Under the pieces are notes generated by a model. That model made no database searches and was not told the origin of the DNA. It saw only the letters and a list, made by a program, of their open reading frames with translations. From Spironucleus salmonicida (taxonomy: Eukaryota), in the NCBI RefSeq assembly GCF_000497125.1, contig NC_090600.1, positions 186,001 through 250,000 on the forward strand: a DNA stretch of 64,000 nucleotides, written 5' to 3'. Both the position numbers and the translations under genes were made by a program. Of this stretch, positions 1 through 64,000 are shown in pieces. The stretch's first letter is position 1; each line of letters starts with the position of its first letter.

Positions 1-579
1 TAATATTTTAAATCAGAAGCTTCATAATTAACTGTTTTAGATGCATGCGCAGCTCCTGGTTCTAAATCCCTTCAACTTGCCACTCACTTTAAACATGTTA
101 CAGCAAATGAAAGAGACTAGAAGCGATCGAAAATTCTACAAAAACGTGCTTAGAACGTTAAAAATTTGACAGTAAGAACCAGCGATGCATTCTAAGCATT
201 TTAAGACCCATATGATCTTATTTTATTAGATCCAACCTGTTCTGGGTCAGGTACACTTAATCTAGACTTTTAGATAGCTCAATAAATGGGTGCAGAGCGG
301 GATAGAGCAGATACAAGTTAACTCCATAAGTTTTAGGTCAAAATTTTGACTGCCGCATTAGAAAGTAATGCATATGGTGTCGTTTATTCAACTTGTAGCG
401 TGAATAAAGAGGAGAATGAAGACGTTGTTTAGGAAGTATTAGCTGAAAATAGAAAATGGAAGTTAGTCGATGCACTTCCTTAATGGCCACTGAGGAGTAA
501 AAGTATAACAGAATGTGCAATTTGTAATGAGGAAATGCAGTCTGAGGGCTTCTTTGTAGCGCTATTTGTAAGAAAGTGA
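1..579 (+). CDS. NOL1/NOP2/Sun-family RNA m5C methyltransferase (NSUN5/Rcm1-like), 5' end outside the window
   Basis: Frame 1 in code 6 reads VLDACAAPGSKS, ILLDPTCSGSG, VVYSTCSVNKEENEDVV, EGFFVALF and ends AAG TGA at 577-579. Confidence 0.9.
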
Positions 580-590
580 GAGAAATAAGT

Positions 591-1790
591 TCAGTGTGAG
601 CCAAATGCACCAACGTCGTTCAGATTCTTACCTTGTTTCATGAGGTCCCAAACAATTGAAATATCCCGGAGGCGATTAACTTCGCTGATTATTTTATCAA
701 GGCCTTCGTCAACATCTTTTTTGGTTGTCCAGCGGCTGAAACCCATTCTAACTGATGTATGTGCAGCTTCTGCAGGAATATCCATTGCATGAAGCACATG
801 GGACGGTTCCAGTGACTATGAGGTACATGCAGACCCTGTGGAGACACATACATCATCGTCGATTGCCATCATTAATGATTCACCCTCAACTCCCAAGAAT
901 GAGACGTTCATACAGTTAAGAAGTCTTTTAGTTTTATCATCTGGACCGTTGAACTTTACATGCTCTAGTTTATTGATTTTATCAGAAGCATAATTGTAAA
1001 GGCTTTCATAATGCTTATGATCTGACACTAGTTATTTTTGTGAAATCTCAGCTGCTTCTCCCAGTCCTACTACTAAAAATACCGGTAAAGTTCCAGGTCT
1101 TATATTTTGTTCTTAACCACCACCAGAAAATAGTGGGTTCAATCTAGTTCTTCTTTTCACATAAAGAGCACCCACGCCCTTTGGACCATAAATTTTGTGG
1201 CCACTAATCGACATTAAATCTATATTTTCAGTGTTTAAAGCAATTTTTCCTGCCGCTTAAGCACAATCTGTGTGGAAAACAGCACCTGCCCGCTTAGAAA
1301 TTTTTCCTAGTTCCTAAATGTCTTGAATTGAGCCCATTTCATTATTTGCAGCCATGATAGAAACCACGCCTATATCGTTTTTAAACCTATCACAGGCTTC
1401 TTTAAATTCATCCATTTTTATAAGACCTTTATCATCAACATTGATAAAATGAGTTTAATAGCCTTCCGCCTCTAATGCCCTAACTGACTCTAGAACACAT
1501 TTGTGCTCAATTGTTGATGTGATAACATGCTTTTTCTATGCATATCTTGCGGCACCTTTGACTGCAATATTATTTGATTCTGTTGCACCTGATGTAAATA
1601 TAATTTCGCTAGGTTTTGCTCCTATTAGAGATGCGACTTATTATCTTGCTACATCAACCGCTGAGTTCATTTATCTCCCTAGTTAATGTTATGAATGACA
1701 GTTTGCAAAGTTTTCAGTTAAATATGGTACTATTTTTTCTAGAACCCTAGGGTCAATCGGTGTTGTAGCTTAGTTATCAAGATAGATCAT
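591..1790 (-). CDS. NFS1: Cysteine desulfurase IscS/Nfs1
   Basis: [42 protein letters not shown] (PLP Lys), [17 protein letters not shown] (catalytic Cys); joins track fragments 591-797 and 816-1028 once TAR is read as Gln. Confidence 0.96.
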
Positions 1791-1972
1791 TGTGAAGCGG
1801 GCAACTGTATTAGTTTGATTAAATTATATAATAATGATATATAGAGAGTAATTTTAAAATATACAATTTGTATAGTTTGATTATTATTTAACATATAATC
1901 AGGATATTGTGAGTCTTAAATATTTTGTAGTTTAGAAGAGGAAGAGTTTCGTGTGAATAAACATCACTGTGG

Positions 1973-2893
1973 TCACAAGAAATAGTCAGGAATAACCCTT
2001 TTATCGGCTTTACCTTATTGGCCTGACACTGCTGCATCGAATATTTTGAAATTTCTTTCTCCAAACTCATTGACTTCTAAAATGCTTGCTACATTTCCAG
2101 CTCTATAGCAGTAATTAGGAGCAGACCAAACTGTACATAATCTTCCACCATATTACCATTTATAGCCGTCCATTGCCAATTAATGTGACCTGCAGACAAA
2201 TGCTACATTATTTTCCTTACAAAACTTTTCACAAACATCTGCACCAAAGAAATATCCTGCACCTCTCTAGCTTTGTTAGAAACCCATCTATTCAGATCCT
2301 TCAAATGGATCCGACCATAATAAATCTGAAACAATACCATCATGTGGTACTTCACTCCCACGAGGAATGTCATTTAGTTCACTTATTTTAGTAAGTGTGG
2401 GCGAAAGCCCTCCATGCACACAGAAAATTTCATTTTTAATAACTGCAGCTAATGGTAAAGAATCAAAAACATCAATACAAGCTTTCCATACAGAAATCGA
2501 ACCAAATTTACGTAAAATTTCATCATAAAATCCATATACTTAGGTGATTTATCTAGATTCATGATTACCTCTCAACATGAAAATTCGCGTTGGATATTTA
2601 ATTTTGAGACATACTAGATATAAAAAGGTTTCGATTGAGTGAAGGCCACGATCAACAAAATCTCCTAAGAAAAGAAACTGACATGATGGTAACTCTGATG
2701 CAACACGGAATAGTTCCCTAAGATCGTAAAATTAGCCATGAATATCACCTACAATTGTTATAGGTGCTGGTAAACTAAGCATACTTGGTTCAGCTAAGAA
2801 CAAATTTTTCGCCTTTTCAGTTAGATCTTATATTTATGCTTCTGTAGGCACAATAGCTTACTTTAAATTCGATAATAAGTTATCAATATCCAT
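1973..2893 (-). CDS. Ser/Thr protein phosphatase catalytic subunit, PP2A/PP4/PP6 family
   Basis: [31 protein letters not shown] and C-terminal PDYFL; 306 aa. Confidence 0.95.
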
Positions 2894-2950
2894 CTGCTTG
2901 GAGTGGAACAAAAAACTAAATAAGTTATATATTATATATAAGTGATTAAA

Positions 2951-3718
2951 TCATTTTTGTAACTCTGGATCTATATTGGCCTGCCGAAAAGGTGCATGTT
3001 AGTTCTAAACACCTTCACAATGGCAGCTCCTGCATACTCCTTCTGTATTTAATAATAACCATGGCCTATGGCAAGCTTTACACTAATGCATAGAGCCTTT
3101 TACATACTTGGAATTTCTATATCTACTCATACAGATAGAACAGAATTCACACGCACTAGCTTTTTATTTCCTCTGATCTGCAGTTTTACAATGTTCTGTA
3201 CATAATGGTCCTTCAGAAACAGCATATGATTTAATTTCACCACAACCACAGCGTTCTACTTCTCGAAACGGGGCCAAAGGTTAGCAATATGGGGAACATT
3301 TCCTCGATGCTTAAGGTACCTAAATCTATGCCATTGGAAATGGCTCTGGTCGAGCCTATACAAGGTCGGTCTTCATTTTATCAGATAAAGTTGACAATAC
3401 AGCATTTAGGATTTAGGATTGGGGATGTGGTGAAATTTGGTGAAGCTAAAGCAGACCAGATTATGGCCCAGCAAGGTCTAACAAAGTAATAACTGGTGCT
3501 TGATCAGGTAGTATGTGTTAAACAATAGAGCTAGGGCATAAATCGCAAAAGTTTGAATCTAATAGTCCGTGTACATTGATAAAATCAGTTGAAGAAACAA
3601 ATAGATGATTCAGTTGTATCTAAATAATTTACATTAATTATTAAATGCTTTATTACGTTGAAATTTGCATAAAAAACGAGTATCCATCACCAATATAAAC
3701 ATGGACATTAATTGACAT
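2951..3718 (-). CDS. Hypothetical protein, possible ubiquitin-like N-terminus and Cys-rich (zinc-binding) C-terminus
   Basis: 255-aa frame open in code 6, MSINVHVYIGDG...; C-terminal CEFCSIC, CKACHRP, CRSCHC. Confidence 0.75.
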
Positions 3719-3768
3719 TATTTGATAGAATATAGTTATGTATAATAAATAAATAATGATTTTACTAA

Positions 3769-4176
3769 TCATTTATTTTAAAATAACTCTTCAATATTTG
3801 AAACCTATTCGTACCAATTCTTTTCTACGAACTGGTCTGGTTCTAACTAAAAATCTTCTAATACCTAACAAGCCAGTGTGATACATTATGAACAATTAAA
3901 TGTACCATCTGCTAGTAAATCATGACACATTATTGATGTTACATTGTTTTTGAATTCTTAGTTAATTATGTCTTCAATATCAGGTGCTAAGGCTTTGGCG
4001 GCTAAAATAGCGCCGCATTCAGTGGCGTGAAGTCCGCAAATTTTTTAAGCATGCTTAGCTTCATCAGATTTAGGTCCTTTAAACGCAGCTATAACTGATT
4101 AATATGAATCATATCCATATTTAAAAGAACGAAAGTAGGTCAGCGCAGACGATACTGATTTTTATGTATAATTCAT
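3769..4176 (-). CDS. C_GCAxxG_C_C-family putative redox protein (bacterial type)
   Basis: 135 aa: YQSVIAAF...CGLHATECGAILAA...EFKNNVTSIMCHDL...NCSQCITLACQVL follows the family pattern. Confidence 0.65.
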
Positions 4177-4389
4177 TTTTATTCATAAGTTTATATAGTT
4201 ATTATATGTAAATTTATGTAGTATATGCAATTCAATAATAATTTTCACTCCATTAATATAATGAATCCACTGATCCATATCAGACATTATAAGGGAGATG
4301 ACTTTAATAATAAACTTATGTTTGTCGTTGTGCCATTTTTGAGCGATATCCTTAGATGTATGATCCCTTGTTATCAAATTATTTATATT

Positions 4390-4779
4390 TCATTTATGTA
4401 ATTTCTTTAAGTATTGCTGTATATTAGCTTATTTTTATTTATTATAAACTTATCTATTAATTTCCTTTTAGATAAGATCTTCAACTTAGTCTTTAACAGG
4501 CTCAATATGTTATTTGAGTAGAAATTATATCTTTTAATCCACGTACTTTCTACTATGCTCAAATTCTTAATTAAAAGTATCTGAGTGAGAAAAGGCTTTT
4601 TAATACATTCGTTAACACCCTGTATAATGAGAATTATGCTTTGGCGATCTTTTAGTTTACTATGATGAAATAGAAGGTAGCAGTTCATCTTACTATCGTG
4701 TAGTATATCCAATATCATCGTTTTTGAAAGATAAATTCATTAGCTTCTGACTGACTGTAAATTGTCGATACCTGTACAT
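4390..4779 (-). CDS. Hypothetical protein; both ends uncertain
   Basis: Open code-6 frame MYRYRQF...YLKKLHK with Gln/Lys-rich helical composition; no family motif. Confidence 0.35.
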
Positions 4780-4958
4780 TTTCTGGTACCCGTAAAAGTA
4801 AATGAAAAGAGAAATTTATTGAGCGATATACGATAAAGTAATTTTGAGTTATTAGATATAGTTTATTTTCCTTTTCAAGTGAAATCTTCATACAAATAAA
4901 TTAAATAACTATTATATTGCTATTATATGTTATAATATAAGTATATACAAATCAATAA

Positions 4959-5936
4959 ATGTATCCCACACTTATATCCCCAGAATGGCTAGAAGCACAT
5001 CATAACTCAACAGATATTCGTATATTCGATGCCACTTTGCATGAAGATATGACTTTATCATAAGCAAAACATGTATTTTCTAAAAAACATGTTAAAAACT
5101 CTTACTAACTTATTTTGAGAGAGGAGAATGCTACGTACGACCAGGTACCAAAACCTTAGGTATTTACAAAATTAGCCACATCATAAGGTCTGACAAGAGG
5201 GGTCCATGCTGTTATTTATGACTCAGATGGAAAATCCGCAATTCGTGCCTGGTGGTTATTATAGTATTACTCACATCCCAAAGTATCAATTCTGTTAGGA
5301 GGGTTGGATGCATGGTCTCAACGTGATTTTCCAGTGGAGTTGAAGAAGTTAGTCAAACCTTCCCCGGCACCCGAAACTGCATTTTATGCAAATCCTCGAC
5401 CTGGTGTCGTAGTTGGTGCAGAGGAAGTGAATCGGTATATTTAACGTGAAAAATAGTAACCGACTGTTATCGAAAATCTTCAGTTTTAGGACAGCATTCA
5501 ACAGTATGAGCTGGCTACAGACTAGAAAAGTGTCTTGGCGAAACTAGATCTAGGAGATTTGGAACCAAAAGATTATGAAATTAAGTAATTGGTATTATCT
5601 GATGACGAATAGACGGATGAATACCAGAATAATGCTTTGTAGACTTAGTGGAAGCTGTTTCTAGATGAAGCTGGCTGGTTTAGGACTGATATTTTGAAGA
5701 TAAAGTCTATATTCAGATAAAATGGGGTTAATATTGAATTACCAATAACAGTAACTGGTAATAATCTAGTTGATATATTACACGTGGTTTTAGCTGCATT
5801 TTTATGTAGTGGGAAAGGTATAGATGGACTCTCAGTATTTTTCGGGGGTTGGGATATTTTCAAAAATGGTATACAGAAAGTATTTGATGATGCAGGAATA
5901 ATTGAAAAAGCACCAGAAGAAGCTGATGATGAGTGA
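4959..5936 (+). CDS. Tandem-domain rhodanese/3-mercaptopyruvate sulfurtransferase-like protein lacking the catalytic Cys
   Basis: MYPTLISPEWL...IRIFDAT, VIYD, AIRAWWLL, ILLGGLDAW; C-domain PITVTGNNLVDILHVVLAAFLCSGK...FFGGW; ends GAG TGA. Confidence 0.88.
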
Positions 5937-5944
5937 AAATTTAC

Positions 5945-6262
5945 TCACTTCCGCCAAAGATGCTTTCTTGAAAGTTCTTTAATCAAATTTTAACCATTTT
6001 ACTTAATTTTATTAATTTCTGGTTCTTTTACAGCAGGCCTACGAATTATATTAACTTATAATGAGTCATCAATATTATTAAAGAATAGCTCACGTTTTTT
6101 TCGTGATTCATTAATTAAACGATAATATGTTTTGTGGCGTGTATTTTCAAATTAGGTGACCTATTTATCTAGTTGCTTAGATTTTATAGGTGGCGTTATC
6201 ATTAAATCTTTGGCAATAGGTAGGTTGTATTCTTCAATCTCTAACTTCTTTTACAGATTCAT
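5945..6262 (-). CDS. Hypothetical protein (105 aa)
   Basis: ATG-to-TGA frame open in code 6, ends AAG TGA. Confidence 0.6.
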
Positions 6263-6803
6263 TAAGAATAGAATAAAAAGTCACCAGATGATATTATGAA
6301 CGATTTAACTGAAAACAATGTATTCAGATTTTAAATCAATATTTATTATTATTTATGAACAAAGTATATAGTATTTAATTTGACGAATAATTGTTAGGAT
6401 TATAAATGTAATAATTATTATATAATTAAAAAAAATATAACTTCAATATGTAAACTCGTAGTTTCAAATACAATTTCGAAATTATCCTTCATATGAGTTT
6501 TAAAATATAAAAATTATTATATGATTTAAGATAAAATAATATATCATATAGTGTGAACAATCTTCTATTATTAGTATTTATATACATATACGTTAAAATT
6601 ACTTTATAATAATTATATAAAATATAATATATAAATTATATTTTCAAAAAATTAATTTCAATTAGCAAAGAATAACTATATTTATTTTATTGTACAATTT
6701 TATATACCAATAAATAAACAAACATATCTAGAAACTTATTGATTTATTATTAGACCAATCTAAGCTATACGTATAATATGTACTTAAATACTATTTTAGA
6801 AGA

Positions 6804-7055
6804 ATGTTCAATAGTACAAATTTATGCTTTTTTAAAAATCCAATAGATTACGAATTGAAAGATGAGCTTAAAAGAATAGAGCTACAAAAATACTAAGTAC
6901 GATATAATAGTAGAATTGATAGTTTAAGAAAGAAAAAATAATCAAGATTAATAAACTAAGTATAAGCTTAAAAACAATAATACTTGTAAAATCTTGACTA
7001 AAACTTAATTATTGTTAAAGTTTTATACCGACCAAAAAACTACAGCTATTAATGA
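6804..7055 (+). CDS. Small hypothetical basic protein
   Basis: 83-aa open frame MFNSTNLCFFKNPIDYELK... in an AT-rich region; no motif. Confidence 0.3.
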
Positions 7056-7087
7056 AAAATTGTATATAAAATGATTTATCGATATTA

Positions 7088-8695
7088 TCACTACATCAAC
7101 TTCACATATTCTAATATTTTGGCCACACATGCTTAGTTTTTCATTAAATCTACATGCCCTATTCCGCTAAATATTTTCCTCTCTATAACATGCGAGTCTG
7201 GCACAGAATCACTAATTTAACTGCTAAGTAACACAGTTCCATCGCCTTCGCTGTATAAGCACTGATGTTTCAAACCGTGTAATTCATACTCATTTTATAT
7301 TTCTGCATTAAAAATAGCATGGGAAGAAGTCTAAATTCCAGACCCACAAATTGACGCAAATTTAAAGGACTGAAAATCGATTTCCTGATCTCTAAGGTTC
7401 TGGTGGGCTTCGTGTTAGATATCATTTTGCGGGAAAACAAGTGCTTCCAGGGTACCTTCTTCAGAGATATTATGATATAAATCACGCAAATCCCGAGTTT
7501 CAGTATGTTATGGCAGCTTATTGTTGGTATCAAGCCAGTATTTGGTGTAAACAAGTCTCTAAATATTATCCTGAGGAGCATCTTCGAGTTTTCTAGTTTG
7601 GAAGTATTCAATTTCTTATTAGGTTGGTACAAACTCCTCCCTTTGAGCCCAAAATGCGTATCTAACATATTTTGAATCCAAATCTATCACCTGCTAAACA
7701 TCAGAGATTTGTTCTTTCAGTGGGTACTGCTAATTAGCAAAGAACTTCTTTTCTTAGTTAAAGCAGCAGGATAACGACTCATAACACTCATTCTCTTCAA
7801 ATGCAGTGTCTGGAATATATACTTTTCTTCCTAACAATTTCTTGAATCGCATGGCCCAGAATCCGGCATTTTTATTTACAGCCTTGGGATTCTCTAATAC
7901 CAGTTTAAATATACCCATAATAGTTGATTTCTCGCTCCATTTAATGATTCTACAATTTTCCCAAAATTGCTAAACAATATTAAGGTCTTACGTCTTTTCA
8001 GAACTAGTTTCTTGAATTTTTAAATATACATATTACTGTACACCGCTATTTATATTCTTACTTTACAATAAGCCTAACTACATACCAGAATTGCACCAAA
8101 ATCCTCTTGTGCAATGCCGCAGCCAAGAAAATTAAAGATCGTAGCCATCTACTACGGCCATTAGTCCTCCACCGTTTGCTCCATCAAAAGTGCCTGCAAT
8201 AGCAATTTGAGAAGCAAAAATTTTGCTCCAATTTGCGCTCTTATGTTGCAGAAAACGAGGAATAAGCGAACCAATGGAATGGGTTATTAATATAGGTAAT
8301 GATTTTAGCTTCAAATTGGCAGTAAATGTCTCAAATTACTCAGAAAGCCGTAGGAGCGAATGACGAAAATCGTATGTGAAGGCAAATAAGTCGATGTTTT
8401 CGCGGTAACCTTAAGCTTATAAGGATGTAGATATGTCATAGAAACACTTGAACTCCTCTAGATTGGGGATTAAGGATTCACATCCAGAAAGACCTGGAAT
8501 TGCTGTAATTATATCATCTGAAAAGTTCTCAAATAGTCCATCTGCAGTAGTACGCCCCCATAGACGAAGCATATTAGAAGGGATTTTGAATGCAGTGTAT
8601 TTAGAAGAGCATGGCCAGATAATCTCATTATGCTGGTTTACAAGGCGTGAACCAAATATTCCGGGGATAATAATGATAGGTCTTCTTTCTGTCAT
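7088..8695 (-). CDS. LCAT/phospholipase A2 group XV-like acyltransferase
   Basis: RPIIIIPGIFGSRL, FAFTYDFRHS, ITHSIG (nucleophile), IAIAGTFDGA, EGDGTV, GHVDL. Confidence 0.92.
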
Positions 8696-8778
8696 TAGGG
8701 GAAAGGCGAATGTACAATAAAATATATATTATAATATAATTCATATAGTATTAACATTGCTTTCCTATTTAAACAAAA

Positions 8779-10251
8779 ATGAACTCTATATTAGATATTA
8801 TGGAGGTTTAATATGTATAGAAGAGGCGTATTAAGATATTAATTATTGAAAATGTAAAGAAGTATAATAATAAAGCAGAAAAATTGATTAACTATGATGT
8901 AGTTATTTATAAATATAATAATTTAAACTTATTCAATGCTAATAAAGAATTTTATAGGTATTTAGACTAGTTTAAATATAAGTTAACTTTGAATTTAGAA
9001 TATATTTGTATAAAGTCTTAATATGAGGTACTGCTAAATGAAGAAAAAATAGACTCAAAAAAATATTTACTATCATTTTCAATACTTTAATAAAATTTTG
9101 CTTTAATATACCAGAATGATAAGATATAATCTAATGATTTAAAATATTCTTTAGCATCCTTGAATAATGATTCTTTGCCTATTCACGACTTTGATAATAT
9201 CATTTTATTTGGATTATTTTGTACATCTTAATCTAAATTATCTGTTTATGGTTAGTTTTTTAATAATAAAACAAGCAATAATTATATAACAACATAATTG
9301 AATGTTAAAATTTATGATAAAATTAAGATGCAAGAAATATTGCAGTAATCATCAGTATATTATAAGGAGTAGATTATATAGTATCTTGAAAATTTATAGT
9401 TAGAAACGAATATATAGTTAGGTTAATTAAATTTAAATGATCCTATTGTTTATACATATCAAGTTCCATATATCAGAGAGGCATAAGTTAATATTTTGTG
9501 TTAAGATAAATTCAGGTAATTTATATAAATAAGCAGGGCTGGATCGTCTAATAATTTTATTAAGTATGACTTATCATTTTGTTTTGACGAATCTTATGTA
9601 TAATTGCACTAAATATCTGCATTTTAAAATACTTCTGTTTAGTTAAGCTTTAAATTGCAAGTAAATATAGTAGAATTAAACTTAGAATATTAATTATAAA
9701 AAGATATTAAATTAAATTTTATATTAAATCCAACCATATTTGGACTAAGTTTCTCTTCATTAGGTTAAATTTCTAACGATTAATTTCAAATTATACCGAA
9801 ATTAACATTAAAAGATAATGTTTTCTAATCAATGGAGTAATATTTTCCAAATATTATAGATTAATTATTTAGGTCATTTGATCCTATTGGTATATATACA
9901 CAGGCAGATTAATATAGTAGATTAATTTTTGATAGTATAATTTCAGTCTTATAATGGGCGGGTCCTCTCATAAGTCTATCCGAACTCAAGCTTCCTGTTT
10001 ATAGTTGTAGTAATTTTGATTTAGTAATGAGTAAAATAGAAAAATTAGGATTACTGAATTCCAGAAAAATTATTATTATGCTACTTCTTCTGAAATCATT
10101 TAATGAGTTGTAAGAATTTTCATATGATAAGATTAATTCACAATTTTATCATTTGGGGGCTTTGGCAGTATTTTCAAGTAGCGATTATCATTAAATTTTT
10201 AAACGATGGTTAAAATGTTCATTAGATATTAAACTTAAATGGTATGTTTGA
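8779..10251 (+). CDS. Hypothetical protein (490 aa)
   Basis: Long frame-1 ORF in code 6 from ATG 8779 to TGA 10249-10251; no family recognised. Confidence 0.7.
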
Positions 10252-10292
10252 AAATACTAAATGATAATAAATAATAAGTGATAATAGTGTGC

Positions 10293-10646
10293 TCACTATA
10301 TGAATTCAATATCTTGGTCAACAATACATAAAAGTTAATTTATATCATATGATATTTTTTCTCCAAATATTTAAAATGTTTTTGCTATATGAACTGCTAA
10401 AATATGTTAGCATATTTATTTTTCTCCATTTATAATTAGTTTTTAAAACACAAAGCAATTACAGAATTATTAAGAAACCAAATGACTATGTATAATAAAA
10501 ATTTCTGCTTATGTATTAACCACCTATTATACTTATTTTAAATCTACTATCTCTATAGCTTACTTAAATTTCTATCCAAAATGCATACTCAATACCAATA
10601 ATGTTTCGTCGGTAGGTTCTAATGATGAAAGTATAGCCTCATTCAT
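10293..10646 (-). CDS. ZSWIM7: SWIM zinc-finger protein, ZSWIM7/SWS1-like
   Basis: 117 aa: LLVLSMHFGQKFKQAIEIVD...FCNCFVFQK...ICQHILAVHIA (CxC...CxH SWIM motif); ends TAG TGA. Confidence 0.75.
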
Positions 10647-10703
10647 CACTATTTTTTATATTCTATATATTATTGAATTAATATGTTTATTTTTAGGTTA
10701 TTA

Positions 10704-11114
10704 TCACTTGTAGATTTGACGGAATTTCATAGTAAATTCTGGGCTTTATGATCTGATTTATTTTATAGATATGTTATAATCTCCAGGTCCGGGAATAACT
10801 TTTTTTTATTGATAATTGAATTTTTACCGTATAGATTATTTAGTAGGTGAAGTAAGAATTTTATTATAATCAGGTTTATAATAAGCAGGGCCTGGGGACT
10901 AAACTCGGGGTCGTATATTACAATCTAGTACAGGCTTTAATTTTTATTCAGATTCCAGTAATAAATGTTATCTAAATTTAATTCCAGAATTAGAGAATAA
11001 TGGTTTACTAATATCATAGTACCCTGGACCTGGTGTTAATTTTAATTCTCTTGTACTCATTTTTCTTTAAATTGTGAACGATGGCGATATTGATCGCATT
11101 TTTTTAAATAACAT
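10704..11114 (-). CDS. SHIPPO/ODF3-type PGP-repeat axonemal protein
   Basis: TPGPGYY, SPGPAYY and IPGPGDY repeats. Confidence 0.85.
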
Positions 11115-11154
11115 ATATTAACTTAATAATATATTATATAAATAATTATAACCT

Positions 11155-11892
11155 TCACTTTTTGCTTGCCAATTTTACACTCAATTGTTTAATATCATCA
11201 TCTTATACTAAATATCTTCCATAAAATTAAATTAAACTGTCCTTAAGCGATTTTGCAGAGATTTCTTTATTTAAAAATTTAGCTCTCAAATCTGCATAAT
11301 TCATAACTTCATCATTCACAGTAATACTATCTTCTAATTTTTCCACAGTTTCAAACTACTAAAGTACATCATTATCTGCACCTTCTTCACAAACAGCTTT
11401 ATTAATTTTCTTTTAAACAGTAGATAGATCATCACCTACCATAATAAATGCACCAACTTCTTCAGCGGGAACACGGAATTCTCTAAACTTATACATAGTA
11501 GGAACAAATTCACCGCCTAAGGCTTAAGTGACCGCTACTGCAATAGCATGCGCAGATGAATTGAATTGTTTAATATTAGTAAGGCCTTCAATCTCAGCAG
11601 CATCCTTAATTGACATTTTAGATTTATCCATTACTAATGGCCAAAAGGCAAAAGCATCGTCACCCGTAAGTAAGCATTCGATATCCTTGGCTTCAATTTT
11701 TAACTCTTCAGTTGCTTTCTTAAGAATTTCGAATGCAATTTAACACTTTACATCAGTTAAGGATGTCTTCATAGCAAATAATGATGTAGCTATACCAATA
11801 GCAGGCATATTAGATTTTTTTTATAAGGCTTTGATTTATAATAAATCAAAAAGACGTATTGGTGTAGCAGGAGTAAATGCTTTAAGTGACAT
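11155..11892 (-). CDS. Degenerate tyrosyl-tRNA synthetase-like protein (anticodon-domain-like C-terminus, no HIGH/KMSKS)
   Basis: 245 aa; AFIMVGDDLSTVQKKINKAVCEEG...NYADLRAKFLNKEISAKSLKDSL resembles the archaeal/eukaryotic TyrRS C-domain. Confidence 0.6.
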
Positions 11893-11943
11893 ATAAGGAG
11901 TGGGAAGTTAATATATTATAATAGATATAGTATTATTAATTTT

Positions 11944-13137
11944 TCATATTTAATAACCATTGGGCTTAATTAATTTTTTTCATTATTCTATCTTTTTTAA
12001 AAGATTATCTTTTTAGAGTTATAAGATAGTAGGTGTCATATTGTCATGTAATTAGTCTAACTACAATTCAATATTCTTATTTTCAATTTCTTCCTCAAAA
12101 TACTCCATATCTTATTAAGATAATTCTTCTGCTATGGTATTAATAGTATCACCAAGTTTATGTTGTTATTATTAACTAAATGAATTATCCAGCAAGTGTC
12201 GTGAGTGCTACAAATCTTTGCTACAATGAATATTATAGCTGGTATTATCTTAAATGCATAGTCTAACAGGATCTTCAATAGACTCAAGACTACTATTAGC
12301 AACGTAGTCAAATGGTTATGGTATTATATCAATTATCAAAAGTGATTGTTTATCTTGTTAATTTTCTCGTAATGATGGAGTTTCTAATTAAGATGATGAT
12401 AATAGGTAACTATTTTATATGTCATTTATATTAAGAGTGCTAGACTACTTATTAGTAATTTATTATTATTTTGATACCTTTGGTGGATTTGTATAGCTTT
12501 TAATATCAAGCTCAGAAGTCCTTTAAAACTACCTAGATGCTCTCAAATCATCTTACTAATGTTATTAAATATAAGAAATAGAAGTAGTTTTAATTTGTTA
12601 TTCCACCTCTTTATCTATTAAATCTTTTAAAATTTATCCATATTTTTATTTCCCAGATTTTTCTAGCTATGCATAAAGGGATTTGTGCATCTATGGTATA
12701 GTTCTTTCATTGTCTCTTTAGATTTATACCATTGATGTTGTATTAGCTAATGTTTTAATTTTATTTTTAGCTAGCCATGGATTTGATGTCAGTTTTGATA
12801 ATACTAGGCGATCACTTTCAGATATATTGGTAAATCTACCTGATCTTTAACAATCTCTACTATATTATTCTTATGGACTAACCGTACTACCAAATAATCT
12901 ATATTAAGATTATAACCCGTTTAAATCTGCATGCAATGTGTTAAGTGTCTACTATTTGGTAACAGGTCGCAATTAGTTAACTCGGCTTTGAGGCTATGTT
13001 TTAACCATAAAATCTTGCTTCTTTGGAAATCTTTAATTTTCTAATATACTAACTCTATTTAATATATCATAAACATTAACTGATTTTGGCCGGTAATCAG
13101 GTCCGTTACACTTTTTTAGTAAACTATGAATCGGCAT
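11944..13137 (-). CDS. Hypothetical protein (397 aa)
   Basis: ATG 13137 (MPIHSLLKKCNGPDYRP) in frame with TGA at 11944. Confidence 0.7.
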
Positions 13138-13247
13138 AAACTTAAAAATATATACTTAGTATTATACAATTTAATTGATTATCTGTATTAAAACAATAAA
13201 AATAATTTTAAGTATATATTAATAATATAATTTCCTTTTCTAAATTT

Positions 13248-15854
13248 ATGGAGCAAATTTTAGAAGTGCGCATTAAGCATAATGTTTTAATATCATCTGA
13301 TTCTATACAGAAAATACCACTTACTACATAAAATTCGATATTTAAAATTAATACAGACCCGTACTACCCAGTTGATGTTATGTAATCTTAAAATTCAGAC
13401 CCATTCGCAATTCTTTATAATAAATAGAACAATACATTTCTTATTTATAATAGTTTAGATATGGAAAAACTACTGTTAACTTGTTAGGCTTTTACCCGCT
13501 CTTCTAAATTTGAAGCTTATGTGGCGCTAAAAGATGGAGTTTACCATGTGAAAGCGTTTAATAAAAAGCTTCAGAAAAACAAAATAATTTCGTTAGAATC
13601 TGTTTTTTCACTCTCTTTCAACTAGAAAAACTATCAACTAGCTGTATAAACTACAACAGATACATCAATTTTCGATCTAAATTCGATGAAAAAGCTATCC
13701 GCAGAGCAACCAAATCGTCATTACACCGAACTCATTTCGAATTCTATGACACCAGATAGCTAAAATCTCCCATAAATTCTATATAACTCCTATGGAAACT
13801 GCGAATTTTCATTGCCTGCAAAGATAAGAATTGCTAACTTTGCTGTTAATTTTGATGCATAAAAAGAACGTTAGCTCTTCGGTATAGATAACGATTTAAT
13901 ATATTATTCAGATGGGGATAAAATATACTTCTTTGATGGGATAACTGGCATGTGTATGGGAATGAAGGTTGGCTTTAATTCCCATGCAGTTAGAGTTTTT
14001 GGAAGCAGAATTTATGTGATGTCAGAACGTTAATTTCACATATATGAAATGCCTATATTCGTTAACTTCTAACAACTTCAATTCGCCGAATTTGTTGAAT
14101 ATTCCACTGGGATAATCTGCCTTAATGATGGTATTAGTTATGTTCTCGACTTCAAGTAGAATAAGACCTTCTGTTTTGAAAATTTAGAAGTTAATGACGT
14201 GATAATTCAAAGCGAATTTGTCTATTTAGAAAATGATATTTTATACATCTTGTAGCCGGGTGGTCTTTTAGAAGTTTAACCTATTATTAAAACAATGATG
14301 AGCCCATTATTTTAAGAAAAAACTGCGAATTTTAAGTTAAAAATCGATAAAGATTTATGCTTCGCTTTGGAGCTTGATGAAACTATGGATAATGTCCTGA
14401 AATAATTAGAAGATTTTTAGGTAGAGTTGGATGCTGGCGTTAATGTTGTGTAGTAAAAATTTGGAATAGGAGCTCGAGATTATTCAGTAGATGATGTTTT
14501 AAGTTTAGCAGTAATGAACATAAAATTATGTGATAATTTAATTAGCGATAGATTTTACGAAGAAATGGCACAGTTAAATGCTGCTTAAATATGTGTTAAA
14601 GAAGATTCATTGCAAGTTTCAGTCAGTGATATGAGGTCTATTGAAAAGAGTATAGAGTCTGTATAAGAAAACAAGGAAATTGATAGTAGTAAGACAGTTT
14701 TCGACTATAGTTTAAATAGTCCTATCTAAGCTGCTAATGATAGATCATAAATATCTATTACAGCAGAGACATTTAGAAGTTAGTATTAAATGTCAATGAC
14801 ATCCTAAAGATTACTAAGTAAAAAATCAATAGCCTAGTCTACTGCGATTATGCCTACTTTATAAAAAGAAAATCCCTAATTCAATTCTTCAAGAAAAATA
14901 GATGTAGTTGATTTCATTAAAAAAGATGTTTCTAACAAATTAGAATTACCTTAATAAGAATCCATAAATAAGTCATTAAATAGATCGATTTTAAGCTAAC
15001 CAGTTTAAAATATTTTAAATTCCGAACTAGATTAGTCTGGAAAAATTTTATTACCTAACAAAATGTAATCTATGCATTCTGCATCAGATTCTCGATTACA
15101 CGAATCAATTATGGATTATGAAACCGCAGAAATAGTTGTTGGATTATTTAAGGCAATTAACGATTCAGATCATTTTAGTTTTGTTAAAATTACTTCAGAA
15201 TTAAAGTATAATACTCGTTTATAGATAGCTGAAATTTACGAAAGCTATTACTAATTCTCAATTTAATGTGATATTATGACATATTTTACTGGAAAATTTT
15301 CGTAAATAGTTAGTCTTTATTTCTCACCTATGTATGATGCGTGGAGTTCTTTCCTTGCCACCTAAATAAACGAAAAATCATTTTAATATCTTATTTATCT
15401 AATCTAACCTCACGATAGAGCTAGTATTCAAGATTCATATATAAAAATAACTGGGTAAAGTTTAATTTAAGATATATCTAGTTCTCTATAAAAAAATAAA
15501 GAGTTTCTTATTAAATGGTTTACTTCATAATAAAGTAATACAAACTTGTAATACAATATTAATACAATTGATGGAATCGAGAATTTGCTTACGGAATTAG
15601 ATGTTGCCAACTATAAATCGTATATTTCGACAAACAAAATTACACTAACTACTTTACCAGAGTATTTATAAATTGCGCATAATATGAAAATTGACAGTTT
15701 TGGCATCTCAAGAAAATATGTAATTGATAATGTGCCAAATCTATAGGAAGCTTTAACAGTTCTTGTCAGTGAAAAATCCAAAGGATCATAAATTCGTTTT
15801 GATACTAAAGATTCTTCTATGAATAACTTATTAAACATTTTATGGAATAAGTGA
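13248..15854 (+). CDS. Multidomain protein with beta-rich (WD40-like?) N-terminus and C-terminal annexin/alpha-giardin-like domain
   Basis: 868 aa; LFKAIND...TRLQIAEIYESYY...FTGKFSQIV...MYDAWSSFL and IQDSYIKITGQSLIQDI resemble annexin repeats; ends LNILWNK. Confidence 0.75.
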
Positions 15855-15865
15855 TAAATAATTTT

Positions 15866-17164
15866 TCAGTGAAAAGCTTAGAGCTGGCTTTGTTATGTAG
15901 TTATTTCTAATCCTCCACTTTCACAATCACCTACATTTTCTGTTTTTCTAGACTGATCTTCTATGTGTTTAAGTCCATCTCTAGAAATATGTAGTGTATC
16001 AAACCATACGGCATACACGATACCCACGCCGAAGCCGAAGAAGTAGGCGGGCCTGAGTGGCCAGCCAATAACGTCAGGCGAGAGGGGGTTCCCTTTGTGG
16101 TCCGTGCACTTGAGTACGCCGATGATGAGGTAGTTATAGATGAACATTTGGAAGTAGGTATAGAAGGCCGCAGTGAAGGGGACGCAGAGGAGCAGGAAGA
16201 GCACAACCCACACGAACATGCGTACCCAGCGGTTCTTGCCGTCCGTGGTCTTGCAAAACCCGTCGTAGAAGATGGGGGCAAGGCGCGTTCCGGTGATCTG
16301 GAATGGCAGCCAGGCGAGGGCGGCGAGCGACCAGATGTGGTGACCGACAAGGTGGGGGTCGCGCTCGCCACCGTTGGAGAAGGGCCTGATGATGACGTAG
16401 TAGTCGAAGAGGGCGGACAAGAGGTAGCAGATCATGATGGGGACCTGGACGCCGGCGAAGAGCAGCCCGAACTTGGACAGGTCGTTCTTGAAGCCGCTCA
16501 GGTTGGCGCGCTTGAAGATGCCGTGGTTCATGAGGTTGACGAGGGGGATCCACTGGATGTAGCCGCCTATCTGGTTGAGGTTGGAAAGGGGCGACAGGGC
16601 GCGGCCGATCCAGATGCCCCAGACGGTCCAGGTGATGATCTCGGCGCAAACGCCAGCGGCGAAGGGGTCGACATCCTTGAAGAGGTGGTAGTTGCCGAGG
16701 ATGGTGTGGGAGGTGATGATGACGAAGGTGAGCAGCTGGTGCATGCCGATGAGCGAGCCGTAGGCAGGCTTGGTGAAGATCACGGTGCCGCTGGAGTCCT
16801 TGCGGGTGTACCATACGAAGTCGAAGATGGCGCACTGGACGAAGATTGACACGAAGGAGGCGGCCAGGAGCGCGCTGAAGTAGGCCGCGAAGACCACATA
16901 GCGGTTCTGCCTGGAGCACCACTCCTTAATCTTAGGATAGCCGCTCATGCACGGGAAGAAGAAGACCTGGTGCACGGCGACCTCGGTTGCGATGGAGGGG
17001 CCGTAGAGGAGCAGGTTCTTCTTGTTGAGGCCGAGCACGAGGTGGTAGAAGAAGATCATGGCCACGCCGAGTCCCATGCAGACTAATACATCCAACAACA
17101 TAGCTGGGATTGCTATAATAGCTCTTATCATCTTGGATTTACCTTCAGTCCACTGATAAGGCAT
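15866..17164 (-). CDS. Multi-pass membrane protein of unknown family, copy A (432 aa)
   Basis: Track ORF 15893-17164 extended through TAA(Gln) to TGA at 15866; about 10 hydrophobic segments. Confidence 0.92.
16008..17102 (-). repeat. Left arm of a 1095-bp GC-rich inverted repeat
   Basis: Reverse complement of 23417-24511; translations in the main, alternative and antisense frames match between copies in the ORF track. Confidence 0.95.
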
Positions 17165-17789
17165 TCGAGGAATAAAAAATGAATGTTTGAGACATACTAT
17201 TATTAGAAAATAAAATTAACTTACGAGTTTTTTCGTATACATAAACTTATATAATATTAATCATATACTGACGACTTAGTTATTGTGATTGAATTAATAA
17301 TTCAAATAATGAATATAATGGATTAATTTCATTCATATAGTACTTTTAGGTATGCGAGACCTGTAAAATAAACTGTAAAAATAATAATATGCAGAAATAG
17401 GATGATAAGCTGAAATGAATTTACTGATACACTTTATTTTGATAAATTATTGAAAAAATTATCAAAAGTGCAATTGTTTAATTATTTATATAGATAGTAT
17501 AACTTTTACAGTGGTTATTACTAGTTTAGATTGGTTGCAGATTATTATATTTTATGATATTATAGAAATAAGCAAATTATATTTGTATATTATTATATCC
17601 ATTTAGATAGGTTAATCTTATAATCAATAATGGGTTATCGAATATTAGTTCTATATATTAATAATTATTTTTGTTTGTTGTGTTGAAAGATTTTTATAAT
17701 TGCTATATAGTATTTATTAAAAATAAATTAACATTATTTTAACAACATTAATATATCCATATAACCAATAGTAACCTATCTTGAATTAA

Positions 17790-19283
17790 ATGCTGGAGGA
17801 ATTTAATTCTCTTAAATCAATAGCCAATAAACCATAAATTAACACATGTAATGTAACTATCTCTTCATGTATGCGTAATTAAATTCTTTAGTTTTATTAA
17901 CCTATTTAAACGAGTCAATGTAACAAAAACTTAGCATATTTTTTTAAAAAATGTTCGCGCAAAAATTATCAAGACTTGGAACTGCCGGAAATATTAGAAA
18001 ATTAATGGATTAATAATTTTGTTGAAAATTAACTTAATTTTAAGCTTGATTTTTTACCAGTGGAATTTGAGTATCTACGAGTCTATAATAGTGGAAAACA
18101 CATGTGTGTTTCTGCTTAAAGCTCAACAGGAAGAGTTTAAATTACAAAGTCTGCAGAAGATCCTCTAGATTCTGGATTTAAAGTTTACTACCATAAAGAT
18201 AGATAATAATTTAAAAAATTGGTATTCTTGTTTTTAGATTTTCATTAATCTCCCCTTTAATATAGTTATTTAATTAATTATTATGCAGAATTGAAGATCC
18301 AATTAGTTATACCAGATATATAACAAATTTTACATATATCTTTAAAACATCTTAAATAATCATTCATATCAGAATTAAAACAAAATCTATGTTTATTTGC
18401 TAGACATTACTCCAGCGATTTTTCAGTAATGTGTCATGGTGCTAGTAGTTATATAGGATGTTTACTGAAAAATTAAAAACTATTTACAGGTAAGTTAATT
18501 TTATTAAATCCTATAATTTCAGTACATATTCCTGAGAAATAAGAAAAACGAGAAGCTACTGTGTAAGCTGAAAAAAATAATGATTATCATGACTCATTTT
18601 CTATTCATACAGATTCTGGGAATAGTGTTGCATAAAATTCGTCGTTTTAATAATTATAAAACATAGATTCTTTTGGAAATAGTTATATAAGTGAGGCATA
18701 AAAACCGAAATAATTTACTATTAAAATGATGCCTATAATTAAATTACGTACAGAAACATTTATTGCAAATCTTTAATCGAATGACATAGATATGATTATT
18801 GAAGAAGAAAACGAAACGGCATAATTAGTTGAAATCATTGATGAAGTTATTTAATTAGTTTATCAAGAATAAAACGTATTACAGTTATTTGGTGAAATAA
18901 ATTATAAACCTAGAAAATCATTAGAATAATTCTAAGGTATTACAAATTTCTTTAGACCACTTTAAGCTTAAATTAAAGATTTAAAATCATCATTACCCTT
19001 GATGTTAGTTATGTGTAATGCAAGATTAGTATAAAATTATATGGAAAATATGCCCTAGAATAAAAAATTCTATAAGTAAATCATAAATTTCCTATTTATT
19101 ACTAGATAATCTGTGACAATACCATAAAATACAATTATACTAGTAGGAAGTCATAATAGATTTCTAAATAATACACTTTTACGTAAATTGTATGCTTGTG
19201 AAAATATTACAACTAGAACTATTCTAGGAGTGGGGTATGATGTTTTAATGTCGGCTTTTTAGACTGTAGCTAAATTTATTTGA
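17790..19283 (+). CDS. Alpha/beta-hydrolase-fold-like protein, probably degenerate
   Basis: 497 aa; LVFLFLDF...LVIPD...FSVMCHGASSYIG...KLILLNP...IILVGSHNRFL...GVGYDVL. Confidence 0.6.
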
Positions 19284-20041
19284 TTTTTGTATTATTTCAC
19301 TCCTACAGCTATTCTTAAATGTAGTTTAAATACTGTATTATATTCTATTTCTTGTTTCCAAAAATATTATTATCTACTATTTCTGATAAAATAGGTTTTA
19401 AATAAATTTATTATTTATTAGTGAACCATCTTTAATAAATAATTTCTCATACATATCTTACAAATGTGATCAAAGTTCTACATCTTTAATCGCTTTTATG
19501 AAAGAAATTAAATCATCATTACCATTTTCTGAATAATATTTTATTATTGGGTCAATATTGAAAGATTATAATAACTGCAACCATATTAAATCTAGAATTT
19601 ATAGCTAGTTATTCAGTCTGGTAGTCTTAAACTATGATAAACATATTGTGTATATCTATAATTGAAGTTAAAAATTAAAGAAAGTTAATCTTCTAGATTT
19701 TAAATTTATTATTGCCCTTAATGAAATCTAAACCTGTGATAAAGGCCATGAGTTTGTAGTTTTTAAATTTATAGTAAAAAATGGTAATATGTATCTGATT
19801 AAAAAGAGCTATAAAGTAATCGAATACTATAAATATTATCCAAGTCTCATAGGTAAGTAATCACCAACGACTTTTAAAATAATATAATATCATATAAAGT
19901 AGCATAAGAACAAATGCAAGACTAATAAATTACTTAAGGTTTATTAAAACGTAATTTCCTCGAGTTCAGTCGTGTTAAATATTAACTTATTATGATATAA
20001 TTTATCTAAATAGCGTAAAGTAATATCTCTTTCCTAATTAA

Positions 20042-20326
20042 ATGAGTTTTATGCAAAAGGGCCGCACACCTGGAAATTTCTATAATATGGTTGACTGGAC
20101 CTCTTGCTAAACTTAAGTTGCATATAAATCAAAATGGAACAAGGGTTTTGTTACAGATTTTGCCAGATAGCGTAGCCGCGATGAGCCAATATTTTATGTT
20201 GGAAACGAATCATGGGGCTTAATAAACTCTTGGAATTCTTGCTAATCCTCAAAAATCACTTGCTACTAGCCAGTTCGCAAACCAATAAACACGAATATCA
20301 AGAAACGACCTTCAACTGCAAAGTGA
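20042..20326 (+). CDS. Hypothetical protein (94 aa)
   Basis: Open frame MSFMQKGRTPGNFY...RPSTAK, ends AAG TGA. Confidence 0.65.
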
Positions 20327-20368
20327 CTAATATTATTTTATAGTATATACCATTAAAATTTTCAGATA

Positions 20369-20797
20369 ATGACATCTGAACTAGAACCTACTACGAATGC
20401 TCAAACTGAGCAGATCCAGCCATAATAAATTTAACAACTATAAGCTGCACCAGTAGTCTAAATTTCAGCGCCAACACAGCTTTCTGCCGACTAAATTTCC
20501 CCAAAACGAATGCGCTAGAAATTTAATTGCAATTTGCCATGTTCATCTGATTGTTGTGACTTATTCTTTGCAAATTCGCCAGCAACTGATGAAAATAATT
20601 GCTGTTTGGCGACCGGAAATTTCTTTTGCGGTTGCGGTCTAATTTGCGCTGGATTATGCGACTGCGGAAGCAGTTTTTAAAAAAGTGATTTATGCTGCGC
20701 TGGATGGGGTACATTTGTGCTTAGCTTTATAGGGTTAGGGTGGATCATTGCGATTTTATAGAGTGTGGCCATAATGTGTGAAGATGGAATTTGGTGA
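20369..20797 (+). CDS. Cys-rich membrane protein, SPEC3/Stum-like
   Basis: 142 aa: Q/P-rich N-terminus, GNFFCGCGLICAG...CCAGWGTFVLSFIGLGWIIAILQSVAI. Confidence 0.7.
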
Positions 20798-20837
20798 AAA
20801 ATGTATTATTATATAATATTATTAGTATTATGTATAA

Positions 20838-21368
20838 ATGAGTGGTTTTGACCGCCTCCCAAAATCATGTCAAAATAAAGTTATTAAATCCTATATTAGC
20901 CCTTAGACTAATCATCAACTTATTTTAGATGGTTTTCTAGATAAATTAGATAGATAGTTGATCCCACTCAATCCAAATTCACCTTTTGAGCCTCGACTGG
21001 ATTCAAAGCAAATAAATGATCCTGTTTTATCTATTAATTTAGAACTCGAGAAGAAGAGATAGGAAGCATATGATGCACGACCAAAATTTGATTTTTAAAA
21101 AAATCCTTATGGTAGGATCCGGCATAAGAAAGTTAATTACCAACCAGCAACTCCTGATAACTAAAAGCGCCTTCTACATAATGATTACGCTATCTCTGCA
21201 TAGTTGACCACTAGCTAAAATCTTCGATGTTCGCTAGAAAAAATTGGGGGTGTAAATTTGACCTAGAGCATGAAATTAAGAAAAGTCTAATGCCGATATT
21301 TGGATAGATATGAATTCAATAAAAAGATAATTCGATAAGAAGAATAAGTTGAAAAAGAAAGAATCTGA
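20838..21368 (+). CDS. Hypothetical protein (176 aa)
   Basis: Open code-6 frame MSGFDRLPKSC...EKERI. Confidence 0.7.
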
Positions 21369-21521
21369 AGATCTTTTGTAAAAATATTCTATTTTTATTT
21401 ATATTTAAAGTTATGGTTATATAAATAATTACATCTAAGTGGAAACAATAATTTGTATATATAAATTAAATGAAATAGTATTTAATAATATACTTATTTC
21501 TTTTTCCATTCCTTAAAGGAG

Positions 21522-22637
21522 ATGGCTACAGCAATTGTCTTATGCTCTGGTGGTTAAGACTCATTGTTAGTTATTAAATTATTGTAAAAAGCTGGGATTA
21601 AGATTATTGCGATTAATTTCATTTCATATTTCTTTGGAGGGCCATCTAAAAAATTAGACTTATTGGCAAAAGAATTAGATATCCCGGTTGTTTTTGTTCC
21701 ATTTCAACAGGCACAATTATAAATTACAATAGATCCTAAATTTGGTAGAGGTAAAAATTTTAATGCTTGCATTGATTGCCATGCCTTGATGATTAAATAT
21801 GCCGGTTCTTTGTTAAAATAATATAATGCTGATTTTATAGCTACTGGAGAAGTCTTAAATTAAAGACCAATGTCTTAAAATATGGCATCTTTGAAGAAGG
21901 TAGCTAATGAATCTGGATTCGGAAATTTATTAGTAAGGCCTTTATCAGGGTAACTTCTTGAAATTACAGAAGCTGAAACTTTAGGTTTTATAAAGAGAGA
22001 AGATATGCGTTCAATTTAAGGTAGATCATAAACAGGATAAACTACGTTAGCCGCAGAATTAGGGATGAGCTATATGATGTCTGGACATGGTGGTGGATGC
22101 TTATTAACTGATTAAAATTTTGGCCGTAAAATGAAAACTGTTGAGACAGATGGATTTTTAAAGGCTACTTCCTTCTTGCCTTATATTTTATAACATTCTA
22201 GATTTTTACGAATAGATAAAGGTAAATACGCGTTCGTTGGTAGAAATCATGAAGAAAATTAATTATTCACACCATTACATAAGTTTGGTACAATATTTAT
22301 AGCAGATGCAATTACTCCTGGCCCTAGAATACTTTTAGTAGAAATGAATGAAACTGAATTGATTTATACACCAGTTTAGTAGGATATTGAAGATGTTGAA
22401 TTAGAATCAGGCAAATGCTAATCTTGTAACAGCTAATAGGATTTCAATATAGAATGGCTTTCTGGTTCATACGAAGCTAGTTAATAGTTATAAATAATTG
22501 GTAAAGAAATATATTCTATATTTTCTAAACATAAAGGAACTAAAGGTGGTTAAGTTTTAATTAATGGAATTTTATCAGATTTTGAGTCGGTTACTATTGA
22601 AAGGAAGGCTGAACTTACAAATTTAATGATTTAATGA
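21522..22637 (+). CDS. Bacterial-type ThiI/MnmA-like PP-loop tRNA sulfurtransferase
   Basis: AIVLCSGGQDSLL (PP loop), PKFGRGKNFNACIDCH, ADFIATGEVLNQRPMSQ, LLVRPLS, GGGCLLTD, FVGRNHEEN. Confidence 0.88.
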
Positions 22638-22644
22638 TTTTTAA

Positions 22645-23103
22645 TCACTTAACATATTTTCTATATTATCTATAATTCAATTTTGATTGATATTAATCTG
22701 GTCCTGGTGTTAAATCTATTTAAGGCTATTAATATTTAGATTTAATAAGTATTTCTACACCTTTACTACACTTTATATTATACTAATTCGGAGCAGGGGT
22801 TAAATCTTATTTAAAATACTACCTTCTACACTTAAATACATTCACCTACTATTAATTACATTAAATAGTATTATTTAAAGGTGAATAATCTTAAGAACTA
22901 GGAGTGACAAAATTTGTGCATCTTCTAATAAGTTGTTAGCTTTTTGGTGGTAATTTAGATTATAAAGTATTAAAAGACGATCTTATATTGTATGCTCCTG
23001 GGCCAGGTGTAATAAAATTATTAGATTAAAAAGTCCGACAATGCAGAGTTGATGTATGAGAAATTCTTTTATTTAAAGGTAACATATTATTCAAAGAACT
23101 CAT
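22645..23103 (-). CDS. SHIPPO/ODF3-type PGP-repeat protein
   Basis: TPGPGAY, TPSSQDY, TPAPNQY and TPGPD repeats. Confidence 0.85.
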
Positions 23104-23345
23104 TTTTATAAATATAAAATAATAATAAAAATATAAATACATAATTTATTTATTTCATGTAAATTTTTTGCAGAACTAGTAATATTATATACTTATAGTC
23201 ATTATTTAAATATGAAAATGTTTTGTGATTTTAGATTTACAATAGACAATAAATCAAATGAAATAAATATCAGCACGTTAATTTGATTATTCTTTAATCA
23301 TTGTTATATTACTAGTATAAATTCAATAACGACATAAGTCAAATA

Positions 23346-24665
23346 ATGGTAATAAATGAGTTTATACATGACAATGCTAAGAAAAAATCATTAAGATGTT
23401 TTGTTGCTATATTCTTTATGTTGTTGGATGTATTAGTCTGCATGGGACTCGGCGTGGCCATGATCTTCTTCTACCACCTCGTGCTCGGCCTCAACAAGAA
23501 GAACCTGCTCCTCTACGGCCCCTCCATCGCAACCGAGGTCGCCGTGCACCAGGTCTTCTTCTTCCCGTGCATGAGCGGCTATCCTAAGATTAAGGAGTGG
23601 TGCTCCAGGCAGAACCGCTATGTGGTCTTCGCGGCCTACTTCAGCGCGCTCCTGGCCGCCTCCTTCGTGTCAATCTTCGTCCAGTGCGCCATCTTCGACT
23701 TCGTATGGTACACCCGCAAGGACTCCAGCGGCACCGTGATCTTCACCAAGCCTGCCTACGGCTCGCTCATCGGCATGCACCAGCTGCTCACCTTCGTCAT
23801 CATCACCTCCCACACCATCCTCGGCAACTACCACCTCTTCAAGGATGTCGACCCCTTCGCCGCTGGCGTTTGCGCCGAGATCATCACCTGGACCGTCTGG
23901 GGCATCTGGATCGGCCGCGCCCTGTCGCCCCTTTCCAACCTCAACCAGATAGGCGGCTACATCCAGTGGATCCCCCTCGTCAACCTCATGAACCACGGCA
24001 TCTTCAAGCGCGCCAACCTGAGCGGCTTCAAGAACGACCTGTCCAAGTTCGGGCTGCTCTTCGCCGGCGTCCAGGTCCCCATCATGATCTGCTACCTCTT
24101 GTCCGCCCTCTTCGACTACTACGTCATCATCAGGCCCTTCTCCAACGGTGGCGAGCGCGACCCCCACCTTGTCGGTCACCACATCTGGTCGCTCGCCGCC
24201 CTCGCCTGGCTGCCATTCCAGATCACCGGAACGCGCCTTGCCCCCATCTTCTACGACGGGTTTTGCAAGACCACGGACGGCAAGAACCGCTGGGTACGCA
24301 TGTTCGTGTGGGTTGTGCTCTTCCTGCTCCTCTGCGTCCCCTTCACTGCGGCCTTCTATACCTACTTCCAAATGTTCATCTATAACTACCTCATCATCGG
24401 CGTACTCAAGTGCACGGACCACAAAGGGAACCCCCTCTCGCCTGACGTTATTGGCTGGCCACTCAGGCCCGCCTACTTCTTCGGCTTCGGCGTGGGTATC
24501 GTGTATGCCGTGTGGCATGATTGTACAAATTTAGCTAATATTCAATATATATAGAGTCGAATAGATACTCCAATAGATAGCAATCGTATATCTAATTGCT
24601 CAAAACATATATTTGAGGCGTCTAACAGTGTATCAATCTCTTTTAATGAATAGATAACCTTTTGA
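23346..24665 (+). CDS. Multi-pass membrane protein of unknown family, copy B (439 aa)
   Basis: Track ORF 23346-24554 extended through TAG(Gln) to TGA at 24663-24665; core identical to copy A. Confidence 0.92.
23417..24511 (+). repeat. Right arm of the 1095-bp GC-rich inverted repeat
   Basis: Runs TATGTTGTTGGATG...GTGTATGCCGT and matches the reverse complement of 16008-17102. Confidence 0.95.
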
Positions 24666-24831
24666 TATAGTTATTTTAAACCACTAGCAGTTTTTATTTA
24701 ATTTATTGATTTAGTTTTATTGTTTGATCAATCTTTAAAAATAGAAACATCGTGTTAATAATTAAATATATTTTTACTTATAAACTAATTTTTATAAATA
24801 TTATAATTGTTTAAATATAAACTATCTAATC

Positions 24832-25362
24832 ATGTAAATGGATGAAGAAATACAGAGATTACTATTTTAACTTAACTTTAGAATTTCAGGTTACATGGAA
24901 GCTTTTGTCCTATCATAAGATCTAGATGTTACATTTTAAGAATACAAAAGATCACTAACTGATATACATCTTCTCAATATAGCAGTTCCTGAAAACTTAG
25001 CTTTTTCTTCCACTGCCTTACGCTCCAGTTCAAATTCAGCAGGATCAGTAAAGCCATAGACTGTTATAGTATCTAAAAAGTTTTGGTCGACAGAAGAGAA
25101 CTATGTTCTTTAGATATCGAAATAGTAGAATAGTCAAAGAACATGGCAAGAAATATCAGAATTTGTAAAAACTAAAAATGCTAAATAATGTTGTCAACAG
25201 TGGCACAGAGTAATATTAGCTAAGAAAAAAGGACGCTGGACCGAATTAGAAGATGAAGAGCTACTTAGCTAAAGTAGTTATGGAACTATAGCCATAGAAG
25301 GAAGGTCACAACTGTAAATCGCAAATAGGTTAAAATTGTTACAATCAAAGAATAAAAATTGA
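24832..25362 (+). CDS. Myb-like DNA-binding protein
   Basis: KFWSTEEN...TWQEISEFVKTKNAKQCCQQW...KKGRWTELEDEELL; alternative start at 24838. Confidence 0.88.
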
Positions 25363-25365
25363 TTT

Positions 25366-25890
25366 TCACTTAATCCCATATGATCTAGTAGTTCTAAGTG
25401 AAGCTTCGATATCGGGAATTTGTTAGAGGGCTTTTTCAACTGCATTTTTAGACTTTATAGAGTAATTAATATTTTTGGAATGCTTAACTGTATTTTTTGC
25501 GCGAGCAAGCTGCTATCTTTAAATATGTTCTACTGTAGCTGTTTAAATTTTTGGATCTCTATAGCGCTATTCTTTTATAGGATCTTCAACGCAAACCTTA
25601 TCATAATTAATATTTCTCAGTGGATGGTTAGTCATTTAGATTTATGAACTATGTATTGATGTTTTGAGTGCATTGAATGTTAAATCATCACCGAATGATG
25701 TATCTGGGTCTGATTATTCATCTTTAACTGTATTAGTCAATAAATTTAATGTATTTTACAGTAACTCAATACCACGAGTGGTTGTCCCATTTGGTTGGAT
25801 TTAATTCACAATTAAATCAGTAGTAGTATCATCTAGTAACATTGCATTATCGCTTGATAATGCCTTAAGTATTTTTAGAATATTAGACAT
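25366..25890 (-). CDS. Hypothetical protein (174 aa)
   Basis: ATG 25890 in frame with AAG TGA at 25366. Confidence 0.65.
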
Positions 25891-25927
25891 TGATAAAATA
25901 AAATCATGTAAATATAATATATAATTT

Positions 25928-26575
25928 TCACTTTTTACTTATTTTTTCTAATTCTTAAGTAACTGTGAAAGCAGTATCACGTCTTCTGACTAAAACATCG
26001 TCAACATTCTTTGTTCTTATTCCAGGTGGAATTATCATAACTTCTATATTTGATTATCTTTAAAATTATCTCATTTTTCTCTCAAATTGAGTTCTTAAGC
26101 TTAACAGTGCATTATCACGATAATCAGTTACAATTTTGATTAGTTACTTTAACTATTCATTATCAATTTCTTCTATTATTATAGGTTAAAATTCTTTCTA
26201 CTCCACCTAAGAAAATCCAGGGAGTTTAATATGAGATGCAGTATCATCAAAGATTATCACTTTAGGACTATCCTCACAACCAGAAAGAATCATGTGATTT
26301 GGAGAAATATCATTTGAACTCGGAATTATAACTGGAGTTTATGAATCAGAAAACTATGATTTTTCAAAATTAATTGATTTTTTGAGATCATCTACAAGGT
26401 TATTTTAATGATCAATCTATTTAGATTCAATTAACTAAGTATCGATCCAAGTTTCAAGAAGATGATACATATCATCATTTTTACCATTAGCTTTTAAGCC
26501 TAGTTTTAAACAAAATGCCTATAATTCTTTTCTAGTGTATTCTCGGTTTAATAATTACTACTATGTTGGAAGCAT
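25928..26575 (-). CDS. Protein with N-terminal SAP-like domain
   Basis: YTRKELQAFCLKLGLKANGKNDDMYHLL resembles a SAP motif; ends AAG TGA. Confidence 0.65.
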
Positions 26576-26642
26576 GAATTTTATAATGTTAAAGAAATAA
26601 ATTTAATAAATTTAATATAATAATTCAAATAATCTTTATTTT

Positions 26643-26792
26643 TCATTTATTAATTTAAGGATTTAAATTAGGTCTGCATGCAGATTTTTTTCCTAATCTA
26701 TAATCTTTGCTATCTTATATTTCTTAAGTATCGTATCTAAGATCAATAGCTGATTAAATTGGAGTATTATTCAATTTTTCTGTTTGATTCAT
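26643..26792 (-). CDS. Possible small protein (49 aa)
   Basis: Open frame MNQTEKLNNTP...NPQINK only. Confidence 0.25.
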
Positions 26793-26848
26793 TAGTTTTT
26801 TATTAAATGTATATAAATGTAAATATCTAATAAATATAAAATTATAAA

Positions 26849-27580
26849 ATGTACACAATAGAAAATGATAAAATTTCTTATATTTTATGTGAATCAACAT
26901 AGGTACTTAGTATAATTAAGCCAATTAAATTACAAATAGCTTTAATTTACTCTTAAATTGATCCCACAAACATAAAGTATTAAGATATTCTAAATATGGA
27001 ACAAGCACAACTTTTGAAAATTAAAAAAGAAGAATTAACCCATACAATGAAAGATTTTCTTAATCAACTTTATGATGATTTAGAATAAATTTAGATTTAT
27101 TAGAAACGTATAAATTCTGTTTTTACTTCTGAATTTTCTTCCAATATAGAAAACTTTAGAATAGAGATTGCTAAATCAAAGCAACCAAAACTGAATCCAT
27201 AAATAATGCAACTAAAGTAAGAAATACTGAGACTCTAGATTATAATTAAATAGATGCATTTAGATCCAAACTATAAAATAGAACATAAGCCATAATCTTA
27301 TAACAGTGATAATACCACATTGTTTAGTCAACCATAATATCTAACTTTTCAGCCACCAAATAATATAATTCCACCGAAAATAAATGTATTACCTTTAAAA
27401 ACATTATCTCCAGAACTAGAACTCTCAAAAATACAACAATTAGAAGCAGAAAATTAGTTATTAAAATCTAAAAATTTAATTCTGCAGGAGGACAAATTAA
27501 ATATTTTGGCAAAGCTATAAAATACGGAAAGATGGGCTAAAAAAGAGGTGAGGGATATTTTCCTAAAATTAAATTAGTGA
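26849..27580 (+). CDS. Hypothetical coiled-coil protein (243 aa)
   Basis: Open code-6 frame, Q/E/K-rich, ends TAG TGA. Confidence 0.7.
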
Positions 27581-27591
27581 CAAATTTGCTC

Positions 27592-28371
27592 TCATTGGGA
27601 TGCTTAAATAGCTTCAATTTGTTTTTTAATTGCTTCCAAAGATTCGTTATCAAGTCCATCAATTAAGTTTAAAACTGCCAACATAATCTTTCTATTAGTT
27701 GGTGTCAAATGAGTTGCCTGTTTATTAACTTATTGAGCATATTATGGCTGCTACATTTGAGGTTGCTATGCATATTAAGGTTGTTGAATTTGAGGTTACT
27801 GTGGATATGACTGTAATGGTTACTGAGGATACTAAGGTTGTTAAGGATATTATGGTTATTAAGGAGCAGATGGAGATTTCGCAACATTTGTTGGATAGCT
27901 TGAAGCAGAAGGCTAGGATACTTAAGATTATTTCCCTGGCTTGTCATGCTTTACTGAAAACGATTTTCTGGATGCTTACATACGTTCATCGTCTGTGACA
28001 TCAGTTTCATCTAGCTTTTTAAGCTTAGGAAGCGCTTTTATGATCCAAAGACGATAATCTGGCATGTTAGCAATAGGGTTTTCTGTCGCAAGTAAAACTG
28101 TTAAAGATGGGAGAGTAGAAAGGAACATTATCTATTGTAAATCTGTGATCTAATTTCTACGTATATAAAGTTCTTTTAAGTTTGTGCAGTTTTAGAGTGG
28201 TGCAAGGTCCGAAACATCATTTACAGAAAAGGCTAATACTTCAACATTAACCATTTAAGACATAATAGAAATATCATCAAGTTTAGAACCCCAAATATTT
28301 AGATTCGTGATAGATGATAGATCTGCTTTTTTAGTTTTTTAATAAATAAGAGCTTAGGTTAAAGCAGGCAT
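27592..28371 (-). CDS. CFAP410: Cilia/flagella LRR protein CFAP410 (C21orf2)
   Basis: NLNIWGSKLDDISI...VEVLAFSVN...LKELYIRRN, Q/P-rich linker, C-terminal IMLAVLNLIDGLDNESL helix. Confidence 0.9.
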
Positions 28372-28616
28372 AATTTTTTGAAAGGAAATAATCTTTATTA
28401 ATTTTATATAATAAAATTTAATTGAATATAAATTTAGAACAATTAAATACCATTATCATATGTTAATTAAAATAAATAGTTAAAGAAACTAAGATGAAAC
28501 TGATATTTACAATAATAGAAAATTCATATATTATATCAAAATCTAGGTTTACACAAATAATAATTCGAATAATATACTATTTAAATTATTAATCTGTTAT
28601 TTTACACTTCTTTCAA

Positions 28617-28916
28617 ATGTCCCTGTCCTAATCTTCTTGGAATGGCGCTATTTTTGGAAACATATAGCAGTCAGATAAATTCACCTTGATGTGTGGGCAT
28701 GGACATCTTCACTAAATTGCTTTATAATAGCTTAGAGGATGTGGACTTAATAAATTAAATGTTTCTGTTACTATAAATGTAACTTCTTCGTCATTTAACA
28801 GATAAAATTTTAAAAAATTTGTTTCGAATCTTATAGCTTAGTTTTAATACTAGTCTGTCTAAACTTACCCAACATATGAACTATCATCATTCTCGACCGA
28901 GTTTGATTCACAATGA
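28617..28916 (+). CDS. Hypothetical protein (99 aa)
   Basis: Open frame MSLSQSSWNGAIFG...EFDSQ. Confidence 0.5.
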
Positions 28917-29038
28917 CATGAACTAATTTAGATTTATATTATATAAGTATTTTATTTAATATATTTTACATAGATGTAATAACAACTAAAAACTTATACG
29001 ATTATTTTATATAATAATCAATAATTGTTCAATTATAA

Positions 29039-31003
29039 ATGTCCGCACCAATTGATAATCCATTTGCTTCCATAAGACTTGAATAAGATTTAAAACAAAC
29101 TACTCGAGATGTAAAATAGATGCAAAGACGATACTTAGATCTTCCTATTGCAGAAAAGACTGCTATGTAACAATAATAGACTACTAAAATCACTGTTTCT
29201 GATCTTAGACGTGAAGATAAGGAGATTTTTGGAACTGATAAGCCAACTTCATTAAGATCTATTACTCCAATAGTTCCTGAAAATTTTCTACCTGAAACTA
29301 TGCGGCCTACTATCAGAACTGGTGTTAAATAGTTTATAGATAAGACTAAATAGCTTTGTAGATTATCTATTAATACAGCAATGAAAGAGTCAGAAATGGA
29401 AGCACTAAATGCTTTTGCAATCGATCGAAATCTGGTATTATAAAAATAAGAATTAGATTTAAATAGACTTGAGATTGCCATCGAAAGAAAGATACGTGAA
29501 ATGGAAGAGGTAAGTTTGGGAAATTAAAGAAGTGGAGAGCAAAGTGGGCTGAAATTAGACTAGGTTAAGCGAAAAATTGATGAATTATAAGTAGTTTTAG
29601 ATCAAATATTATAAGAAATATCACGTTAGTGTGAAACACTTTAAGTAAATCTAAAAGCACGTGATATGATAGAAATAGTAGCAAAATTAGCAGGAACTGA
29701 CATATCATATTTGTTCAAAAATCGTGAGAACTAGTTGGAATTTTTTTAATTGAACCATGTCGATATCGACTATTAACCAAAACCGAAATCATAATTATCA
29801 TCTAAACCATTGTAAGTATTAACACGTGAAAAAACGTAAGAAATAAGATAATTTGACTAGTTTTCAGTTCTTCGGTTACCAGAAGTAATGCAGTTAGCAA
29901 GAAGCTATATTTAATTTGGAGGTGTATTAAGTTTAAGCGAAGTAAAGAATTAAATTTAAAAAGATAATAAATAGACTTAAAAAATATCAATAGATTTTGA
30001 TTTTATAACTTTTGTTTCATAAATTTAAACTGACCTTTCTGTTAACGTTAGACCACTACCTCCTGGCATAATTTAAGATAAAATTATTGAGAAACCACAA
30101 ATTCTTAGAAATTTTGAATCCTAGGACCTTGAGGCATAACCATATAATATATTTGAAAGATTAGGATAAAACAGTCTGTAAATAGCTGATTCTCGTATTT
30201 AAAGAGCAAATAACTTGCTTATTTAATCGTATGATTATCCTCCAGTTATCCCATTTGAATAAACATCAGATTTTAATGATAATCTTTCTCTTTTAGAAGA
30301 ATCTAATTTAGTTAGGACAAACAATCTTTAAGATATAAACTAAATGATAGAAGGATAGTAGAGTAAACTTTCTGAGGCAAATGAGTTGTACGGTTCGTAA
30401 GAAATTATGTTGTAATAAAAAGTAGAAGATGTATCCTAAAAAATTTAAATAAGCTAAAAACTAGTCAATTCTTTTGATCGTGATGCATTAAAAACTACGG
30501 CAGAGGCTTTTATTTATGATTTAACTTAATATTAATCTTTGGATGAACTGACTGTAGATAAAATTTCAGACGAACTTGACATGCTTCACGCATGTATTGC
30601 ACAATCTGGTGTTTTTGCTGAAGTTATTTAAAAAGATGATAAAAACTTAAATTCAAATACTATTTTAGCTAGAATGGAGTTAATTATGAACGAGACAATG
30701 GCTAATATTTATTCTTTTACTGTCAACTAGATCAAAGAAGGTAGATATGTTTTAGATAAAAGAAGACGCGAAGTTGCTAGGAATGCCAAAATGAATGAAT
30801 TAATGAAATTAGGCGAAAAATAAGCAGAAAAATAGAAAATTAGAGAATAGAGACTCAAAAAAGTAAAACCAATCACTAGAACTGTTGTAGAAAAAAGCTT
30901 TTTTAATTAGAAGAAAAAGACTGCGGTTTAATTAGATTTAGAAGAAAGACTGAAACGAGAGCAGGGGAAAGATGTAGGAGAAGATACAGATTATTATTAG
31001 TGA
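29039..31003 (+). CDS. Coiled-coil protein, CFAP100/CCDC37-38-like
   Basis: 654 aa coiled coil; N-terminal NPF...AEKT and C-terminal REQRLKK...DYYQ recall CFAP100. Confidence 0.6.
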
Positions 31004-31161
31004 TTTTAATGATAGGATTTCATGAAATTAAGTATTCAATTGTTTCCTAAATTATATACTATTATTTTTAATAATAAATAATATAACTAATATCCATTGT
31101 TTCACAAAAGATATTGTTCACATAAATTTATATAATAATAATATATTTAACAAAAAATTTA

Positions 31162-32850
31162 ATGGACATAATTTAATAAAAAGTGCCTTTTTAGTATAGT
31201 TCTGTATATTCTTTATTTGCAAACTAGACTAGATTATCGTTAACTAAAAAAGTATTTCAATCTATTTATGGTGTTGAAAACTAGGCATATACATATACGT
31301 ATTTAGACATATTAAGAATGGCATCTTTACTAGCATCTGGTATGCAATAAATGTATTTATTACACCAAACAAAAAGTGTATTGGTTATTTCTAAATCACA
31401 AATTGAAACTTATGTTATAATTTTGGCTTGTTCTGCCCTCTCTGTTGATGTCAGTATTGTATCAGATGAACTATCAGTAAAAGAAATTCAAAAAATTTAG
31501 GAAGATGTGAGAGCCGATTTAATATTTTTGCCTTTTAAGCTTATGGAGCATATTGATGGTTAGAAAATTATTCTAGATGATGACCCTTTTTAAAGATCCT
31601 ACCTTGTTGAGAATAGATAATTTGAAGCTCCTAAACTGCTATTTTTCTAGCATATAGAATAACTAGACTCTACAATTGATAAAAACGCTTATTTCAAATA
31701 TTAAAATGAAATAATTTAAACAAAACCCACAGATTTTCAAATTAATTTCTCTTTTCACTCTCTTATCACTAAATAAGCAATATTAATGCAATTTTTACAT
31801 GATTAAAATCCCTTTTACAACAATAATATATATAATTTTCTTACATTCAATTAAAAGCACCCTTTAGACATAAAAATTACTGCTTTCTAATCAATAATTC
31901 CAGACTCAATATAACAGTCTATTTTAATTTAGTAGTCAGTGAAATTAGCTAGAAAGCGTTTATATCCTGATTTTAATATTCAGGAAGTTGCACATATTCA
32001 TTCCTTACACAAATCCAATCTTATTTTAGCATTCGCTACAATGATTCAAAATGGAATTATCCACCTATCGTCAGTTTAGTTTTGCCACATTGTTTCACCA
32101 ACATATATTGCATTAAATGCAGGTTCATTCAAAGATTTTGTAGCTTGTTTTAATTTCTAAAAACTAAATTTTAAGAAATCCAAACGTATTTTTGAAAAAA
32201 TATTATTTGAAAAATAAGCATAGTTATATAGTAATAAGTAAATCTTTATCAACTAACTTCCTAAGTCTTAAAATTAAAAATATGAAATTTAAGATATTTA
32301 GAATTAAATAGGGGGACGACTACGTATAATTTTAATAGAAGAACCTAATTTGATGATTTCTGACCTTCTTATTAGCGCATTCAACTGTGAAATTCTTGGA
32401 TTCTCAATGGTTGAAAATGCTGGGTTTTTAAGCGTGTAAGCTGTTGAAAGTCTTACACGAGCACAAATAGGTCAAAATTTCACAGAAGCGCCACTTATTT
32501 TACCTCATTAAATGAAGAAGACTCTGCTTATTGGAGAAGAATAAATTGTTTGTGATATGGAATTTGGTAAAATTGAAGGTAAAGAGCTTGAATGGAATGT
32601 ATAACTAGGTTATTTACGTGTTATAGATGGATCTTTTAACCAAAAGTATAAACTATGTAGTGGAAAGTTCAATGTTAATGAGTTCGAGACCGGAAAAATT
32701 GTAATATTTTTGGGATTTTTTGACTTTGCTTTCCCTAAATATTTAAAAGAATCTGCTAAACGTTAACTCGCATGGGCAGAGCATTATGGGAAAGACTTGG
32801 ATTAGCAAGAATTCAATAAACTTATTATGGAAATTGGGCTTTTTGAGTGA
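31162..32850 (+). CDS. Degenerate AMP-binding (long-chain acyl-CoA synthetase-like) protein
   Basis: YTYLDILRMASLLASGM, VSPTYI, IGGRLRIIL, ILGFSMVENAG; no YTSGTTG P-loop found. Confidence 0.6.
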
Positions 32851-33124
32851 TACACGATGAATATTAATTATAATTAATTTTTAGTATATAATTTTCAGCC
32901 AAATACTATAAAAATATAAGAAAAATGATTACATTAATAATATTATAAATATATACTTTTTCTCTAAACCTATGAGTTTAAAATGTTTTATATTAACTTA
33001 AATTTTTACTAAAATAATTCAACTAGGTAGATGGTAACATAGTTATGTAATAATTTTAATATAATGCTAAACAAAAAAGCACTAGTAAATCATATATTTT
33101 CTAATTCTAGTGAAAGTTAAGAAT

Positions 33125-34471
33125 TCATATGTTAAAAGTATCTGGTTTATTTTTTAATACAGATTTGTATTTTAATACAATTAAAATTACTATGCATATC
33201 GCTATAAGTATAGCTAAGGCAAGACAAATAGATACAGTTTTGACATAAACTTACCAAGTTTTATTATCATTTTATATAATTTCTGTTTACTATTCTTAGT
33301 TAATATCTAATCCATTCTTACCTCTAGTAAGATTAAACGGAGTAGCGAATACTTAGTTAAAGATACCTGCATTTTTATCATAATGTTTAGGAATAATTGA
33401 GAATGCCTTATACTCTACACATAATGTATTCTATCCTCGTGCAATATACATAAATCCATTATTTCCCCAATCTTCTCCCCAAGAATTTTTAGCAATCCAT
33501 ACATCCTGATTCTTAAACTTCCCATAACCTACTAATACTATTGCATGATTTGATGTCCCTTTACAAGTGAAATTATCGATAACATAATCTCCAGAATAGT
33601 CACGGAATTATGTACTTGCTTATGAGCCGTTTTCTATATATATACTAGATCCTACAGCTAGTCCTCTAGCCAGATACTACTATACTTTTTGAATATCATA
33701 AGTACCATTCTTCATTAATAGGTTTATAACAGGAGTTTTCTGACTACTTTTGAAATCATATTTTCTGGGCATATTAAATACTTTGTATGGTATTAAATAT
33801 TAGTCTGGGCTTACTTTGGGCTCAAAAATTTTTAAATCAATGAATGATTAATTATTCTTTTCGTATTCATATGGAAAATTTTACGTAGTTTCAACAGTCT
33901 TCCAAATTTTTGGATTATCTAGCATATAGTTTAATGTTAAAATAGAATTTCCACCTTAACAATAATTCGAAGCTGAAAATACATTCGACATTAAGTACTA
34001 CTCAGATAAATCTAAATTTATGGCCGTATTATTAAATTCAGACTAAGTTATTTTCTCATGATCATGTAGAATAGAATTTTCTAATAGTGCAATAGTGGCA
34101 AAAGCCCAACAAGATCCGCAATATAATTACCTTTTTGCTTTAGTCACAAGACCCATCTCACGCAAATCAACAGATTCTGGTATAGATTGAAGTTTTGGAA
34201 GAGGATCCACACTCAATAATCTATGATAATTATTATTTGATGACAAAAATTTTGAATCAGTATGTCCCAAAAATAATTCTGGATACTTATCAAAATTTAC
34301 ATTTATAGTACAGTTGATACACTAAGATTTTGATTTAAGAAACTTAGCAAAATTTGTGCAGAAGATTTGTTCATTGCTTTTGTTGAAAGATTTATTATAA
34401 TATATAAGGAATTCAGTATAAGCATCGATGCAATCAATTGAGACTGGGATGAAAGCAAACAGGACTAACAT
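33125..34471 (-). CDS. Papain-family (cathepsin L-like) cysteine protease with signal peptide and C-terminal TM segment
   Basis: PESVDLR, QLYCGSCWAF, DLSEQY, SNHAIVLVGYG, KNSWGEDWG; tail ICLALAILIAICIVILIVLKYK. Confidence 0.95.
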
Positions 34472-35081
34472 TTCTAAATTCGATAAAAGTAACCAGACAA
34501 TGCTAACATATTATTTTAAAAGAATTAATGGACGATATAGAATCAATAAAATATAATTTAAAAGTTACATAACAAAATTTATAAATAAAATTGATTATAG
34601 AATAAGTTAAAATAACATTAATGTTATTAATATTAATTAACTGATAAAGTTATAATAATTTAATTTAAGAATAGAGAAATTCAAGATAAGTATATAGAAT
34701 ATATAAATATTATATATATGAATATTATAATAATAAAATCTTGTATTTCATGAGTCTTAGTAAAGTAAGAACTTAATATATTTTAAATCGAATAATTTTA
34801 GTTTATGAGTTAAGTAATGATAAGATTCTCATATTTTATACTTACAAAGATGTATATATGGTAGGTTATACCTTAAAAATAAATATTCTGATAATAAAGA
34901 TCGTGATACTATCCGGAATCCATCCGAGATATTGTTTAAGTTTTAAAACTAATATATTTCAATTATATAATATATTAAGAAATATAAATAAAGGAGAAAT
35001 ACATAACCATTATATATAATATACTATAGTAAAAATATATAAATAAATTATAATTAAACTTTGTGAAAATTGTTTAACCTC

Positions 35082-36887
35082 TCACTTTAATGATATATGA
35101 AATATCTTTGATAGGGTTAATATCATATTGCACCTCTAATTAAACTAATTTGGATAGTTTACTCCTCTCTTACATATCAAATAATAAAACTATTTGTATG
35201 TGTCTAATTTTTATAAAGCAACATTCAAATGAATAATTTGGCATAGAGTCAAAGAAGAAAATTCGAATATAACTAAGCATACATCATTTATGTTAAGATA
35301 AATTTAGTATTAGCAATAGATGTATATGTTTTTAAATAATTAAACGTATGCTTAGACGTCTATGACTACAAGTTGTCTTTTCCTAAAAATAAGTTTATAT
35401 AATTTTTATGAAGCTTTATTGATTATTCATAATAATGTTTGAAACTAAAGAAATAACATATTAATAAAAAACTATAAACACGAAGTCATGAAATATTGAG
35501 AAGACTTACTATCATATCGTTGTAATTATAATAAGTATAATCTATCGAATCATCATCCTTCATTTATGAGTGCCCTTATATTACGGTGATGGCGGTTACG
35601 AACTCCTAGTGCAGTAAGTGCCAAAATAACATAATAACAAAGTGCACAAAATTAAACAAATGCAGAAATAAGATAGATCCTATTAAACAGCGGAAATAAT
35701 TCCCACGCTAAGACTAGTACTATATTTAGTACTATCATAAGAATAACATCGATACGTATAACGTGAACTGCTATTTTTTCTACTGCAAGTAGGAGAGCAT
35801 ATGAGCATTGAGTGAGTGGTACAAGTATAGCTGAGATATAAGCTGCTGCAAACATTGTATAATCAAAGCTATGAATATTATTAGTTAATGCTACACTAAT
35901 AAGTACTATACCTGATTGTACGGTAATTAATAATATAGATAAAATGCATAATTTAGCCAAACGGCTTCTTATTAAAGTAATTTCATCAAAACAATTAAAA
36001 TATGCATCTCGATACTCAACTGCAAAAGAAAGCTAAATAGCATACATATGATAATAAACTGAATAAAGATAGAATTATGCGAAAGCTATATTTGATGCAA
36101 AATTAATGCAATATGCACATAAAGTGAAATGGTAAATAAATAGAAAAGTAAATTAACCTAACTATGGAATAATAGCTTTAAACAATGGTACAGCCACTTA
36201 TGAGAAGTGAAATCTAGATTCTTATAACACCCATATAAAAAATAACGTATCTTAATTCATAATGATAATAGTTACGATTAAAATTAAATCTATACATGAC
36301 CGGATTAGGTAGAAATATGATAGATTAAGTGGTTGCAAAATTTATGCATACAAAACAGGAACAAGTTAAAATAAGTACCAACTTACAGAAAACGAAAAAT
36401 GTTTTAGTGGCGGTAATTTAGTTAGAAGAATTTCCTTAAGTATCATAAATGAAACACACATAGGATATAACACGAATTTCTTTAACTCTACCAAGACAAC
36501 TATACCTAAACCGGTGTGAAAAGTAAAAAACAATAGTAGTGACTCTACTACTATTAAAAATACTGAGTATATAAATTAATAAAGCAAAGTTAAAAAAAAT
36601 GCTTATTTATTCACAGAGCCCAAATAAACTCCAAAAGTAGTAATAAAATATTTATCTGCTTGACGTATAAGGGTAGTATTTAGCGTTATTAATTAAAAAT
36701 AGCACATTTCTAAAATAACACATGTAGTAGAAAATGAATATGAACGAGTTTAAAAAGCACACAGTGTAATAACAATAAATGCAGTATGAACAATTCCAAG
36801 AATAAATATATGAAGCAAATTAAAATCTATATATGAATCTGAATTTCTCTTTACTCCTAAAGATGGCTTTCTAGATAGTAAGTCCAT
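35082..36887 (-). CDS. Multi-pass membrane protein, possibly MATE-family transporter (601 aa)
   Basis: Many hydrophobic segments; in frame with track fragment 35652-35960; ends AAG TGA. The MATE assignment is tentative. Confidence 0.65.
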
Positions 36888-37355
36888 TATGGAAGGGGTT
36901 TTTAATATTCTGAGTAAAATACATAACATTATAGTTTATACTCATTATTTTACAAATTTTTATGTTCTATTAGAATTGTAAATTCTAGTTTATGTGAATG
37001 CAAATGTTACAATAGTAAATTACAGAAATTAATTAAATAATTAAAGTCTTATTAATGCATTTTCAGATAATATAATTTTTTAGTAAATAGTGATAGTAAT
37101 TTTAATGGCTAATTTGATAATATTTTTTCTATTTTTCTTTTAAATTATGTCGTTAGATATTCAAGCAAAATTATAGATAAGATTTTTTAAGAGCTGATTA
37201 ATGAATTCGAGTAATAATATTATTTAGTATTATACGCATTTATCTACTAGCAATGATCTACTCTAATTAAATACCTAGCAAGTCTAATATTACTTAAATA
37301 TAAAAAATTTGGATTAGTTAATAAAATAAATTCCTTATTTGATACTAAGCATCTT

Positions 37356-40300
37356 TCAGTCACTCAAACTAGCGAATAAAGCCACAGACCTCTTAATCCA
37401 GTGCCTGGCACTTCCAGATTGACACGGAACAGCCACATTAAGTAAGAAATTTGTTGAATGCCCAGTAGTGCTTAAAGTACCGAATCTGGCGAGAGTTCGG
37501 TAGCACGGGCAGCAGTATAAATTGTCATCGACATCAGTATTTTATGCCTCTTTAGATCCGACAATTATAGGAATTAAGCGGATAATTGGCATTTTAGAGT
37601 AAAGTTCACGAGGACGTGCCTCTACTAACATTCCCAGTTCCATATCGAATCTCGAGGCTTCTAAATAAAGCCCAGAAATATAAGACCCATCGTTAAGAAC
37701 ATCTGGTTAAAATGCTGAATTACCAGCAGTGAAGATCCTTGCCTCTAAAACGTTTTTATTTTCAATTAGAGCTATATCATCAATTGTGGCTTAACAGATC
37801 TCAAAATTGTAGCCTATTGTATCAATTGCGATTGTATACTTACGAGCATAATTCTATAAGACTGATGTCAAATAACCTTAAGCAAAGAAAAATGAGGAGA
37901 TGTGGAAGATTCCTGGCTTGCCTATTTCGATCCAATTTCTAAAGAAGCTAATACGTAAATTCATATCTTAAAGATAGGAAGAAAGTGGTTTTAATGATGG
38001 ATATGAATATTTAGCGAAAGCTTCTGGTAGCTTGTTCATCATTACAGATAAAAATATATCTTCTAGTTCTGATGAGAGAATTGTAAGGCCCCGTAGAGCT
38101 CTTACAAGTTCCTTTAGGTTTAATTGCATTGTATCAATGAGTACATTAAATCTACCACATTCTTGGACTAAAAGCGAGTTCAGAGATTCTTCAAAACGGG
38201 TAGGATATCTAAGTGAGATTGCCTCTAAATCGAATGAGTCCGGTAGTTGCTTGATGATACTGTTGATTACGTCCGTTTCAGAGTTAACTGGTGCAGATTC
38301 TGTATTTGTTTCTTCCTTAGAAACAGCATCATCAAGTTTTCCTGTTTAAAGGATCAAAATCTCAGTTAATAAGTTGTTAGAATCTTGTCTATCAGATGTG
38401 ATATTGGAGTTGGTGTTTAAACCAAGATTATTAGGATGACATTCAATTGAAACGTGATCATTAATGTATTCTAAATAGTCTCTATAACCTAAGCCATTTG
38501 TAAGTTGATGTAACAAATATTCAGGTGTTTCAGATGTTTTTTATTCCATAGTAGGGAAAATCCAATTTTCTTAGAATATTGATGGATTCAAGAAATCTTC
38601 AACAATTGCACTAACACAACGTTAATCAGTAGCATCTGTAACGCAACCTCCAATATTTATTTCAGCGAAAAGATATTATAATGCATGTTTAGGATAAATA
38701 TCAGGGTATTTGTCTAAGAAGATTGGTAATTACTAAATACAAATACCTATGTCTGCGGCAGACCAAGGATAAGGTGTGTTGAATCCAATTGGACCATACT
38801 TTTTCCGTTAGAGTAATACCGAATAGAATAACGATAAAGAATATGTTAATTTCTTAAATTTCTCCATATTCTCAGGTACTTCACATGCTTCATTCATTTA
38901 TTTCTCAGTAATATTAGTTTCCCACACTCGTAATAAATTAGCTTTAAGCGAGTTCGGATTTTCAACAGAAACTTTGACTGAATTTTGTAATATAGCAACT
39001 GGAAATTCAGGAGTAGGTTATGCTGACAACCATAAACGGAAATCACGATGAACAGATGCAGGATCTGCTTAAAGCGCTTCTAATGTTAATTGTAATTATT
39101 TTAAGAAACCTACAGATAAATGACAGTTTTGTAATACACACCAATTACCTCTCTCAACAAATGTTGTGACTAAGTTTAATGCAGTTTTTTCAATTCCACG
39201 ACCTAATGATAATACTTATATCTTTTTATCCATGCGCATTTGCTCAGCAAACATCATAAGATCATTAATAGGATCTGCCATATCAGCTAACAAGAATAAT
39301 ATAGGTTATATATTATTAGAATCCTTATAAGATTTTTCTAAATTGAATACTTATGGCTTGTTGAAGTCAGCACCCAATGTCTTTTCGATAAATATCCTCA
39401 TATATGCTAAAACCCTATCTGGACGTAAAGTTGAGATGGGTAAAAATCTCTAGAATTCAGACAGTTATGTGTCATAAGGGGAAGGCAATGCACATTCTTC
39501 TGGCTTCTATGATTCAAACATATCCTTCCAAGCTATTTATGCCTTTAAATCTCTGAAAGAATGAGATATTCCTTTAAATGCTGATCCTAAACTTTCTAGT
39601 TCACAAATAGACTTCCAATATTTCTCTTCTAACCAATCGTTGCATGGATTTTATGATGTAGCCTCACGCATCTTTGACCCTATTAGTAAAAATTTCATCT
39701 CTGTATTAGTAATCTTATTTTCAGATTTCAAGATTCTAAGAGCGATTAAGAAAGCAAATAATGGTTTATGCGACTCAAACAAAGATCTGCATATATTTTG
39801 ATACAGATAAAGAGTAAATGCTTCTATAAGGTTCTTTAAGCGAGTTTCTAAATCATCACACTATTCAGTACCTTAAATTGATTAAGTATATAGCTAAATG
39901 TACCAATTTAAAGAATATTGATACATAAATTCAATTTTAACAAGATCTTAAACGCAAAAATACAAAATAGATGCCCTATTAGACATTGGGACATACTTTT
40001 AACGAGTTTAATCGATCTCTGCTTCAGTTATTTCAGACTCTTTGACTTTTTCGGTAATCTCCTTTGACGTCTTCTAGGAAAGAGACAATGTATCAATAAG
40101 TGTTTCATTTTATAAAATATCACCTGTCGATGTAGATAACAGGTAAAGTACTTTTTCAGATAATTATTTAAGTTCTAAACGCATCTTACTATTGCTTACT
40201 ACTAGACTAGCCTTGAGAGCCTCTTGGTCGGGTCTTTCTAAAGCGACGAGAACACCTAAAAGCTAATCAGATAGACCTAATTGAGTAATAGCGAAGTTGA

Positions 40301-43300
40301 TTACAGTTACTTTAACAAATGATTCTGCTGAGTAATTAGGATTGGCTAAATGAGTACAGAGATATAGTTTGAATGATGGATTATAAGGTATAGCTGAATC
40401 ACCCAATTTAACACATATTTAGTTTGATGCGTCTTTAATGAAATTCTAATCTAAAACTGTGTTAAGAGATGGATCTATTTCATCAGTAACATTAATAATT
40501 AATAATATTTTACCAAATCTAATACAATTTTCTAATGTTCTTAATAAATCTTTATCCGAGGCTTTTGCTACTTCAAGACCTTACTCTTTATAAAAATTCT
40601 TTAAAAATTATTGTGCTTATTGTTCTGGATCTATTAGCAAGCAGTATTTTTAACTAGTAAACATAAAAGAAGAGTTTTCCATAGAATGAGTATCAGATGG
40701 TAGTTTATACTAATTAATGTAATTCATAATCGTAACGTCATCTGATAAGATATCTGTTACTTTCATATTTCCATTCTTTTCAGTTGATGTTGGTATTTAT
40801 AATTCATTTAGTTTAGCAACCCAGTCAATAGAAATTCTATACCTAAAATCGCTAGTAAATGCTCCTTGATAAATAACCGCAGACGCCCCAAATAAATTGT
40901 CACCTAAAATATGTTTGATAGATTTATCTAGTTCTACAAGTTATTCTTACCATCTTACTTATTCTCCAGACAGTGAAACAATAAGTGTCTGAGCTCGATC
41001 AAGTCTTTTAGCAGTATCATCTACTTATAATGACAGTTATTCTTTCTACTCAACAGCTTTATTAAATTTGTCTTCTAATTCTGCGATTTTATTTTCCACT
41101 TCTGTTAGTCTAGCAACTGTCTCTGATAAACTCTTTTCGACAATAACTAATTCTTCTTATGCCTCTGAAAGTTTTTATCTTTTAGGTATGACCTATAAAT
41201 TGATATGATAGTATTTATACATAGCAATTACGAAAGCACAAAGACCTGCTGCCGCTAAAGACTTCTTCTACATCTACTATGGTATAAATTCAGGATCATT
41301 AATATATTTGTGAAGTTTCTTGATTGTATCCGCAGGAATGTTAGATTTATCATAGGTTCTAAGACTGGTCATCATAGTAGCAGAAGCATTTAACAATTTT
41401 TTAGCTTCGTCCCAATAATCTTCCATTTATTTACCCACATTATTAGGGTCGTTGATCTTTTTAGGTTTTATGCTAAAAAGAATACAAACAGACTCCATAC
41501 ATTACTTAACCGCCGCAGGTGGATTATTGTATGAGCCAAGTTCAGTAAAGTCATTCTTGTTAAGTTTGTCAAGAGCTTCTAAAGCAGCATCTAACAGTGG
41601 CTAAGCCTATTCTAAATCTCTTTCCGCATCTTTTTTAATTGTATCACATTCATTAAATTTACTAGACGCAACTTATTTCTCTCTAGCCACAATTTACCTA
41701 GTTTAATCTGCTTACTCTTTATCTTGTTCTAACTAGACCATCATATTATCTACATTAGCAGATGTCTCAACTAAAACTGGTTATAAATTAGTAAGGTCAA
41801 TTTACATTTAGGCAACTTTTTCTTATGTTTCTTTTAATTTGAATAGACCAGTTGATAATTACATTTTATAGCTATTAATCTTATTATAGTTAACTTGCAA
41901 AACAGAGGTGAAAAGTTTTAACAAATTTAAGAATAATGTTGGAGTAACATGATTAAATCTACCTTATTCTTCTTTATACAACTACGTAAATGATTCTATT
42001 GAAGAATGAACATAAACACAAAATTCTATAATTTTGTCTTAAATAGATTATTTAGTAAAGTTAGTATTTAATACACATTATTCTTCAATAAATTTTCCTA
42101 AAAATTCTAATTATGATGTATCTAGTAATCCACCAGCTTCTTAACCTCCATTAAAGTTAAATATTTAGATACCTACATCTTTAAGAGCATCGGATGGCCA
42201 ATTAAACATATAGTCTATCGAACAACAATTTACCAATGATGGGAACTTTCGTAAACGATTTCTAAGGCTAGTACCAGATGGGGAGAAGCACAATACTAAA
42301 TGAATATTTTATTTAACTCTAGCACAATACGTATCATATAAGTTAGGTTTTGTAACTGGTAATTGATTTTCCATGCATATTTAAGATATTGAAGCTTCTT
42401 CATAAATAGTAGCCAAATCGGCAGGTTCATATATTGCCTACACATCACATGTATTTAACAATATTGAAATATCTTCCAGTTATTAGTCATTAAATATGTG
42501 TTAGTCAGACAGTAATAAAATTTATTATTTACCAGTTAAACCAGATTTCATAACAAACTTCTTGATGTCTTCGTGCCATTCGGATATTCCATATCCCTTC
42601 TTTAACTCAATAGTAACTATGTCACAATTTAACCAATACGCAGCTAATCTAGTCAAAGACTAACGACCTACACCACCTACACCAATAAGTAATATATTAG
42701 ACGATGATTGACGAAGAATTCTAACTACCCTAGACAAATGATGTACAGCAGATTTAAATAAAACTAAGTTCATTTATTAACCCTCTTCGTTACATTTATT
42801 CAGCTCTCCGACTAAAATTTTCTGTAAAGCATTAAAATCAGTAACATCCTAATAGAGTCTATCCTATCCTATAGACAAGAAATCTGCGAACAAAATATCT
42901 TCAACACATCTATCAGTGCCGAGAATATCAGATGTAGCAATCGATAATTTCGAAATTAGAACTTTATCAAGCAGCTAATTGAACCATTTTTAGTCATTCA
43001 CATCGATTAACCTGTCAGAAAACACTCTTTAGGCCTCGTGAATGAACAAGGTAAGTATGTTATTTGTGCATTATTTAGGTTTTAACTGGACACCATTTAT
43101 ATCATTTGCGATAGATTTTGGCTCGACCATCAAAAAGCCTTAAAATAACTTGCTCAAGTCACGCAAATTAAATGTATAGTGAGTCTTAGCAGGAGTTGGT
43201 AAAAGGCCAGTTCTTGTTGAATTATAGACTTCTATTCCCATTGGAACTACTTTTCTGCACATTTGAATCATTGGAGATTGAATCTCTTCGCTGAAAGAGG

Positions 43301-46300
43301 AAAAAGATTTACAACTCCACCAGTCCACTATCTGGTCGAAAATACTGAGTAAAATTGTGTCGCTAAGCTCTAAAAAGTTGATGATATTGTAGTGCCTCAG
43401 GAGCCTTTGAGTGACTGGGTTTCTAGATCCCCCAGATTGCACCATTGCACCTAATTGCACAGTGTCAATAATTTGCTTGAAAACTATTTCTTTAAGGTCG
43501 TAAAAACCTCCATGACATATCAGCTGCCGCAAAAATTCATGTGAATTGATGCATCCATAGCGTTCTTTCATCGGTAAATTTAAATCATCAACAAACAAAA
43601 CAAATTTTTTAGAGACTGGAGGGCCGTAAATACCTCTTCTGCGTTTTTCTACCTTAGAATCTAGATATTGTTGTACTTATCCAGCTTGTGTGTTAGCAGA
43701 AAACGTTAGGAATAATGGTGAAATGAATTTTGTATCTGTTTCATGCTTTAATAAGTAATTCTTAATAACTGCAGTCTTTCCTGAGCCGGTAGAACCTACA
43801 ACAAGGGTCGGATATCCATTGGACACCAATCTTCTTAATAGATAAGATTATTAGATGTTACTAGCAGTTGGGATGATAAGCTCTGAAAGGCTAATTTGAG
43901 AAAGTTAATTCTTACCTTTTATACCTCTAAGCATGATCGAATCTAAGTTAATATCTTTGAGATTTGTGCTCCAAGATATCCAATCACAAGTGATAGAACT
44001 AGAATAGACTAAGTTTTCTAAGTTTTTAGTATCAAGATTTTCTTGAACGATTTTTTCTGCAATTTAATCATAACTATCATATTTAAACATGAAATCGAAA
44101 ACGGAAGAATATTTATCGTCTATTTGCATAGGTATAGAGCAATCGGATAAGTATCCTAGTTCGCTAATTTTTCCTCTCAACCAGCAGTCAAAATTGGATC
44201 TGCTAGGGTCATCAGCCAAAGACGCCCCAACTGACCAAATTAGGCTGAAAAAGAATATTGGTTCTAAATATCTCATGAAAACAGCAATTTACCAAGCTTC
44301 TATTGCACCAAAATCGTTCGGTTTTAATTCGCCAATAAACGTATCCAATATACGGAATAATGAGGTGATTAAATTGGCATCCATAGTTTCTTATAATTGT
44401 TTACAATTTACTTTAATATATGCTAATGACTCAACTAAAAATTAATTCAACAGTTCTTTGAAACGTAAGGCTAATTCTGATAGTTTTTCAGTTTAGTTAA
44501 ACTTGGTGATAAATGTAGATTTGTTGGTTATTTAACCTTGTGTACTAGGATCGAAATCATCTAATCTTAACTAGTCTGGTAATCGATCAATCCATGTTTA
44601 AATAAATGCATCTGGCGATAGAGTTCCAGTAACAACTAACTATCCCACAGATTCTTTAGTTGTACCAACAGAAACTATGTTAAGTGATGTATAATACAAC
44701 ATTGCGCATCTTGAAATTGTAGCAGGTGAAGCTTCAACAACAGAATCCATGTTAAAAACAAGATTCATAACAGGCGATAAGCAAATGATTTCTCCAGAAG
44801 TTAAACATAAACGTTTTGAGTCATCGAGCACAGTGTTTAAAGATTCTATCCACAATGAATCAATATAACCACAACAATCAATAATTTACCTAGCAGCATT
44901 ATTCTTTGAAACGCAAACTTTAGGGTTAACATCTGCAAAGGTGATTTCACCACCTTAATATGAACTTCTAAGTAGGTTTTATTCATACCAAACCATATGC
45001 TTATTATAATCGGACACTGCATTTCTAATGAGTGTAGATAATACACCATCTTACCATTCTTTAGAAACTACATCAAACTAACCAAATAATTAGTCCATGG
45101 TGATTGATTTTGGATTTAATCTAACGATATTCATCTTTTAGAAATAATAATCTTCACCTATAAGAGATGGTACTTAAGAAATTGATAAAGTTGGTTAATT
45201 TTTGCATATTTTAATGAATTTTTCAATTCTTTCTTCCATTTCTCTACGATTAATTCTATTTAACGAATGCATAAGTGCATACAAGCTTTCCGCCTTACCA
45301 GATTGTGCAGAACCTAAAGTCATTAATCCATGTCGTAAATTAATAGTCATGAAAAGATCTATAATTTTATTTACAAATTATTCATCTGGTTATAAGTAGT
45401 TCATTATATTGCTGCGTAGAACTTAAGTTACTTCTTTAATTAGTACATTATAATCGATAAATGGTTATTTGATTCCAGGGAATAAATCTTTTAATATGTT
45501 GTAGAATAACTAAGAATCATTTTACAAAAATTTAGGAGAGTTTACTTCAGTAATAGCTCGTAAAACAATCTACTCTTCTAAATAATATTTCTCATCAAAG
45601 ACAACATCACCTTTCTCGTTAATACTAGAAGGAATTTAAGAATTCTCCTAAACACATAAGGTTCCTAATTCCTATCTTATATTACCAGCAGCTTGAATAG
45701 TTGAGTTAATAGCTCTCATACCATAATCATACCAGCTTTATTACGAAAGTTACTCAGAACAAAGTTTAAATACAGATGTTGCTTTTTATGCTAAATTAGT
45801 AGCTTTTTTAAAGCCATATGAATAAAGTCTTATCTAACATATTTTCATGTAGTTAGGCACCATGACTGATACAGCACGGAAAAGAGCAACTAAATTTGCA
45901 GGCAATTTCTAACGACCAGAATAGTTAGGATTTTATGTAATAATAACACACGCTGTAGACATAAGGTTCAACTCAGCCTGTTCAAATACGTACTTGACGG
46001 TTTGCATTTCAGCAAATGTTTTTCCTTTGGGTGGAGTTCGTATGGTTGATCCACCGCACATTTGTAAACCTCTTTATACACCTAAAACCATCTATGCAAA
46101 TACTGACAATACATCTAAAGACAAACGATTGATTTCGTCCATGATCAAGCAGCCTCCAGTAGAAATACATCCTGAAAGCATTCTCTTAATACCGATTAAA
46201 TCTAAACCTTCAGAGCAGTTAAATACTATACAAACTAAGCCAAACTCTTTATTTGTCATTTATTTAGAAGTTTCAGTCTTACCAGAACCAGCGGGACCAG

Positions 46301-49300
46301 AACAAGCAGAAAACTTGAACATAGCTTAAGATTGAGAAATTGTAGTATAAATTTTAAGTGTTAATGGTGTGATAACTAAACGTTGTGTATTACCTAAATA
46401 TTCATATGCATAAGGTAAAACCGATAATACCTAATTATAAGAAACCAAAAAATTTTCGGTTTTAGAGCTTATATCAGCTAAATTATTAGCTTATTCTTGA
46501 TATTTTTCAGCAGCAATAGGGCCATTATAATAATTATCAGACACACCATGAATGGGTTAATCATAAAATTCAGCAATATTACAAATATGTTTAGGATGTT
46601 TTAACCAATTAAAGTCGGAGACATCTGTGACTCGTTCTGCAATTAAACCAACAATTTAATCTCTCTGGAACACGTCATAAGTAAGCACAGCAGAATAAGT
46701 CTTTGACTCTAATTTCGTTAAACCAGTTCTCACAATTTCTGTCATAGAATCCAACTAGAGCTCTAGTTAGTCACGATATTTCTCTAAATATTATCCAGTG
46801 ATGGCATAATCAGTATCATTTGCAAAAGCAATTTAATTTACCAAATTAATACCCTGAGCAAATCCAGATTTTACCCACAAAGCACGTCCTTAAACGCCAT
46901 CTCGTGTGACTGCCTGCACATACTTTGTGAAGCACTCTTAACATCTAACTTGAACGGTTCTGATAATTAATTTTTCAAGTTGTCCCATCCAGGATTCAAC
47001 GTTTCCAGAAGGTGTTAAAGGATCTACAAATTACACTATTTCGCCTTCATGAGACGTCATAGAGGTCATTTAATAATCATTATCTTCAATAAATTTGATT
47101 CTTGCAACATTTTCAAAGCAGGATCTTAAAAATGGCTATACCGCTGTTGGATTTTTAGTATTAGATAGTATTGAAAGTAATTCTTCGTCTGAGAGGAAGA
47201 AAAATCTTGGGAACGCGATTCTTTTTGTTTCCAAATAATCTGCTAAACCCTTTTGCACTTTTTCTAGACTTTAATGATTCTCCTAGAGATTTGGCAATAA
47301 TTTAGAAGTTTCAGTACAAATTTATATCACATTTGGATTTTTGTGTGCTTTAGCCATATGTGTTCTCCAAAATGTGTCAACTGATCTAAAGAGTTTAGAT
47401 TCTGTGGGAAGTTATCTAACAATATCTGGAGAACTAAAAATAGGTTCTAAATATAACCAAGCTTATTAAACAGATATCCACGCTTCTATTATTTCAGATG
47501 TTAAGGATAGATTTTGCTCCCATTAAACAATAGACTTTTCGAAAAATTTCTTAAATGGAGAAAACATCATAGATTAAATCATGGTGATGTTGTCATCTAA
47601 AGTTTAAATCACATCATCCAAGCCTTTTAATATATAACACCCAGAGTTCTAATATTCCATTAAAGTAAAATTAATATCAGCCCAGGTTTTTTCTAATTAT
47701 ACTAATACCTACTCTATGGTATTTTCTTTGCTGGCAGCCTCAGAAATCCTTTAAATAACTTCAAAGTTTTTCATATCATTTAAGTGTAATGTATCAACAG
47801 CTTATTTAAAAGTAAAGTTTACAGGTTATTTATTAAGCGTGTTAATTTCATCTTGAGACATTATACTATAATCAGTCTCAGATGCTTCATCATCCCCAAA
47901 TTTTTAAAGTTCTATTCCATTAATATATCTTAAGTTATTTAAGAACTGACCAGTTTCTTCTGAAATTCTAAGCCAATGTCTTCTACGAAGACCTGGATTT
48001 CTTAATGCCTTTACCAAGGGTACATTCTTTTTGAATTCTGTGATTTCCTTTTTAACTTACTCCGAAAGTTCCTTAACAACTGGTTAATTTTCTTTAACTG
48101 ATCTTAAAGATTTAATAATGTTTCTTTATAATGTATCGACTATGGACTCAATTTCGTTTCCATTTAAAGCCTTAAAATCTTCATTATATACTTTATGAGT
48201 TAATTATCTGAAATCTGAAACACTTTTCCAAAGTAATTCTTATGGCTCGAAATCTTTTAAGATTTAATCTAATTAAGAATAGTCAGTTTATTAAAGTCCC
48301 ATTAATAATTCTCTTTAATTATATAACTTAGATTTTTCTTAGATTTTAGCAAGTTATTATGTCATAAGTTCAGTTTCTTCGGATGCTTAGATATATTCGT
48401 CTAATGATTTATATCTAATAGCGAATGTTGTGACTTATTTTGCTAAAGTTTCTATATTTTTAGCCATTGAGTTCTACTCTTAAGATTGTTAATCTCTAAA
48501 CTTAACTTTGTCTAATTCTACAATTTAACATGTCCTATTAACTAAATTTTTGAGATCTAAAGGATACCCAATTGTTTTCCATCTTTAGGCAATTCCGTTT
48601 TCACTCATTTAAACAAATAGTTCATCTAAAATAGCATGATATTCTGCCATTGTTTGAATATTTATTTTTACACTATTCGTAAGTTTTTCCATCTTTTATT
48701 GGATAAATTCTTCTAGCTTACAAGCATCTTCAATTGTATTACATTTTCTTTAAAGACGTTTTTAAATTGTACAATACAGTTGACCAATTTAAGTCGCCTT
48801 AGTGCTTGCAATTTTTTAAACGATATCTTAAACATGTTCAGCAAGTCGTTAACATTTTGAAGCTAAAAAATGTCTAACAGCTGTGTTTTTTACAATAAAT
48901 GCACCGACATGAATAAGATCAGGAATTTCTGACATAATTTTTTTTGCTTAATTCATCTATTAATATACAAGATTTCTGAGATCTTATGGAGACATAGACG
49001 TAGCAGAATCAACCGATGCTTACATATTGGGACTAAGATTTTACTAAGGAATATTGATAGTTTATCCTTATGTCTCAAGTTATTCTCTGAGATAAAGTTC
49101 TGCTTTGTATTTGATTGTTGATGCCCATTTATCTTCATCAAGAACTAATAAATCTCTATATGACGAGAATTATTTTAGATAATCGTTTAATGGTTATACA
49201 ATATTAACACAATATTATTAAATTTATATACGCTGAGCCTCAAACTAAAATTCATCCTAGCTAGGTGAAGCCAGGAATGACTTTTCTTATTTAATAATAT

Positions 49301-51389
49301 TTTTAAGTACTACAGATTCTATCTCTGAAATACTTCTAACAGTTTCAATACCTTAATCATAGATTTGAGTAAGCTACGTTTTGAATTCCGATAGGTTTGT
49401 AGCAAATTAGAAAGAATGTATCATAAGCTCTGAATCATCAGGTTCTTAGATTTTAGGTTGGTCTTACTCTACAATTTCTTCTTCTGGTCCTTTTTCTGCT
49501 TCATCGTCAACTGCAATTTTAGAGTTAGGATCTAAACATTAAACACCATAAATATAACCCGATTCATATTTTTCTAAGAAATTTCTCTCTTCAATTGAAG
49601 CAGGCACTTATTAAATAATAATACCAATATTGAAAATAGGAGCTCTGTAACAGCAAACATTAAGCTCACCGTCATCTTCGTATGGTTTATTTTCCTCGTG
49701 CTTGGAGATAACATATGATGTGGAATCTGACTTCACACTCCATTTACTATGATGTTCTATCATCCTACAAAAATCATCAGTAGAATTGCTTACTAATATT
49801 CTGAGAGTGTCTTCAAGTTATAACTAAACTCGTTTTAAAAATCTTTTAAGATACATTTTATCATAAATGTCCCGATCTTTAACTTCTATCTAGAATTATT
49901 TGCCAAATGATATTAAACTCTTTGTAAGATTTGGTTACTTTAAATTTTTATAACTGGCATTTGCCTAATTCTAAGATATTAATTATATTCTTTCAATACT
50001 TTATCTTACCTCAAACTATAAATCCTGAAGCTATTATACGATACTATTTCTAATCTATCCTAACCAAGTCTATTCCAATCTAGACTTTAAAGCTCTTTGA
50101 TGGGCAAATTAACTAGCTCGAAAATCTTCTAGAGATAGAGTTTTGCTACTTAATGGTAAAACAGGAGTGGGATAAGCTTTATGAATTACAAATAAAGATG
50201 TTTATTACTCTGTATAACATTCTGGATTTAATGAATTTTTAAGTAAAAAGTCTAATGAAATAGTAGTCTACAGTAGTTCTTCACAATAATTTTAAGTCTA
50301 CGCTTGTGATTTAACTATCTATTTTAGTGTAAAAAGTGAGTTTTCGTTTAGTTTTGTACGTGAATTCTTAAAATTTTATACTAGATAAATTCCTACATTA
50401 AGCAATAAGCTTTATTCATCAATAATAGGTTCTCCAGATTCTGTAAATTAACAATTAGATGGTAAAAATGAATCTCTTGTACTAGGGGTGATCAAATATT
50501 TATAAATCTTCTCTGATTTTTCAACATTATAAAATCGGACAATTTTTTATCTAACAACTTCTTCAACTGCAAGTTATAATCCTAACTCGGACACAAATGC
50601 AGGATTACGCTCTAATTATTGTTCGAAAAGTATTTAGTTCTAAGCAACCAAAAATTATCTACCGACATCATCCATTAAATTTGGTAATTATAGGTCAACT
50701 ACTTTAGTTTTAATACTTTCTTAGGTCTCTTTCGCGAGAGATTTAACGATACAATATGTTGCATGGGGCTTTGCTAGCTCTTCGATTTCCTATCGTAATG
50801 CGGAATGGAAAGGGGAAAGACCTTAAATTGGCATCTTATTTACATAGTTTTATAGCCTTCTAGTTTATTAAGCTTATAATCTATAAAAATGAGCATTTTC
50901 AAGTCTTTATAAATGCAAAAATGGGTCTTCACCCCAAATGAAAACATAAATCTTGTGTATTTTAAATGATCTTCCATCATCTGAAATAACGCGAACTTTA
51001 TCATCTAATATATGGGTAATTCGACCTTCTTACCAAGTTTTGGTTAAAAATTCACAGTATAATATTTTTGTATCATTTGTAGAAGTCACAGATTCCCAAA
51101 ATTATGATAATGTCTTAGATTCAAATGCTGAATCATCGAAGTCTTCTAATGGCATAATAGCGCGCTCTGAATGGAGTTTCTCGCCAAACTCGTTGAATGC
51201 TTCAGAATAGTCAGTTGCAGCAAGCGCAAGCCTACGGCGCTCGAGTGCTACATGATATGGGAGCTGTCCTGGTTAAGGCACTTTAGAAATGTGTATAAGA
51301 GGGTCTGCCATTAATGATAAAAGACGCTACTGTTTTTCTGTTAATTAAGGCTTTTAGTGGCTAAGGGACTTCACAGATTTTCCAAGCAT
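37356..51389 (-). CDS. DNAH1: Axonemal inner-arm dynein heavy chain, DNAH1-like (about 4677 aa)
   Basis: N-terminal [33 protein letters not shown]1 [13 protein letters not shown]3 [11 protein letters not shown]4 GVGGVGRQSL, C-terminal [10 protein letters not shown]...HWIKRSVAL; same frame at every point checked. Confidence 0.95.
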
Positions 51390-51871
51390 ATTTTAAAATT
51401 GCGGAAAGAATAAATTTAATATTAAAATATATATATAATAATACTGTTTAGCAGTGATACTAAATGTTATATCTTTATAGAAAAGCTTTTTTAAAGTTAA
51501 AATTAAATAGCAATTCCTATAAATTTTAATTTAAAGATAAATATAGTTAATTTCATACTTAAAAGATTTTATACCTAAAGAATCTTATTTGGATATAATT
51601 TTGAATAGATAAAGATTCATACACATGCTAGTAGTTAACATAAATTATTATTATTATTATTATATTAATGAAAATTGTTATTCAAATTATTGTATCAATT
51701 ACATAGAAAAACTAGTATGAGAATATTTGATAACAAGTATCTATTAAATAATATTTCAATATAATTCAGTTAAATTGTATAATAATATTGTATAGCTTTA
51801 AAACAGTTAAGTTTTGCATAAGTATAATTCAAATATTATGGTATTGTAATTCATAATAAGCCTAATTTAAA

Positions 51872-52624
51872 ATGAAAAGAGGTATATTTGAATATAAGTT
51901 TGATACACATACACACACTACTAACTCAGATGGGCAAAACGATGAATAGTAAATATTGACATATGCGGCATACTAAAAATGTATACTATTTTCCATTACT
52001 GATCATGATTATTTAACCATTCCATTTGATTATAAGTTTCTCTATCTACCAGGAGTTGAGATTTCGACAAATTATAAAAATTGCAATTTCCATTTACTAG
52101 CATACTTCCCTCAGTTAGCTATTTCAAAATAGTCTTCTTATGTATTTTCTGGTTAAGAAGTGGCTTTTAACTAAGATATTGAACAGAGAAATAAATTTTA
52201 CAATTCACCATAATTCCTTAATTTTCAAGCTATGCTCTTTTAGTTAAGAGAATTAAGAGTTGAACGAGTTAAAAGTTTAGTTTCTGAAGAAGAGCTCGCA
52301 AAAGCCTAATCAAAATCTAAGTCAATTTCTAGGAATCACTTTAAAAATGTAACATTACCTGATTTTGGAGGTCTAGCAATATCTGAAATTGGTTAGATTT
52401 TGATTGAATCAAAATGCAAATTGTGTTTTGCCCATCCTTGGCATGCAGAAAGTGCAAATTAGATAAGATAATATTTGAAGGAGACATTTCCAGGATAATA
52501 TTTGGGAGAAGAAGGAAGGGAGATGTTTGGCAGTGACTATCATGGCAAGGGACGTGTTGGAAGAAAAGTAAAAGGAGATTTAGCCATTTAAATAATAATG
52601 AGAATATTTGGAAATGTCAATTGA
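51872..52624 (+). CDS. PHP-domain metal-dependent phosphoesterase (YciV/TrpH-like)
   Basis: DTHTHTTNSDG, SITDHD, LPGVEIST, FHLLAY, FAHP, GSDYHG. Confidence 0.9.
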
Positions 52625-52911
52625 AGTACAGTTTACAATGAGTTTTATATTTTATATATCACACTACTTATATTTAAGATATATTTATATATCTAAAGGC
52701 TTAATAAGAAAATAATCAAAGCATGATATTTATTTGGATAATTTCATTAAATTATAAATTATATAATATAAATAAATGGTAAATTTATAATATTTATTAA
52801 TTATAGGATACTTACTTGCCTTAATTAATATTTTGACAAATCAACTTGAATTTTGATTTTACAAATTGTAGAAATTAATGGAATAGTTAACGTAACTGGA
52901 TGAGTTATTTT

Positions 52912-53826
52912 TCACTCGACTACCATATCTCTAACAGCATCAACCTTTTTACCTAATACTCCCATTTATCCTAAGAAACTACAAACATAATGGCTATGAA
53001 AAAGATCGGGTGGATTTCCTTATCTATCGGCGATGCCGCCAGATTAATCTTAACATTCTGTTACAAACGAATAAAGTATATCTTCATTAAAACGAACCCC
53101 TAACACTTTTAAAGTTGCTGCTGCCCACATACAATAACATGCATCTGGAAGTTTATTTTACCTACCACAAAATCCACCTAATGACGTTTAAAGCTACAAT
53201 AAAAATATAGAGAACCCACTTATCTAAGCTTCTGATAAGCGACTAAAAGTATTCAATATTTTTAATCCACAAACAACACAATATACTTAAGCCGCATGTG
53301 AAATTGCATTCGGAACAGCACCAGCCCCACCATCGTCATTAATGCAGCTAATAAGGAAATTAGTACAATTTTCAACGATTTTATCGTCTAAAACAAAATT
53401 AAACTACGTGCATAATGCCTCTAAGGCAATTATAGTAAATAGTGTTAATCTAGAATCGACTTCTTCGATAAAATTATCTGATTTGAATCCTTAAATGGTT
53501 GATAAATCCTACAGTGCCGCAAAAGTTAATTCTGGGGATATTAATTAGTTTAAAGCGGATAAATTTCGAAGAGTAAGGATAGCAAAGGAAGTTGCATGTG
53601 CTTCTGGTAAACCATTAATTGTATGCGCAAATAAATAAGATTTTTGATCATACATTGACAAGACTTCAGAAATAATAGTGTTATTATTGAATTAAACATT
53701 TAATTATATTAATGTCGATGTCCACATATGTAATGACCACATTCGCATATAAGATTCATGAGCTGCTTATGTATCGTTATTCCAAGATAATAAAAATTAT
53801 GTCAATGATTCAGTATTTAAATTCAT
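52912..53826 (-). CDS. RABGGTB: Prenyltransferase beta subunit, most like Rab geranylgeranyltransferase beta
   Basis: EVDSRL, DGGAG...ISHAAQVYC, GFCGRQNKLPDACYCMW, GGIADRQGNPPDLFHSH. Confidence 0.85.
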
Positions 53827-53876
53827 TTAAAATTTTACTTATATTATATTATTAATAATTAATTTTTGAAATTCGA

Positions 53877-54473
53877 ATGTCGATTGATGCTGAGACACGG
53901 TTAAGAAATGAGAGAACTTTATTGAAAAGTGAATTGCCAAATGGGTTCTTTGCTAGACCAGTGCCTATAAAGTAAAATAATTAGCTATCAAAAACAGAAC
54001 TAGATTACTTTACTTGGATTTGTGGTATCCCCGGTAGATCTAATTCTCTTTATGATGGATGTACATTATTGTTGTATTTATTCTTTCCTAAAGATTACCC
54101 AAAATCGCCACCGAAATGTTAGTTTGACCCACCTCTTTTTCATCCAAATATTTATCCAAGTGGAAGTATTTGTCTGAGCCTAATAAATAAGGAGACTTGG
54201 AAATAGGATGTGAGCATAAAATCAATGCTAGTTGGAATATAAATGCTATTAGATGAACCAAATATTAGTTCTCCAGCCTAGTAAGAAGCATTTTAATGTC
54301 TTAAATCAAATAGGACACTTTATGATAAAAAAGTTAAAGAATTTGTGCATAAATTTCCAACAACAGGTTTTAAGGATAGAATTCAAAAGCTTGTTAATTC
54401 AGGAGAATTTAGGACTACAATATAATAGGCGGTTTAAATTAATAGAAATAATTAAATTCTTGATTTTGACTGA
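53877..54473 (+). CDS. UBC9: SUMO-conjugating enzyme Ubc9 with C-terminal extension
   Basis: [57 protein letters not shown]. Confidence 0.92.
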
Positions 54474-54594
54474 ATTCTTAATATGTTTTACTACTGTAAA
54501 TTATTAGTATAAATATATAGAATAAACTTTAGTTCAACATATAAATAATTCATTATGATATACTATTTATTCATATACTACAGTGTACTCGTTA

Positions 54595-55122
54595 ATGACC
54601 TTAAATTTTTTTTAGTCTCCGAACGCTAAAAGGCAACCATCATATAGAATATCTGAACGATTTAATTAGACAGGTTCATAATATTCCCCAGGTCCATGTG
54701 AATATCAAAAAATTTCAACCTTTGGAGATTCTGCTAAAACATCTAGACTATAAAAACACAGATTAAATTCTATAATATCTTCTGTTTAAAATACTAACAT
54801 TATTAATTTTACTATTAATCGCATCAAAGATAAAGAATGTTTGCCTGCTCCAAATGCTTATTCTCCTAACTATAAAGTAATCGATAAGTAATAGCCTTAG
54901 ACACGTAGCATTTATACTAAATTCTATAGAAAAAATTAGTAAAGATAGGATCCTGGTCCTGGATACTATAATCCTGAGTTTAAGTCAGGTTCACCGTCTT
55001 ATACTATGCGGTTTAAATGTGATACATAAGATAATGATAAATTTGGTTTCCCTTCTCCTAATTAGTATTAAAGGTTACCAAATATCAATAATGATTTTAC
55101 ATTAAAGACAAAAAAGTAGTGA
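54595..55122 (+). CDS. SHIPPO/ODF3-type PGP-repeat protein
   Basis: SPGPCEY, LPAPNAY, DPGPGYY and FPSPNQY repeats. Confidence 0.85.
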
Positions 55123-55183
55123 CTGAAGTATAGTTTATATATAAATAAAATTTTACGTTGTTCTCATAGAGAATACTATTTTA

Positions 55184-55660
55184 ATGACAACTATAATCAA
55201 TCTCAAGAAATCTATATCATCAAAGGCTCCTACATTTGTAATATCTAATAGATATCACGAATAAATAGTTGAACAAACACCAGGGTAAGGTTTTTATAAT
55301 GTTATAAAAATTTCAAAAAGAACTTTGTCTCCAATGTTTAAAAAACATATTTTGGATGATGAAACTAAATAGTTATAAGTAGGTAAAGATCTGTTACCAC
55401 CTATTAAATTTAAAAGCTAGTTATCTCCTGCATATTACAGCCCCAAAAATAGTATACCAATCAAATAATATACAATTCAATCTAAGTATTATTAGAAGTA
55501 TGTTTGTTAGCATTTCTTACCAGGGCCATAAACATACTATAAATAATCATCACATACCTCACCTGGAATTTCTATAAAATTCCGTCCATTTTAACATGAA
55601 TAGGCAGCAACACCTAGCTCAGATTTATATTAATCTACAATAAATAAGAATTAAAAGTGA
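55184..55660 (+). CDS. SHIPPO/ODF3-type PGP-repeat protein
   Basis: TPGQGFY, LSPAYY, LPGPQTY and TPSSDLY repeats. Confidence 0.8.
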
Positions 55661-55721
55661 ATAACCATTCATATCTCAAGTATTATATATAATATTCATT
55701 AATTCCAAAAACAGAAATAAA

Positions 55722-56204
55722 ATGGATAAATTACTATAACCAAACATAGCTCATGCGCCAGCATATTCTCTATCATCAAGAAGCTATATCAAACCATTGA
55801 GCAGTGTTCCTAGTCCATTAGAATATCAAAAGGTTAATATATGGAGACCCTCCACTGGTTACAAATTACCGCGGAATTTTTGTCCACAGAAGACGGTGGT
55901 GTAAGAATAACTATCATTTCAATCAAAACCTAGAATTACTATAGACGAAACTCCTGGTCCTTCAAGTTACTATGTGGATTTATATGGGCCTAAAATAAAA
56001 TCTAAGACAACGCGCAAATAAAGTAATTATAATTAATAAGAATTAGGCCGAAAGTTGAATTTAAATGTCGAAGAATAATACAAGCCTAGGAATAAAATTT
56101 TAATGAGTTCATAAAAAACTAGTAAACCGAATATAAATTATTATGATTAGTGGGCAACTGGAAAAGAGTGGATGGCGACTATTAGAGCGATGCCGTTTAA
56201 ATGA
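55722..56204 (+). CDS. SHIPPO/ODF3-type PGP-repeat protein
   Basis: APAYSLSSR, VPSPLEY and TPGPSSY. Confidence 0.78.
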
Positions 56205-56254
56205 TCTATTTTATAATAAATATTAATTTTGTTTATTATTTTTCACTTCTTATA

Positions 56255-56689
56255 ATGGAAGACTAAAATTATGTTAAAAATCTTATTCTCTAAATTTCTG
56301 GTATAGGTTAGTTAGGCATTTAAGATGGAACCTTTGATAAGGCATGGAAACCAAAATCAAGACTTATCTAGGAATAGCGTGTGACAAGAGAGATATTACA
56401 GTAGGTATTTGATCCTTTCGGAGTTATTTTGCATATTAACTATATGGCAGGACGTGATACAGCTGTTTTACGATTTAAAGGTGATGTAGAAAAAACACCA
56501 GAAAAATAAACTCCCCCTTAAGTTATTGTTTAATAATTTTCAGATAATGGGTTAGTCTTAGGTGGCCAATAAGTTAAACTTGAAATACTATCAGGTTAAG
56601 AAGAGTAAAAAATATGGGCATTTTTACTTAAAAAGGGTGTATAAAAAAGTCAATAAAGGCAAAAAGGCCAATTTAAATAAAAACACTGA
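56255..56689 (+). CDS. Stand-alone La/LARP7-type xRRM RNA-binding protein (144 aa)
   Basis: TREILQQVFDPFGVILHINYMAGRDTAVLRF...VKLEILSGQEEQKIWAFL followed by a basic tail. Confidence 0.75.
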
Positions 56690-56699
56690 TATAAATATT

Positions 56700-57509
56700 T
56701 CACTTATAATCCTTTTAGTCCAACGTTCTTGGAGTCAAGATATCATTACACTTTCCTAATTTAAGTATAGGTGCATCACAAAGCTTAGATTAGTTTAAAA
56801 GATTATTAACTATATCTTCATTGCATACTTTTTGTTCAACATAGCTTCTTTCATACTTTTGCATGAAAGGTGAAGTTGTACAAGATTTATTATTTTAAGT
56901 TACACATCTATTATCATAAGAAACTTCCGTAGTTAATAAAGTTGAAGAACCGTGTACTTTGTTGCACTTTTAACACTTTTTAGAACAAAATTTGTCGTTA
57001 ACTTACTATATTGCCTCGTCTATTGCATTTTAAAATGTCTCATTAGAAGCAAGGACCTATCCTTGTAGGATTTAAATTCCAGGAACTTCCAATATGTTGT
57101 TTGCCAAGTCTTTCAAGACTATAAGTTCAGATTTTACTTTATTAATCATCTCTACAGCTTTATATAAATCTAATTTATAATCAAAGTCGGCCCCTTTGAC
57201 ACGTTAAACTATAGGGTTCTCAAGAGAGAAAAGTTTTTCTTATAGAGTCAAATTTTCTTCTTTTGATTTATTGAATTAGTTCTATACATATTATAACTCA
57301 TTTGTTAGAGACATAACTTGATTTTTTAAGGAGGTTTGATCTTAGATAGAGTTTTAAAGTTAATTTTACAGCATTTTTATTTATTCATGCTATGCTTTTT
57401 AGGGAGAGTAAGATATAACAGGTTAAAAGGTATCCGTAAGATGAGAACCTAAATCTTTATTGGTTTAATTTTTATTAAAAGAATTTAGCTTGGAGGATAG
57501 CATTGACAT
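56700..57509 (-). CDS. Hypothetical coiled-coil protein with a Cys cluster (269 aa)
   Basis: Open code-6 frame; FCSKKCQKCNKVH; ends AAG TGA. Confidence 0.7.
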
Positions 57510-57916
57510 AATGGAATAAAGCGGAATAGATTATGCTAGAAATAATATATTTTAATTGATATATTATTATATACCTCTTAATAGCGGATTTGTTTTCTCA
57601 ATATTAAGTATATAATTATTAGTATTCTATTTTTAAATTCCATAAAGCAGGTCTTAGTTATGAATCTAGCTAAAAATAGATTTAGAAAGTATAGTCGATA
57701 TTAAAATGTTATAAATCTATGTATTTATGATAATATGGATAATTTCTTAATAATTTAATAGTTTCTACTTAATAGAGTTTAAATAATTTAATTTTATTTG
57801 CACATTTAAAATACCATAAATGACACTAAACATCTCAATATGAATTTAAATCTCATTAATTCTATTTTAAAAGATAAGAACAAGTAATAGCAAAAAATTA
57901 TAGAAAATTAAAAAGA

Positions 57917-59242
57917 TCACCACTTACTAGCATATGTTCCAGAAACTGTTTTCATCTTAAGCTCCTTGTTGACCTTGTCGTTAACACCTGATACACCCAT
58001 ATTTACTGTGAAAACTCTAATTTCAACACCAGAAGCGGTGTACATTGGTACTTCGAAATTCATCAAAATGTGAGGCTTCTTCCATTCTCTTAAGTCTTCA
58101 TTTTAAACAGTTTCTGTGTTAAATTCAACCTGTAACTCGGCTTGAATACCACTTTCCAAATTACCAATTCTCCATTCCACAAAATCACCTTCTTTTCTAA
58201 GTTTAGCCTTACCTTACTTGATATTCTAAATTATACATTAGTTCAAATTTTAAGGAGTAGGTACTAAAATTCTTACATCCGAGCACAATAAATCGCTAAA
58301 AACAACAAAATTAGCAGTTCCTCTGCTCCTTCCGTGTGCAACGAAGCTAGGTCTTATTTTTAAAGGTTGACGGATCTATTCTGAAATTCTGAAATTCATC
58401 AGAGTAAATTGACCGTCTGGAGGAGTGAAAGTAATTTAACGTTTTTCAGCAAAATTATTGAGCCTGACACATTAATGGAAAGTTGTGTCGTCTAAAACTA
58501 CCGCATCAAGAGGAGAAATTTGCTTCTATTTTGTTTTAGAAAGCTCGCTTGCAGAAGCTCCAAAAGTTTAATTTTATTGTTATTGCATTTGGCGATCATT
58601 AAGAGATATTTAACAATCAGGCATTCCAGAAAGTTAACAATTAATGTTGATCTATCCTGTGACATCGGCATGGAGCAAATCACCTGTTTGAGAATAAAGT
58701 GAGTTTAATTTTTCTACTAATTCAAGGGAGATCTCATTGTTTTTATATTTTATATCAGCAGAGCGATAGTTAACTTACTTGGTGGCTTGAATAGTTACCT
58801 CTTGCTCCTAAATTTTTTTGACAGTTGGCTCACCTTACTAAATGAATAATTTAAGAACTTCTGGATCAGTAGTGACAATTTCACCATTATCAACCATTTC
58901 GTCTAACATCTCCTAGAAGAATATTTAAGTAGTAGTTATATCTTCAACAGTAAGCTACTCTCCACCATAGAAAGAAATCATGACTTCCCAGATTTTTTAT
59001 AAGAAATAAACTGCAGCCATGCAGTCTGACTCAGCAGAAATAGATGCAAAGAAATGGAACAGTTATTGCTTCTTATAAGCATATACTCTTGAACCTGTTG
59101 TAAAAACTGGTTCCTATACATTACCAGCCAACACATATGAACGCAATAACTAAAAATCTGCAGTGGTTGTCTTATGACAATAATCTCTGTGGATAATAAC
59201 ATGTCCATCGCCAGAATAAATAGAAATTGAATTGATTGGCAT
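57917..59242 (-). CDS. AP2M1: Clathrin adaptor mu subunit, most like AP-2 mu2
   Basis: EMLDEMVDNG, YRSADIKYKNNEI, LSGMPDC, FHQCVRL, FTPPDGQFTLM, WKKPHILMNFEVP. Confidence 0.9.
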
Positions 59243-59380
59243 TTAATGAAGTGGACAGAAAATATCGATTTACCATAGTATACTTTATTATATAAATTTA
59301 TATAAAAATATTAAATAAAATATATTTTCTTAAATTATATATAAATTCATATTCATATCGTTTTCATTCCTGCAACAGTT

Positions 59381-59938
59381 ATGACTGTAGTTCACCTTAT
59401 TGGTTATCCAGGTTCTGGTAAAGGAGTTGTTGCAGATGCACTATAATAAAGTGCAGGTTTTGTACCATATTCAGTAGGAGAGTTAATGAGGAATGAGATA
59501 AGACTTGATACAGATCTTGGAAAATAATTAAAATTTATTGATTCTGGTAAAATAGCTCCACCTCATTTAGCTATGGAAGTACTAAAGAAGAATGTTACAA
59601 ACAGTGATAAAATAACTTTGGATGGGTTTCCTAGAAATATTTTATAAGCCGAAGCTTATTTAAACTAAATTGGTAAGCCTGACTTAACGATACTGGTAAA
59701 TGTTTCTGAGAAGGTAGCCATTTAACGGTTAATGAATCGTGCTAAGAATAGTAGTAGGAAAGATGACAACGAAGAAGTATTTTAAAACCGTATTACTGCT
59801 TACAAAAATGAGACATATCCGTGTGTTGACTATTTAAGATAAAAAGGATGCAATGTTACTGAAATAAATGGTGAAATCAGCATTGAAGAGATGTAGTAAG
59901 AAGCTATTAGCAAAATTCTGAATCTAATAAATAAATGA
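59381..59938 (+). CDS. Adenylate/UMP-CMP kinase family protein (short LID)
   Basis: IGYPGSGKG, SVGELMR, LDGFPR, RKDDNEE. Confidence 0.93.
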
Positions 59939-59978
59939 ATTACGTATTATTATTTATTATATATTAATTTTTACCAGA

Positions 59979-60866
59979 ATGTTAACTAGCTAAATTATGA
60001 TACAGACCTAGCTTGAAAACAAAATATCTCGACTTGAAGATGAATTACTATATAAAACTAAAAATCTAGCTTAAATGACATTAAAATGTGAATCTTTATA
60101 GATTGTTGTTGATAGAATAAGTAGGAAAACATAAAGGACAACGAAAGCTTAATATCCTATTCAGCAAAACGCTAATTTAATTAATTAAATATTTTTTTTA
60201 GAATAAGAAAACAAAAAACTCAAGTTTCATATAGATTCGCCACCTCATGAAGATTTACATGAAATAATCGTAAGATCTTTGTAAGAGGAAATTATAGACC
60301 TGAAAACGCAGTTAGAAGATCAGTAAATAATTAATTCATCTTAGCTTTTAAATAATATTGAGCAATCTCTTTATGATGCAAATCTTAAGCTTAACACAGG
60401 GTAATCAAAAGAGCTTTAGTAGCTACGAAATGAAAATGCAAATTTAAAAAGAATATTATTAGTGCATAAATAGAATTTAAATTGTATTCTAGATAGTTCA
60501 GAAATTAAGGAAGCATTTACAATTTTTAGTTATTAAGAGCAAACTGAATTGGCCGGTAAGTTCTCTATTGATAAAATTCAAATAATTTTATAGATGTTTT
60601 GTGATTCGAATAATATTAACTATAGTGATTTAAAATATATCTGGGATCGTAATTTTGAGACGAAAGTGCGAGCTTTTCTAGTTTAACAAATTTTTTAAAA
60701 TGATTATGGTGAAAGAGTTAACTGTTAAGCTCAACTGTATGAAACTGATGATTGTGACACAAAAATCCTAGCCTGGTGCATGCTTATTATTTTCTTTATC
60801 ATGAATGGTGGAATAGTGAAGCATGGATAATATTTGATAGAGTAGTAGATTATTATGATTGTCTGA
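59979..60866 (+). CDS. Hypothetical coiled-coil protein (295 aa)
   Basis: Open code-6 frame with heptad-like N-terminal half. Confidence 0.7.
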
Positions 60867-61437
60867 AATCGCAGAATATTAATCTGTTATTTATTAAGTA
60901 TTACTATTTCGTATTTACTTTAAGATAAAATAATAAATTAACTATAAAAATTTCACAGTTGTAGTTCATAATGTGACGTTTATCGGTTTATTATATAAAT
61001 TTACATGAAATTAAGAAAATCTATAAAATTATACTAAGCAATTAATATGTTAACTAGATAAACTTTGTGGTCATAAATCTTAAGTCATTTAAAACTGATT
61101 TAATAAAATAGAAAACCATTTTAATTATTTATTTTTGGCACTTTAAGCCGTTTGTTGCATTCTTTATTTACTCATGCTATATAATAATAAATCAATTAAA
61201 ATTCTTTAGTTCTATAGTCAATACGACAAAATAAATATTATATTTCATCATAGTGCCGTACCATGCTGCTATTCAAGCTGCATGAATATATAAGTAATCT
61301 GCATGGTCTTAATTATTTTACTTTTAATATTTTTTTAATATTATAAAAAAACTCAGTTTTCAACATTATTAACATATTCTTTTCATCATTCTATCATATT
61401 TATAAAATAGCAAAAAAAACGCTGAAATTGCTTACCA

Positions 61438-63054
61438 TCACTCCATTAAAATATCATTTATTTTGTTTACTAACTCAAGAACTATCTTCTTATCCCCCTC
61501 ATAATTTCCATCGTTTTCTTTACTCTTTATATAGCTCTCTGCCTTGTATTATTTATCCAAACTGGCACTTAAGCCGTTAAAAAGACTGCGAAGAGTTTAA
61601 GCTTGTTCTGATCCTTTAATAGACTCTTCTGACTCTGTTAGTCTTTTATTTGCATCTGCAAGATCGGTTGCTAAACTCTTATGTTAGTCCATATATGCAG
61701 CCAGTTTGCTTCGGAGCTGACTTTCAGCTACTTCAACATTTTCTACAGATTCAGCGTCTCCAACGGCAGACGTAAGTGCTTAAAGTGTTTCTTTTAAAGT
61801 TTAAGAGCGAGATTGTTGCTCACGTAACTCAGTAAGAACACGAGATTCTTAGTCTGAAAGACGTTCTAACTCACGAGTTTTAACGTTTAGTTACTGGTCG
61901 ATATTTTAACCGTTCTCTGATTAAGTAGGGCCAGGCATTTTGTTTAACAGTAGAAGATGTTATTAGTTAAGCTTTTGATTATTTAAAATTAGTTCTTATT
62001 TTTAACGGGGCCATTATGTTAGCTAATTTTCAGCTTTGAGTACGTTTTTAATCATATCCTTTTGTTCCTTAGTAACGCTAGTCATAACATCTGGGGCAAT
62101 CTCCTAGAAAATTTTCTTTCTATGAACCAGACTAGCTTCTAACGTTTTAATTTCTTCCACTAAACGCTTGCATTCGTTGCTTTCTAGTTTAATTTGATTC
62201 CTAAGTTATTACTTAATATTGTACTCTGGATCATCGCTTTAACCTTTATCTAGCTCATTTCTAAGGGCGTCAATTTCTCTCTTATATTATCTGGTATTTC
62301 TGTGGATATTAATGGCCTTTTATATGTTTTATTAACCTTAAGTATTTTAAAGTACACTAGCGTTACTATAGGCTATGGCAGTCTAATTAGCTTGTTCTTA
62401 GAGTTTTTTCCTAAGTTCTTATTCTTATTTTTGAAGTGAAATATTTTCTTAGCTAAGTTTCATGAATTCTCGAGCGATTTCATCGCCAAGATCTGCCGAA
62501 ATTTTCGCTTCGGTCTCTGAACGGATTCTAGCGGCAGCAATTTCATTTTTCTCAAGTCTTTATTATGCTTCAACACGAGCTTTATATGCTACATTTGAGT
62601 CGTTTCTAAGTTTTTCAGCTTAGTTTTCAGCAGCAGTAGCTTACGAGCGCAAATCTTCTAAGGAAGCACCAGCATCTAACTGAGATTTAGCATAATTAAT
62701 ATCTGTAAATTCGCCTTATAAATTATTAACTTACTACTTAAGTTACTAAACAGTTTCAGATAAACGATTGAACTAGTTTTCTTTCCTGCGTAACTCTTAT
62801 GTAGATACACTAAGAGCTTCAGCTTCTCTATTGCAGTTGGCAGTCTTATTTCTAATATCAGTGAGAAAATATGGTGCGTCAAATACTTAACGTGTGCCTG
62901 TAGCCACTCGAGTACCTGTATCAAGTCCATGGTTAGACATTGGACGAGATGAAAGACGTACATCTTATGTGGCAGCTGTTCCTGTAGCAGCTACACCCAC
63001 AGCACCTCGAGAAACTGGGCGAGCTGATGCTTTGCGTGACATAGGCATGGACAT
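61438..63054 (-). CDS. IFT74: Intraflagellar transport protein IFT74/72
   Basis: Basic N-terminus, SSRPMSNHGL...TRQVFDAPYFLTDIRNK, long coiled coil, ends VLELVNKINDILME. Confidence 0.88.
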
Positions 63055-63135
63055 TTTAATTTTGAAATGTGCGAATTTTTGGAGTGGTAGATAGTATACA
63101 TATTTTATATATTTATAATTATTTCATAAAATTTA

Positions 63136-64000
63136 ATGTCAGATATTTTATTCAGTACATTAATCTTATCAGAAGGAAATGCTAAAGGGGGCAATATATT
63201 TGCATTTCAACCTAAAAAATTTAAAGTACCATTAGCATCTAATTATTCTAGGTCTGTTTCAGTTCCTGCCCTAAAACGGCAAGCAGAAACACCTAAACTT
63301 TAGCCATATTTTAAAACAGTATCTGAAAAAGTAGATTTATAAAATTAAAAAGTTGATAATGGTATAAAGATTAATGATAGAATAATTTCAAAGCTTCGTA
63401 CTTTAGATTATAATACTGATTCATTTGTTAGGAACCCAGATGAAGAAAGAATAAGTATTATCAAAGAAATATATTCAAAAATTTAAAATGGAGCAATTTA
63501 AAACTAAACTTCAACATACAACTATACCAAAACCGCATAGATAGAAAGATAAAAACGACACCAAATAGTATAAAAAGAAATAGAAAAATCAATTAGGACT
63601 AAAAGTGAGAGAGTTAGAGATACAAGCTAAACAAGAAGTTTTAGACCTTAAGCGTTATTAGTTTAATGTTAAAACGAATAAAACTATCATATAACAAATA
63701 ATGGTAATACAATAAATAGAAAATTTCAATCAAAGAAAATTTGTGAAAAATCAAGAAGTAATAATAATATAGGATTCTCAATAGAGGTAGATTTTGGTAG
63801 TTTAAAAGCTCATAGACCATTTAAAAAGCTTAATTCTAGTGTAGCAAATAAACGCTATGATCTTAATTACATATAATAAAATTATAAAAAATACTATTCA
63901 AACTAAGGATTTAAAGCCAATATTTAATCAGTAGAATAGGGTAAGAAGGATTAAAAAAATGAAGAATTCAAGTTTAAATCTACGATAAGTACATTACAGT
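63136..64000 (+). CDS. Hypothetical protein, 3' end outside the window
   Basis: Frame 1 open from ATG 63136 (MSDILFSTLILSEG) towards the window end. Confidence 0.7.

What the first reader, a model, noticed from the sequence alone, without database searches (positions are those of the whole stretch)
17103..23416. Candidate invertible 6.3-kb segment that would reshuffle promoters/N-termini and C-termini of a membrane protein
Seen: the two genes point outward. Both promoters and both unique N-termini lie inside the repeat-bounded segment, and both unique C-terminal tails lie outside. Established: a crossover between inverted repeats inverts the DNA between them. Inference: one crossover would give two new in-frame chimaeras (N-A/C-B and N-B/C-A) and place each tail under the other promoter, a shufflon-like switch in a eukaryote. 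It would also flip the enclosed genes (hydrolase-like, Stum-like, ThiI-like, SHIPPO). No recombinase gene is visible in the window, so general homologous recombination would be needed.
Basis: inference. Interest (0 to 1): 0.72.

Follow-up and report, generated by a model that had tools for sequence, protein, structure and literature searches.

The report
Inverted gene pair homogenised by conversion
Two old, back-to-back copies of a membrane-protein gene in a fish parasite share a letter-identical, unusually GC-rich middle but have different AT-rich ends, which looks like ordinary copying between duplicates that is common in this genome, not a dedicated gene-flipping switch.

Summary
The geometry is real. 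Two divergent genes (432 and 439 aa, diplomonad code) share a 1,095-bp identical core (16008-17102 / 23417-24511) around a 6,314-bp spacer, so a crossover would give in-frame chimaeras. The switch reading is not supported. GC3 is 0.90 in the core and 0.20 in the unique ends. Both N-termini descend from the family's N-terminus, so the duplicate is old and the core is probably kept identical by GC-biased gene conversion (inferred). The arrangement is common: 9 inverted near-identical groups lie in 460 kb of this contig, among them two tubulin-ligase paralogues with an identical 254-aa core in 26-44% identical flanks. No tyrosine or serine recombinase was found in the genome. Contigs of two probable RNA runs cross the whole core unbroken in the assembled N-A/core/C-A form. 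A rare inverted allele is not excluded, because no long reads were available. B's tail has lost the conserved family motif. The organism is most likely Spironucleus salmonicida, where GC-rich duplicates are already published. This scan noted the same conversion pattern before at other loci of this genome.

The parts
15866..17164 (-). Gene A, 432-aa multi-pass membrane protein (P0001); keeps the family-type C-terminal tail
   Evidence: ORF under table 6; contigs of probable RNA runs X5 (15877-17152) and X8 (15876-17169) span it; AlphaFold2 model pLDDT 80, mainly helical
16008..17102 (-). Left arm: 1,095-bp core, identical to the right arm, GC 0.59, GC3 0.90
   Evidence: one 1,095-nt record with no other letters in DNA run X1
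17103..17164 (-). Unique AT-rich N-terminus of A (21 aa), homologous to the N-termini of B and of the C6 paralogues
   Evidence: shuffle test without the first Met: A-B 0 of 3000, A-C6 6 and 15 of 3000
15866..16003 (-). Unique AT-rich C-terminal tail of A (45 aa), with the SRDG motif shared with a Hexamita homologue
   Evidence: A versus C6 tails 0 of 2000 shuffles each, versus Hexamita P0007 2 of 2000; sequences
17103..23416 (.). 6,314-bp single-copy spacer (GC 0.27): the segment that a crossover would invert
   Evidence: one 6,374-nt record joined to the core at both ends in X1
17790..19283 (+). Enclosed 497-aa ORF; 'hydrolase-like' label not confirmed
   Evidence: only a sub-threshold Ig-like hit, E 0.034
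20369..20797 (+). Enclosed 142-aa cysteine-rich ORF with a hydrophobic C-terminus; 'Stum-like' label not confirmed
   Evidence: 0 families; contigs over it in X5 and X8
20838..21368 (+).
   Evidence: contigs 20856-21335 (X5) and 20934-21309 (X8); no Pfam family
21522..22637 (+). Enclosed ThiI-like (PP-loop) gene, 371 aa
   Evidence: PF02568 E 2.6e-5, over cut-off
22645..23142 (-). Enclosed SHIPPO-repeat gene
   Evidence: PF07004 E 6.3e-6, over cut-off
23346..24665 (+). Gene B, 439 aa (P0003)
23346..23416 (+). Unique AT-rich N-terminus of B (24 aa), homologous to the family N-terminus
   Evidence: B versus C6 paralogues 0 and 3 of 3000 shuffles
23417..24511 (+). Right arm: 1,095-bp core, identical to the left arm
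24516..24665 (+). Unique tail of B (49 aa); no detectable homology to A's tail, SRDG motif absent; degenerate or read-through of former non-coding DNA
   Evidence: A-B tails 784 of 2000 shuffles score as high; no frame and no DNA similarity; P(no TGA in 49 codons) = 0.42 at background frequency

Best explanation
An old inverted (head-to-head) duplicate of a diplomonad membrane-protein gene under mosaic concerted evolution. SHOWN: identical core, diverged ends, a sharp GC step at the identity boundary, and the same pattern at other paralogue pairs. INFERRED: double-strand breaks in one copy are repaired by homologous recombination from the neighbouring copy, mostly without crossover. This keeps the conserved membrane core identical. 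Mismatches are resolved towards G/C, so the repeatedly copied tract has climbed to GC3 0.90. The faster-evolving ends diverged too far to be copied and stayed at the AT-rich background. Gene A is the intact, apparently dominant copy. B keeps a family-type N-terminus but has lost the conserved tail, so it is either a minor variant or a decaying copy whose core is kept intact by conversion. Inversion of the spacer is a possible by-product of the same recombination, not a purpose-built switch.
For: GC3 326/364 in the core versus 28/141 in the ends (Fisher p 7e-52; codons are not independent). Fourfold-site GC 0.87 versus 0.08 and 0.15; 0 of 9 core Gln codons are TAA/TAG. GC3 is lower at the tract edges than in the middle. 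Both N-termini are homologous to outgroup paralogues. The six family members in G000 form three pairs, each near-identical within the pair. In the C7 pair GC falls from about 0.7 to about 0.2 where identity ends; in the C6 pair the core is 96-100% identical and the ends 33-67% per 100 columns. Nearby control: two divergent TTL-family paralogues at G000:C5:123137-127159 share an identical 254-aa core within flanks 25.7% and 43.8% identical, GC3 0.45 versus about 0.20. 8 of 9 inverted near-identical groups in C5:1-460000 have GC 0.41-0.66; the ninth, an 11-kb block, is at 0.24-0.31, so near-identity alone does not bring high GC. Highly expressed genes of this species centre at GC3s about 0.4 (PMC1805757), so translational selection does not explain 0.90 in part of a gene. 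Metamonads are reported to lack NHEJ, and parasitic diplomonads also alternative end joining (PMC8516963); a Rad51/Dmc1-family gene is in G000.
Against: No second isolate or close species was available, so the standard proofs were not run: paralogues grouping by species, and GC-biased direction of fixed changes. In the C6 pair the GC step inside the gene is weak (ends GC3 0.35-0.6, core 0.35-0.9), and several 95-99% identical flanking tracts there have only GC 0.26-0.40. B's tail shows no homology to A's, which a truncated duplication would also give. GC-rich DNA may itself favour recombination (PMC8981503), so cause and effect can run both ways. Many GC islands in the sample had no partner within the 660 kb fetched; their partners elsewhere were not sought.
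Confidence: 0.75

Rival explanations
1. Functional inversion switch: recombination between the arms flips the spacer at a useful rate and puts the conserved or the non-conserved tail under the other promoter.
For: In-frame geometry. 1,095 bp of perfect inverted identity 6.3 kb apart is a good recombination substrate. The two tails differ strongly. Eukaryotic precedents exist: yeast flip/flop switching between inverted repeats (PMC6692504) and the CTRB1-CTRB2 inversion allele (PMC6145291).
Against: No PF00589 or PF00239 match in G000, with controls ringing in 14 and 12 of 14 genomes. Eight other such groups lie in 460 kb, holding kinase-like, RRM and TTL genes. In 2 of 2 probable RNA runs laid, one contig crosses both junctions in the N-A/core/C-A form, whereas DNA run X1 breaks at both junctions. 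The 90% protein cluster holds only A and B, no chimaera (weak).
Confidence: 0.07
2. Recent truncated inverted duplication with no long conversion history: the core was copied lately and B's ends were captured from the landing site.
For: 100% identity. B's tail is unrelated to A's and fits random read-through (P 0.42). No DNA similarity in the 300 nt upstream of the core (346 of 500 shuffles score as high).
Against: B's N-terminus is homologous to the family N-terminus and scores higher against a C6 paralogue than against A. It does not explain why A's own core is GC-rich while A's own conserved tail is AT-rich. The 11-kb near-identical block has background GC.
Confidence: 0.08
3. Conversion is real, but the high GC has another cause: a local mutation or repair-synthesis bias, or GC-rich tracts being the ones that keep recombining.
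For: The size of the shift (GC 59% versus 27-29%) is far above the roughly 4 points in primate X palindromes (PMC8981503). Regional mutational bias was the original suggestion for this genome's GC islands (PMC1805757).
Against: The step follows the identity boundary to within a few codons inside single genes, in both copies and in other pairs.
Confidence: 0.08
4. Assembly or polishing artefact: two diverged copies were homogenised in silico.
For: Exact identity over 1.1 kb can arise in polishing.
Against: Contigs of DNA runs X1 and X4 show the core with no other letters, and X1 has four distinct flanks meeting one 1,095-nt record (X1 may be the source of this DNA, X1 and X4 are one sample, and contigs drop rare variants). 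An artefact would not create the GC3 step.
Confidence: 0.02

Closest known systems
Mosaic concerted evolution of gene pairs by gene conversion (BMP8A/B, DDX19A/B, TUBG1/2; PMC2720389, passages read)
   Same: Two neighbouring paralogues, part homogenised and part diverged, with raised GC3 in the homogenised part; BMP8A/B are also inverted.
   Different: Here the shift is extreme (GC3 0.90 versus 0.20), intron-less and within one ORF; persistence across species could not be shown.
GC-biased arm-to-arm conversion in primate X palindromes (PMC8981503, passages read)
   Same: Inverted arms above 99% identity around a unique spacer; arms richer in GC than flanks.
   Different: Arms here are gene-sized (1.1 kb) and end inside the coding sequence; the GC excess is about 30 points instead of about 4; the direction of substitutions was not tested here.
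GC-rich duplicated regions of Spironucleus salmonicida (PMC9509377, parts 1-2 of 3 read; PMC1805757 and PMC2874811, passages read)
   Same: Duplicated regions are reported at 44.7% GC versus 30.7%, mostly single-gene stretches; sharp GC islands and genes with GC3s near 1 are reported and called hard to explain.
   Different: In the text I read these papers do not describe steps inside single genes or attribute them to GC-biased conversion; gene conversion is raised only for the cysteine-rich surface-protein families.
Human CTRB1-CTRB2 16.6-kb inversion (PMC6145291, passages read)
   Same: Oppositely transcribed paralogues with an identical middle; the inversion swaps promoters and 5' ends, gives hybrid genes and changes the isoform ratio.
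   Different: There both alleles are observed, as an inherited polymorphism and not a switch; here no second orientation has been seen.
Yeast flip/flop (FF1) mating-type switching, e.g. Ogataea polymorpha (PMC6692504, passages read; PMC5720833, search listing only)
   Same: Recombination between one pair of inverted repeats inverts the enclosed region in a eukaryote.
   Different: It is signal-induced and moves genes into centromeric or telomeric silencing; neither feature is shown here.
IncI1/IncI2 shufflon (Rci, PilV; PMC5430464, passages read)
   Same: An inversion would exchange C-terminal parts of a protein.
   Different: The shufflon uses a tyrosine recombinase, 19-bp sites and partial C-terminal ORFs joined to one constant gene; none of these is present here.

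Membership tests
Shufflon / site-specific DNA inversion system | Dedicated site-specific recombinase (Rci-type tyrosine, or serine invertase) | tested here: not met
   PF00589 and PF00239: 0 matches in G000; controls 14 of 14 and 12 of 14. A Rad51-family gene was found by the same search despite TAA/TAG codons. A very divergent enzyme could be missed.
Shufflon / site-specific DNA inversion system | Short (about 19-bp) inverted recombination sites bounding the segments | tested here: not met
   The bounding repeat is 1,095 bp of coding sequence; definition.
Shufflon / site-specific DNA inversion system | Partial C-terminal ORFs exchanged onto one constant N-terminal gene | tested here: not met
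   Two complete ORFs, each with its own family-type N-terminus.
Shufflon / site-specific DNA inversion system | Several orientations coexist within a clone | tested here: inconclusive
   Only short-word contigs were available; they cannot phase a 1,095-bp repeat in DNA and drop rare forms. The RNA-type contigs give the assembled form.
Yeast flip/flop (FF1) inversion switch | One pair of inverted repeats flanking the invertible region | tested here: met
Yeast flip/flop (FF1) inversion switch | Orientation-dependent silencing next to a centromere or telomere | tested here: inconclusive
   The locus lies about 200 kb from the contig start, where a tandem array sits (C5:1-3309; presumed telomere, not read); centromere positions are unknown.
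Yeast flip/flop (FF1) inversion switch | Reversible, signal-induced inversion | not testable with these tools
   Needs orientation assays under different conditions.
Inversion polymorphism between opposed paralogues (CTRB1-CTRB2 type) | Oppositely transcribed paralogues with an identical middle and different 5' ends | tested here: met
Inversion polymorphism between opposed paralogues (CTRB1-CTRB2 type) | Both alleles observed in the population | not testable with these tools
   The 8 listed runs come from 2 studies and are all contigs; no long reads.
Mosaic concerted evolution with GC-biased gene conversion | Homogenised segment inside otherwise diverged, homologous paralogues | tested here: met
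   Core 100%; N-termini homologous but diverged. At the C-terminal side homology of B's tail was not detected.
Mosaic concerted evolution with GC-biased gene conversion | Raised GC3 confined to the homogenised segment | tested here: met
   326/364 versus 28/141; GC4 0.87 versus 0.08 and 0.15.
Mosaic concerted evolution with GC-biased gene conversion | Paralogues group by species in the converted part and by orthology in the diverged part | not testable with these tools
   G000 has no relatives held; Hexamita homologues are about 30% identical and came without DNA.
Mosaic concerted evolution with GC-biased gene conversion | AT-to-GC excess among substitutions fixed in both copies | not testable with these tools
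   Needs a close outgroup; the C6 paralogues are only 70% identical in DNA.
Known membrane-protein folds (MFS, GPCR-like and others) | Structural match to a solved family | tested here: inconclusive
   Model pLDDT 80. Foldseek best E 0.02, TM 0.16. VIA-align best Z 7.7, rmsd 6.8, 232 aligned, to a designed helical barrel; best natural proteins Z 4.0.

The most novel reading that the evidence does not exclude
In a lineage reported to lack end joining, recombination between gene-sized inverted arms yields crossovers often enough that this spacer, and the many similar ones (9 groups in 460 kb), flip within parasite populations. Here the flip would put the non-conserved B tail under the apparently dominant A promoter and act as an on/off or relocalisation switch for an uncharacterised membrane protein: a recombinase-free, genome-wide shuffling of promoters and protein ends.
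Probability: 0.08. Interest if true: 0.7.

Novelty: new member of a known kind. Interest (0 to 1): 0.27.

Why it matters
As an inversion switch it is unsupported. As a clean intragenic case of conversion-linked GC enrichment it bears on a puzzle stated in print, the sharp GC islands and GC3-near-1 genes of S. salmonicida (PMC1805757, PMC2874811), and gives a small locus where conversion bias and crossover rate can be measured. The link between duplication and high GC is already published for the species (PMC9509377), the mechanism is known from other taxa, and this scan has recorded the pattern at other loci, so this locus adds one more example. A side result is a membrane-protein family, named only in diplomonads among the hits looked up, with a confident model and no clear match among solved folds.

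Tried and rejected
Cover gaps (not evidence): X5 and X8 show no contig cover over 23172-23416 (B's N-terminus) and no listed record running from the core into B's tail; tables 7 and 8 were cut (21 and 46 rows not shown), and B's tail was outside the stretch laid (15400-23416). No listed holder is on record as RNA, so X5 and X8 are RNA only by guess. 4 of the 8 listed runs were laid. Depth figures of contigs were not used to rank genes. X4's record 9 joins B's N-terminal side to the core where A's side has low depth, which shows that such joins can come from pruning of a weak branch. Protein function: Pfam gave 0 families for A, B, the C7 copy and three distant homologues; the PDB sequence search gave 0 at E<=1; ESM Atlas best score 0.79, TMEM117 0.78, below its lead threshold; no solved family stood out in the fold searches, which does not show a new fold. 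Ku (PF02735): 0 matches in G000, but the control rang in only 1 of 14 genomes, so this is weak. Horizontal origin of the GC-rich core was rejected: the named homologues are Spironucleus and Hexamita proteins; 8 of the 10 distant hits looked up are unnamed metagenome sequences, 13 further hits were not looked up, and the C6/C7 paralogues show the same kind of enrichment. Translational selection was rejected: it would cover the whole gene, and highly expressed genes have GC3s about 0.4. The GC-rich opposite-strand and shifted ORFs over the arms are taken as shadows of GC3 bias. Literature: 'Spironucleus' + 'gene conversion' (9 listed) and 'diplomonad/inversion/inverted repeats/Spironucleus' (11 listed) showed no title or abstract on invertible segments in diplomonads; supplements were not consulted.
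Full report
Observation. The window holds one long inverted repeat. Its exactly identical part is 16008-17102 against 23417-24511, 1,095 bp, around a 6,314-bp spacer, 17103-23416. The window is G000:C5:186001-250000. It reads with TAA/TAG as Gln: long genes such as a 4,782-aa ORF appear only under table 6. A paralogue from the same genome is named in databases as a Spironucleus salmonicida transmembrane protein, so the organism is most likely that diplomonad fish parasite. The arms are the cores of two outward-pointing genes: A, 17164->15866, 432 aa, and B, 23346->24665, 439 aa. They share 366 residues; the N-termini (21 and 24 aa) lie in the spacer and the tails (45 and 49 aa) outside. Of the enclosed genes, ThiI and SHIPPO pass Pfam's cut-offs; the hydrolase and Stum labels found no Pfam support.

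The arms are 59% GC, the spacer 27% and the rest of the window 29%. The step lies inside both ORFs: GC3 is 326/364 in the core and 13/67 and 15/74 in the ends; fourfold-site GC is 0.87 against 0.08 and 0.15, and none of the 9 core Gln codons is TAA or TAG. GC3 peaks mid-core and is lower at the edges; several of the first codons inside the identical tract still end in A or T.

The duplicate is old at the N-terminal side. With the first Met removed, the N-termini of A, B and the two C6 paralogues are all related (0 to 15 of 3000 shuffles reach the score), and B scores higher against one C6 copy than against A. A's tail is the family-type tail: it matches both C6 tails (0 of 2000 shuffles each) and a Hexamita homologue (2 of 2000), with a shared SRDG motif. 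B's tail matches none convincingly (57 to 1629 of 2000), in no frame and not in DNA, and 49 codons without TGA are expected by chance with P = 0.42. So B has lost or replaced the conserved tail. This last point also fits a truncated duplication and is counted against my reading.

The arrangement is common here. The family has six members in G000 in three pairs: this one, an inverted pair about 95 kb apart on C6 inside a large complex duplication, and a direct pair 7.75 kb apart on C7. Each pair is near-identical in the core. In the C7 pair GC falls from about 0.7 to about 0.2 where identity ends; in the C6 pair the step is weaker and some near-identical flanking tracts are not GC-rich. In the 460 kb of C5 that I examined (1-460000, chosen as the stretch around the window), 14 inverted matches of at least 500 bp and 97% identity fall, by my grouping, into 9 groups, this one included; 8 have GC 0.41-0.66 and one, an 11-kb block at 97.8-99.4% identity, has 0.24-0.31 (matches split at 10-kb locus edges may be missed). 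Over all 660 kb examined, with the C6 and C7 parts chosen for their paralogues and so biased, duplicated bases are 41.8% GC and the rest 30.5%. The clearest parallel is 80 kb away: two divergent TTL-family genes share an identical 254-aa core inside flanks that are homologous at 25.7% (378 aa) and 43.8% (48 aa), with GC3 0.45 inside and about 0.20 outside. There a recent duplication cannot explain the pattern. For the species, duplicated regions are published at 44.7% GC against 30.7% (PMC9509377, parts 1-2 of 3 read), and sharp GC islands were earlier described as unexplained (PMC1805757 and PMC2874811, passages).

Does it flip? No tyrosine (PF00589) or serine (PF00239) recombinase was found in G000, while controls rang in 14 and 12 of 14 genomes; one Rad51/Dmc1-family gene was found. 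Eight runs from two studies hold the stretch, all as contigs; I laid four on 15400-23416, which contains one arm. In DNA run X1, which may be the source of this DNA, the core is a separate 1,095-nt record with no other letters, met by four flanks: the repeat is real but its orientation cannot be phased. In both probable RNA runs laid (X5, X8; two samples, one study; the RNA label is a guess) a single contig runs from A's N-terminus through the core into A's tail (15877-17152; 15876-17169). My inference: at both junctions the A branch dominates, whereas a common inverted form would send A-promoter transcripts into B's tail and break the contig at the core's end, as happens in X1. Contig assembly prunes weak branches (X4's record 9 shows this), so a minority inverted allele is not excluded. 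The 90% protein cluster holds only A and B, which is weak support.

Mechanism. The best reading (0.75) is mosaic concerted evolution. Shown: identity, divergence of the ends, the GC step at the boundary, and recurrence at other pairs. Inferred: repair of breaks from the neighbouring copy, mostly without crossover, with mismatches resolved towards G/C. Metamonads are reported to lack NHEJ and parasitic diplomonads also alternative end joining, leaving homologous recombination (PMC8516963, passages); my own Ku search was negative but had a weak control. The same signature is used as evidence of conversion in mammalian gene pairs (PMC2720389, passages) and in primate X palindromes, where the GC excess is only about 4 points (PMC8981503, passages). 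The cross-species tests that would prove it could not be run. Rivals: a functional inversion switch (0.07), a recent truncated duplication (0.08), conversion with another cause for the GC (0.08), an assembly artefact (0.02).

Comparison. It is not a shufflon: the recombinase, the 19-bp sites and the partial C-terminal cassettes (PMC5430464, passages) were tested and not met. If the inverted allele exists, the closest parallel is the human CTRB1-CTRB2 inversion, which swaps promoters and first exons of opposed paralogues with an identical middle (PMC6145291, passages); regulated inversion between one pair of repeats is known from yeast flip/flop mating-type switching (PMC6692504, passages). Identical head-to-head and tail-to-tail gene pairs are also described for Giardia muris VSP genes (10.1101/870949, passages). 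PMC3916229 (passages) gave only genome-wide GC figures.

The protein. It has no Pfam family and no PDB sequence match. A profile search found 25 proteins at E<=0.001; of the 10 distant ones looked up, 2 are Hexamita inflata proteins and 8 are unnamed metagenome sequences. A model from 30 sequences is confident (pLDDT 80, pTM 0.81) and mainly helical; the N-terminal identity boundary falls inside the first long helix (residues 11-43), and the C-terminal one at the end of the helix at 374-393, followed in A by a helix at 395-411. Fold searches gave no clear family. A transporter or channel role is a guess from the multi-pass architecture.

Earlier notes of this scan, consulted after I had set my reading, report the same GC-rich conversion pattern at 8 shown loci on other pieces of this genome (47 notes fit the search words), including one where an 'invertible switch' reading was also set aside. 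They are unchecked AI notes and not counted as support; they led me to PMC8981503 and PMC2720389.

Verdict. Observation confirmed; the switch reading is possible but unsupported; this is one more member of a known kind. Interest 0.27. Most novel reading not excluded: functional, recombinase-free flipping, probability 0.08, interest 0.7.

Noticed in passing
L063:2956-7358 (G000:C5:122956-127358): Two divergent, 5'-overlapping ORFs of TTL-family (tubulin-modifying ligase) paralogues share an identical 254-aa core in flanks only 26-44% identical; GC3 0.45 versus 0.20. A clean control for conversion between old paralogues.
   Followed up: yes
G000:C5 123137, 202004, 357332, 372279, 392234 and C6 868967: All 6 of the inverted pairs with a readable gene (8 inverted pairs examined) are head-to-head; the C6 family pair inside the large duplication is tail-to-tail. 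Small sample, but a bias towards divergent orientation may reflect how these pairs form or recombine.
   Followed up: no
G000:C6:740001-870000 (L011-L023): A region of more than 100 kb of nested inverted and direct duplications (90-100% identity), including an inverted repeat centred near 797-800 kb and an 8.65-kb tandem repeat; it holds the C6 pair of this gene family.
   Followed up: partly
L009:1492-2679 and L010:1492-2679 (G000:C7): The C7 paralogues (GC3 0.95) also have a shifted amino-acid composition: GARP 0.31 and FYMINK 0.18, against about 0.19 and 0.35 in Hexamita homologues, suggesting the GC pressure reaches replacement sites.
   Followed up: partly
window 15866-17164: The protein family (Spironucleus, Hexamita, unnamed metagenome sequences) has a confident multi-helix model but no Pfam family and no clear match among solved folds.
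   Followed up: partly
G000:C5:136102-147075 / 166336-176291: An 11-kb inverted duplication at 97.8-99.4% identity with background GC, possibly recent; the left copy contains a 9-bp-period, almost pure A/T tandem array at about 139159-139585.
   Followed up: no
L023:8888-9880 and L024:2774-6166 (G000:C6:868888-876166): A 100% identical GC-rich 1-kb tract shared by a 1,130-aa ORF and a shorter, apparently truncated inverted copy.
   Followed up: no
window 37356-51704 (-): A 4,782-aa ORF with a dynein-heavy-chain-like P-loop region (label from recall; not searched).
   Followed up: no
window 24505-25362 (+): A Myb-domain ORF (PF13921 over cut-off) directly downstream of gene B; its true start is probably near 24839.
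   Followed up: no
window 591-1790 (-) and 4959-5936 (+): ORFs that look like a cysteine desulfurase and a rhodanese-type sulfurtransferase (labels from recall; not searched), in the same window as the ThiI-like gene.
   Followed up: no

Follow-up and report, generated by a model that had tools for sequence, protein, structure and literature searches.

Two head-to-head genes of Spironucleus salmonicida, both coding for a multi-pass membrane protein, share an identical GC-rich core, and this core is probably best explained by long-term ectopic gene conversion with a bias towards GC, a bias that is read from base composition. The window, i.e., the whole stretch of DNA that was analysed, comprises 64,000 nucleotides (contig NC_090600.1, positions 186,001 to 250,000), and the coordinates below are those of the window.

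The inverted repeat and its two genes

The stretches 16008-17102 and 23417-24511 form a perfect inverted repeat, with 0 mismatches in 1095 positions when the arms are aligned base by base, which confirms the identical core claimed in an earlier sequence-only reading of this DNA. Identity is perfect up to the edges, where the first mismatches lie at 16007/24512 and 17103/23416; both edges fall inside the two ORFs, and the whole tract is coding. The repeat is the core of genes A and B, which are organised as follows:

15866..17164, minus strand: gene A (P0001), a multi-pass membrane protein of 432 aa under code 6, with the C-terminal SRDG-type motif of the family (sequence comparison and contigs)
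15866..16007, minus strand: AT-rich unconverted C-tail of A, GC3s 6/45, with conserved residues on A/T-ending codons
16008..17102, minus strand: GC-rich core of gene A (arm A, codons 22-386), identical to arm B
17084..17102, minus strand: margin of arm A (6 codons), identical, not yet GC-rich
17103..17164, minus strand: AT-rich unconverted N-terminus of A, GC3s 4/18
17103..23416, no strand: single-copy spacer, 6314 bp, 27% GC, which contains the 5′ end of each gene and a number of unrelated ORFs; spanned by one contig of run X1
21522-22637: ThiI-like ORF in the spacer
23346..24665, plus strand: gene B (P0003), 439 aa under code 6, with a homologous N-terminus and a strongly diverged C-tail that lacks the family motif
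23346..23416, plus strand: AT-rich unconverted N-terminus of B, GC3s 4/23
23417..23435, plus strand: corresponding margin of arm B (GC3s change-point)
23417..24511, plus strand: GC-rich core of gene B (arm B, codons 25-389), identical to arm A
24512..24665, plus strand: AT-rich unconverted C-tail of B, GC3s 9/49, with weak homology past about 20 codons

Of the eight sequencing runs listed, none is on record as RNA, and contigs of four were compared with the window. Contigs of two runs that are guessed to be RNA connect the 5′ end, the core and the tail of A. No contig of two such runs covers the unique termini of B, which is no sign of silence, as contigs drop minor forms.

The product is a diplomonad multi-pass membrane protein with about 7-10 membrane helices that carry polar residues, and from these features a role as small-solute transporter or channel is probable. 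Pfam gave no family for proteins A and B, and none matched more than one of the 22 family members. Additionally, a PDB sequence search gave 0 hits, Foldseek gave 0 hits at E <= 0.001, the VIA wide search found no significant fold match (the best was a designed helical barrel with Z 8.5 and rmsd 6.5, and the others had Z < 5), and the best ESM Atlas score, 0.79, lies under its lead level.

The sequence-only reading had named one outcome that would undo it, the collapse of two unlike arms into one consensus by assembly or polishing, and such an artefact is very improbable. Variants do get lost from contigs, and this DNA may itself derive from run X1; however, the repeat comes out of this short-read run as a single contig, exactly 1095 bp long and without any other letter, together with all four junctions. 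The depth of that contig is 230 vs 143-168 in the flanking contigs, a rough figure that gives no copy number. Moreover, two related gene pairs described below (C/D and E/F) retain 1-2 core differences, so near-identical copies have been resolved in this genome, and collapse would not produce a step in GC content.

Base composition of the tract

The GC content of the arm is 648/1095 (0.59), against 0.29 in the remainder of the window, where the highest value outside the arms is 0.42 for any 500 bp; all 200-bp windows with at least 48% GC lie on the two arms. As had been proposed for this AT-rich window, most of the excess is at third positions: GC3s is 306/344 (0.89) in the core vs 23/135 (0.17) when the four termini are pooled, and the core has a GC1 of only 0.51 and a GC2 of only 0.38. 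At fourfold sites, the GC content (GC4) reaches 155/179 (0.866) in the core with a background of 0.187, a log-odds shift of 3.3 (95% CI 2.9-3.8). C is favoured over G at these sites (C:G = 122:33 in the core vs 353:278 in the background, p = 1e-7), and both codon-ending classes rise, with log-odds of 3.7 for C/T and 2.6 for G/A. None of the nine glutamine codons of the core is TAA or TAG. Overlapping ORFs in the other frames of the core were taken as by-products of high GC3.

The GC excess at these near-neutral sites is coextensive with the tract. Likelihood change-points of GC3s in copy A were placed at codon 28 on the 5′ side (support 28-33), where identity starts from codon 22, and on the 3′ side at codon 386 (381-388), the codon in which identity ends. 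The steps are thus about 6 codons and 0 codons away from the identity edges, in agreement with the distance of about 25 bp or less claimed before. GC3s declines somewhat near the edges, with 160/172 for the central half and 146/172 for the rest (p = 0.024; Spearman p = 0.003 for GC3s against distance to the edge), and the identical margins that are not yet GC-rich may represent a recent extension of a conversion tract. Just beyond the 3′ edge, conserved residues carry A/T-ending codons, so GC content tracks the repeat and not the constraint on the protein.

Codon bias linked to expression had also been posed as a refutation, and it fails because the codons of the core oppose those of the highly expressed genes of the species. 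For ten amino acids with an A/U-ending top codon in such genes (reference codons from Table 2 of PMC1805757), the core uses the top codon in 18/183 cases vs 2384/3917 (61%); GC codons are favoured in spite of a translational preference for A/U endings. The same comparison bears on a single recent event, in which a gene that was GC-rich for another reason (codon or mRNA selection) was copied over the second copy, or gave rise to it, a single time. One recent event would suffice for perfect identity, the tail of B is barely homologous, and the excess of C over G is like that of highly expressed genes, for which the table of PMC1805757 gives 965 C : 56 G. By contrast, the termini of A itself are AT-rich, conserved residues included, and highly expressed genes have a GC4 near 0.32 and prefer GCU, GGU, CGU and UCU, which the core avoids. 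The same tract limits are also found in a second pair (C/D), and the orthologues of high-GC3 genes, taken in general, are lower in GC3 in S. barkhanus according to the accessible text of PMC2874811. We consider a single event quite unlikely.

Relatives and age of the duplication

The two copies had been described as having diverged but homologous flanks on both sides of the core. For the N-termini this holds (shuffle p = 0.0004 local and 0.0003 in register), but copy B shows weak homology at the C-terminus: the protein gives p = 0.52 in local comparison and p = 0.008 for the first 12 residues in register, and the first 62 nt of the tail DNA give 27 matches vs 18 expected (p = 0.008). A tail of 51 codons would arise by chance in 40% of cases when TGA is the sole stop.

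A and B are identical at 365/365 residues in the core and at 13/65 in the termini, whereas A and paralogue D, on another chromosome or contig, are identical at 234/364 and 29/65, respectively (Fisher p = 0.005). As the termini of A and B are no closer to each other than to those of paralogues on another chromosome, the two genes look like old duplicates, an age that rests on distances which faster evolution of the B termini could inflate. A search for more copies found two further near-identical pairs of the family in the same genome. C/D (P0002/P0004, accessions KAH0571891/KAH0571842, on one 1.67-Mb contig) shows 2 residue differences between A-positions 33 and 388, with termini identical at 36/72 positions, and is homogenised over nearly the same codon range as A/B. 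E/F (P0009/P0030, accessions KAH0570897/KAH0570889, on one 1.61-Mb contig) shows 1 difference in 395 and is homogenised nearly throughout. Each pair groups in the core tree, C/D and E/F at 100% bootstrap and A/B at zero distance, and each of the three pairs clusters by contig. Together with the distances between termini and the GC step at the identity edge, these pairs support the claim of old duplicates with a homogenised core.

Trees of the termini rejected no pairing (AU p 0.30-0.71). A cross-pairing of the termini (A with D, B with C) was suggested by eye and is unsupported; all three topologies fit. The GARP/FYMINK ratio is 1.77 for E/F and 0.54-0.75 for the others, and amino-acid composition thus suggests high GC for E/F only. 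P0002 and P0004 were also considered as sister-species orthologues and this was dropped in favour of paralogues of the same genome: for an IFT74-like gene of the window, 8000 scored candidates contained no second entry from S. salmonicida, and the only matches besides itself were Hexamita inflata (56%) and one other protein (53%). Homologue searches, including a profile search, found no sister-species counterpart of the A/B pair, and the final profile search added zero relatives.

Lateral transfer from a GC-rich donor, followed by duplication, is already largely refuted and we give it hardly any credence. It would fit the sharp compositional edges and the glutamine codons of the core, but CAG is expected anyway under GC drive. 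Furthermore, the named relatives are five other clusters or members from S. salmonicida or Hexamita inflata, and their homology continues through the AT-rich termini of A.

Proposed mechanism

In the conversion mechanism that we favour, purifying selection would hold the transmembrane core alike enough for pairing, and ectopic conversion between the arms, which are identical today, would repeatedly wipe out their differences. The loosely constrained tails would have drifted beyond pairing and then dropped out. Mismatches in the converted tract may be resolved more often to G or C, and over a long time this would have raised GC4 from about 0.19 to 0.87. The excess of C over G may come on top of this, from ordinary codon selection favouring pyrimidine endings or from strand bias. 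In fact, gene conversion biased towards GC (gBGC) should be neutral between C and G, which the counts given above contradict, and symmetric gBGC alone does not yield 122:33. This asymmetry, with the rise in both codon-ending classes, calls for a second force on top of gBGC, so the bias can only be said to work like gBGC. As for its strength, the log-odds shift requires a bias of 97% if two copies alone interact, and the 70% reported for primate palindromes (PMC8981503) is far below this value.

It has to be considered that conversion may only homogenise the copies, with the GC content deriving from a different mutation spectrum of recombining or repeated DNA (GC-biased repair synthesis, less C-to-T loss). 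Such a spectrum would account for the same coincidence of edges, C over G could be a strand-specific mutational signal, two-copy gBGC would need very high strength, and regional mutation differences are named as a possibility in PMC1805757. However, both polarisable core differences of C/D (n = 2, anecdotal) are changes of the GC-to-AT type, found in D (V to I and P to L), as expected if new mutations stay AT-biased, which argues weakly against it. CpG o/e is 0.94 in the core (not depleted) and 0.71 in the background (mildly depleted), values that show no sign of a methylation contrast, although other spectra are still compatible. We regard this explanation as unlikely.

A model that we hold to be equally doubtful would retain biased conversion and have GC content set by the number of mutually correcting copies, not by rate, in a binucleate, largely clonal cell. 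Two diploid nuclei would provide 4 interacting copies at a single-copy locus and 8 for a two-locus tract, and the bias per event would compound as (p/q)^(n-1). With the primate bias of 70:30 and the background GC4 of 0.187 as input, a GC4 of 0.872 is predicted for a two-locus tract, close to the observed 0.866, a single data point that may be a coincidence. The model presumes clonality, neutral sites and the same bias for allelic and ectopic events. If true, it would account for edges that are stepped and do not slope, and it forecasts about 0.995 for three-locus tracts.

Comparison with known systems

Conversion as a mechanism is textbook knowledge, and the trend of duplicated regions to be GC-rich is already published for S. 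salmonicida. The phenomenon is the same in its GC islands (PMC1805757, 2007), with sharp GC shifts and high-GC3 genes that were left unexplained, and in its duplicated regions (PMC9509377, 2022), which average 44.7% GC vs 30.7%. Neither paper, in its accessible text, relates the GC step to an identity tract's edge at base-pair level or attributes it to biased conversion, and PMC9509377 mentions conversion for the expansion of surface antigens only. A search of the open-access literature found biased gene conversion stated nowhere for Spironucleus.

Primate X palindromes (PMC8981503) also have inverted arms that are >99% identical and higher in GC than their flanks. There, however, the arms are long and the difference is about 5 points (46% vs 41%), whereas in A/B the contrast is of 30 points overall, with 0.17 vs 0.89 at third positions, the arm is of 1.1 kb and its edges lie within ORFs. 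Duplicates from the yeast whole-genome duplication (WGD) and opsin mosaics (PMC3924837) likewise show two histories in one gene pair, with selection keeping a region convertible and less constrained parts escaping; unlike in A/B, no compositional step this large at a tract edge is described in the accessible text. The vsp pairs of Giardia (PMC2996952) are identical diplomonad pairs too, placed head-to-head or tail-to-tail a few kb apart with an abrupt point of divergence. Their identity covers the whole ORF and 139-729 bp of flank, and they code for cysteine-rich surface antigens, whereas identity in A/B ends within the ORF of a non-VSP membrane protein with no Pfam family. The searched text of PMC2996952 has no match for "gene conversion" or "G+C".

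Meaning for the genome of S. salmonicida

Neither mutation nor selection easily accounts for the high-GC3 genes of S. salmonicida (PMC1805757), and the A/B pair offers a base-pair-resolved, internally controlled test case for this puzzle, open since 2007. Its core fits a known copy-correcting, GC-favouring process acting unusually strongly in the AT-rich genome of a fish parasite, with an implied strength of the bias that far exceeds the primate case. If this is true, the GC islands of S. salmonicida would map long-term copy-to-copy recombination, surface-antigen families included. It would then be wrong to give identical copies in this genome a recent date, or to take its GC-rich genes as transferred or highly expressed.

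Genomic setting of the pair

The window appears to be intron-poor eukaryotic DNA that follows genetic code 6 (TGA as the only stop), and the inverted repeat makes up the central part of two ORFs in divergent orientation, genes A (P0001) and B (P0003), both on record as proteins. A protein search with the IFT74-like gene of the window retrieved no S. salmonicida record other than its own, from which we take the host to be that species. The end of gene A under this code is supported by a convergent 868-aa ORF, whose stop is separated from that of gene A by 11 bp (15854-15866).

Genes A and B and selected neighbours
591-1790, minus strand: class-V aminotransferase, presumably cysteine-desulfurase-like; AT-rich third positions
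15866-17164, minus strand: gene A, 432 aa
21522-22637, plus strand: ThiI-like / tRNA-modifying HUP-domain gene, inside the spacer; GC at third-codon sites (GC3s) 0.17
23346-24665, plus strand: gene B, 439 aa
37356-51704, minus strand: dynein heavy chain, 4.8k residues; AT-rich third positions
57917-59356, minus strand: mu-adaptin; AT-rich third positions
61438-63054, minus strand: IFT74-like; AT-rich third positions

The spacer (17103-23416) contains the 5′ ends of both A and B, so that crossing over between the arms would invert the spacer and place each promoter and N-terminus on the other C-tail. It also holds a small ORF (22645-23142, minus strand) bearing a PGPGAY-type motif, which may resemble axonemal PG-rich repeat proteins; a similar motif lies at 54595-55660, and loose contig ends near 22671 and 23061 point to short look-alikes elsewhere in the genome.

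Seven clear membrane segments are seen in the hydropathy of the gene A protein, and its AlphaFold model (mean pLDDT 76, pTM 0.77) has about ten long helices. Pfam, PDB sequence and fold searches gave no match to any family or fold. Among named proteins, the closest relatives are annotated in S. salmonicida as “transmembrane domain-containing proteins”, and from the predicted topology the protein might be guessed to act as a transporter or channel. A profile search retrieved 20 proteins among 1.84 billion and, among the nine looked up, the two named clusters belong to S. salmonicida and Hexamita inflata. In the latter, several near-identical copies (P0008, P0027, P0028, P0029) occupy different contigs, P0028 being a fragment and P0029 ending in an unrelated C-terminus.

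Identity of the core and divergence of its surroundings

The sequence-only reading had claimed an identical inverted core, and this is borne out: compared base by base, 16008-17102 and 23417-24511 match as reverse complements at all 1095 positions, and mismatches begin directly beyond both ends. No second long repeat occurs within the window. In the assembly of a short-read run (X1), the core is a single contig, exactly 1095 bp long and free of alternative letters; another crosses the spacer and reaches into the core at either end, and two further contigs carry both 3′ junctions. Core depth was 230 versus 143-168 in flanking contigs, a rough ratio rather than a copy number. As this DNA may itself derive from X1, and contigs lose variants, a few differences between the arms could exist, but gross collapse of two differing arms is unlikely. 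In two putative RNA runs, the 5′ end of A, the core and the tail of A are joined in one contig, in agreement with the assembled orientation.

S. salmonicida carries six members of the family, arranged as three pairs on three contigs. Core proteins are identical in A/B (365/365), while C/D (P0002/P0004) differ at two residues between A-positions 33 and 388, and E/F (P0009/P0030) at one in 395. A and C share 64% of the core. Identity of the termini is 13/65 in A/B, 29/65 in A/D and 36/72 in C/D; thus, the A/B termini are at least as distant as are the termini of copies with a core divergence of one third. Trees of the termini resolved no pairing, and relaxed selection on B could have stretched its branch and, hence, these distances. 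The claim that the termini are homologous but diverged stands for the N-terminus of B, whose homology to the family is clear (p = 0.0002-0.001), but its C-tail is only weakly homologous. The SRDG-type motif present in A, D and distant members is missing from this tail (24512-24665). Gene B may have changed in function or be in decay, with copying keeping its core intact.

The C/D tract limits (33-388) match the A/B GC steps (28-33 and 381-388), and the structure model places the last long helix at 374-393. These shared limits were either inherited from an ancestral pair or set where protein constraint fades. In E/F (P0030 and P0009, on a 1.61-Mb contig), the GARP/FYMINK ratio is 1.77 versus 0.54-0.75 in relatives, with a strongly GC-type residue composition over the whole length, tails included, which suggests a GC drive strong enough to alter the protein.

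Base composition and its cause

GC content falls from 0.59 in the arm to 0.29 in the rest of the window, and no 200-bp window outside the arms reaches 48%. GC3s is 306/344 in the core versus 23/135 in the termini, its profile across the core being slightly domed. Eleven hand-picked background genes of the window (six with Pfam hits, one with a named homologue, two presumed to be a phosphatase and a leucine-rich repeat gene from the look of their sequence, and two long ORFs without a convincing family) have a pooled GC3s of 0.225 (range 0.17-0.32). At fourfold sites, GC is 155/179 in the core versus 631/3369 in this background, a log-odds shift of 3.3. The GC step had been placed near the identity boundary; the 3′ step indeed coincides with it, and the 5′ step falls about six codons inside. 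We infer that these six identical yet AT-rich codons are a recent extension of a conversion tract.

Highly expressed S. salmonicida genes have GC3s centred near 0.4 and favour GCU, GGU, CGU, UCU, GAA and similar codons (PMC1805757). Ten preferred codons make up 18/183 in the core versus 61% in such genes, so expression-linked selection is rejected as an explanation. Protein constraint does not explain the GC edge, as conserved residues just beyond the 3′ edge take A/T-ending codons, and lateral transfer of the core fails as well, given a family native to diplomonads whose homology extends across the edges. This leaves a process linked to being a homogenised repeat, either conversion that is biased or a mutation spectrum tied to recombination; the latter would produce GC without biased resolution of mismatches, and the two are not directly separable here. 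The excess of C over G in the core (122:33) calls for an extra force, plausibly a preference for pyrimidine-ending codons as in the highly expressed set. Old paralogues with a core homogenised by GC-biased conversion, as originally proposed, are the best reading of a real feature.

With only two interacting copies, the log-odds shift would require a 97% bias per event. S. salmonicida has two diploid nuclei (PMC9509377), which gives 8 interacting copies versus 4 at a single-copy locus, and a Moran-type calculation with these numbers and the 70% bias of primate palindromes (PMC8981503) predicts a fourfold-site GC of 0.872, versus 0.866 observed. Copy number might thus account for the GC level, as a hypothesis built on one data point and strong assumptions; in a large recombining population, population-level bias would likewise yield a large shift.

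Significance

The pair is a clean new example of a known phenomenon, strong in magnitude. Biased conversion is established in primate palindromes (PMC8981503), as is concerted evolution limited by constraint in yeast and opsin genes (PMC3924837). Giardia has identical inverted pairs (PMC2996952), and conversion tracts between its lineages are enriched in GC (PMC12669663). Our literature search returned no paper pairing Spironucleus with “biased gene conversion”, and the available portions of PMC3916229 and PMC7641422 hold nothing further on GC-rich conversion tracts. In the accessible text of the corresponding reports, the GC islands of S. salmonicida are described and left unexplained (PMC1805757), those of S. 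barkhanus are less pronounced (PMC2874811), and duplicated regions of S. salmonicida are GC-richer (PMC9509377). The A/B pair is useful as a test of this GC puzzle in S. salmonicida.
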